Assembly (NCBI GenBank): GCA_031316235.1 | Contig: JALDRA010000001.1 | Coordinates: 900,001-932,000 of the forward strand | DNA from: Candidatus Scalindua sp. | GTDB taxonomy: Bacteria; Planctomycetota; Brocadiia; Brocadiales; Scalinduaceae | DNA: 32,000 nt | Direction: 5' to 3' | Shown: piece by piece, positions 1 through 32,000 of the stretch | How positions within the stretch are numbered: the first letter of the stretch is position 1 | How the letters are laid out: every line of letters starts with the position of its first letter | Program-made: the position numbers and the translations under genes | Notes under the pieces: model-generated | What the model was told of the DNA's origin: nothing | Seen by the model: the letters and a program-made list of their open reading frames with translations, nothing else | The model's database searches: none

Positions 1-167
1 GGACGTTGCAGGTACTCTATCATGCAAAAGGGCATATTCAATCTGAAATGGCCACGCACTTGAAAATGCGTAACACCCCATCGTTATCATTTTTTCTGGA
101 CGACTCTGAGAAACGGAGCAATAAGATTTTATCGTTAATCGAAAAAGCGGTTAACGAAGACAAATAA
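1..167 (+). CDS. 3' end of an unidentified CDS entering from upstream (partial)
   Basis: Frame 3 is open from the window edge to TAA at 165-167 (...THLKMRNTPSLSFFLDDSEKRSNKILSLIEKAVNEDK*). No domain recognised. Confidence 0.3.
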   Translation, partial: TLQVLYHAKGHIQSEMATHLKMRNTPSLSFFLDDSEKRSNKILSLIEKAVNEDK

Positions 168-190
168 CTTTTACAACGAGCAATTAAATC

Positions 191-1063
191 ATGAAAAAAT
201 TACATTTTGGCATACCAAAAGGAAGTTTGCAGGACTCAACAATAGCTATGATGAAGAACGCCGGCTATACAGTGTATGTGAGCAGCCGTTCATATTACCC
301 TACTGTCGACGACAGTGAATTATCGATTCGATTAATCCGTCCGCAGGACATGTCCCGGTACATTGAAAAAGGAATTATTGATGCTGGTCTTACGGGACAG
401 GATTGGGTAGAAGAGGCTGGTTCCGACGTCAGGTGTATTGAAACTTTAATTTACGCAAAACAACAGCTAACAAAGGTTCGCTGGGTTTTGGCTGTGCCTG
501 AAAACTCTCCGGTTCAGTCAGTAAAAGATCTTCAAAATAAGAGAATTGCAACTGAATTAGTAAACGTTACAAAAAATTATCTTGCGAAGCACTCGGTAAA
601 TGCAGAAGTGGAATTTTCCCATGGGGCAACAGAAGCAAAAGCCCCGGATCTTGTTGACGCAATTGTTGAATTAACAGAGACCGGCAGCAGTCTAAAAGCA
701 AATAAACTCCGCATCATTGATACGGTGACAGAATCCAGCACCGTATTCATCGCAAACCATACCGCATGGGAAGACCCCTGGAAGAGGCTAAAGATCCAAA
801 GTTTAGGTATATTATTTCAAGGTGCCATTATCGCGCGTGACAAAGTAGGGTTGAAGATGAATATAGCAAATGACGGCCTGGAGAGATTGTTAGAAAAACT
901 ACCCGCTTTACGAACACCTACGGTTTCTCCTCTTGCAAGCAATGCCGGCTATGCAGTTGAGACAGTCTTAGATGAAACAGTTGTCAGGAATATTATTCCT
1001 GAATTGAAACTCCTTGGTGCCGAGGGTATAATCGAGTATTCTTTAAACAAGATCGTTCCTTAA
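191..1063 (+). CDS. hisG: ATP phosphoribosyltransferase, long form (histidine biosynthesis)
   Basis: 290 aa ORF. N-terminus MKKLHFGIPKGSLQDSTIAMMKNAGY and the DLVDAIVELTETGSSLKANKLR segment are typical of HisG. The length fits the long (HisZ-independent) form. Confidence 0.9.
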   Translation: MKKLHFGIPKGSLQDSTIAMMKNAGYTVYVSSRSYYPTVDDSELSIRLIRPQDMSRYIEKGIIDAGLTGQDWVEEAGSDVRCIETLIYAKQQLTKVRWVLAVPENSPVQSVKDLQNKRIATELVNVTKNYLAKHSVNAEVEFSHGATEAKAPDLVDAIVELTETGSSLKANKLRIIDTVTESSTVFIANHTAWEDPWKRLKIQSLGILFQGAIIARDKVGLKMNIANDGLERLLEKLPALRTPTVSPLASNAGYAVETVLDETVVRNIIPELKLLGAEGIIEYSLNKIVP

Positions 1064-1140
1064 AAATAATTTGTTCCTCTGGTATGTTCATTCTATAATA
1101 CTACACCCTGAAACCGCCAGAGTAATCGTCATTATCTGTG

Positions 1141-1244
1141 AATATGCGAAAACCGGTTTGGTTTTTGATTTTTCTAAAAACCAAACCCTTATTGCAGATA
1201 TAATTGCTCTGTTTTTTCTCGGATTTTATTCGAAAACCATTATA
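1141..1244 (+). repeat. Interspersed hairpin-forming repeat family, copy A (internally shortened)
   Basis: AATATGCGAAAACCGGTTTGGTTTTTGATTTTTCTAAAAACCAAACC...TTTTTTCTCGGATTTTATTCGAAAACCATTATA aligns with copy D at 28043-28171. The central segment differs. Confidence 0.7.
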
Positions 1245-1257
1245 AGATAATTACACT

Positions 1258-2916
1258 TTGAAAAATTCATATTCTTCATATTTTGCCTCTCTGAAAAATC
1301 GCTGTACTATCCATTATCCGGGAGCAGGGTTGATCCTCCTGGCTATGGCATTCACCCTGTTTGTGCTTCCATGTGAATCGGTAAAGGCTGCTGCCCCGCA
1401 AGACGAGAATGCCGTGATGGTATCTGAAGACGAACCACTTGTCTATGCAAACTTTTGTACAGGGTTTTACCTCATGCTTGATCATGAATGGGAAGATGCA
1501 ATAAAGTTTTTCCAAAAAGCCCTGGAGATAAACCCAAATGCTGAAAAAGTGCACGATCTTCTTGCAACATGTTACTTTAAATTAAACAAAAATGATCTAG
1601 CCCTTACGCACATAAAAAAAATAGCACAACTAAATCCCGATAATTTTGCTGTTCACTATACACTCGGTGGAATCTACGAAAGTGAAGGAGATGAGACTAA
1701 TGCCATTAATGAATATAAAATTGCCAGGAAAAATATATCTATCAAAGAGACCATAGAGAAGGTCTTTGTTTCAGACATGCTTCATCGGCTCGCAAATCTT
1801 TATTTGAAGGTCGGAGATTTTGAAAATGCAACAGGAGTTTTTCACAAAATCATTGATGATTCATTGACTAACAAGCCGGTCACCATTTACTACAAACTGG
1901 GACAGATTTACTTTGAAATGAAGAGATATGAAGATTCAATACAGCAGTTTCTCAAGGTAAGAAGCATTAATCCCGATTCTGAATCAATAAATCTCTACCT
2001 TTCACTCTGTCATGAAGAAATGAAGGACTATGATAAGGCAATATCTGAGCTTACCCCCTTACTTGAAAAACACAGCGATGCATGGCATATTCGCCTCAGC
2101 TTATCAAATATCTATGAAAAGGCAAAAAATTTTGAGTTAATGCGAAGAGAGAGAGAGAATGTGTGTGAAATTCTTCAAAAGAGTGTGCAGAATGGAAGCA
2201 GAATTCTGAGAGAATATATCGTATTAAGCCAGATCCTTCAACAGACGGGACAAAAGAAGCAGGCCATTGACACACTCAAAACTGCCCTTACCTATTTAAG
2301 AAATGAGATCGATAAAGAATCATTACAGGAAATACAGCTTTTGATGGCAAATGTGTACTATGATCTGGACAATCATGAAGACTCAATACTGCAATTGAGA
2401 AAGATACTGTCAGCAGATCCCGCTTGCCACCAGGCAAGTAATTTTCTTGGTTATTTGCTTGTAGAAAGAGGGGAAAAACTGGATGAAGCCATTACCTTGA
2501 TCGAAAAGGCTTTGGAATCAGAGCCGGAAAATGGCGCATACCTTGATAGTCTTGGCTGGGCCTATTATAAAATTGCCACAAAAGGTAGCAGTGAAAAAAT
2601 AATGATGGCATTACAAACCCTCCTTGCTGCCTCAAAACATGCCGAGGACTCTGAGATCATGTATCATTTAGGAGAGGTATATTATTGTCTCGGTCGTTGG
2701 GAAGAGGCAAAAGAACAGTGGAATAGAGCGCTGGATTTATTAAAAGAGCACAGGGAAACTCTTCCCCCCTATCTGGTGCACTTCGATACCCGCGATTCAA
2801 AGAGCATGGAAATGATCCGGAAAAAACTCGAAAAGCTGCGGCATCTGAAAATGGTTGAAAACATTTCGGATAGTCAAAAAGAGCGGGAAAGTGATGTTGA
2901 ATGCCTTTTTCAATAA
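1258..2916 (+). CDS. Secreted or membrane-anchored tetratricopeptide (TPR) repeat protein
   Basis: 552 aa ORF with a TTG start. Hydrophobic N-terminal signal-like segment (GLILLAMAFTLFVLPCESVKA). Multiple TPR-like units (W..A...F.KAL..NP.., Y.LG.IY...G....A...Y). Confidence 0.75.
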   Translation: MKNSYSSYFASLKNRCTIHYPGAGLILLAMAFTLFVLPCESVKAAAPQDENAVMVSEDEPLVYANFCTGFYLMLDHEWEDAIKFFQKALEINPNAEKVHDLLATCYFKLNKNDLALTHIKKIAQLNPDNFAVHYTLGGIYESEGDETNAINEYKIARKNISIKETIEKVFVSDMLHRLANLYLKVGDFENATGVFHKIIDDSLTNKPVTIYYKLGQIYFEMKRYEDSIQQFLKVRSINPDSESINLYLSLCHEEMKDYDKAISELTPLLEKHSDAWHIRLSLSNIYEKAKNFELMRRERENVCEILQKSVQNGSRILREYIVLSQILQQTGQKKQAIDTLKTALTYLRNEIDKESLQEIQLLMANVYYDLDNHEDSILQLRKILSADPACHQASNFLGYLLVERGEKLDEAITLIEKALESEPENGAYLDSLGWAYYKIATKGSSEKIMMALQTLLAASKHAEDSEIMYHLGEVYYCLGRWEEAKEQWNRALDLLKEHRETLPPYLVHFDTRDSKSMEMIRKKLEKLRHLKMVENISDSQKERESDVECLFQ

Positions 2917-3041
2917 TTAGCGCGTAAACGAAAACCCTGTGTTTGCAGCAACCACATCCCTTTAAAAAGAGAGGAAAGAGTCCGGAACTACCAAAGTCAG
3001 GGATACTAAATTTATTACTGCTGTATCGGGAGAAAATACCT

Positions 3042-3788
3042 ATGGCTGGCCATTCGCATTGGGCGAGTATTAAGAGAAAAAAGGGTGCAATAGACGCAAA
3101 GAGAGGAAAGATCTTTTCCAAGCTTGCAAAAGCTATTACCTCTGCGGCAAGGCAGGGCGGTGGCAATCCGGATATGAACCTTAAGCTGCACTATGCAATT
3201 GATGCCGCTAAGGCAGAAAATATGCCAAAAGACAATATCGAAAGAGCAATACTGAAGGGGACGGGAGAATTGGGTGGAGATTCAGAGCTTTACGAATGTC
3301 TCTATGAAGGCTATGGTCCAAGCGGTATTGCCATAATTATTGAGATATTAACAGATAATAAAAATCGGACAGCGTCAGAGATAAGAAAAATTTTTGACAA
3401 ATGTGGAGGAAATCTCGGTGAGTCAGGTTGCGTTGCGTGGTTGTTTCAAAAGCGGGGATTGATCACTGTTCCGATAGATGAAACAAGCGAAGAAAAACTC
3501 ATGACACTTGTTTTAGAGGCTGGTGGTGAGGACTTAGAGACCGTTGACGAGAAATATCAAATTATTTGTGATTTAAAAGATTTAAATGCCCTTAAGGATG
3601 CGCTGCAGCAAAACGGCATCAAGAGTGATTCAGAAATACTTTGCTGGATTCCCAAGAACTCCATAGAGTTAAATGCAGATAATGTGAAAAAGGTTGTTTC
3701 CCTCCTGGAAACAATAGAGAATCATGACGATGTTCAGAGTGCGTATGCTAATTTTACGATTCCCGAAGAATTATTGAGCGAGTTATAA
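3042..3788 (+). CDS. yebC: YebC/PmpR family DNA-binding transcriptional regulator
   Basis: Starts at ATG 3042 with the family-typical MAGHSHWASIKRKKGAIDAKRGKIFSKL. The 33-codon TTG-initiated extension in the ORF track (from 2943) looks spurious. Confidence 0.9.
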   Translation: MAGHSHWASIKRKKGAIDAKRGKIFSKLAKAITSAARQGGGNPDMNLKLHYAIDAAKAENMPKDNIERAILKGTGELGGDSELYECLYEGYGPSGIAIIIEILTDNKNRTASEIRKIFDKCGGNLGESGCVAWLFQKRGLITVPIDETSEEKLMTLVLEAGGEDLETVDEKYQIICDLKDLNALKDALQQNGIKSDSEILCWIPKNSIELNADNVKKVVSLLETIENHDDVQSAYANFTIPEELLSEL

Positions 3789-3859
3789 CTATTGAAAGAG
3801 TGCTTACCAGGGATCCCCAAGCCCTGATTTAACGACTCATTCAACAATTTCTTTCTTTA

Positions 3860-5749
3860 TTAAGTCTTCTGATCGCCATCGGCTTTCTTCCTGTCATCTT
3901 TGAGGTCAAGCAGTTCAAGAATCTGATCACCTTCAAGCACTTCAAATTCTTCAAGCTTCTGGGCAAGAAGATTGAGCTTATCCCTGTTTTCTTCTATTAA
4001 TGTTTTCGCTTTACTGTAAGATTCTTTGATGATCCTTGTTACTTCATCATCAATCGCAATCGCTGTTTTCTCACTATACTCCTTTTCCTGCACCAGATCA
4101 TGTCCGAGAAAAATATTCCCTTGCTGCCGACCATATGTCTGTGGACCAAGTGCAGCACTCATTCCAAACTTGCACACATAGTTTCTCGTTAGCTTTGTTG
4201 CCCTTTCCAGATCGTTTTGAGAACCGGTAGATAACTCGTGAAAGACTGTCTCCTCTGCTGCACGCCCGGCAAGAAGAACACATAACGTATTTAAAATTTC
4301 TGATTCCCTTGTTAAATATTTGTCTTCTGTCGGCAACTGAAGCGTATACCCGAGCGCTGCAGCGCCTCTTGCTATGATCGACACCTTATGGACAGGATCA
4401 GAATGCGGCAATAGGGCAGCGACTAATGTATGTCCAGATTCATGATACGCCACAATGTTTTTTTCTTCATCACTTATTACCCTGCTTTTCCTTTCAGGGC
4501 CAGCGACAACTCTCTCAATTGCCTCCTCCAACTCTCCCATCTCAACAAATTTTTTGTCGCGACGAGCGGCAAGCAGCGCTGCTTCATTTATAACATTTGC
4601 AAGATCAGCACCTGAAAAACCCGGCGTCCTTTTTGCTATCACCTTCAGATCTCCATTGGGTGAGATCTTAACATCGTTTGCGTGGACCCTTAAGACAGCC
4701 TCTCTTCCAATCAAATCAGGCCTGTCAACAGTAACCTGTCTATCAAACCTTCCCGGACGAAGCAAGGCACCATCCAACACATCAGGCCTGTTTGTAGCTG
4801 CGATGATAATAACCCCTTTTTGCGAAGAAAAACCATCCATCTCAGCTAAAAGCTGATTGAGAGTCTGTTCACGCTCATCGTGACCACCACCGAGTCCTGC
4901 ACCCCGTTGCCTCCCGACACTGTCAAGTTCATCAATAAAAACGATGCAGGGAGCCTTCTGTTTAGCCTGTTCAAACATGTCACGCACCCGGGCAGCCCCC
5001 ATCCCAACAAACATTTCAACAAAATCTGATCCGCTTATCGAGAAAAATGGTACCCCGGATTCACCTGCAACGGCCTTTGCCAAAAGGGTCTTTCCTGTCC
5101 CGGGAGGCCCGATAAGCAGGACACCTTTCGGAATTTTACCGCCAAGCTTTTGAAACTTCTGCGGATATTTCAAAAAATCAATAATCTCCTTCAACTCTTC
5201 TTTTGCTTCATCACAACCAGCAACATCGGCAAAACTGGTTTTCTTCACATCCTGCTCTGCATAAAGCTTGATCTTGGCTTTTCCAAAAGACATAAATGGA
5301 GCACCCATCCCTCCAACCTTCTTAGAAATAAAGAACCACGCTAATGCAATGATAGCAAATGGGAAAATCCACCACACAATCATGCTTTTAAAAAATGTGT
5401 TTTCAATCTCACCCTTAAACTGAACTTTCTTATGTTTTAATTCATCAACCAGTTTTGGATCGTGAACGGGGACAGTAACAAAGGGGACAGGAAGATCCTT
5501 ATCCGAAGAGGACTCTTTAAAATGGCCTCTGATAATCCGCTCCCCTATAGAGCAATCAATTATCTTCCCTTTACTCAGGTACTCCCTGAATTGACTGTAG
5601 GGAATCTCATCAGCTTTTGGGGACATGAAAATCTGTATAACATACAGCACTACCAGAAAGAGAAAGAGATACCCGATTGAAAAAGTTGTCTTTCTCGATC
5701 TCAGTTTTTTAGGCTTTTTTTTCTCAGTGTCTTTGTCAGTTTTTCTCAT
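3860..5749 (-). CDS. ftsH: ATP-dependent zinc metalloprotease FtsH
   Basis: Walker [14 protein letters not shown], Walker [32 protein letters not shown], and zinc motif HESGH. Two N-terminal TM segments. ATG at 5749; the ORF-track start at 5770 is TTG. Confidence 0.95.
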
Positions 5750-5845
5750 TGATTCATATAAATTCCACAATAATTCAAAAAACGTTAAGTCATTATAGGC
5801 GAATTTATTACAATGTCAAAACAAATAACTATCTGTGATTACTTA

Positions 5846-5874
5846 TTGACAAAATTTATGGGCTGAGCTAGAAT
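5846..5874 (+). promoter_or_regulatory. Candidate sigma70-type promoter upstream of tRNA-Pro
   Basis: TTGACA (5846-5851), 17 nt spacer, TAGAAT (5869-5874), about 107 nt upstream of the tRNA. Confidence 0.35.
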
Positions 5875-5980
5875 CTTTTCATTGATAAAATACGCGTTGA
5901 AAGCAGCCATTTATTTTCCACGGGCATCACTGCTGCTGTAAACTGACTCATCATGAGTACCTATTTATATTACCAAGATA

Positions 5981-6056
5981 CGGGGCGTAGCGCAGCTTGG
6001 CTTAGCGCACTTGAATGGGGTTCAAGAGGCCGCTGGTTCGAATCCAGTCGCCCCGA
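5981..6056 (+). tRNA. tRNA-Pro (anticodon GGG)
   Basis: Hand-folded cloverleaf, 76 nt. 7 bp acceptor stem CGGGGCG/CGCCCCG, D stem GCGC/GCGC, anticodon stem CTTGA/TCAAG with loop ATGGGGT (anticodon GGG at 6017-6019). 5 nt variable loop. T arm GCTGG-TTCGAAT-CCAGT. Discriminator A. No encoded CCA. Confidence 0.9.
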
Positions 6057-6073
6057 TCATTTATACCGATGAC

Positions 6074-6323
6074 TTACGATAAACAGGCTTTGACATTTTT
6101 TTCAAATTGTGCCAATTTTGTGCCATTGGCATTTTCAAAGACCTCTTCTGCTCTGTTTTGCATCAACTGATCAAGCGCATTAACCGCTTTCCTTTTGTGT
6201 CCTGGCGCAAGATGTGCACTCCTCATAGTCATCGCTAGCGATCTGTGCCCAAGTAAGTTCCTTGATACCCGCTAAATCAATTCCAGCCATGACAAGTTGG
6301 CTCGCAAACGTATGCCGCAAGTC
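6074..6323 (-). pseudogene. Tyrosine recombinase/phage-type integrase, C-terminal remnant
   Basis: The minus strand reads DLRHTFASQLVMAGIDLAGIKEL. After a 1-nt frameshift it continues LGHRSLAMTMRSAHLAPGHKRKAVNALDQL...*. Only about the last 80 codons remain. The catalytic-Tyr position (R-Y-x-H) reads Ser. It lies 18 nt from the tRNA-Pro 3' end. Confidence 0.7.
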
Positions 6324-6647
6324 GAGCTGACTAACACTTCTTTACTTTTGAGGTTTTTTTTCATGATTCGTTCTGCAGAGGCGCTCCAGTTAAATGTTTT
6401 TGGGTTTTGGTTACTATTTTCAATTATTCATTAATTGCCTTATGTTAGTGAATGAACGCTTTTATAAGTAAACATATTTATAACTCACTACACTAGATGG
6501 AGATGAGAAAATTCCAGGGGAGCTTTGAAATTTAATATTAAAGGTATAAACCCATCCCCAGATTTAAAGCTTACACCTTCTTTCTGACCTCTGCATCCCT
6601 CACTCCAACTCACAATCTTCCTCAAATCATATTATGGTCAAATGCAT

Positions 6648-6675
6648 TTGACTATATCTGAATTTATGGTATAAT
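6648..6675 (+). promoter_or_regulatory. Candidate promoter of the phd/vapC operon
   Basis: TTGACT (6648-6653), 16 nt spacer, TATAAT (6670-6675), 40 nt upstream of the antitoxin ATG. Confidence 0.35.
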
Positions 6676-6715
6676 TTTTTAATACTAATCGGTCAGTTAT
6701 TAATGGAATTATATT

Positions 6716-6934
6716 ATGGAAATCGGAATTTCTGAATTTAAAACAAAGTCACTAAAACTATTAGATGAAATTCACCATTCTGGTAAGTCTATTATAGTCA
6801 CCAAGCGGGGCGTACCAATTGCTAAGGTTATCCCAATTTTCAACCACACAAATGAAATTGATCTTAAAGGCACTATAATCAAACAGGACAAAAACATTTT
6901 CAATACAGGTGAAAAATGGGAATCAAACTCATGA
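6716..6934 (+). CDS. Type II antitoxin, Phd/YefM family
   Basis: 72 aa. MEIGISEFKTKSLKLLDEIHHSGKSIIVTKRGVPIAKVIP is the typical Phd/YefM N-terminal fold signature. Its stop overlaps the toxin start (ATGA at 6931-6934). Confidence 0.8.
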   Translation: MEIGISEFKTKSLKLLDEIHHSGKSIIVTKRGVPIAKVIPIFNHTNEIDLKGTIIKQDKNIFNTGEKWESNS

Positions 6935-7344
6935 TATTACTTGATACACATATATGGATTTGGTACCTTACGAAAGACACTAGGCTTAAAGAACGCACAT
7001 ATAAACTAATTAACCGCTTTAAGCAAATAAATGAAGCCTTTATATCTTCTATTTCCATTTGGGAGGTATGTAAATTAAACGAAAAGGGCAAAATTGTATT
7101 TTCTCTGCCACTGAGAACATGGCTTAATGCAGCATTGACCAAGGGCATTTTAATTCAAGAACTTTCAACTGAAATTTATATAGATTCCTGCTCACTCCCC
7201 GGAATATTCCATGGAGACCCAGCGGACCAAATGATCGTAGCAACAGCACGCACATTAAATTACAAGTTAGTCACCTATGACAATAAAATACTCAATTACA
7301 AACATGTTGAATTGTCCAGTGGTTCTGCCAAAAGCTCTGTTTAA
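6931..7344 (+). CDS. vapC: PIN-domain ribonuclease toxin (VapC-like)
   Basis: MILLDTHIWIWY... (first acidic PIN residue in LLDT), an ISSISIWEV segment, and a C-terminal HGDPADQMIVATA motif typical of PIN toxins. 4-bp ATGA overlap with the antitoxin. Confidence 0.85.
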   Translation: MILLDTHIWIWYLTKDTRLKERTYKLINRFKQINEAFISSISIWEVCKLNEKGKIVFSLPLRTWLNAALTKGILIQELSTEIYIDSCSLPGIFHGDPADQMIVATARTLNYKLVTYDNKILNYKHVELSSGSAKSSV

Positions 7345-7635
7345 CCTCTAGATTCCGCATTGATTAAGGCAGGCTTTTCTAGGCCTACGTACTTTCCGGT
7401 AGGACATGCTTACCATTTTCGATGCCAGAGGAAAGTCGTATAGGGAAAGAGACATTAATCAGAAACATTTGGCACAGCTAAAAGCCTAACTTGAAGCATG
7501 GCGATTAAAAAGAAATAAAAGAGTGAAATGAGTAAGAAAAGCAAAAATCCTTCTATATTTTATCAAATATCCAGATCCCTAAAACAAATTTCACAAGATT
7601 TTCTCTCCTCTATATCATGATAAAGAAAGTAAGAT

Positions 7636-7824
7636 TTATTTCCCATCTTTTTCAAATAACCAGCACATTAAGGTCCATTGAAAGGCAGCAAGCCAGGCAA
7701 TGATCAATGCTGTTAAAAAATAATCCAGCAGCCACCATTGCTCAAAGAGTTTTGGTTGGTAGATTGCTACGAATGCAAATGCTACCCAGTGTCCAAGACA
7801 GTACCCGCAGGCTACTAATTCTCC
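7636..7824 (-). pseudogene. DUF1360-like membrane protein, C-terminal remnant
   Basis: The minus strand reads GELVACGYCLGHWVAFAFVAIYQPKLFEQWWLLDYFLTALIIAWLAAFQWTLMCWLFEKDGK*. An in-frame TAG lies 7 codons upstream and there is no start codon. The family call rests on the recalled GEL..C..C...W motif. Confidence 0.35.
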
Positions 7825-8173
7825 TAAAAATGCATTCTTCCTTTTTGTCTATTCTCGCAGTTGTTTAAAAATCTTTGCTTCTGTTAAAGTAAAAGAGATT
7901 GAAGCTGTAACAAAGGACAGATAGATAACATTTCCCAACATAGCCGCAAAGGTTTTTCTTCCCTACCATAAGCCATATGCCATAAGCCTATCAGCAAACG
8001 CATCCATTCCTGCAGTGAGCCACATGTTGTAACATGTGCTTCTTTCTGAGAATTACCAGTTCCCTGCATTGACGAAGCTCTTTCCCGGGAATATAACTCC
8101 CTTTGAGAAGCCCCATACGTAACAGACTAGCCCGTCCGAACGGATTCATCCGGGCGGATATGTACATCCAAAC

Positions 8174-8285
8174 TATACTCATCTCATAATGGTTTTCGGA
8201 TAAAATCCGAGATAAAATTGAGCGAGTATACCTTCACCAAGATTTGGTTTCCGGTAAAACCGAAAACCAAATCGGTTTTAGTATA
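8174..8285 (-). repeat. Interspersed hairpin-forming repeat family, copy B (inverted orientation)
   Basis: The reverse complement reads TATACTAAAACCGATTTGGTTTTCGGTTTTACCGGAAACCAAATC...TCTCGGATTTTATCCGAAAACCATTATGAGATGAGTATA. This is collinear with copy D. Confidence 0.7.
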
Positions 8286-8597
8286 CAACATACAGGGTTT
8301 ACTATTGATAGTATTTCTCGATCGTTTGACTTTGACATTGCTATCTCCTTTCAGATTAATTCCTTCTTGACTATTACATAGTGTGAGATAGCGATTTTAT
8401 CATAATCTGAACCTAATCGCATGTTTCATGCTTCGTTGTGACTGGTAGGCCATGGGTGTTAGTTAAGTTTTTGGAACTCATAAATTGTTAAGATTTGTAG
8501 TACTTCCTGAAGTTAGTAATCAGTAGAATAACAAAGGTGTTGAGCTGCATCATGTAGTGATGCAGCTCTTATCAAAGTAAAAAAAGGAGGTTCGAAA

Positions 8598-8770
8598 ATG
8601 AGAAGTTGGTTGATGAACTGTATAGAAAGATGAGTTATTTACCGAATGTCCTTTTTATGGAAGCCGAAAGATACGGGAGGGATTAAGGCGAGAAGGTTTT
8701 GAAATAGGCAGAGAGAGAGTTCGGGCATACATGCGTCAAATTGGATTACGGGCAATCTATCCCAGGGTAA
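8598..8770 (+). pseudogene. IS3-family transposase remnant (OrfB N-terminal HTH region)
   Basis: Reads KLVDELYRK, then after a frameshift KDELFTECPFYGSRKIREGLRREGFEIGRERVRAYMRQIGLRAIYPR. This is the conserved PFYG.R.I...L...G..V...RV.RLM...GL.A segment of IS3 OrfB. Homology ends after IYPR and the OrfA and DDE regions are absent. Confidence 0.55.
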
Positions 8771-9211
8771 AAATAAGCAAGGAGGAATGGTTTGCGATCC
8801 CACAAAAAGAGGTTAAATCTTATTATACTCGTAAAGTCTTTTAATTATTGATTTTTCTGTTTCCAGATGACATATGCTGCTGGTTTCCATTTTCATTTAT
8901 TTATCATTTGATCAGGAACTCTCCATCTGCTTGGCCGACAATTACCCACGGTTTTTCTCAGTTCATCAGGCTGTTTATCTGCCTTAGCTCTAAATTCAGC
9001 ATATTCTTTCTTATTTGGCGCAATGTCTGCATAGGCGACGCACTCAAGTGCCTTGCGTATTTGCAGGACTCTCCCACGGTTCAACAAAAATGACGAAACC
9101 CGCAAGCGTTTATTTTCCGATTGGGCGAATTGTTATGGGAGCATTCCCGATTTTTTGTAAAATATAATAAAAGATCTTGACTTCCTCGTTGTTTTCAACG
9201 ATAATTCTTCC

Positions 9212-9877
9212 ATGAATTATCCAGGCGGCAAAGGAGGTGTATTCCAAAAGTTAATCAATCTTATGCCACCCCATGATGTCTACATAGAGACTCATTTGGG
9301 TGGTGGCGCTGTTATACGGAACAAACGACCTGCCAGGAGTAATTTTGGGATAGAAATTGACTCGGAAGTTGTTGAGATGTGGACAAATATGCATCCAATA
9401 GGTTTTGAACTGGTCCATGATGACGCAATTAATTATCTGAATAATTATCATTTCACAGGAAAAGAACTGGTATATTGTGACCCACCATATCTTCGCGAGA
9501 CAAGGAAAAAGTATGGACGGCTATATAAATATGACTATAGCCGTGCGCAGCACATCGAACTTTTGGAAGTTTTGAAAACTCTTCCCTGCATGGTGATGAT
9601 ATCCGGTTACGAGTCAACCTTATACAAAGAATCATTGCGTAGCTGGCAGACACATTCTTTTCAGGCCGTCTGTCATCATGGCGTAGCAACGGAGTGGTTA
9701 TGGATGAACTATAGTGTTCCGGTAGGACTGCACGACTATCGTTATCTTGGCAATAACTTTCGTGAGCGGGAACGGATAAAGAGGAAGACCAAAAGGTGGA
9801 CAGCGAAACTTAAATCCATGCCTGTATTAGAACGTCAGGCGTTACTATTCGCCATAGATGTATTCAGGGAGCGATAG
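9212..9877 (+). CDS. D12-class (Dam-like) N6-adenine DNA methyltransferase, orphan
   Basis: 221 aa. N-terminal YPGGK, AdoMet motif I ETHLGGGAV, and catalytic motif IV DPPY (VYCDPPYL), in the alpha-group order typical of Dam-family enzymes. No restriction-enzyme partner is adjacent. Confidence 0.85.
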   Translation: MNYPGGKGGVFQKLINLMPPHDVYIETHLGGGAVIRNKRPARSNFGIEIDSEVVEMWTNMHPIGFELVHDDAINYLNNYHFTGKELVYCDPPYLRETRKKYGRLYKYDYSRAQHIELLEVLKTLPCMVMISGYESTLYKESLRSWQTHSFQAVCHHGVATEWLWMNYSVPVGLHDYRYLGNNFRERERIKRKTKRWTAKLKSMPVLERQALLFAIDVFRER

Positions 9878-9900
9878 AAGTCTTTTGAAAGGGGGTATTT

Positions 9901-11319
9901 TTGACTTGTGTGGTGAAAAGAAAGATAGAGTCATCCGATAACTGGAGAGCTTTATTTTATGGTTTTTTAGACACCCGATTGGATAAGATTGAGGAAGAGT
10001 ACTCAATGGAAGATTTAGGAGAAATCTCAAAAGCTGTTTTCGAAGAGAGAGCGGAGATATTAGGACAACTGATTCTTGGGTTCATAGAGAGGAAATTTGG
10101 ACATTTATTGAATCAGCAAAGCTGCGATTGCCCCGAATGCGGCAAGGGTATGCAAAGACAAGGAAAACAATCCAAGACTATCCAAACCCTTGCCGGACAA
10201 TTTGAATTAACCAGGCCTTATTTTTATTGCAGAGCGTGTCGTTTAGGATACTATCCTTTAGACGAAGCCCTTGGATTGTCTGAATCATCGAAGCAATATG
10301 ATGTGCAAGATGTGGAAGCCTGGTTGTCAAGCGAAACGGCCTATGAGACGGCCAGCGAAACCTACGAGAGAATAACCGGAGTAAAGCTGAGTGAACATCA
10401 TATGCATGAGACCACGAATGCCATTGGTCAAGAAGTGGGAATTTTGGATGTCTGCCCGCCCAGGGAAGAGATTGATAAGCAGATAGAAAACCTCTCAGTG
10501 GATAAGTTTCGTCGTCCCATTATGATGCTTGCCCTGGATGGAGCCCACGGGCCGATGCGTCCCGAGCCAAGTCCTCACCCCCGTAAAGGGAAAAGAGGCA
10601 AGGGAGAATACAAAGAGATTAAAGGTTTTAGACTGTATCTCATCGATGGTCAAACTATTATTCATTTAATTAGCTGGCACCAGGTTTGTGCAGATCACGA
10701 ATTAGCAGAATACTTGGTTAAGATCAAAGAAGCCGGGCTTATTCCCCACGAGAAGATACGCCTGGGAATTATAGGAGACGGTGCTCCCTGGATCTGGAAC
10801 CGATGTAAAGAAATATTTCCCTCGGCAAAAGAGATTCTCGACTATTACCATTGCTCGGAGTATGTCCATGGTGTAGCCAATGCCCATTACGGAAAAGAGA
10901 CAAGAGAGTCTCTACAGTGGTGTGAGGCGACTCTGACAAGAATATATTATGGTTACCATGAAGAGGTGCTTGGCGGTCTTGGAAAGATGAAAGCCCGAAC
11001 TCAAGATATTCAAGATAAAATTGACAAGTTTTATACCTATCTCACAAATCATTGTGAAAAGATGGATTACAGTTCCGCCAAGCGTGGAGGATATCACATT
11101 GGCAGCGGTGCTATTGAAAGCGCCAATAAATTCATTAGCCATACAAGGCTTAAACGATCAGGAGCTTGGTGGTATATCCAAAACGCTAATAACATACTCA
11201 AGATCAGATGCGCGAAATATAACGGTACTTACGATAAAGTTATCGAAAAATACAAAAGGGACGACCAGGAAAGAATTAAAAATAAAAAATTTAAGAGAAG
11301 TCTTCGAATTGTTAAATAA
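9901..11319 (+). CDS. ISKra4-family DDE transposase
   Basis: 472 aa. Zinc-ribbon-like CDCPECGKGMQRQGKQSKTIQTLAGQFELTRPYFYCRACRLGYYPLDEALGL followed by LALDGAH...IGDGAPWIW...ILDYYHCSEY, as recalled for ISKra4-family transposases. The start codon is uncertain (TTG 9901 or ATG 10006). Confidence 0.75.
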   Translation: MTCVVKRKIESSDNWRALFYGFLDTRLDKIEEEYSMEDLGEISKAVFEERAEILGQLILGFIERKFGHLLNQQSCDCPECGKGMQRQGKQSKTIQTLAGQFELTRPYFYCRACRLGYYPLDEALGLSESSKQYDVQDVEAWLSSETAYETASETYERITGVKLSEHHMHETTNAIGQEVGILDVCPPREEIDKQIENLSVDKFRRPIMMLALDGAHGPMRPEPSPHPRKGKRGKGEYKEIKGFRLYLIDGQTIIHLISWHQVCADHELAEYLVKIKEAGLIPHEKIRLGIIGDGAPWIWNRCKEIFPSAKEILDYYHCSEYVHGVANAHYGKETRESLQWCEATLTRIYYGYHEEVLGGLGKMKARTQDIQDKIDKFYTYLTNHCEKMDYSSAKRGGYHIGSGAIESANKFISHTRLKRSGAWWYIQNANNILKIRCAKYNGTYDKVIEKYKRDDQERIKNKKFKRSLRIVK

Positions 11320-11384
11320 ATTTTACAATAAATTGGGAATGCACCCATTGTTATGTGCTACTTGATCCAAAATTCCTCGAAACG

Positions 11385-11906
11385 TCAGTCTCTCCCCATA
11401 TTAATGGGGGCGTGGGGATATAACGCTTCACGATTCTGAAACGATATAATATCTGGTTTTTGAATAACGCCGGCATCAATGTTTATAGCCTGTCGAATAG
11501 TCTCATTTTGTTGCCAGCTCTTATCGCCCGCTATCACTGTCGGCAAGTGGACAATCAGAGCAGCAGAGATAGACCGCGAGGCACTTTCCCATAGATAGCT
11601 TGGTGTATGATCCACAGCGTAGTAATCTACCTGTCCAATTTTAAACATAGGGTTTTTAAATGTAGTTGGTTTGGCAAGGATGACATTCCCAATATTGGCC
11701 AGTAGTTTGTGGCGTGTGGCAACGCCACCTGACTGATCCGACATTTCTGAATCGGTAATATCAAAAGGTGTTCCATAACCTTCCTCAAATATCAGCTGAC
11801 GACGAATTTGTTCGGGAATGCGTATTAGATGCTCCGGATGGATTGGAATACGTCGCTCATCCTCTTTTCTTGAAGTACCAAAGACTCCAAATTATAATTT
11901 ATTCAT
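11385..11906 (-). pseudogene. Alanine/saccharopine dehydrogenase-like oxidoreductase, decayed
   Basis: ATG at 11906-11904 is followed by TAA at codon 5 (MNKL*). It then reads in frame FGVFGTSRKEDERRIPIHPEHLIRIPEQIRRQLIFEEGYGTPFDITDSEMSDQSGGVATRHKLL. An N-terminal-type segment joins directly to a C-terminal-type segment (YAVDHTPSYLWESASRSIS...SFQNREALYPH), which implies an internal deletion. Confidence 0.4.
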
Positions 11907-12040
11907 ATTGTTTCCTTCTTTTTACGAATGCTGTTCTGAGAACCTGTTTATGGTTGTTTGTTTCTGTGTTTGATTCACAGCCCCCCTCACGGTAATTCAC
12001 ACTTCCAAAAGCACATAGTAATTGAAGAAATAGGGACAGC

Positions 12041-12166
12041 ATATAACGCCTGAGCTAAGCTAACCCGTGTGACGGAGAAAACTATGAATAAAAACAAAAT
12101 TAACAAAGAATCTTAAATTTTAAACCCGCACATGACAAAGGGGTTAGCTTGTGCGATTTGTTATAC
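12041..12166 (-). repeat. attC-like 126-bp imperfect inverted repeat, copy 1
   Basis: Minus strand: TATAAC-AAATCGCAC-AAGCTAACCCC...(AT-rich, about 70 nt)...GGGTTAGCTT-AGCTCAGGC-GTTATAT. The outer boxes pair (TATAAC/GTTATA) and the inner boxes pair over 10 bp. The 9-nt spacers between them do not pair. The DUF2442 stop codon is the TAA inside AAGCTAACC. Confidence 0.6.
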
Positions 12167-12410
12167 GTTGGGTTTCTACTTTTGCGTTTTTTTCATACAA
12201 TATTTCTGGATCAATATCCAAATGATTTGCCCATTCTATAGAATCAAACTTAACCGTTACCGTGTTAAACAGGGAAATATCTTTTAATTCTGTAAATTTA
12301 CCTATATCAAAATATGGTGATACATCAAAAATTCTTTCTTCATTATTTTCAAATTTAATCAAAAGTTTATATCCATCTAACGGCGTTACGTTTAATACCG
12401 ATAAATACAT
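12144..12410 (-). CDS. DUF2442 domain protein (partner of DUF4160)
   Basis: Starts MYLSVLNVTPLDGYKLLIKFENNEERIFDVSPYF at ATG 12410, preceded by GGAGGA 7 nt upstream. The DUF2442 assignment comes from the recalled V.P.....L...F.dG....D motif. The 22-codon extension in the ORF track is not supported. Confidence 0.75.
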   Translation of the reverse strand: MYLSVLNVTPLDGYKLLIKFENNEERIFDVSPYFDIGKFTELKDISLFNTVTVKFDSIEWANHLDIDPEILYEKNAKVETQRITNRTS

Positions 12411-12421
12411 TGATTTCCTCC

Positions 12422-12688
12422 TTATTTTAAAGGTTCTATTGAAAATGGAAGTTCGCCTTTTGACGCTAATTCCCAATCAGCTATGAGTTCTTCCTGATGG
12501 ATTTCGGCCTATGCCAAAACAAGTTTTGTTTGTTTTGGAGGCAACTTGCCTTCTGATATCTCACATGAACGAATATCGATTATAGCCTTATGATTCTGAT
12601 AATATGCGTGGAAGTGAGGAGGGTTATGTTCTCTGGGGGAACAATATATCCTGATAATAATTCCGTAAAACATCGAGATAGTTGGCAT
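12422..12688 (-). pseudogene. DUF4160 domain protein interrupted by an in-frame TAG
   Basis: MPTISMFYGIIIRIYCSPREHNPPHFHAYYQNHKAIIDIRSCEISEGKLPPKQTKLVLA-TAG-AEIHQEELIADWELASKGELPFSIEPLK*. The amber codon at 12509-12511 sits where family members have Trp (LV.eWA..H). Confidence 0.7.
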
Positions 12689-12808
12689 ATATGACTCAAT
12701 TGATTTAGTTGTGCTTACACGTCTATTATTGTGAGTATCGATTTGCATGCTAAAACAATATACGTATGTATTCAAGACAAAAATGATCAAATTTGGTCCA
12801 ACAAGAGG

Positions 12809-12904
12809 TTCTTTCAGAAATCGTAATAAGAATTCTCTCTTATGACATCTGTGTGTAATATGCCAAACATACTCTTGTATGTAATGCCTATTTGCACGCG
12901 CCAA
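12809..12904 (-). pseudogene. IS200/RAYT-like (Y1) transposase, N-terminal fragment
   Basis: ARANRHYIQEYVWHITHRCHKREFLLRF matches the recalled N-terminus of Y1 transposase-like proteins (RANR.Y.PGYVWHITHRCH.KEFLLKF). Homology is lost after about 32 codons. The ORF-track ORF 12509-12904 is a chimera of this fragment and DUF4160. Confidence 0.5.
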
Positions 12905-13070
12905 AATGCAAATTCCTTAAAACCATCTTTTTTACACCAAAAAGTAGTATTTAAGACAAAAAACATCCTTATTCTTGAAGCATAATCATTCTATACCAAG
13001 AACTTACCATGGTCAGACCCTATGCTCTCTTGAATACGGTGCTAACGAAACATGTTCAGTCCAGATCCAA

Positions 13071-14375
13071 TTATGAAGATGGCCCAGTACCCGGTGAAGC
13101 ATTTGTCACCGCGTAGCTTGCGGCATCTCGGACGACCGCCAGGTCTTCATCCAAATCAAGCGCTTTGCATGCGCGTTTCAGTGCCAGCTGCCCATGATAG
13201 ATAGCAGCATCCCTCATTTCAGAATGTCCAATCGATGTCAGAGTGCCCAGCGCCTTCTGTAGCCGCACTGCGACTTCGACCGTCCCCGCACCGTCACGGG
13301 AAATCGCTGTGAACGCGTCATCGAACATATCGCGGATCGAAATCTGAGGCACTTCTACGAGATTATACTTGCACGTTTTCGTGTCGTCTCCTTTCGACGG
13401 GTCATTCCACAGAGCAAAGAGTCGAAGCAGTACGCCGATAATATTGATCGCCGTACCGGGGTCATTTACAGCCGGTGACAGAGCACGACCGGCTATTTCC
13501 GATAGAACGACCAGACCAAAACGTGGGTCATCATCGAAAAGACGTTCGTTTCCAATCTGAAACGACTCGACAGCGCACGTGTAGTCAATTTCAGACCGGT
13601 TGCCTGATGAGCTGCTCACATACGCCAGTACCCGATCAGGTGCAGCAAACGTACCAGGCAATGCCGCTACCACCACCCGTGCGCTGGCTTCCTCGGCCCA
13701 CACTTGAATTGCGGCCATGTCGATATGCTGCACGTATCCAATATTCTTTGCAAATACTGGTTGCCCCCGTACCCGAGATTTATCCTCCGGCATACCATAT
13801 AGGCTTGGCGCAGCACGTCGTCGTTTCAGGGCTTCAACCGTTGCCTTTTCAACCTTGTCAATCGTCGATCCAAGGCGCCCAAGGCGGGCGATGCTGTCAA
13901 CCCAGCGCACAAACGTAAAGATTACCATCCCGAATACTATCGTCGTCAGGATAAAGAGGATGAACAGACCTGCCTTTTCAAAGTAGGCGTTTTTAACCGC
14001 CGTTAGAGCCACGATGCTGAAAATGAAAGCGCCAACGAAAGTCGAAAGCGCGTTCTGGGATACGTCGTCGGCAACGACCAAACCAAATGAACGCGGAGTA
14101 GCGGTGCTACTAGCTGAAGCATATGCCGACACCATCGACGCCACCGAAAAGGTGGCGATTACCAACATACTGGCCGCCATGACGGACAGCAACGTCTCGA
14201 TAGAGTCAAGTGCGATCACGGGCACGAACTGTGCTAGCGCGGTGTCATCAGCAAGTTTCGCCACGAAGGCCGCACCGACCGACAACAAGCAAACCGCCAA
14301 TGGTTTCACCCAAAGGCGCTTACGCAAACGATTGATGAGAAACCTGAGACGGTCTGCTGAAATGGTAGATTCCAT
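13071..14375 (-). CDS. DUF2254-like integral membrane protein (GC-rich, foreign composition)
   Basis: 434 aa. N-terminal RLRKRLWVKPLAVCLLSVGAAFVA followed by about 4 TM segments and a soluble C-terminal half. RBS AAGGGAGAA lies upstream of the ATG. Hand count is 39/60 G+C at 13081-13140, against 16/60 at 12901-12960. Confidence 0.7.
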   Translation of the reverse strand: MESTISADRLRFLINRLRKRLWVKPLAVCLLSVGAAFVAKLADDTALAQFVPVIALDSIETLLSVMAASMLVIATFSVASMVSAYASASSTATPRSFGLVVADDVSQNALSTFVGAFIFSIVALTAVKNAYFEKAGLFILFILTTIVFGMVIFTFVRWVDSIARLGRLGSTIDKVEKATVEALKRRRAAPSLYGMPEDKSRVRGQPVFAKNIGYVQHIDMAAIQVWAEEASARVVVAALPGTFAAPDRVLAYVSSSSGNRSEIDYTCAVESFQIGNERLFDDDPRFGLVVLSEIAGRALSPAVNDPGTAINIIGVLLRLFALWNDPSKGDDTKTCKYNLVEVPQISIRDMFDDAFTAISRDGAGTVEVAVRLQKALGTLTSIGHSEMRDAAIYHGQLALKRACKALDLDEDLAVVRDAASYAVTNASPGTGPSS

Positions 14376-14393
14376 AATGTTCTCCCTTGCACA

Positions 14394-14465
14394 GTCTAAC
14401 GGATTGCATCACCTGCCGGAATGAAGCGAAGCGGAATTCCGGTCAGTGTGCATGCTTTTGTTATT
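14394..14465 (-). other. 72-bp attC-like recombination-site candidate
   Basis: Minus strand: AATAAC-AAAA-GCATgCACaCTGaCCGGAAT-(13 nt loop)-ATTCCGGCAGGTGATGC-AATCC-GTTAGAC. The stems pair perfectly except for three single-base bulges (lower case). The 3' box GTTAGAC fits GTTRRRY. The site ends 18 nt before the DUF2254 ATG. Confidence 0.55.
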
Positions 14466-14593
14466 CGCCGTTCACACAAACGTTAATATTCGGCTTAGAC
14501 GTTGTAAGAACTTTCAGAATGAGTTTGATTGAGCTTTCTACTTGGCCTTGATAAACCAATGATTCCAGAACAGGCAGAAGTGATGGTCATCAG

Positions 14594-15214
14594 CTACGCT
14601 ACGCCAGATATCTGAATGAAATCGCTCTTAAGGTTGTAAAGTTTCTGCAATGTCCCGGACATTCCAAGCCTGAGAAGCTGCAACTCCTTGCGAAAGGCCA
14701 GGACTCTACTTTTCGCTTCATGGACCTTACCAGTACTGACCATGTCGAGTACCTGTGTAGCCTCTGTCTGTAGCTGCTCGGCGACATTTTCCATATACAT
14801 GAACATGTCAACATCGGCTTCGCTTAGCATATTGAATACCCAGCGTATCGAGTCGAGTTCTTCGCCCTTCAGGACTGCTGCAAACCACCGGTCGAGATAT
14901 TTATAGAAGATGTTCCCGATAATGTGGCAGTGCCCTCGTCCATCTTTGACTTCGTTGAGCAACCCTCCACCCTCAATCCTCAACAAGACCTCTGAACCCT
15001 TTTCCATCGCATCGCTGTCGATGCCAAGTTTCAGGAATTGAGTTATTGCTGTGTCCATAACCTGCCAGGTTTTACCGATCTCATCGAGGGCCTCCGCAAG
15101 TTTTAAAGCGGCCAAGTCCGGCTGCATCTTTAACTTTGCCACAAGTTTTCCGATGATACCTAATGCCTCATCAGCTTTTTTGATCGATTCAAGTGCTGCT
15201 GCTATTTCTAACAT
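14594..15214 (-). CDS. Hypothetical protein, predicted mostly alpha-helical, no recognised domain
   Basis: 206 aa ORF with an ATG start preceded by GGAGGT 8 nt upstream. Composition is intermediate between host and GC-rich neighbour. It is followed by the 72-bp attC-like site. Confidence 0.6.
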   Translation of the reverse strand: MLEIAAALESIKKADEALGIIGKLVAKLKMQPDLAALKLAEALDEIGKTWQVMDTAITQFLKLGIDSDAMEKGSEVLLRIEGGGLLNEVKDGRGHCHIIGNIFYKYLDRWFAAVLKGEELDSIRWVFNMLSEADVDMFMYMENVAEQLQTEATQVLDMVSTGKVHEAKSRVLAFRKELQLLRLGMSGTLQKLYNLKSDFIQISGVA

Positions 15215-15303
15215 TTTTTACCTCCAATTGAGTTAAACTGTGTTCATTTACCTTGAACCAATGCTGCAAGCTATTGGATCCGAAGTTTCGGGCGTAATAC
15301 TAA

Positions 15304-17371
15304 CCTGGATTTTCACGTAATTAATTAAACTAAGAAAGCAGAGCGAAATTCTATCTCAATGTCATTATAACAGGTAAATTTTTTAGCCAAGGCAATCTGA
15401 AAGGCATATTAATTAATCCAGACTGAAGTAAAATTGGATTATTGGCTCTTTTATTAAGTCTCACTTCTAAATTATTTTTCCCAATAACAATTTTAGCAGG
15501 TGTATCAATAAATTTTCTAAAAATTACATCCGGGTTACTTTGTTCATAACCTTTGAGTTTTTGGGCTAGTATATGATAAATGGCTTGAGCAACAAGGGTA
15601 AGCAGGACATCAAAGTCAATTCGAATAGCAACGGATGAAGACAAAGAGCCGTTATGAAAAAAACCTACACCTGTTGAGATTGAATTTTCTATAAGCATCC
15701 TCAGGGCATATCGTGAAATAAGGTCGGAACAGGAAACCTTCTTATCGTTTGTGATCAGGATTGTGGGAAGGTCATGCCCCAAATCTTTAATAAACATCTG
15801 TCTGATTTTTCCAGTATAACTACCAAGGGTGATTTCTTGATCAATCACTTTTGGAGTTCTGAATTTTCTCGCTACATTGCGAAGCTCTATTTTACGCCAA
15901 GCGGATAAAGAGGTATTAGCAACTTCCTGGAGGACTTTCGGTGTTCGTCGCCTCAGGGTAATAAATGTAATTCCCATCTGGTTGAGTTTTGAAAGGTTCT
16001 CATAGGTTGTCAGCTTTGAGTCAAATACCAGATGTGGAGGATTCTGACCGGTTTGTTTCTTCCAGAAGTCAATAAACCTCAAAATTTCATTCGCTTCTTC
16101 TCCTTTCCGCAGGGCGGAGTTGCTATAGCAGAAGATTTTTGATTTTGCATCCTGAGCAAAGAACACAAGTATTGCCTTTTGCCGTCGGCTCCTCATGGAA
16201 ACATAGTGTTTCTCTACAACATCATCTTCTCCGAAATATGGAAGTGATTGAAAATCAAGATTAATGGAATCTCCATCTAGGATGTTATTTCCCCTGAGTT
16301 TCTTGAGCCATAAATGCATAAACTTTAAATTATCGGCATGAGTAATTCTCTCGGAATATTCACAAATATAGGCAGTTTTTGGCAGGACGTTAAGCCCTAC
16401 ACCCAATGCAGCCCCTTCATCAAAAGCCAAATCCATAATATGGGTCTTGCGCTCTTTGGCAATGAGCTTTAATAACAAAGAGGAGAGAAATGCATTTTCA
16501 GCAGGAATCATTTTTGACCCATACCAGTCCATATTCTTAATAATCTTATGAACGTCCATTTCTGCCAATATTTTAAGTAGCAAAAATACACCCCCTATAC
16601 GCGTTTCTATAACTCGGGGTGTCAGAGCAAGTTGTCTTATATCTGCATATGCTGCCTGTTCCGGCCTTGGTCGAGTAAGCATTTCCTCTTCCCTTCTTCT
16701 TGGGAGCCTGGAAAAACCCTCCTCTTTCAAGATGCTCCAAATAGATACACCACTGAGTTGAATTCCTTCTTCTTTTAAGGTGATCTGGATGTCCTTTACG
16801 GAATAATTTTTTTTTCGAAGGTCAATAACACGATTTCTTGAGTGATCTTTCTTGGGGCCAAATTTAGGTCCTGGTTTAGTTTGGACAAAAAACTTTCTAT
16901 CAGGATCATTTCTGAATTTATGACACAGAACGTGTAAGGCCCCTGGTGAATAACCAAAACGCTTGGAAATAGTTACAACAGGGAGGTTTTGAACAAAATA
17001 TGCTCTTAGAGCTTCGTACTGTCGTTGTTTTGGAAGCTGTGGCTCTAAAAAGAATCTCGACTCGTCACTTAGGCAATTACTTAACTTATCTTGTAATTGT
17101 GTCTTGCTTGTTTTTGTTACCATGTTGATAGAATAGCTAAATATATAGTATTTTTAAGGTAAAGTATGAATCAGCTACAATTCTACCACCATTCTACTAA
17201 CTACACAACAACTATTTACTTTAACTATTTAGATAAGTAAGAAAGGTTGTAAGCTTGGTAGCAACAAAGACAGTCCTCAAGTAAAACAAAGGTTTTGAAC
17301 AATTTTAGATAGCTCAAATTCGAAAAATATGGTTAAATCCTTAGGTGAATTAGCTTACGTGGAAATCCAGG
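15304..17371 (-). mobile_element. Insertion sequence (2068 bp) with a single 590-aa transposase; family not assigned
   Basis: Terminal inverted repeats CCTGGATTTTCACGTAA (15304-15320) and TTACGTGGAAATCCAGG (17355-17371) match at 16/17, and weaker similarity extends to about 32 bp. It is flanked by the direct repeat CTAA (15300-15303 and 17372-17375). Confidence 0.75.
15351..17123 (-). CDS. Transposase with N-terminal HTH domains (DDE-type presumed)
   Basis: 590 aa filling the IS. The N-terminal region (QRQYEALRAYFVQNLPVVTISKRFGYSPGALHVLCHKF, then VIDLRKKNYSVKDIQITLKEEGIQLSGVSIWSILKEEGF) looks like tandem HTH DNA-binding modules. Confidence 0.75.
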   Translation of the reverse strand: MVTKTSKTQLQDKLSNCLSDESRFFLEPQLPKQRQYEALRAYFVQNLPVVTISKRFGYSPGALHVLCHKFRNDPDRKFFVQTKPGPKFGPKKDHSRNRVIDLRKKNYSVKDIQITLKEEGIQLSGVSIWSILKEEGFSRLPRRREEEMLTRPRPEQAAYADIRQLALTPRVIETRIGGVFLLLKILAEMDVHKIIKNMDWYGSKMIPAENAFLSSLLLKLIAKERKTHIMDLAFDEGAALGVGLNVLPKTAYICEYSERITHADNLKFMHLWLKKLRGNNILDGDSINLDFQSLPYFGEDDVVEKHYVSMRSRRQKAILVFFAQDAKSKIFCYSNSALRKGEEANEILRFIDFWKKQTGQNPPHLVFDSKLTTYENLSKLNQMGITFITLRRRTPKVLQEVANTSLSAWRKIELRNVARKFRTPKVIDQEITLGSYTGKIRQMFIKDLGHDLPTILITNDKKVSCSDLISRYALRMLIENSISTGVGFFHNGSLSSSVAIRIDFDVLLTLVAQAIYHILAQKLKGYEQSNPDVIFRKFIDTPAKIVIGKNNLEVRLNKRANNPILLQSGLINMPFRLPWLKNLPVIMTLR

Positions 17372-17410
17372 CTAATGATGTCTTCAACGATATGCACACA
17401 CAACTCACCG

Positions 17411-17534
17411 CATAACGGCGAGCTAAGCTAACCCGTTTAGCGAAAAAAATTTGTAAATACGAATAAAATTAACAAAGAGTTAAAAATTTGCAAACCGCAC
17501 GTAATAGAGGGGTTAGCTTCAGCGCCTCGTTTGG
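17411..17534 (-). repeat. attC-like 124-bp imperfect inverted repeat, copy 2
   Basis: Minus strand: CCAAAC-GAGGCGCTG-AAGCTAACCCC...GGGTTAGCTT-AGCTCGCC-GTTATG. It is collinear with copy 1 throughout, including the AT-rich centre (TTGTTAATTTT). It overlaps the brnA stop codon. Confidence 0.6.
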
Positions 17535-17767
17535 GGCTTTTCATGTTGTGTTGTGTAAAAATCAAGCAGCTTGCGGATCATCGCTTGATAAGATGTATGA
17601 TGCTTCCTGGCTTCTTTCTTAAAAAAATCAACACTAGACTTACTCAAAGACATGGTGACTTTTACATTTTCTTTCTTAAAGATCAAATCTTTTGGTGGCG
17701 GTAAAAAATCATCAATAACCTTTAATTTGCCAAGAGGCTCATCGGTGTACTTAATTTTGCTTTTCAT
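17519..17767 (-). CDS. brnA: BrnA antitoxin (CopG/RHH-like)
   Basis: MKSKIKYTDEPLGKLKVIDDFLPPPKDLIFKKENVKVTMSLSKSSVDFFKKEARKHHTSYQAMIRKLLD is the typical BrnA pattern. It overlaps the brnT 3' end by 17 nt. Confidence 0.8.
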   Translation of the reverse strand: MKSKIKYTDEPLGKLKVIDDFLPPPKDLIFKKENVKVTMSLSKSSVDFFKKEARKHHTSYQAMIRKLLDFYTTQHEKPQTRR

Positions 17768-18029
17768 ATATATTCTTTCCTTTCCTCCAGTAACCTGCAC
17801 CTATTATTCTAATTACATCCTTTCGATATGTAAATCGAACTGTTAAAATTTCATCTCCAATTTTGCCAAAACAATAATAGCGTTCCTCCCTATGGCTATG
17901 TTTCAGATCTTTTGCAATTACTCTGTACGGATCGATAAAAGCATATTGAGCCCACTCAAATGAGACACCGTGCTTTTCTTTATTTTCTCGGTTTTTATCC
18001 TCATCCCATTCAAATCTTGTCTTTGCCAC
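17751..18029 (-). CDS. brnT: BrnT toxin (DUF497 ribonuclease)
   Basis: 92 aa. FEWDEDKNRENKEKHGVSFEWAQYAFIDPYRV...ERYYCFGKIGDEILTVRFTYRKDVIRIIGAGYWRKG is the DUF497/BrnT signature. Confidence 0.85.
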   Translation of the reverse strand: MAKTRFEWDEDKNRENKEKHGVSFEWAQYAFIDPYRVIAKDLKHSHREERYYCFGKIGDEILTVRFTYRKDVIRIIGAGYWRKGKNIYEKQN

Positions 18030-18101
18030 AAAAAGATTATAACGTTATCAGCACAGAATGCCATATAAAAGTACATATAATTGTATGGCTGTTTGGATTG
18101 A

Positions 18102-18226
18102 CCCTAACGCTATGGCGTGCAACCCCGTGTGGCAAATAAAATAGCAGATAACATAAGACAAGAAAAGAGCCTGGAAATAATTGAATCGCAAATGACGGAG
18201 GGGTTGGCTCCACTGATTTGTTAGAA
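18102..18226 (-). repeat. attC-like 125-bp imperfect inverted repeat, copy 3 (diverged)
   Basis: Minus strand: TCTAAC-AAATCAGTGG-AGCCAACCCC...CACGGGGTTG-CACGCCATAGC-GTTAGGG. It shares TAACAAATC, AACCCC, ACACGGG(G)TT and GCGTTA with copy 1. It lies 20 nt after the RelE-like stop codon. Confidence 0.55.
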
Positions 18227-18245
18227 TTGGCTGCAACATTTTCTG

Positions 18246-18515
18246 TTAATACACTTCATCGTGTGTACCAATATCAATGAGTAATGCTTTATTTTCAGAA
18301 ATGATTTTGAATACAAGACGATATTCATATGTAATACTGAAAGCTCAATATCCTTTGAGCTTACCACTCAAATTATGAGTTTTTAAAGAAGGATGAAATG
18401 GATTTACAGTGAACTGAGTTAATGTTTCTTGAAAATCAGCTATTAAATCAGGATGTTTTTTCTTTTATTTCTTGAGTATCCGTAAAAACGGTTTATCCCA
18501 AATGATTTCAACCAT
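18246..18515 (-). pseudogene. RelE/YafQ-type mRNA interferase toxin with two in-frame stops
   Basis: MVEIIWDKPFLRILKK-TAA-KKKHPDLIADFQETLTQFTVNPFHPSLKTHNLSGKLKGY-TGA-AFSITYEYRLVFKIISENKALLIDIGTHDEVY*. The stops are at 18465-18467 and 18345-18347. The TGA sits where Trp is expected (G.wa.sI). Confidence 0.65.
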
Positions 18516-18516
18516 T

Positions 18517-18723
18517 TTATATATTTTTCATCAAATCACTTACTGTGCCACTGGTAACGTTTCCGGTATTATAGTTATCTTCTGCTTCTTTTGCTCTCTC
18601 GGCAATTTCATTCCTCCTCACCTCATGGATGCGTTTGCTGATTGTTTGTACAATAAAGTCTTGATCATCCAAAGGTAGAGAAGAAACATTTTTGAGAATA
18701 TCATTTATTATTGATTCCTGCAT
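18517..18723 (-). CDS. Putative antitoxin of the RelE-like module
   Basis: 68 aa acidic ORF ending 1 nt before the toxin ATG. LPLDDQDFIVQTISKRIHEVRRNEIAERAKEAEDNY resembles small RelE-partner antitoxins. The assignment rests mainly on position. Confidence 0.5.
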   Translation of the reverse strand: MQESIINDILKNVSSLPLDDQDFIVQTISKRIHEVRRNEIAERAKEAEDNYNTGNVTSGTVSDLMKNI

Positions 18724-18922
18724 AATCTAAAATCCTTTCATTATTGTGTCTCATAGTTACTATACCTCTTTTAAATAATTTTTTAAAAATATTTTCTCTT
18801 AATTATTAATTCTATCGTTTGAGGGCATGTAATCATTATTATTTGTATTAGCTTTATCAATATTTGTCAACAACAAATACTTTAATACAGACGGGTTTTC
18901 CAATACGTTAATCGTTTTCCTT

Positions 18923-18962
18923 CAGTCAAGTAGGGCAGGATTCAGGCTGCCCTACTTGACTG
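18923..18962 (-). terminator. Perfect 16-bp stem hairpin overlapping the antiporter stop codon
   Basis: CAGTCAAGTAGGGCAG (18923-18938), an 8-nt loop, then CTGCCCTACTTGACTG (18947-18962). One arm is the last codons plus the stop of the antiporter gene. No U-tract follows on the transcribed strand, so terminator function is uncertain. Confidence 0.35.
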
Positions 18963-20604
18963 TCACACCAAACAGGTTATCAACAGCCTTCTCGGCCGCA
19001 TCGGCATATGGTATCAGCACACGGTCAAAGCCAGCGTACTCCAGTTGCTCGATATTAGAGGTGGTGTAGGCCGTTACCGCCACGCACCCTTTGTAATCAT
19101 GATCGCGCAGACTATTGAGCAGTGCGAGGTTTACAGGCATCTCACGTACGCTGCTCACGACCCAACGCACCTCCCCGAGTGGCAGGGTGGCGAGGAACTC
19201 AGGGTCTTCAGCATCACCGTAACGCACCGTGTAACCCTGCCTTACGTGCCGGCGTACCAGATCGGGATCGAAATCCACGCCGATCAACCGGTGGCCTCGC
19301 TTTCGGAGTTCCCGTGCAACCCCGGAGCCGAACCGCCCCAGACCGAACAGGATCACATCAACACCGTTCTCTTCTGTAGACAACTTCTGAGCCTCTTCCC
19401 GGTGAGCTCTCCTGCGCTCGAATACAACCAGCCAGGAGGAAATCCGTTCGTAGAGGGGATGTGAATACAGGATCATGTAGGTGGAAGCACTAATGGTAAT
19501 CAACCCCACCAGGGTGATGAGGCCCATTGTGTCTGCGTCGATATGGCCCAAGTTCAGGCCCAAAGACCCCAGGATCAGAGAGAATTCGCTGATCTGGGCA
19601 ACCGTAAGACCGGCCAGAAAACTGGTGCGCCTTCGATAACCCATGGCACCCAGGATAACCATCACGATCAACGGGTTGCCGATGAGCACGAACAGTGAAA
19701 GGATAATGGCCGGCACCACATGTGCTCCGAGCGTCGACAACTCCAGCCCGGCACCAAGATCAATGAAGAAGAACAGCAGCAGAAAATCCCTTAGAGTTAC
19801 TAAGCGTGCGCCGATAGCTTCACGGTAGGGCGTGGAGGCCAGTGATACACCGGCGATAAAAGCGCCCACCTCCTTGCTGAAACCTAAATATTCGCACGCA
19901 GCACCCATGGATACCGCCCAGGCGATGGCGAACAGTAACAGCAACTCCGAAGAACGGGCCAGCTGATGCAGCAGCGGTGTCAGCACATAGCGCATCAACA
20001 GCCCAATGGCGGCAATAAACAGACATCCCTTTAACAATAACTCAATCGCCTGCCAGCTCAGGCTGGCCTTATCACCGACCTGGGACAGCACGGTAAGACC
20101 AATCATCACCAACACCACAACGATATCCTGAACAATGAGGAAACCGATGGCGATACGCCCGTGCAGCGTATCCACCTCATGCTTGTCGGACAGCAGCTTG
20201 ACGATGATAATGGTGCTGGAGAAGGTCAACGCCACTGCCACGTAGAGGGAGGTCAAAGGGCTCATCCCCAGGACAATGGCGATAAAGTAGCCGACAACAG
20301 AGGTAAAGAGGACCTGACCCAGTCCGGAGGCTAACGCCACCAGACCCATGGTGCGGATGATGTGAAGATCCAGCTTGAGTCCCACGACAAACAACAGCAC
20401 TGCGATACCCATCTGTGCAAGCAGATCGACCTTGTCGTCTGCCGAGACCCAGCCGAGTACGGACGGCCCAACGAGGATACCTACTGCGATGAAGGCAACG
20501 ATAAGCGGCTGACGCAACCGTAGACAGATAAAGCCAGTGACGGCGGCCACCAATAGGAGCACCGCTATTTCAGTAAAGATGTTGCTAAATACGAAGTTCA
20601 CCAT
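18952..20604 (-). CDS. CPA2-family cation:proton antiporter with C-terminal RCK/TrkA-N domain (Kef-like), GC-rich
   Basis: 550 aa with about 12 TM segments, then the Rossmann motif ILFGLGRFGSGVARELRKRGHRLIGVDFDP. Hand count is 36/60 G+C at 19201-19260, far above the surrounding DNA. Confidence 0.85.
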   Translation of the reverse strand: MVNFVFSNIFTEIAVLLLVAAVTGFICLRLRQPLIVAFIAVGILVGPSVLGWVSADDKVDLLAQMGIAVLLFVVGLKLDLHIIRTMGLVALASGLGQVLFTSVVGYFIAIVLGMSPLTSLYVAVALTFSSTIIIVKLLSDKHEVDTLHGRIAIGFLIVQDIVVVLVMIGLTVLSQVGDKASLSWQAIELLLKGCLFIAAIGLLMRYVLTPLLHQLARSSELLLLFAIAWAVSMGAACEYLGFSKEVGAFIAGVSLASTPYREAIGARLVTLRDFLLLFFFIDLGAGLELSTLGAHVVPAIILSLFVLIGNPLIVMVILGAMGYRRRTSFLAGLTVAQISEFSLILGSLGLNLGHIDADTMGLITLVGLITISASTYMILYSHPLYERISSWLVVFERRRAHREEAQKLSTEENGVDVILFGLGRFGSGVARELRKRGHRLIGVDFDPDLVRRHVRQGYTVRYGDAEDPEFLATLPLGEVRWVVSSVREMPVNLALLNSLRDHDYKGCVAVTAYTTSNIEQLEYAGFDRVLIPYADAAEKAVDNLFGVTVK

Positions 20605-20704
20605 AATTTACTTACTCTCACCGAATAAACAGATGCTTGTTAAAAAGTTTCACCTCTGTTCTTTCATGGTTGTGCCAATGTGGTTATGGTTTTTAAAGTA
20701 AAAA

Positions 20705-21163
20705 TTATGGCATTTCGAATTTAGTGTCTTTATCTTTGACGATCAGCACCGGGCAGTGTGCTTTGCGAGCAACTCTTTCGGCTACGCTTCCAATAAGAGC
20801 ATGTGACAATCCCGTGCGACCATGGCTTCCCATAATAATCAGATCGATATCATCTTTTCTTGCAGTTTTGACAATTTCAACAAATGCTTTGCCCTCACGC
20901 ACTTCTGTCTTAATTTCTGGTAATTTTTTTATCTTTCTGGCTATACTGGTTAATCTCTCTTCAGCCTCTTTTTTCACCTTCTCCGCTATTTCTTGAGGAG
21001 TTATTTGAAGTATCAGGTAGCGTTCGTTCCCATGAAGCTGCTCAACCACATGTAACAGATAAAGCCTTGCGTTAAGCAATGATGCCAGCTCCTTTGCATA
21101 TTCCACTGCCAGATTACTAGACCCAGAAAAATCCACCGGACATAAAATCTTTTTTATTTTCAT
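20705..21163 (-). CDS. Universal stress protein (UspA family)
   Basis: 152 aa. MKIKKILCPVDFSGSS...LYLLHVVE...DLIIMGSHGRTGLSHALIGSVAERVARKAHCPVLIV contains the Usp ATP-binding G-2x-G-9x-G(S/T) motif. Confidence 0.85.
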   Translation of the reverse strand: MKIKKILCPVDFSGSSNLAVEYAKELASLLNARLYLLHVVEQLHGNERYLILQITPQEIAEKVKKEAEERLTSIARKIKKLPEIKTEVREGKAFVEIVKTARKDDIDLIIMGSHGRTGLSHALIGSVAERVARKAHCPVLIVKDKDTKFEMP

Positions 21164-21290
21164 GGTTCCCTCTTTCGGTTTCAGACCACAGATTAATGCT
21201 GGATTTCTCCGTTTTTTTATCTACACAACTCTGTGACCTAAATTTAAATTCTTATACTGTTACAGTAAAAAATTACGGTTCATCTCACAA

Positions 21291-21461
21291 TCAGTTGGCA
21301 AAAGTTTGTATAATTTTTCGTGAAAAGTATCGTTCATGCAGAAAACCATACTCCTTCCTTTTCATGATTTTGATTTTATTGTTAACGCCTTTGAGTTTTC
21401 TGGTATGAATATGATAGTCACAATGATGTAATATGTCAGTTAAGTATATTCGTAATTTTTT
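21291..21461 (-). pseudogene. ISL3-family transposase, C-terminal remnant
   Basis: The minus strand reads ...HTRKLKGVNNKIKIMKRKEYGFLHERYFSRKIIQTFAN*. This matches the conserved ISL3 C-terminus (..lEG.NNKIK..KR.aYGFrd.eyF.lkI). Upstream frames are broken by stops and frameshifts. Confidence 0.5.
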
Positions 21462-21716
21462 TTACCCATGCATGGTTTCCCGTATTCACTAAAAGGCACC
21501 ACTCATTAAGTACTTTGCCAGTCCACGTCCATGATCGATAATACTATGTTTTCGTATTGCTGTCAAAGTTATATCACCCCTTTCAAGACGTTCTCTTGTC
21601 AGTGATACAGGTGGCATACATCTCTGGTTAAATTAATCAGTTGCTATAAATATTAAAACAGATAAAATTAACGGTAAGCCAATGTTTCCGTATGCACTAA
21701 ATTTAAGTTGAAAAAT

Positions 21717-21920
21717 ATGTTGGAACATCAAGTAATAATTGAACAGGATGAAAATGGTTATTTTGTTGCCGAAGTGCCCGCCCTTCCAGGTTGTCTTTCC
21801 CAGGGCATAGACCAGGAAGAAGCTCTCGCTAACATCAAGGAATCAATTGAAGGGTGGCTTGAAGTAATGGAATCCAGGCAGCCTTTTGATTATACAAAAT
21901 CTGATGAAGTTGCCCTATAA
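21717..21920 (+). CDS. hicB: HicB-family antitoxin
   Basis: MLEHQVIIEQDENGYFVAEVPALPGCLSQGIDQEEALANIKESIEGWLE is the classic HicB N-terminal domain. Its TAA overlaps the hicA ATG by 1 nt (TAATG). Confidence 0.8.
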   Translation: MLEHQVIIEQDENGYFVAEVPALPGCLSQGIDQEEALANIKESIEGWLEVMESRQPFDYTKSDEVAL

Positions 21921-22141
21921 TGGTCAAACATCTAACACTTTGTTCTGGTGCAGAAGCAGTTCGAAAGTTACAAAAACATGGATGGTCTGCCGTTCGACGG
22001 AAAGGTACCTCTGTAATGATGACAAGGCCTGGATATCATTGGACATTATCAATACCTCAACACGCAGAACTTGGTCCGGGCCTCCTTAGAAAACTCATTC
22101 ACCAGGCAGACCTGTCCGTTGAAGAGTTTAATGACTTATGA
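21920..22141 (+). CDS. hicA: HicA-family mRNA interferase toxin
   Basis: 73 aa. SGAEAVRKLQKHGWSAVRRKGTSVMMTRPG...SIPQHAELGPGLLRKLIHQADLSVEEF fits the HicA pattern (l.k.Gw...rq.GSH.....g......vP.H.el..Gtl..Il.qagl..eeF). The expected Ser-His reads Thr-Ser here. Confidence 0.75.
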   Translation: MVKHLTLCSGAEAVRKLQKHGWSAVRRKGTSVMMTRPGYHWTLSIPQHAELGPGLLRKLIHQADLSVEEFNDL

Positions 22142-22243
22142 TTTAATCTTTTCAAATCTTTTGTTTAATTCATCCCCCCCGGGCACAGCTCAGCCAAAGT
22201 TCGACACCCATAACCAGTAACAACCAACTGGTCCATGTGTTAA

Positions 22244-22367
22244 CATTTAATGGTTTTCGGACATAATCCGGAAAAAAGCGGAACGGGTAAAATGCTCGGC
22301 GTTTTTTGTCCGGGAATAACAGCAACCATGATCTGGTTTCCCGTAAAACCAGATCTGTTTCAGTATC
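22244..22367 (-). repeat. Interspersed hairpin-forming repeat family, copy C (inverted orientation)
   Basis: The reverse complement reads GGATACTGAAACAGATCTGGTTTTACGGGAAACCAGATCATGGTTGCTGTTATTCCCGGACAAAAAACGCCGAGCATTTTACCCGTTCCGCTTTTTTCCGGATTATGTCCGAAAACCATTAAA. It is collinear with copy D, including the central CCCGGACAAAAAACGCCGAG block. Confidence 0.75.
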
Positions 22368-22967
22368 CATGACCATCATCAGTGGTTATTGTAGTCGTGA
22401 CCCTCATTTGTGCAGAACGAGTTTTGCGTATCGTATTCCAATTACATTGCTATCTTCTGCATACTGATTTGAGAAAAAACATTGAGGTCCACAATGTTTG
22501 ACACCATGAAATTGTTGGTTTTCAGAAGAGTGTAGGAGCTCTATCTTTCCGTCAATGATTTCTGAAAACGTGTCCGCAATAAAAGACAAACTCAACCATT
22601 TATGGGAGTAATAGTTAGAAGCAAAAAATGTTGTATCAGTAAAACATCTGTTCATTAAAGTAAACATTTCATTCGAAGCCGGAATTCCCGTTTCTCACAA
22701 TACCCGTTTCAAACTTCTGCTCAAGTACCTGAATCACAAGAGTTACAACATTTCTTACCATCTTTTTTAACTCTGGCACGTGAATTGTGTTTTATCCATC
22801 ACAAGAAAGTTGGAGAATGACAAGGCTCTTTCGTGTTTGAGTTTAGGAAACTTTTTAACCTTAAACATATATCAACTTAAATTTACAGGTGTAAAAACTA
22901 AACGGCACGTAAAGAGCCTTGTTACTATTGTCGAAATAAAGCATTTACCTTAATAATAATCCAACCC

Positions 22968-23270
22968 ATGATAATGAACCCTGAATGGAATACACAAAAA
23001 GTAGAACACAGTTTTTATGAAATATCTCAGGATTGCATGTTGGAATTGGCTGGTTGTCTGAAGTGTTTAGACCAGGGGCAAATAGACGCTGATACGCTAA
23101 GCTTTATGTGTAAACAAATACTAACCGTAGAAATTAATGATCCTGAATTTCTAGCATTTTCCTTAGAAAACATTCATCAACTCCTGCAGTATGTTACTTC
23201 TGGTGATTCAAAAATCAGAATTTACAGAGATGTGAATGGAGAAACATGGTTTAAAGCAGAAAAGACATAA
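22968..23270 (+). CDS. Hypothetical protein (weakly supported)
   Basis: 100-aa ATG-initiated ORF in an otherwise ORF-poor stretch. No recognisable domain and no clear RBS. Confidence 0.3.
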   Translation: MIMNPEWNTQKVEHSFYEISQDCMLELAGCLKCLDQGQIDADTLSFMCKQILTVEINDPEFLAFSLENIHQLLQYVTSGDSKIRIYRDVNGETWFKAEKT

Positions 23271-23329
23271 AAGAAAATGTTGCTCTTACCACATTACGTT
23301 ACCTTAAACAACCGATTCCCTGCCCAGAG

Positions 23330-23491
23330 GTGTACACATTTTCGTGCGTAGCACACCGTTTATTACTCGATCAGTTGAAGTATTACTCAGCTTCTGGAGC
23401 AGCTGAGAAACTGGGAAAAGACCCAACAACCATTAAGAGACAGGAGGCAGCAGGAAAGGTGAAAAAGGCGGAAAGTGGTAAAAAGGGCTGA
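23330..23491 (+). pseudogene. MerR/excisionase-type HTH remnant
   Basis: Short GTG-initiated frame reading ...LKYYSASGAAEKLGKDPTTIKRQEAAGKVKKAE. It resembles the y.i.eaAk.lGvs..TlrRwe.eGk HTH of excisionases and IS607-type recombinases. It is truncated after the recognition helix. Confidence 0.3.
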
Positions 23492-23541
23492 AGGATTTAC
23501 GGCAGGACCGAAGTCAAAGTGTTAATGGCGTACTCTACTCG

Positions 23542-24249
23542 TCAGTTTGTATTTATGAGTTCCAGGAAGTTGGAACCAAACAGTCTTGCATGCTTCCTGT
23601 AATTATCAAACTTTACTTTTGTATCAGAAACTATTTTTTCCGGATCTACAGATCCCTTTAACGAGTCAATCTCATCCTTATATGCATTGATCCATTGTTG
23701 AACCATATCATCGGTAACCTCAATATGAAACTGAAGCCCATAGACATTACCGTCTACCCTGAAGGCCTGATTTGAACAAAGCGCTGATCCAGCAAGCTTT
23801 GTAGCATTATCCGGGATCTCAAATGTGTCGCCATGCCACTGGAAGACATCAAATTCTTCCGGAAAACCTTGAAACAAAGGGTCTGGCAAGGCATCTTTAT
23901 CGAGTGATACGGTAAACCAGCCAATCTCCTTTACCGGGTTCTTTTTTACCGTGGTACCTTTTGCCTTTGCGATTAACTGTGCACCCAGACAAAAACCCAG
24001 AACAGGCAGCCCCTTTTCGAAGACCCCTCTCAGGAAGAGATCCTCTTTCCGCAGGAAGGGGTATCTCTCCTCTTCGTATACGTTCATCGGCCCGCCGAGT
24101 ACAATGACAGCAGAGACTCCTCCAAGAGATTCCGGTAATGGTTCTCCTTCGGAAAGGTCAATAGTTCTGCAGGGAACACCCTTCTCATCCAGAAATTCCC
24201 CGATAGTGCCAGGCCCTTCAATATCTATGTGCTTAATTATTAAGACCAT
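23542..24249 (-). CDS. Class I glutamine amidotransferase-like protein
   Basis: Starts MVLIIKHIDIEGPGTIGEFL at ATG 24249. Nucleophile elbow GFCLGAQL and the His/Glu pair in LQFHIEV are present. It overlaps the thiC 3' end by 17 nt. The 34-codon upstream extension in the ORF track is unlikely. Confidence 0.8.
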   Translation of the reverse strand: MVLIIKHIDIEGPGTIGEFLDEKGVPCRTIDLSEGEPLPESLGGVSAVIVLGGPMNVYEEERYPFLRKEDLFLRGVFEKGLPVLGFCLGAQLIAKAKGTTVKKNPVKEIGWFTVSLDKDALPDPLFQGFPEEFDVFQWHGDTFEIPDNATKLAGSALCSNQAFRVDGNVYGLQFHIEVTDDMVQQWINAYKDEIDSLKGSVDPEKIVSDTKVKFDNYRKHARLFGSNFLELINTN

Positions 24250-25516
24250 CGTCAGCCACCTTGAAAACACAGAACTCAGCACACATGGAACACACCTCTT
24301 CATTCTGAGGAACGCCTCTTTTTCTAATCTTTTTAGCCAGAGGCGGATCAATGCACGTAGAAAATTGACCTTCCCAATCGCGTTTTCTCCTTAACTGAGA
24401 CATGGTTTTATCCCATTCCCAGGCAGATTTTAACCCCTTCGCTATATCTGCAGCATGGGCGGCAATCCGTGTCGCCATAACACCATCATGTACATCATCA
24501 GGTTTTGGCAGGCTTAGATGTTCTGCCGGGGTAACGTAACACAAAAAATCTGCCCCTGCTGATGCGGCAATAGCGCCTCCGATTGCTGAGGTAATATGGT
24601 CATACCCTGGAGCGATGTCTGTAACTATGGGTCCAAGGACATAAAAAGGCGCGCCCTTGCAAAGCTCTTTCTGCAATTGAATTTGAGTCTGAATCTGATT
24701 GAGTGGTACATGCCCGGGCCCTTCAACAATTACCTGGACGTTCGCCTCCTGAGCCCTTTGGGTCAGCTCAGCCAGGACGTTCAATTCGTAAATCTGTGCC
24801 CTGTCGCAGGCATCCGCCAGTGCTCCCGGCCTTAACGCATCTCCCAGACTGAGTGTTACGTCATACTCATATGCAATCGACACGATCTCGTCAAACAGTT
24901 CATAGAGAGGATTCTCCTTTTTATGAAAAGACATCCAATCTACCAGAAATGCCCCGCCCCTGCTTACGACACCACATATCCTCTTGTCATTTGCAAGATG
25001 CTTCAGGACACCCTGTGTGACACCGCAATGAACGGTAATAAAATCTATCCCGTCTTCACAATGGCAGCGTATGGCATCAAGCATACCCGCAGCAGTCATA
25101 TCCCTTACCGAATGTTTACTTTTTACAGCATCGACAACCGCCTCATATAGTGGAACACTGCCCATCGTTATGGAACAATTTTCCATTATTTTCTTCCGGA
25201 TCATACGAAGGTCACCGCCGGTACTCAGATCCATAACGGCATCCGCCTGTGCCTCTTCTGCAGCACGAAGCTTATCCAGCTCCTCCTGTAATCCGTGATA
25301 GTCGACCGACGTACCGATATTGGCATTCACCTTGGTCCTCAGACCTTTGCCGACACCGCAGAACTTTTCAGACTTACGTTTTTTGTTGTAAGGAATTACG
25401 ACTTTCCCTTCTGCAAGGTTTGCCCTTAAAATTTCCACATCGCAGTCTTCTATTTGTGCAACGCGTTGCATCTCAGGCGTTATTTTATTTAACCTTGCTT
25501 CTTTTAGTTGCGTCAT
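24233..25516 (-). CDS. thiC: Phosphomethylpyrimidine synthase ThiC (short, anaerobe-type form)
   Basis: 427 aa. Conserved ThiC blocks GTVPIY-like GSVPLYEA, VHCGV, SRGG, DALRPG, VEGPGHVP and GPLVTDIAPGYDHI-like GPIVTDIAPGYDHITSAIG. C-terminal Fe-S motif CSMCAEFC. Confidence 0.95.
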   Translation of the reverse strand: MTQLKEARLNKITPEMQRVAQIEDCDVEILRANLAEGKVVIPYNKKRKSEKFCGVGKGLRTKVNANIGTSVDYHGLQEELDKLRAAEEAQADAVMDLSTGGDLRMIRKKIMENCSITMGSVPLYEAVVDAVKSKHSVRDMTAAGMLDAIRCHCEDGIDFITVHCGVTQGVLKHLANDKRICGVVSRGGAFLVDWMSFHKKENPLYELFDEIVSIAYEYDVTLSLGDALRPGALADACDRAQIYELNVLAELTQRAQEANVQVIVEGPGHVPLNQIQTQIQLQKELCKGAPFYVLGPIVTDIAPGYDHITSAIGGAIAASAGADFLCYVTPAEHLSLPKPDDVHDGVMATRIAAHAADIAKGLKSAWEWDKTMSQLRRKRDWEGQFSTCIDPPLAKKIRKRGVPQNEEVCSMCAEFCVFKVADDGLNN

Positions 25517-26399
25517 TTCTTCTTTTCCCCAATCTATCTGATACCTTTGAATGGTGACTTCGACGGGTTTTCCTGAGCCCCTTTTTTCCGTCTTTCTGTT
25601 TTGGTTTATGAGAGGTGTCGATTTTAGACGGAGTCACCCTCATGAATAAACGCTTGATCTCGGAATCGAGGAGAGGTCTGTACTTTCCGGACTTGAGTGT
25701 TGATTCAGCCTTTAAATGGCCTATCATAACCCTCTTCAATGAAATTACGTTGTGGCCTGTCTTTGCAAGCAGCCGTCTAATTTCCCTGTTTTTCCCCTCT
25801 CTGAGTATTATCTCAAGCGTGCTTGTAGTATACCTTCTATGGATAACTTTTACGCTTGATGGTAACATCCTGCCATCAGAAAGCCACATACCCTGCCTGA
25901 GAATCTCCAGAGTATCGTCCCTGATCCGACCCTTAACCTCAACCCTGTAGCGTTTCTCAATACCATATCTTGGATGTGACAGCAGATTTGCCAGTTCCCC
26001 ATCATTTGTCAACAAGATAAGGCCCTCGCTCTCCTTGTCCAATCTCCCTACGGTATAAATCCTTTGCTCTACACTTCTTAACAAATCTATCACCCTGAAC
26101 CCCCTGGACGACTCATCATTCGTGCACACATATCCCCTCGGTTTGTTCAAAAGGTAATACACTTTCTTCTGGCGTTTAACAGGCTCACCATCACAAAAAA
26201 TCTTGCTCCTGTCGGGGTCCACAGCCTGCCCCATTTCGGTAACACGCTTCCCGTCAAGTGTCACACGCCCGGCCATTATCAAGACTTCGCAGGAGCGCCG
26301 TGAACCTAAACCAGCCTCCGCAAGAACTTTATGAAGCCTTTCCTTCTTCTTCTCTTCAACGTTTACTCGATTGTTCTTTATCATGATCGTATGAATCAA
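25485..26399 (-). CDS. rluB: 23S rRNA pseudouridine synthase, RluB/RsuA family
   Basis: S4 domain ERLHKVLAEAGLGSRRSCEVLIMAGRVTLDGK, catalytic GRLDKESEGLILLTNDG, and a Lys/Arg-rich C-terminal tail. It overlaps the thiC start by 32 nt. Confidence 0.85.
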   Translation of the reverse strand: MIHTIMIKNNRVNVEEKKKERLHKVLAEAGLGSRRSCEVLIMAGRVTLDGKRVTEMGQAVDPDRSKIFCDGEPVKRQKKVYYLLNKPRGYVCTNDESSRGFRVIDLLRSVEQRIYTVGRLDKESEGLILLTNDGELANLLSHPRYGIEKRYRVEVKGRIRDDTLEILRQGMWLSDGRMLPSSVKVIHRRYTTSTLEIILREGKNREIRRLLAKTGHNVISLKRVMIGHLKAESTLKSGKYRPLLDSEIKRLFMRVTPSKIDTSHKPKQKDGKKGLRKTRRSHHSKVSDRLGKRRNDATKRSKVK

Positions 26400-26632
26400 T
26401 ACATCCTGCCAGTCTGCCTATTTTTTCACAGACTGGCACAACTCTTTCAAAACGGTTCCCTCGACCCGCCGGACTGATTACCCGCCCCGATGTATCCGTT
26501 CAACATCCCGACATTTCCGGTCAGGCGGGTGTGCTTCCGCACAAAAAAATATAAGACTTCGATATATTCAGCTCTAAAATGAAATTCCCGATACAGTCAA
26601 AGTCCGTATGAAAGTATCTGAATCTTTCCTGG

Positions 26633-26959
26633 TTACTGCACCTTGGAACCGGGCATTATGTCGCCTTCAGTTGTGATTAATACGACGTGTTTCTCATCTC
26701 TGGCAGCAAGAAGCATCCCCTGACTCTCCTCACCTCTTAATACAGCAGGTTCAAGATTATTTACCACAATAATTTTTTTCCCAATGAGTTGATCAGGAGT
26801 ATAATCTTCCCGTATTCCAGCCACCAGCTGTTTCACACCGCCAGCCTCTCCGAGATCAACCTTTAATACAAGCAGCTTGTCTGCATTCGGATGTTCCGTG
26901 GCCTCCTTGATCTCAGCAACCCGCAAATCTATTTTCATAAAGTCACTTATACTAACCAT
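26633..26959 (-). CDS. tRNA-binding domain protein (CsaA/EMAP-II-like OB fold)
   Basis: 108 aa. F.KIDLRVAEIKEATEHPNADKLLVLKVDLGEAGGVKQLVAGIREDYTPDQLIGKKIIVVNNLEPAVLRGEESQGMLLAA is the conserved tRNA_bind domain. Confidence 0.85.
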   Translation of the reverse strand: MVSISDFMKIDLRVAEIKEATEHPNADKLLVLKVDLGEAGGVKQLVAGIREDYTPDQLIGKKIIVVNNLEPAVLRGEESQGMLLAARDEKHVVLITTEGDIMPGSKVQ

Positions 26960-27183
26960 CTAACACCCTTTCATTTCACGTAACCAACTATCCTGAAGCA
27001 TCTTATTACGCATGGACGTCAACGCAAAAACAGAAGAAACGCGCAGTAAAAAATACCAAGCCGCATAAAAACCGGCAACCATCCCGAAAAATACCCCGGT
27101 TGTTTGATTCTAACAGATGTCATTCTTGATAAGCAAGTGAAAAGTCACTGATCGGTCCTATGGATCTGCTGCAGAATCCGGTA

Positions 27184-27927
27184 TTAATACTTTACCCTCA
27201 TGAGGCACAGTCCTCTGGCAGGAGCACTCAATCCGGCACATGACCTGTTTTTCCCCTTTACTATCTTTTCAAATTCTTCCAGGGACATCTTCTCCCTCCC
27301 CACGTCAAGGAGTGTGCCAACAATCGCCCTCACCATTTTATACAAAAACCCATCTGCCTCAATAGTGAAGTGTATGTACCTCCCCTTTCTTAAAACCTCC
27401 AGCAACATTACCGTCCTTACCGCATTTTTCTCAGTTTTTTCAGATCGCGATCTTGATTTAAATGTGCTGAAATCGTGTCTGCCGGTTATAATTTTAGCGG
27501 CCTGCTGAATCTTTTCGATATTCAAAGGAGCGCAGTATTGATAGCAGAAGTTCCTGTTGACAGCGCTTCGAACAGAGTGGTTGAGGATGGTGTAACGGTA
27601 AATCTTTGATTTTGCACTGTACTGTGAATGAAATCCCTTCGCTACTCTCCTTGCAGATTTCACTGCAATATCCCTGGGAAGGAAAAAATTAATTGCCTGT
27701 ACCAATCCCGTGACTGGAATGGTGGAGTTTGTCTCAAAGTTTGCAACCTGACCGCGTGCATGAACTCCGGAATCTGTCCTTCCGGCACCAATAAGCTTAA
27801 CCTCTTCATTGACGGCATTCTCTATGGCACGCTTCAGTGTCTCCTGAACGGTCTTATCACTCTTCTGCCTTTGCCACCCGGCATAATCTGTACCATCATA
27901 CTCAATAACAAGCTTTATATTTTTCAC
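27184..27927 (-). CDS. truA: tRNA pseudouridine(38-40) synthase TruA
   Basis: 247 aa. MKNIKLVIEYDGTDYAGWQRQ, catalytic GAGRTDSGVHARGQV, and GFLYKMVRAIVGTL. Confidence 0.95.
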   Translation of the reverse strand: MKNIKLVIEYDGTDYAGWQRQKSDKTVQETLKRAIENAVNEEVKLIGAGRTDSGVHARGQVANFETNSTIPVTGLVQAINFFLPRDIAVKSARRVAKGFHSQYSAKSKIYRYTILNHSVRSAVNRNFCYQYCAPLNIEKIQQAAKIITGRHDFSTFKSRSRSEKTEKNAVRTVMLLEVLRKGRYIHFTIEADGFLYKMVRAIVGTLLDVGREKMSLEEFEKIVKGKNRSCAGLSAPARGLCLMRVKY

Positions 27928-28042
27928 GATATTCTACTGACATAATTTATATACGCTACATTGCTCGATGCCTGACCATAAAATGGGATGTATACAATTT
28001 CCGGATAGACTACTGCAAGTGGTTCAACGAAAACTGCCCCGA

Positions 28043-28182
28043 TATACTAAAACCGCTCTGGTTTTAGATTTTTCTAAAAACCAAAGCCTGGTTGCTGGTA
28101 TCCCCGGACAAAAAACGCCGAGGACCTTACCCGCTCCGTTTTTTTTCGGATTTTATCCGAAATCCAGTATACGATGAGTATA
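28043..28182 (+). repeat. Interspersed hairpin-forming repeat family, copy D (longest, used as reference)
   Basis: TATACTAAAACCGCTCTGGTTTTAGATTTTTCTAAAAACCAAAGCCTGGTTGCTGGTATCCCCGGACAAAAAACGCCGAGGACCTTACCCGCTCCGTTTTTTTTCGGATTTTATCCGAAATCCAGTATACGATGAGTATA. It contains at least two internal hairpins (TGGTTTTAG/CTAAAAACCA and CGGATTTTATCCG). Confidence 0.75.
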
Positions 28183-28293
28183 CAAGGTGAAGAACAACTT
28201 CGTAACCGGATCTTACTGATGAGCTTCATGATTACAGAGTTGTTACCGCAACAAAGGAGTCGTCGGGTGGTTTTCGTTCAACCACTATAATTT

Positions 28294-28941
28294 TTATTCA
28301 TCATCAAATAACGTCAGCTGTGTATACCCTGTCCCGTTCTCACTCCTCTTTCTTTTCTCTTCTGCTTTTTTCCTCATTTCCTCATCCCTTTTCTCCTTTT
28401 TTCCCCGTATTCTTTTCTCTTCTGCCCTTCTTTGATCTTCAATATACTTTTCAATCTCCTCTGCCTCTTCACCTGAAGAAACCTCCACAATCAATTCCCT
28501 CTCTCTCACCATGCTTTTAGAGAAAATAAAACCGTCAGGACTCTGATAAAACGTGAGGGAATCTGAAATTTCTTTTCTACAGTACCCCTCCGCTCCGATC
28601 GTTAATTGACAAACCTCTTCAATCAACGTTGCTTTACTGCCGACCGTTGATTTCCTGGTATGATAAAAACTGTTTATCGTATCCGATGAAAGATAATTCT
28701 CACTCTTCTTATCGAACAGGAAATTAAGACGTGCTATTACGTGTACAATTGCAGCCGCCCATATTTCCTTTTTCCCGCGGGAGAGATCAATCTTTCTTTT
28801 CCTCCCCAGGGTATCACAGAGTTTAAGGGCATACCCCCGGTATTCTTCGTTTAGATATTTCTCAAAAAAACTCTCCACCAGTCCCCTGATTTCGTTCAGA
28901 CTCTCATTTTTTTCATGATGACACTGTGATTTTTTTCTCAT
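28294..28941 (-). CDS. DUF6398-like protein with a Lys/Glu-rich C-terminal tail
   Basis: 215 aa. LCDTLGRKRKIDLSRGKKEIWAAAIVHVIARLNFLFDKKSENYLSSDTINSFYHTRKSTVGSKATLI resembles the recalled DUF6398 core (..g.peiWAaaivya....NFLfD). The start overlaps the upstream gene's stop (ATGA at 28938-28941). Confidence 0.55.
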   Translation of the reverse strand: MRKKSQCHHEKNESLNEIRGLVESFFEKYLNEEYRGYALKLCDTLGRKRKIDLSRGKKEIWAAAIVHVIARLNFLFDKKSENYLSSDTINSFYHTRKSTVGSKATLIEEVCQLTIGAEGYCRKEISDSLTFYQSPDGFIFSKSMVRERELIVEVSSGEEAEEIEKYIEDQRRAEEKRIRGKKEKRDEEMRKKAEEKRKRSENGTGYTQLTLFDDE

Positions 28942-31454
28942 TTTTCATTCCCACTACATTTATTCATCAATACACCTGCATCTCCCTTATATCGCAGGGT
29001 ATCATTTCCCGTCTCTTCAGAAAAGATATCTGAAACACCTCCCATGTCACTCAAAATGCCGATTCCGGAAAATGTCTCATTTCTCGATGGATTGGAGAAT
29101 CCCTGGCTTGCGTCATTCGCCGAATATTGATCGTCACCGCCGAAATCTGAGAGAATGCCGAAACCTTTTTCGTACCCAACCCCCTGTGATAGAGTATTGC
29201 TCTTGTAAAAGTCATTACCATCAATATCTACCAGGTGTCCAATGCCCGTATCGTAACCGCACCCCTGAGACATACCAAAATAGGTATGGTAGATGTCGTC
29301 ACCACCGCAATCTTTCAAAATACCAACCGAGGAGTGTATCCCTGCACCCTGTGAGTATCGCCCTGATACATACCGATCATGACCGCTCTTGTCATACAGA
29401 ATCCCCAGAGAGAAATAGTAGCTGCTCCCCTGGGCAAAATAATCTCCACAATAGGTATCATTGCCCTCTTCATCAATAAGAACTCCAATCCCACCTGAAG
29501 CACCAACGGCCATACCATCAGGCCGAATCCCAAAACCGAAACCTTGTCCCAATGCCCGGCTTGATCGTGCAGGGTCACGAAAGTCTGCATATCTGCCCCC
29601 GACAAAGTAGACGTCATTTCCCTTCAGATCCATGAGGCCTCTTACCCCCCTGGTAAAACCAATACCCTGGGAGAACATGCTGCTCATGTATGTGTCATTG
29701 CCGTCATTGTCCCGTAAAAAACCAATCCCGAATGAGCCCCCTCCCTGGCACATGATGTCAGCGTTATATGAATCTTCTCCCCTTTCATCATAGAGTACTC
29801 CAACCCCAAGGGATCCAAAGCCCTGGCAGAATCCTTCTCCCCTGTATCTGTCATCCCCCTCCAGATCAAGAAGTATTCCTGCCCCGAACCGTGCAGCGCC
29901 CTGGCAATAACTTGCCCTGGAGGCGTAGGTGTCATCGCCTGACATATCGATACAGATAGATATCGGGGCATCATCCCTTGATGCCCCGGCATTATTGAAA
30001 TAGTAGTCGTCTCCTCCGAGATCGATGATTACGGCAGCATCTTCATAATAGCAGGTGGCCCCCGGACCACCCACCACGATCTTTCCTATCCCCCTGGCCT
30101 CCTGAATAAAGAGCACATCACCTCCAAACCCTGATCCCCTCAGGCTTTCATCTCTCCCGTTTCCCGGACCGGGAGTATTGGTCTTGTCAAACAGTGTCTT
30201 CGAGTCAGGAATATCAAATGGCTGGAGTTCTCTGTCTTCAGTTTCAATATTCAGAAACGGTTGCAGAGGAATTGATTCAGCAACCGTAAGGCAGCTCTTC
30301 ATGAGCAGTGACATATCGATCTTTACAACCGTTTCGAGAAACTTTTCAATAGTCTCGGATTCCACCGTTTCGGAATGGAGCCACAACCGATGAGATATGT
30401 CGTAGAGAAATGATAACTCAGATGGTGTCAATCTGCTGAAAGATTCTTTCCTCAACTCAGCCCCCGTAAGTATTGCTCCCATGATATCGTCTGCCAGTTT
30501 CTGCAACGAATGCCTGGTATCAGCACACTCTCTCAGCGCCCCATCATCACCCGCTGGTAAAGCTCTCTTTCCCGTATCTGTCTGCCTTGATGTTAACGGC
30601 TCAAATGGTACCAGGTCAAGGAGTCTCACTCCATAAGAGAGTGGATGGAGGAGTGATCTCCCGGTAAGCTGCTTATGGATAATGTCACTATAGCAGGGAA
30701 CATCGAGGGGACGTGAGATGAGCTGATCGATCAGGCTTAACCGAAAGATATTGATGCCGCTTTTCATGTGGTAACTCTCACGCACCAGCGTCTCTTCACC
30801 AATCCTCTGCATTGACTTGAGAAATATATCCTTAAACCTTTCGTCCCTGAGAATAAAAGAAAAAAACGATTCTTCCCCGTTAACGTTCCGCTCTTCTTTT
30901 TTCTCCCTCATTTCATCCACCACACATGAAGAGGATGAGGTGTCTATCTGATGTTGACCCGTTCTGTTTCCGGTAGTGAGTAATTTTGCAATTAACCTTG
31001 GCTGAAACACTAACCGAGTCTCACCCCTCAGGACAGACAGCCTCATGATACTGTCTCTGCCCGATTCCTCCATATCCCTCTTGAACAGGATAAGGTTTTC
31101 ATCATCACCGTTTAATTCTCTCCCGTTAACCTCTGTGATAATATCTCCAGTCTGCAGACCGCAGGAGTGTGCGGGAGATCCCTTGATTACCCCTTCTACA
31201 CGAAGACCCCTGCCCTTCTGGTTTCCCATAAATATCCCGAGCCATCCCTTATTAAGATCAACCCTGCTTTTCTGAAATGCGTACTCTTTCTGATCAAAGA
31301 AATTCTCTGGAGAAAATTTCCGCTCTTTTACGGATACTGCTCTCTCCCGCGGAACAGTTTCATGGGCCTGCACTTCACGATCCAGCAGGAAACCCCAGAG
31401 CATCATGAGACAACTGAAGAGGTGAACAGGGAAATGAAATCGCATGTGCATCAT
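28938..31454 (-). CDS. Secreted PDZ-domain protein with a C-terminal array of about 12 repeats of 26 residues (G.G.L.D..G.D.Y.....SQG.G)
   Basis: Probable start at M49-M52 of the ORF-track protein (ATG 31454 or 31445), giving the signal peptide MRFHFPVHLFSCLMMLWGFLLDREVQA. PDZ segment GWLGIFMGNQKGRGLRVEGVIKGSPAHSCGLQTGDIITEVNGREL. The repeat array is encoded at about 28990-30060. Confidence 0.8.
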   Translation of the reverse strand: MMHMRFHFPVHLFSCLMMLWGFLLDREVQAHETVPRERAVSVKERKFSPENFFDQKEYAFQKSRVDLNKGWLGIFMGNQKGRGLRVEGVIKGSPAHSCGLQTGDIITEVNGRELNGDDENLILFKRDMEESGRDSIMRLSVLRGETRLVFQPRLIAKLLTTGNRTGQHQIDTSSSSCVVDEMREKKEERNVNGEESFFSFILRDERFKDIFLKSMQRIGEETLVRESYHMKSGINIFRLSLIDQLISRPLDVPCYSDIIHKQLTGRSLLHPLSYGVRLLDLVPFEPLTSRQTDTGKRALPAGDDGALRECADTRHSLQKLADDIMGAILTGAELRKESFSRLTPSELSFLYDISHRLWLHSETVESETIEKFLETVVKIDMSLLMKSCLTVAESIPLQPFLNIETEDRELQPFDIPDSKTLFDKTNTPGPGNGRDESLRGSGFGGDVLFIQEARGIGKIVVGGPGATCYYEDAAVIIDLGGDDYYFNNAGASRDDAPISICIDMSGDDTYASRASYCQGAARFGAGILLDLEGDDRYRGEGFCQGFGSLGVGVLYDERGEDSYNADIMCQGGGSFGIGFLRDNDGNDTYMSSMFSQGIGFTRGVRGLMDLKGNDVYFVGGRYADFRDPARSSRALGQGFGFGIRPDGMAVGASGGIGVLIDEEGNDTYCGDYFAQGSSYYFSLGILYDKSGHDRYVSGRYSQGAGIHSSVGILKDCGGDDIYHTYFGMSQGCGYDTGIGHLVDIDGNDFYKSNTLSQGVGYEKGFGILSDFGGDDQYSANDASQGFSNPSRNETFSGIGILSDMGGVSDIFSEETGNDTLRYKGDAGVLMNKCSGNEK

Positions 31455-31626
31455 TAAATCAATACCCTTACAGAACGTTTCAGTGATATAAAAAGATATA
31501 TACCCATCAGGTAAATCATACATTACAGGGCTGGTTTCCCCGCCTGAATGACAAGCCTGCCAGGCCAGACGGGTCAAATAATAAAACACAAATAACAAAC
31601 AAATTCCAATTAATTGTCAAGCAAAA

Positions 31627-31794
31627 TCAACAGTGTCCGGTTAGGTTTTTGCGTAGGCGGCATTTGTCATACCCGAGCGTCTTTATCGGGCATCCAGAGA
31701 TTCGTTTCATCATAGATTCCCGCTAAAAACATGCGGGAATGACAGTTTTGGGGCAATAAATTAAATATGCAAAAACCTAACCGGACACTGTTGA
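31627..31794. repeat. 168-bp element bounded by perfect 26-bp inverted repeats with nested internal palindromes
   Basis: TCAACAGTGTCCGGTTAGGTTTTTGC (31627-31652) is the exact reverse complement of 31769-31794. The interior contains ATTCCCGC-TAAAAACAT-GCGGGAAT and CCCGA-GCGTCTTTA-TCGGG hairpins bracketed by TGTCAT...ATGACA. Confidence 0.8.
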
Positions 31795-31926
31795 AGCAAA
31801 ATAGAAATGTCCGAACAATCTTTTTCTGATCGTTCCCGTCTGCTGACAGGGAGGCGAACAGGGAAATTTGTAATTTGAGATTTGTATGCCTCAGCATTGC
31901 ACGCAGACAGGTGTCTTTGCCGAGAA

Positions 31927-31963
31927 TATACTAAAAACCGATCTGGTTTTCGGTTTTAGTATA
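31927..31963. repeat. Interspersed hairpin-forming repeat family, copy E (minimal 37-bp palindromic form)
   Basis: TATACTAAAAACCGATCTGGTTTTCGGTTTTAGTATA matches the first 30 nt of copy B (reverse complement) and closes with the family's AGTATA end. Confidence 0.6.
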
Positions 31964-32000
31964 CCTGGACATTACAGAATTACTCCTGTAACAAAGCAGA

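Follow-up and report, generated by a model that had tools for sequence, protein, structure and literature searches.

Three similar repeats of about 125 bp lie behind gene modules in a stretch of the Candidatus Scalindua sp. chromosome, and they raise the question of whether this stretch is an array of integron gene cassettes and, if so, of which kind. A preliminary description of the window (the whole stretch of 32,000 nucleotides that was analyzed) had read it as a cassette array without an integrase gene. Such arrays are known as CALINs, clusters of attC sites lacking an integron integrase; 279 have been reported, with a mean of about 5 attC sites, and half of them are in genomes without IntI (Cury et al. 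2016, PMC4889954). From its sequence features, the region between about 11.35 and 18.73 kb is very likely to be an integron gene cassette cluster of this kind, with no integrase in cis.

Organization and state of the array

The units of the array all lie on the minus strand and consist of a gene or gene pair with an attC site directly after it (Table 1). Toxin-antitoxin genes make up most of the cargo. The three 125-bp repeats had been described as minus-strand elements, each 3' of a gene module, and both their coordinates and their identity of 73–76% across about 125 nt, far above chance, bear this out; copy 3 is 76% identical to copy 1. Copy 1 runs over the stop codon of DUF2442 and copy 2 over that of BrnA, each with an overlap of about 20 nt, and copy 3 begins about 20 nt past the stop of the RelE/YafQ-like frame and adjoins the toxin pseudogene. 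The stretch from copy 3 to copy 2, described as 567 bp with brnTA alone, measures 567–568 bp, and brnT-brnA is its sole content.

Table 1. Features of the array and its surroundings in the window, with cassette units numbered from the first cassette
Unit	Feature	Position	Strand	Evidence or remarks
1	Putative antitoxin, 68 aa, first gene of first cassette	18517-18723	-	ORF; overlaps start of RelE-like frame
1	RelE/YafQ/ParE-like toxin pseudogene	18246-18515	-	Two in-frame stop codons
1	attC copy 3, degenerate member of 125-bp family	18102-18226	-	R boxes TCTAAC/GTTAGGG intact
2	brnT toxin gene	17751-18029	-	Pfam BrnT_toxin, 85.8 bits
2	brnA antitoxin gene	17519-17800	-	Pfam BrnA_antitoxin, E 8e-5; stop codon within L'' box of copy 2
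2	attC copy 2, 125-bp family	17411-17534	-	R'' CCAAAC, R' GTTATGC
3	IS, 20-bp inverted repeats, 590-aa transposase	15301-17374	-	Weak IS1380/IS1634 transposase matches
3	206-aa cassette gene, GC about 49%	14594-15214	-	ORF
3	Short canonical attC, 73 bp	14394-14466	-	GAATAAC-AAAAG-CAT[G]CAC[A]CTG[A]CCGGAAT-loop-ATTCCGGCAGGTGATG-CAATCC-GTTAGAC
4	DUF2254 membrane protein gene, GC 54%	13071-14375	-	Pfam DUF2254, 299 bits; 19 nt past R' of short attC
4	DUF4160 gene	12509-12685	-	Pfam DUF4160, 57.9 bits
4	DUF2442 gene	12144-12410	-	Pfam DUF2442, 50.6 bits; 3' end enters R''-L'' of copy 1
4	attC copy 1, 125-bp family	12041-12166	-	GTATAAC-AAATC-GC[AC]AAGCTAACCC ... GGGTTAGCTTAGC-TCAGGC-GTTATAT
5	119-aa ORF, probable gene fragment	11385-11744	-	Weak Pfam AlaDh_PNT_C (alanine dehydrogenase/PNT C-terminal), E 9e-4, below curated cut-off
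5	5' remnant of fifth attC, R'' ACATAAC, split by second IS	11349-11362	-	Continues at 9120-9134 as AATTCGCC
	ISKra4-family IS, 37-bp inverted repeats (second IS)	9135-11348	+	NCBIfam transpos_ISKra4, 241 bits; Pfam UPF0236
	Tyrosine recombinase C-terminal remnant, about 85 aa, frameshifted	6074-6340	-	Adjoins tRNA-Pro (5981-6056)

Pfam matches uphold the earlier calls of DUF4160/DUF2442, BrnT/BrnA, and RelE-like modules, except that the RelE-like toxin is a pseudogene, which matches YafQ_toxin, YoeB_toxin, and ParE_toxin when its stops are replaced. The 68-aa ORF, without a match in Pfam and NCBIfam searches, is assigned its putative antitoxin role from its position. No attC was found between DUF2254 and DUF4160/DUF2442; DUF2254 is thus without a site of its own, and a single attC is common to these genes. 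The last cassette contains the 119-aa ORF, probably a gene fragment. Family searches gave no match for the 206-aa protein, which is 100% identical to a protein of a Candidatus Scalindua sp. MAG and 89% identical to one of a Nitrospirales MAG. The gene and its flanks share 86.5% nucleotide identity with the Nitrospirales MAG, in which the homologue is flanked by a remnant of the 3' arm of the short attC (20 of 21 nt kept), and a 71% homologue at another locus (L020) has its own attC after it. To judge from these comparisons, this gene cassette may have spread across phyla.

Of the two insertion sequences, the first lies 37 bp past R' of copy 2, within the leader of the next cassette. The second, which carries a D12 adenine methyltransferase gene (Pfam MethyltransfD12), interrupts the fifth site with a 4-bp duplication, TGTT. 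A partial fifth site split by this IS had been proposed: the IS-cut 5' remnant stands, reading ACATAAC-AATTC-GCC, with the family alignment covering only its first 15–25 nt and the models leaving it unscored, but no 3' half is recognizable. In copy 3, only CAACCCC/GGGGTTG still pairs in the L box, and the pairing adjacent to the spacer is lost. The array is decaying, because it has suffered two IS insertions, one of its toxin genes has become a pseudogene, and of its attC sites one is degenerate and another truncated; by their sequences, three sites look intact, namely copy 1, copy 2, and the short site.

Integrase content of the region

As the preliminary description had stated, no intI is present among the ORFs of the window, and neither IntI, attI, nor a Pc promoter was identified in the window or in the other loci that carry the repeat. 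Because the window has no intI, the array is properly termed a CALIN. An alternative is that the array is a degraded complete integron, of which the tyrosine recombinase fragment (Table 1) is the leftover intI. This fragment is Xer/IntI-like: its NCBIfam matches include the integron integrase TIGR02249 (30.1 bits), although XerC scores highest (44.9 bits), and its identity to the C-terminus of IntI1 is 31%. Its nearest relatives in the databases are fragments with the generic name 'site-specific integrase', none of them named integron integrase. The IntI-specific insertion would sit upstream of the surviving part and hence outside it. The fragment lies in the accessory region of the cassettes, at its edge, and the first genes rightward, vapBC-like (6716-7344), point away from it, as cassettes beside intI would. 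However, none of the covariance models R1, R2, and R3 presented below found an attC after vapBC. Moreover, the fragment lies on the same strand as the minus-strand cassettes and 5 kb past their downstream end, not upstream of the first cassette, and genomic-island integrases typically lie beside a tRNA gene, as this fragment does. It is uncertain whether the fragment is part of the array, and very unlikely that it is what is left of the array's own intI.

The repeats as attC sites

The CALIN reading also supposes that the repeats are IntI substrates, and not a lineage-specific intergenic repeat (REP, MITE-like, or a terminator at gene 3' ends) that is merely attC-like. In the canonical box parse, R'' (xxxTAAC) is followed by a 5-nt spacer and by an L box composed of 3 bp, 1 bulged base, and a stem of 10 bp. 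The attC layout proposed earlier is retained, except that the 'unpaired spacers' of 8–11 nt had taken in the 3 bp with which the L box begins. The AAC/GTT core, spacers of 5–6 nt, and, on the L'' side, a bulged base in its canonical place are all kept, which speaks against a generic repeat; where canonical sites have their second bulged base, the repeats have a bulge of about 7 nt. On the other side, the center of the repeat is an AT-rich stretch of 55–60 nt that is conserved in sequence and barely pairs, as a generic repeat might. As single strands, the repeats fold weakly better than shuffled sequence (z -1.3 to -2.2), and copy 3 no better. Long attC sites such as VCRs do not typically fold so weakly.

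The identity of the sites was addressed with three surrogate covariance models, which are small and roughly calibrated, R2 and R3 inheriting the alignment architecture of R1. R1 was trained solely on six 125-bp repeats, including copies 1, 2, and 3 of the window, which as training members score 137, 130, and 115 bits. It was searched with filters off against both strands of six class 1 integron loci (90 kb of plasmid sequence). Its top nine matches are real attC sites, all on the cassette strand and with no false match above them, located directly 3' of dfrB1, aadA2, aadA16, lnuF, arr-3 (two copies), dfrA14, aac(6')-IIc, and aacA4; such a ranking is unexpected from chance likeness. Reciprocally, R2, trained solely on these nine sites, recovers copy 1 significantly (12036-12170(-), 27.0 bits, E 1e-4) and copy 2 (17405-17541(-), 13.6 bits, E 0.3) and the short site (14389-14470(-), 11.2 bits, E 1.2) weakly, each on the predicted strand, which chance likeness would not lead one to expect either. 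The R2 class 1 consensus reads UAACAaauCgaUCaAGC ... GCUuAucUCGggCGUUA, and copy 1 reads TAACAAATCGCACAAGC ... GCTTAGCTCAGGCGTTA. Related Scalindua and metagenome sites score 20–50 bits with R2, in the same range as held-out real attC sites (blaOXA-2, ereA2, and dfrA27; 22–38 bits). With R3, which contained no window sequence, the top three matches in the whole window are copy 1 (35.7 bits, E 3e-7), copy 2 (21.9 bits, E 1e-3), and the short site (15.5 bits, E 0.06), the last being the fourth site of a shorter type that had been noticed earlier. Copy 3 was undetected by R2 and R3, the models without it in training. A comparison of 16 non-plasmid sites shows that the R box is near-invariant, compensatory changes occur in 7 of the 9 L-stem pairs, and 95.7% of cells are paired, a value matched by none of 500 shuffles. 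The preliminary description had made its CALIN reading depend on matches to attC models, and the reciprocal, forward, and third models support the attC identity.

It had also asked whether the repeat is scattered irrespective of gene ends. An exact-pattern scan of one genome per species (185,579 species) returned 3 matching stretches with one match each, all from the Scalindua family (Scalindua or Scalinduaceae MAGs). At 11 of the 14 sites where the contig permits the check, a co-oriented ORF has its stop near R'', mostly no more than about 40 nt away. At most sites checked, the next co-oriented ORF begins 11–108 nt past the site. The repeat family, which comes after unrelated genes in other Scalindua genomes and metagenomes too, follows at least 5 unrelated gene families, and two BrnA genes carried with it are only 30% identical. 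Together with the Nitrospirales homologue and its attC remnant, these observations bear indirectly on cassette-wise variation, the third point that the preliminary description had raised. At some loci (for example L002 and L012) the repeat is a lone site with nothing unusual in its chromosomal surroundings, and no integrase was found at the loci with the repeat, both of which would suit a generic repeat; against it stand the low copy number, the lack of any T-run terminator signature above chance, and the arrays shared with short canonical attC sites (L003, L014, L013), among them textbook sites at L003 2014-2080 (50 bits) and L014 789-863 (41 bits). A generic repeat that only resembles attC is, on this evidence, extremely unlikely.

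Relationship to known integrons

As an attC cassette cluster, the Scalindua array resembles the CALINs of Cury et al. (2016) in having at least 2 attC sites within 4 kb of each other and no intI nearby, in being small (about 4 sites) and chromosomal, in carrying mostly toxin-antitoxin cassettes or cassettes of unknown function, and in having IS elements inside or beside it. It differs from them in its host, an anammox planctomycete, and in having one degenerate and one truncated site. Chromosomal attC families have already been recognized in Planctomycetes, for which a taxon-specific covariance model exists (Ghaly et al. 2021, PMC8352920). A literature search found no paper on integrons in Scalindua.

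The array also shares features with sedentary chromosomal integrons, such as cargo rich in toxin-antitoxin genes and cassettes in one direction. Like the VCRs of Vibrio cholerae (about 125 bp), its attC family is homogeneous genus-wide, at about 125 bp and 73–85% identity, although its center is an unpaired AT-rich stretch and not an imperfect long stem. By contrast with sedentary integrons, intI, attI, and Pc are lacking, 4–5 sites are present instead of tens to hundreds, and the related loci L002, L003, and L012 are single sites and mini-arrays in differing chromosomal neighborhoods. With class 1 cassette attC sites (aadA, dfr, arr-3, aacA4), the likeness lies in near-identical ends, TAACAAATC-G..CAAGC and GCTTA.CTC..GCGTTA, and the short site of the window and L003 2014-2080 have the canonical bulge spacing (3 bp, bulge, 6 bp, bulge). 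The 125-bp family is, however, twice as long, its first top-strand bulged base is G or T instead of C, and the bulge of about 7 nt stands in place of the second single-base bulge.

By analogy with established integrons, each attC bottom strand (the plus strand of the window) would fold as a hairpin with two paired parts, the conserved R box (TAAC/GTTA) and the L box, and an unpaired spacer of 5–6 nt between them, and bulged bases on the L'' side would mark the recombining strand. The IntI tyrosine recombinase would cut at the GTT of the R box, and would then excise the cassette as a circle or insert it at attI or a secondary site. As intI is absent nearby, cassette movement would depend on an IntI from another part of the genome. 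The attC bottom strands of chromosomal integrons reportedly lie on the leading-strand template; because the plus strand of the window has a negative GC skew, we infer the same placement for those of Scalindua.

CALINs are a well-known kind of element, and this one belongs to an anammox bacterium from a lineage that has been little studied. Toxin-antitoxin cargo has an established role in the persistence of chromosomal integrons and, by the same analogy, probably aids the persistence of the Scalindua array.

Layout of the array and its surroundings

Four attC-like sites lie on the minus strand of the window, three belonging to a 125-bp family (copies 1 to 3) and one being shorter and of unlike sequence (Table). 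The preliminary description had proposed three repeats of nearly equal length with only brnTA between copies 3 and 2; all three were recovered on the minus strand at the positions listed, and the 567-bp interval indeed contains brnT-brnA alone. Each 125-bp repeat begins at or just past the stop codon of a minus-strand module. The RelE/YafQ-like frame of the module ahead of copy 3 is a pseudogene with two in-frame stops. The genes on either side of the short site, encoding a 206-aa protein and a DUF2254 protein, have a GC content of 49–54% against a background of 35–40%. The kefB-like gene of the right flank reaches 55% against the same background.

Table. Features of the window (positions in nt; + forward strand, - minus strand)
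Feature	Position	Strand	Description
Left flank			ordinary chromosome: hisG, TPR protein gene, yebC, ftsH, tRNA-Pro
tRNA-Pro	5981-6056	+	
Tyrosine recombinase C-terminal remnant	6074-6340	-	frameshifted, about 85 aa; adjoins tRNA-Pro
VapBC-like pair	6716-7344	+	antitoxin and PIN; outside the attC array
Decayed gene (suggested)	7620-8182	-	several short overlapping ORF fragments
Second repeat pair	8187-8349 and 22248-22458	+	unrelated to the 125-bp family; 42 nt at 76% and 29 nt at 76% identity
Rejected attC candidate	8522-8588	+	weak model match
Possible IS3-like orfB fragment	8731-8844	+	
ISKra4-family IS	9135-11348		37-bp inverted repeats, 4-bp duplication; D12 methyltransferase gene aboard
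D12-class adenine methyltransferase gene	9212-9877		
Copy 1	12041-12166	-	124-126 bp, copies 73-76% identical over entire length; after DUF4160/DUF2442
Start of long ORF running into DUF4160	12800-12904	-	
Short site	14394-14466	-	73 bp; between 206-aa ORF and DUF2254 gene
Stretch aligned with Nitrospirales MAG	14522-15226	-	matches 1037-1741 of locus L015
Second IS	15301-17374		20-bp inverted repeats; transposase weakly IS1380-like
Copy 2	17411-17534	-	as copy 1; after BrnT/BrnA
Copy 3	18102-18226	-	as copy 1; after 68-aa ORF and RelE/YafQ-like frame
Hairpin	18923-18962		perfect 16-bp stem, 8-nt loop; overlaps stop codon of kefB-like gene
HicB/HicA	21717-22141	+	outside the attC array
Right flank			ordinary chromosome: kefB-like exchanger gene, usp, hicBA, thiC, rluD-like, truA

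Several other features of the region can be noted. The stretch between vapBC and the first IS looks like debris. The second repeat pair includes a small hairpin, TTTTCGGAnAAAATCCG, its left copy immediately precedes the ATG of a decayed ORF on the minus strand, and neither copy has an Rfam match. The methyltransferase gene is a passenger of the ISKra4-family IS, located upstream of the transposase gene. Finally, the long ORF running into DUF4160, for which there is no Pfam report, starts with MARANRHYIQEYVWHITHRCHKREFLL, which we take to resemble the N-terminus of IS200/RAYT-type Y1 transposases.

Architecture of the sites and its conservation

The two ends of each of the four window sites read ...AAC and GTTA..., with the outer R/Y positions matching in part, and the L''/L' structure is present in all of them apart from copy 3. 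Copy 1 (minus strand, GTATAAC-AAATC-GC[AC]AAGCTAACCC ... GGGTTAGCTTAGC-TCAGGC-GTTATAT) opens with an R'' box ending in AAC, followed by a 5-nt spacer and an L box in which a bulge separates 3 bp from a 10-bp stem. The same arm then bulges by about 7 nt, and past this lie another short stem (GCGG/CCGC), an AT-rich, non-pairing centre of 55–60 nt, the mirror L', a 5–6-nt spacer and an R' box GTTAxxx. Unpaired spacers of 8–11 nt had initially been proposed, a count in which the first three pairs of the L box were wrongly included; the true spacers (AAATC/TCAGGC and similar) are 5–6 nt long. In copies 1 and 2, as in every related copy of the family, the first L'' bulge is canonically placed, following the third base pair of the L box (GCT[G/T]AAGC versus GCTTAGC). 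The canonical second single-base bulge is missing from the 125-bp family, its place on that side being taken by the bulge of about 7 nt. The short site (minus strand, GAATAAC-AAAAG-CAT[G]CAC[A]CTG[A]CCGGAAT-loop-ATTCCGGCAGGTGATG-CAATCC-GTTAGAC) harbors three single-base bulges, all on the 5' arm. Copy 3 retains both R boxes, with stem pairing reduced to CAACCCC/GGGGTTG; its L box adjoining the spacer no longer pairs, and as a single strand it folds no better than shuffled sequence. As for the fifth, partial site that was described as split by the IS, a remnant is present, but after removal of the IS in silico just its first 15–25 nt align with the family, so that it does not represent a complete attC.

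The array has one unusual feature, the AT-rich centre of the 125-bp family, which is long, unpaired and conserved in sequence. A promoter in this centre was rejected, as sigma-70-like sites are no commoner there than in shuffles and the one found, in copy 1 only, is not conserved. An SD-ATG mini-ORF on the repeat's bottom strand, which would encode a small protein (MNKNKINKES...), is found in 4 of 9 family copies and missing in the other 5, and was likewise rejected as a feature of the family. Terminator-like sites are not beyond chance.

An Rfam search of the window returned the tRNA as sole match; Rfam contains no attC family. Surrogate covariance models were built instead, all of them small and with rough E-values. 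The first, R1, was trained on six sequences of the 125-bp family, half of them from the window and half from Scalindua MAGs, and searched, on both strands and with filters off, against six class 1 integron plasmid regions (90 kb) found by an IntI1 query. Every one of its top nine matches (E from 1.6e-4 to 0.52) was a true attC site on the cassette strand, with nothing else among them: those directly after dfrB1, aadA2, aadA16, lnuF, arr-3 (two copies), dfrA14, aac(6')-IIc and aacA4. Conversely, the model R2, made from these nine plasmid sites and aligned on the R1 architecture, scored held-out true attC sites (after blaOXA-2, ereA2 and dfrA27) at 22–38 bits and the Scalindua and metagenome sites at 20–50 bits. 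Within the window, R2 recovered copy 1 (27.0 bits, E 1e-4), copy 2 (13.6 bits, E 0.3) and the short site (11.2 bits, E 1.2), each on the minus strand. The same three sites came first with R3, a model of 12 sites from plasmids and 7 from Scalindua or metagenomes, none of them in the window, also aligned on the R1 architecture (35.7, 21.9 and 15.5 bits, the next match scoring 11.7). Copy 3 was matched by neither R2 nor R3. In the printed alignments, the ends of the 125-bp family are near-identical to the class 1 attC consensus (TAACAAATCG..CAAGC and GCTTA.CTC.GGCGTTA).

Scans of the window with the covariance models gave no convincing attC match beside the two toxin-antitoxin pairs outside the array, vapBC and hicBA, or at the kefB hairpin. 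The hairpin itself was rejected as an attC, having neither a T-run nor AAC/GTT boxes, as was the plus-strand candidate at 8522-8588, a weak match (E 0.6) in which the GTT of the R' box is missing. Between DUF2254 and DUF4160 no attC was found, just a short AAC...CGTTAGC string.

To assess conservation of pairing, 16 sites from sources other than plasmids were aligned to R3. In these, the AAC/GTT pairs vary little or not at all, and 7 of the 9 L-stem pairs show two-sided, compensatory changes. Paired cells amount to 95.7% versus 78% in shuffles, none of 500 shuffles reaching the observed value, and sliding the 3' partner by 1–3 columns lowers pairing to 11–46%; because the alignment was fitted by the model, these figures lean towards structure. 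As judged from these alignments, conservation of sequence in the R boxes and of structure in the L boxes is the pattern expected for attC sites.

Gene context, classification and the question of the integrase

An exact pattern derived from the repeat was scanned against one genome for each of 185,579 species. Three matching stretches were found, with one match each, all in Candidatus Scalindua/Scalinduaceae MAGs, and a metagenome collection yielded three contigs, again with one match each. In the related loci, as in the window, the start of the repeat falls on the stop codon of an ORF in the same orientation, here encoding a 187-aa membrane protein, an HTH antitoxin, or a BrnA 30% identical to that of the window. 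In three of the four window sites the model match, whose start precedes R'' by a few nt, takes in the ORF stop 6–23 nt from that start; the short site is separated from its ORF by 127 nt. Taking window and related loci together, a co-oriented stop is close to R'' at 11 of 14 sites, and the orientation of the repeat is always that of the upstream gene. The repeat also shares arrays with short canonical attC sites, at 2014-2080 and 3963-4049 of related locus L003, 789-863 of L014 and 265-332 of L013. A dispersed REP- or MITE-like element, the reading under which the repeat would be scattered generically, does not agree with the low copy number in the exact-pattern scans and the fixed polarity to the upstream gene.

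According to Cury et al. 2016 (PMC4889954), a CALIN requires two attC sites or more at spacings of up to 4 kb, and no integron integrase within that distance. Successive window sites are separated by 0.57, 2.9 and 2.2 kb. The interpretation as an attC array of the CALIN type, put forward in the preliminary description, is supported by the surrogate models, the pairing and the gene context, and the array fits this definition. Chromosomal attC families in Planctomycetes were already recognised (Ghaly et al. 2021, PMC8352920), and a literature search found no paper on integrons in Scalindua.

The absence of intI from the window, also claimed initially, holds: no full tyrosine recombinase occurs among the ORFs of the 32 kb. 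The window does not contain a complete integron, that is, an intI with the IntI-specific insertion, an adjacent attI and a Pc promoter ahead of the first cassette; upstream of that cassette are found the Na+/H+ exchanger (kefB-like) gene and then housekeeping genes. Nor was an integrase gene found in the related loci whose ORFs were scanned (L002, L003 and L012). The recombinase remnant beside tRNA-Pro (LRHTFAS...LLGHRSLAMTMRSAHL), in which the catalytic tyrosine is replaced by a serine, cannot be typed, since the IntI-specific insertion lies upstream of the surviving part. It shows 31% identity to the C-terminus of IntI1 and is best matched by XerC (44.9 bits, versus 30.1 for integron integrase), its closest database relatives being generic integrase fragments. 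It is located 5.7 kb from the nearest intact attC site. The remnant fits better with a genomic-island integrase than with the intI of the array, because it adjoins a tRNA and sits at the downstream end of the array, on the same strand. Many similar short integrase fragments exist in the database, some of them on contigs up to megabase length.

Two IS insertions and a pseudogene, together with two damaged attC sites (one degenerate, the other truncated), indicate that the array is decaying. Copies 1 and 2 and the short site still look competent as predicted IntI substrates, and their movement would depend on an IntI elsewhere in the genome.

Cassette exchange and significance

The product of the 206-aa ORF, a protein of unknown function, has a 100% identical counterpart in a Candidatus Scalindua sp. 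MAG, and its homologues occupy different neighbourhoods. A homologue with 71% identity in locus L020 is followed by its own attC, and then by another cassette and attC. In a Nitrospirales MAG (locus L015) the homologous protein is 89% identical, and the nucleotide identity across phyla is 86.5% over 705 nt; of the short site there remain 20 of the 21 nt that make up the 3' arm, about 78 nt including R'' and the 5' arm being deleted. This is direct evidence of the gene and its attC moving together as a unit. About 70 nt past the stop codon are also conserved between the window and the Nitrospirales MAG, which may point to a functional extension of the 3' end or to a small ORF downstream.

A 9.8-kb Logan contig (SRR28338161_1749, locus L008) encodes an identical KefB and has the gene order of the right flank, and it probably comes from the same strain as the window. 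It stops about 20 bp before copy 3, at about window position 18249, which is consistent with the repeat breaking short-read assemblies.

A broader reading, which we regard as rather unlikely, is that Scalindua cassettes occur mainly as single units and mini-arrays at many chromosomal sites beside housekeeping genes, not on one platform, and are marked by a genus-wide 125-bp attC family with a conserved but unpaired AT-rich centre. If true, IntI would frequently insert cassettes at secondary genomic sites, with the integrase acting in trans, and the conserved centre might have a second function, for instance in binding a protein or in expressing the cassette that follows.

Returning to the array itself, it is a routine but clean case of a known element, whose value lies mainly in annotation and which leaves knowledge of the integron mechanism unchanged. 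The variable interval between tRNA-Pro and the kefB-like gene of the Scalindua genome is now identified as integron-derived, and the repeat may account for an assembly break in short-read data of what is apparently the same strain. The Scalindua attC family could be used for mining cassettes in metagenomes from marine oxygen-minimum zones and sediments. Finally, the 206-aa cassette, 86.5% identical in a Nitrospirales genome, shows that anammox bacteria and other marine lineages draw on a common cassette pool.

What the first reader, a model, noticed from the sequence alone, without database searches (positions are those of the whole stretch)
14394..14465. 72-bp imperfect palindrome with three single-base bulges and a GTTAGAC end: the most canonical attC-like site here
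Between the 206-aa unknown gene and the DUF2254 gene the minus strand reads AATAAC-AAAA-GCATgCACaCTGaCCGGAAT-TCCGCTTCGCTTC-ATTCCGGCAGGTGATGC-AATCC-GTTAGAC.

The arms pair as GCAT/ATGC, CAC/GTG, CTG/CAG and CCGGAAT/ATTCCGG. Three unpaired single bases (g, a, a) sit on one arm only. This is the kind of extrahelical-base asymmetry that sets strand choice in attC recombination.

The outer boxes pair over TAAC/GTTA and are separated from the inner stem by unpaired 4-5 nt spacers. GTTAGAC fits GTTRRRY exactly.

The site ends 18 nt before an RBS and ATG (GTTAGACTGTGCAAGGGAGAACATTATG), as expected at a cassette junction. It would make the two GC-rich genes separate cassettes rather than an operon.
Basis: seen in the sequence. 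Interest (0 to 1): 0.7.

Follow-up and report, generated by a model that had tools for sequence, protein, structure and literature searches.

The report
Integron attC site between two cassettes
The 72-bp imperfect palindrome is a genuine integron cassette recombination site (attC) sitting in a small integrase-less cassette cluster in an anammox bacterium (Candidatus Scalindua); this is a correct call but an ordinary, well-known kind of element.

Summary
The hairpin exists as described. With the canonical 7-nt R'' box it is 73 nt (window 14466..14394, minus strand).

Evidence that it is an attC:
- I built a covariance model (R1) from 79 independent metagenomic attC sites. R1 recovers known class 1 integron attCs on the correct strand.
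- R1 scores this site 71.1 bits (E 8.5e-19), full length, minus strand only. The next best hit in the 32-kb window is 11 bits.
- The three bulged bases lie at positions 16, 20 and 24 of the R''-L'' arm. These are the positions of the extrahelical bases in Vibrio VCR2/1.
- The flanking genes behave as separate cassettes. DUF2254 homologues (83-99% aa identity) have four different upstream neighbours, and homology starts at the GTTRRRY box. The 206-aa gene has several different downstream neighbours. One Nitrospirales copy keeps a 19/20-nt remnant of this site's 3' arm.

Context:
- A second model (R2) finds three 126-nt attCs of an anammox-specific type on the same strand (18226-18102, 17535-17410, 12166-12041).
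- The window holds no integron integrase, so the locus is a CALIN.
- Related Scalindua genomes carry intI next to arrays that mix both attC types.

This is a new member of a known kind, of low to moderate interest.

The parts
14394..14466 (-). attC recombination site (73 nt) belonging to the 206-aa gene cassette
   Evidence: R1 covariance model: 71.1 bits, E 8.5e-19, model positions 1-72 of 72, minus strand only. DNA fold -12.7 kcal/mol, z -2.75.
14460..14466 (-). R'' box GAATAAC (conserved AAC)
   Evidence: Sequence; aligned to model positions 1-7.
14456..14459 (-). 5' half of the unpaired central spacer (AAAA)
   Evidence: Unpaired in the folds; aligned to the spacer of R1.
14436..14455 (-). 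L'' arm GCATgCACaCTGaCCGGAAT, with extrahelical bases at 14451 (g16), 14447 (a20) and 14443 (a24)
   Evidence: Folds. Positions 16/20/24 match the G16/T20/T24 bottom-strand extrahelical bases of VCR2/1 described in PMC2727003.
14423..14435 (-). Variable terminal structure: 13-nt loop TCCGCTTCGCTTC
   Evidence: The loop motif TCCGCTYCGCTYC is shared with at least 120 metagenomic attC loci, with the DUF2254 attC of L008, and nearly (TCCGCTGCGCTCC) with the blaVIM-2 attC.
14406..14422 (-). L' arm ATTCCGGCAGGTGATGC
   Evidence: Folds. A 19/20-nt remnant (TTCATTCCaGCAGGTGATGC) follows the 206-aa homologue in the Nitrospirales contigs L153/L154.
14401..14405 (-). 3' half of the unpaired central spacer (AATCC)
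   Evidence: Unpaired in the folds.
14394..14400 (-). R' box GTTAGAC (GTTRRRY); expected crossover between G and TT, so this is the cassette junction
   Evidence: Sequence. Homology of the DUF2254 cassette to L008 (GTTAGGC) and L009 (GTTGGGC) begins here.
14594..15214 (-). 206-aa ORF of unknown function: the cassette gene that owns the attC
   Evidence: ORF. No Pfam or NCBIfam hit. 36 homologues, mostly on short metagenomic contigs, with varying downstream neighbours.
13071..14375 (-). DUF2254 membrane-protein gene (53% GC): the next cassette, which lacks its own attC in this window
   Evidence: Pfam PF10011, 299 bits. 98.8% nt identity to Scalindua AMX11 over 13032-14392 only. The own attC is present in L003 and L008 but absent here.
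15304..17371 (-). Insertion sequence (590-aa transposase 15351-17123) inserted in the 5' leader of the 206-aa cassette; TSD TTAG
   Evidence: Terminal inverted repeats CCTGGATTT(C/T)CACGTAA and flanking TTAG. Weak IS1380/IS1634 similarity.
17410..17535 (-). 126-nt attC of the anammox-specific type, ending the BrnT/BrnA toxin-antitoxin cassette
   Evidence: R2 model 105.1 bits, E 1.8e-23.
18102..18226 (-). 126-nt attC of the anammox-specific type, upstream of the BrnTA cassette
   Evidence: R2 model 77.9 bits, E 8.2e-17.
12041..12166 (-). 126-nt attC of the anammox-specific type, ending the DUF4160/DUF2442 (DhiT-like) toxin-antitoxin cassette
   Evidence: R2 model 123.5 bits, E 5.6e-28. The cassette is 86-88% identical to L147 (Scalindua) and L130 (Kuenenia).

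Best explanation
The palindrome is an attC site, the single-strand-folding recombination site at the 3' end of an integron gene cassette.

What it belongs to:
- It belongs to the cassette that carries the 206-aa gene.
- Its R' box (G|TTAGAC) is the junction with the next cassette, which carries DUF2254.

How it would work (inferred from established attC biology):
- The bottom strand (the window's plus strand) folds into a hairpin.
- The R box (TAAC/GTTA) and L box stems are separated by an unpaired 4/5-nt spacer.
- The three extrahelical bases (bottom-strand C16, T20, T24) mark that strand for binding by an integron integrase.
- The integrase cleaves in the R box and exchanges one strand with attI or another attC. 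This excises or inserts the cassette.

Locus context:
- The site lies in a cluster of four same-strand attCs with no integrase in the 32-kb window, so the locus is a CALIN.
- The cluster sits inside a tRNA-flanked island of a Candidatus Scalindua genome.
- The cluster is partly decayed: it has an IS insertion, one lost attC and one mutated R''.

What is shown and what is inferred:
- Shown: structure, family membership, strand, cassette boundaries, and the existence of intI plus mixed arrays in related Scalindua genomes.
- Inferred: that an IntI acting in trans can still recombine this copy.
For: - Independent model R1 (79 metagenomic sites; 14 of 20 predicted pairs show compensatory changes) scores the site 71.1 bits, E 8.5e-19. 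The match is full length and on the minus strand only.
- R1 finds bona fide attCs of class 1 integrons on the cassette strand.
- R1 finds 8 same-strand attCs in the L008 array.
- R1 finds 11 attCs beside a TIGR02249 integron integrase in L114.
- 46 of 50 family sites follow an open frame on the model's top strand.
- The DUF2254 cassette occurs behind four different neighbours, with homology starting at GTTRRRY.
- In L008 the DUF2254 cassette is bracketed by two attCs.
- The 206-aa gene has variable downstream neighbours.
- A remnant of this very attC arm lies after the 206-aa homologue in L153.
- Three further attCs lie on the same strand within 2.2-2.9 kb steps.
- Scalindua relatives have intI next to arrays that interleave both attC types.
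- The extrahelical-base geometry 16/20/24 is as in VCR2/1.
Against: - No integron integrase or recognisable intI pseudogene lies in the window.
- None of the 120 closest IntI relatives sits on the 4.15-Mb source contig.
- R'' (GAATAAC) departs from RYYYAAC, and only 5 of 7 R-box positions pair.
- The first extrahelical base is C, not the commonly conserved G, on the bottom strand. The blaVIM-2 attC shares this, and G16C had little effect in VCR.
- The neighbouring DUF2254 cassette lacks its own attC and the array carries an IS, so the locus may be a fossil.
- The published IntegronFinder model could not be run.
- No recombination experiment exists.
Confidence: 0.93

Rival explanations
1. It is an attC by descent but is now an inert fossil. 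The cluster was separated from its integrase, or the integrase was lost. The site persists only as a leftover hairpin between two co-transcribed foreign genes.
For: - No intI lies in the 32 kb.
- An IS sits inside the cassette leader.
- The DUF2254 attC is deleted.
- The R'' of the 17535-17410 attC is mutated, CCCAAAC against CCCTAAC in S. arabica.
- No close IntI was found on the source contig among the top 120 hits.
Against: - Every structural determinant of this particular site is intact, and it scores higher than validated clinical attCs.
- Other Scalindua genomes encode full-length integron integrases.
- CALIN cassettes can in principle be mobilised in trans (PMC4889954).
Confidence: 0.4
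2. It is an ordinary transcription terminator or attenuator hairpin for the 206-aa gene, and the resemblance to attC is coincidental.
For: - It is a stable stem-loop in an intergenic region.
- On the plus strand the stem is followed by TTTTGTTATT.
Against: - On the transcribed (minus) strand no T-run follows the stem (AATCCGTTAGAC).
- The terminator scan reports nothing there.
- The plus-strand T-run is simply the complement of the R''+spacer (AATAACAAAA), and no credible plus-strand gene ends there.
- A terminator would not explain the conserved AAC/GTT boxes, the one-sided bulges or E 8.5e-19.
- The two genes are never neighbours elsewhere.
Confidence: 0.03
3. It is the subterminal hairpin of another single-strand DNA mobile element (an IS200/IS605-type or REP/MITE-like repeat), suggested by the Y1-transposase fragment nearby.
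For: - A truncated Y1 (IS200-like/RayT-like) transposase N-terminus lies at about 12810-12904.
- Y1_Tnp genes occur in the AMX11 array.
Against: - There is no second copy in the window.
- The family is found in ordered same-strand arrays next to integron integrases, not next to Y1 transposases.
- The Y1 fragment is 1.5 kb away, beyond the DUF2254 gene.
Confidence: 0.02

Closest known systems
Short (about 68-72 nt) attC sites with a TCCGCTYCGCTYC-type loop, e.g. the attC of the blaVIM-2 cassette in class 1 integrons
   Same: - Same length class.
- Same R''-spacer-L''-loop-L'-spacer-R' layout.
- Same top-strand 'g' and 'a' bulges.
- Near-identical loop (TCCGCTGCGCTCC in blaVIM-2).
- Both score highly with R1 (66.4 against 71.1 bits).
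   Different: - The window site has a third bulge (a20) and a 4-nt rather than 5-nt 5' spacer.
- It has a weaker R'' box.
- It sits in a chromosomal integrase-less cluster of an anammox planctomycete, not in a mobile class 1 integron.
VCR2/1 (Vibrio cholerae repeat), the structurally characterised attC of the V. cholerae chromosomal integron
   Same: - Three extrahelical bases at positions 16, 20 and 24 of the R''-L'' arm.
- A 4-nt R''-L'' spacer.
- Bottom-strand T at positions 20 and 24 (PMC2727003).
   Different: - VCR is about 129 nt with a large branched variable terminal structure. This site has a 13-nt loop.
- The first extrahelical base is G in VCR and C here.
[quoted passage not shown] 2016, PMC4889954)
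   Same: - At least two attCs on one strand, less than 4 kb apart.
- No intI nearby.
- Cassettes are mostly toxin-antitoxin pairs and unknown genes.
- An IS is present (for the definition).
   Different: - It mixes two structurally distinct attC classes.
- One cassette has lost its attC.
Chromosomal integrons of Planctomycetes / anammox bacteria
   Same: - Scalindua MAGs carry TIGR02249 integron integrases beside arrays that contain both the 126-nt anammox-type attC and R1-type attCs (L139, L135, L131).
- NCBI already annotates 'integron integrase [Candidatus Scalindua sp.]'.
- A Planctomycetes attC model exists in the literature (PMC8352920).
   Different: The window cluster is not adjacent to an integrase.

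Membership tests
attC (integron cassette recombination site) | R'' and R' boxes with conserved AAC ... GTT; R' fits GTTRRRY | tested here: met
   GAATAAC ... GTTAGAC. R'' fits RYYYAAC only partly; 5 of 7 R-box positions pair.
attC (integron cassette recombination site) | Imperfect L''/L' inverted repeats that form a stem separated from the R box by an unpaired central spacer | tested here: met
   DNA folds show 17 stem pairs (4+3+3+7), plus two predicted pairs inside the loop, with unpaired spacers of 4 and 5 nt.
attC (integron cassette recombination site) | Two or three extrahelical bases on the R''-L'' arm only | tested here: met
   g16, a20, a24 (14451, 14447, 14443). The positions are identical to VCR2/1.
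attC (integron cassette recombination site) | Significant score with an attC covariance model, on one strand | tested here: met
   In-session model R1, with the window site excluded and validated on class 1 attCs: 71.1 bits, E 8.5e-19, minus strand only.
attC (integron cassette recombination site) | Call by the published IntegronFinder model (attc_4.cm) | not testable with these tools
Rfam holds no attC family (one search returned only a tRNA).
attC (integron cassette recombination site) | Lies just 3' of an ORF on the same strand, and the next cassette starts at the R' box | tested here: met
   The 206-aa ORF ends 128 nt upstream, and the DUF2254 ATG lies 18 nt downstream. 46 of 50 family members follow an ORF on the same strand.
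attC (integron cassette recombination site) | Flanking genes are independently mobile, with breakpoints at the R' box | tested here: met
   DUF2254 has four upstream contexts, with homology starting at GTTRRRY. The 206-aa gene has four other downstream neighbours.
attC (integron cassette recombination site) | Recombined by an integron integrase via the folded bottom strand | not testable with these tools
   Needs an in vivo or in vitro recombination assay.
Complete integron | intI gene (TIGR02249 / IntI-specific domain) adjacent to the array, with attI | tested here: not met
   phmmer with IntI1 and tblastn with Scalindua IntI find nothing significant in the window. The tyrosine-recombinase remnants at 6074-6320 have no NCBIfam match.
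CALIN (Cury et al. 2016) | At least two attC sites on the same strand less than 4 kb apart, without a nearby integron integrase | tested here: met
   Four attCs lie on the minus strand at 18226-18102, 17535-17410, 14466-14394 and 12166-12041. No intI lies within the window, which extends at least 12 kb on either side of the cluster. Definition.
Rho-independent terminator | GC-rich stem followed by a U-run on the transcribed strand | tested here: not met
   The stem is followed by AATCCGTTAGAC on the minus strand, and the site is not reported by the terminator scan.

The most novel reading that the evidence does not exclude
The cluster records recent integrase-driven cassette traffic in an uncultured anammox bacterium.

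- The same DUF2254 cassette is of proteobacterial type (53% GC).
- It is 98.8% identical in two Scalindua genomes, yet it sits behind different neighbours in each, with the break at the R' box.
- Scalindua integrons interleave two very different attC classes: 73-nt GC-rich sites and 126-nt AT-rich sites.
- This would mean that one planctomycete IntI handles both classes and recruits cassettes across phyla, with integrase-less clusters like this one acting as a trans-mobilisable reservoir.
Probability: 0.4. Interest if true: 0.45.

Novelty: new member of a known kind. Interest (0 to 1): 0.3.

Why it matters
- It gives correct annotation. The two GC-rich genes are separate integron cassettes, not an operon. 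The surrounding 6-kb stretch is an integrase-less cassette cluster inside a genomic island of an anammox bacterium.
- It adds a documented case of horizontally acquired cassettes in Candidatus Scalindua. The DUF2254 homologues closest outside Scalindua that carry a name are proteobacterial.
- It shows two structurally distinct attC classes co-residing in one array. This bears on how promiscuous integron integrases are and on cassette flow between phyla in marine and anoxic habitats.
- It does not reveal a new mechanism.

Tried and rejected
- A naive scan for NNNNAAC...GTTNNNN pairs with 6 of 7 complementarity and low fold energy gave dozens of false positives and missed the site. A stricter single-hairpin version worked.
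- Rfam gathering search of the window found only a tRNA; there is no attC family in Rfam.
- Exact look-up of the window's DUF2254 protein is not on record.
- The two contigs carrying the exact 206-aa protein are identical 1-kb fragments and add nothing.
- R1 found no full-length attC directly after the 206-aa homologues in L151-L154. It found only weak local L-box matches in L155 and L156 (9.2 and 11.1 bits). Evidence that those copies keep an attC is therefore weak, apart from the 19/20 remnant in L153.
- R1 found no attC upstream of DUF2254 in L009, which has only the GTTGGGC box.
- The search for an IntI on the source genome's 4.15-Mb contig was inconclusive.
- Structure prediction of the 206-aa protein gave a confident all-helical model (pLDDT 89) with no significant PDB match (best E 0.14).
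- The terminator reading and the IS200/REP reading were considered and rejected (see rivals).

Full report
**Observation**

The minus strand of window 14466..14394 reads GAATAAC-AAAA-GCATgCACaCTGaCCGGAAT-TCCGCTTCGCTTC-ATTCCGGCAGGTGATGC-AATCC-GTTAGAC. There are 17 stem pairs, three one-sided single-base bulges, unpaired 4- and 5-nt spacers and a 13-nt loop. The 73-mer folds at -12.7 kcal/mol (z -2.75) on the minus strand and at -13.6 kcal/mol (z -3.1) on the plus strand. With flanks included the z-score drops to between -1.1 and -1.6. Thermodynamics alone would therefore be weak evidence. The 206-aa ORF (14594-15214) lies upstream and the DUF2254 ORF (13071-14375; PF10011, 299 bits) downstream, both on the minus strand. 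The ATG lies 18 nt after GTTAGAC. The only corrections are that the canonical site is 73 nt and that R'' fits RYYYAAC only partly.

**Setting**

The window comes from a genome of about 42% GC. The DUF2254 protein is 99% identical to one from Candidatus Scalindua sp. AMX11, and the 206-aa protein is annotated in a Candidatus Scalindua sp. MAG. A tRNA at 5981-6056 is followed by tyrosine-recombinase remnants. After these comes a region of about 17 kb rich in toxin-antitoxin pairs, transposases and two GC-rich foreign blocks.

**Comparative evidence for cassette boundaries: DUF2254**

DUF2254 homologues at 83-99% amino-acid identity sit behind different neighbours:
- In AMX11 (L003-L007), a group II intron remnant, confirmed by Rfam RF00029 at L003 7904-7980.
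- In L008, a small HTH toxin-antitoxin pair.
- In L009, an unrelated partial ORF.

Alignment shows that similarity among window, L008 and L009 begins at CCGTTRGRC, which is the R' box: GTTAGAC, GTTAGGC and GTTGGGC respectively. BLAST places the 98.8%-identical block shared with AMX11 at window 13032-14392, starting 2 nt past the R' box.

L008 is a textbook array. All genes are on one strand and eight attCs are detected. DUF2254 is bracketed by a 107-nt attC and by its own 72-nt attC, GCCTAAC-AAATC-...-TCCGCTCCGCTCC-...-GTTAGGC. That attC has the same length and loop motif as the window site.

In the window, homology to L003 and L008 stops about 38 nt after the DUF2254 stop codon, just before where R'' should start. 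The DUF2254 cassette has therefore lost its own attC here.

**Comparative evidence for cassette boundaries: the 206-aa gene**

The 206-aa gene has 36 homologues, with no Pfam or NCBIfam family. Elsewhere it is followed by a 259-aa gene, an SRAP gene, a 423-aa gene or a 117-aa gene.

In the Nitrospirales contigs L153 and L154 (86.5% nt identity), a 19/20-nt remnant of this site's 3' arm (TTCATTCCaGCAGGTGATGC) follows the gene. This links the attC to the 206-aa cassette. L155 and L156 have long attC-like sites after the gene, but the model support there is weak.

**Covariance-model test**

A metagenome scan for TAAC-N-TCCGCTYCGCTYC-N-GTTAG returned at least 120 loci. After filtering, 79 non-redundant sites were aligned (A5). 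RNAalifold found compensatory changes in 14 of 20 predicted pairs, with conserved unpaired bulge columns. Model R1 was built from A5, which does not include the window site.

With filters off, R1 scores window 14466..14394 at 71.1 bits, E 8.5e-19. The match is full length and on the minus strand only. The next best hit in the window is 11 bits, E 1.5.

Controls:
- On three class 1 integrons fetched with IntI1, R1 finds the following attCs, all on the cassette strand: blaVIM-2 (66.4 bits), aac(3)-Ia (43.9), aac(6')-Il (34.9), aadA5 (34.7), aac(6')-Ib4 (34.3) and arr-3 (17.2). It misses only dfrA17.
- It finds 11 attCs next to a TIGR02249 integron integrase (424 bits) in L114.
- 46 of 50 family sites follow an open frame on the model's top strand, against 27 of 50 on the other strand.

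The caveat is that the family was retrieved with a pattern derived partly from the candidate's loop. However, the stems, bulges and spacers were unconstrained by that pattern, and the model generalises to attCs with other loops.

**Anatomy compared with known attCs**

The bulges lie at positions 16, 20 and 24 counted from the start of R''. The spacer is 4 nt. This is exactly the geometry of VCR2/1, whose bottom-strand G16, T20 and T24 direct strand choice (PMC2727003). Here the bottom-strand bases are C16, T20 and T24. The blaVIM-2 attC also has top-strand g and a bulges, and G16C had only minor effects in VCR.

**The rest of the cluster**

Two repeats of about 126 nt, 84% identical, lie at the stop codons of DUF2442 and BrnA. 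They belong to a family found only in anammox genomes, except for one Sulfurimicrobium MAG: Scalindua spp., Kuenenia and Brocadiaceae. They have the full attC layout:
- R'' (yATAAC or CCTAAC);
- a 5-nt spacer;
- L'' GCTgAAGCTAACCCC;
- a long AT-rich terminal structure;
- L' GGGTTAGCTTAGC;
- a spacer;
- R' GTTAKRC.

The paired cells reach 85.5%, against 19-50% when the partners are slid.

Model R2, built without the window copies, finds three such sites in the window. All are on the minus strand: 12166..12041 (123.5 bits), 17535..17410 (105.1 bits) and 18226..18102 (77.9 bits).

In Scalindua loci L139, L135 and L131 these sites interleave with R1-type attCs. They lie next to divergently oriented integron integrases scoring 389-490 bits against a cut-off of 265.

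The window itself has no IntI. It therefore fits the CALIN definition of Cury et al. (PMC4889954).

**Reconstructed cassette order (minus strand)**

1. attC 18226-18102.
2. BrnT/BrnA, then attC 17535-17410.
3. The 206-aa gene, with its leader split by a 2,068-bp IS at 17371-15304 (TSD TTAG), then attC 14466-14394.
4. DUF2254, with its own attC deleted.
5. About 330 nt of AT-rich sequence containing a Y1-transposase fragment.
6. DUF4160/DUF2442, then attC 12166-12041.

**Rivals**

- A terminator is not supported. There is no T-run on the transcribed strand and the site is not called by the scan. A terminator also cannot explain the conserved boxes and one-sided bulges.
- An IS200/REP-type hairpin is not supported. 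The site is single-copy in the window, and the family is associated with IntI arrays.
- The realistic uncertainty is whether this copy is still active or is a fossil. The cluster shows decay, and no IntI was found on the source contig among the 120 closest relatives. The site itself is intact.

**Novelty**

Integron integrases are already annotated in Scalindua MAGs. A Planctomycetes attC model has been published (PMC8352920). CALINs are a described class. The finding is therefore a correct identification of a new member of a known kind.

The mildly interesting aspects are these:
- two structurally distinct attC classes co-exist in anammox arrays;
- a proteobacterial-type DUF2254 cassette has evidently been acquired;
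- a near-identical copy of that cassette occupies a different array context in AMX11.

Noticed in passing
window 12041-12166, 17410-17535, 18102-18226 (minus strand): A 126-nt AT-rich attC family that, apart from one Sulfurimicrobium MAG, is found only in anammox bacteria (Scalindua, Kuenenia, Brocadiaceae). It has the conserved L box GCTgAAGCTAACCCC / GGGTTAGCTTAGC. In L139, L135 and L131 it lies next to integron integrases, interleaved with classical short attCs.
   Followed up: yes
window 15304-17371: A 2,068-bp insertion sequence sits inside the leader of the 206-aa cassette. It has a 590-aa transposase with only weak IS1380/IS1634 similarity and no Pfam hit, terminal inverted repeats CCTGGATTT(C/T)CACGTAA, and a 4-bp TTAG target duplication.
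   Followed up: partly
window 12701-13032: The DUF2254 cassette has lost its own attC. Homology to AMX11 and L008 ends at 13032, just before R''. The attC is replaced by about 330 nt of 33%-GC sequence that includes an N-terminal fragment of a Y1 (IS200/RayT-like) transposase, fused in frame to the DUF4160 ORF call.
   Followed up: partly
L003 7142-7980 (Candidatus Scalindua sp. AMX11): A group II intron remnant abuts the 5' junction of the DUF2254 cassette. It comprises RVT_N and GIIM ORF fragments and Rfam RF00029 domain V/VI at 7904-7980. The R' box there is altered (CCGGTGCGG instead of CCGTTAGRC). This recalls attC-targeting class C introns, but here the intron has the same orientation as the cassette.
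   Followed up: partly
window 8174-8288; also 1142-1256 and 28077-28186: A dispersed repeat of about 115 nt containing a 15-bp inverted repeat (8241-8273). It is 97% identical to L003 10420-10534 and also present at L003 4334-4435 and 11477-11557. Its nature is unknown.
   Followed up: no
window 5981-6320: A tRNA gene (5981-6056, +) is followed immediately by two short ORFs on the minus strand. They look like C-terminal fragments of a tyrosine recombinase (RHTFAS..., ...MTMRSAHLAPGHKRK). This is probably the decayed integrase of a tRNA-targeting island that contains the cassette cluster. No NCBIfam match.
   Followed up: partly
window 14594-15214: The 206-aa cassette protein has 36 homologues and invariant G92, G94 and C96, with near-invariant R93 and H95 (motif GRGHC). 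Its predicted fold is a confident all-helical bundle (pLDDT 89, pTM 0.84) with no significant PDB match. Function unknown.
   Followed up: partly
window 18923-18962 and 18952-20604: A perfect 16-bp inverted repeat (8-nt loop) overlaps the stop codon of a 55%-GC Kef-type Na+/H+ exchanger-TrkA_N gene. This gene is another apparently foreign gene in the island. Neither model detects an attC next to it.
   Followed up: no
window 17529-17535: The R'' box of the attC after BrnA reads CCCAAAC. The orthologous cassette in Candidatus Scalindua arabica (L134) has CCCTAAC. This point mutation in the conserved TAAC is consistent with decay of the cluster.
   Followed up: partly
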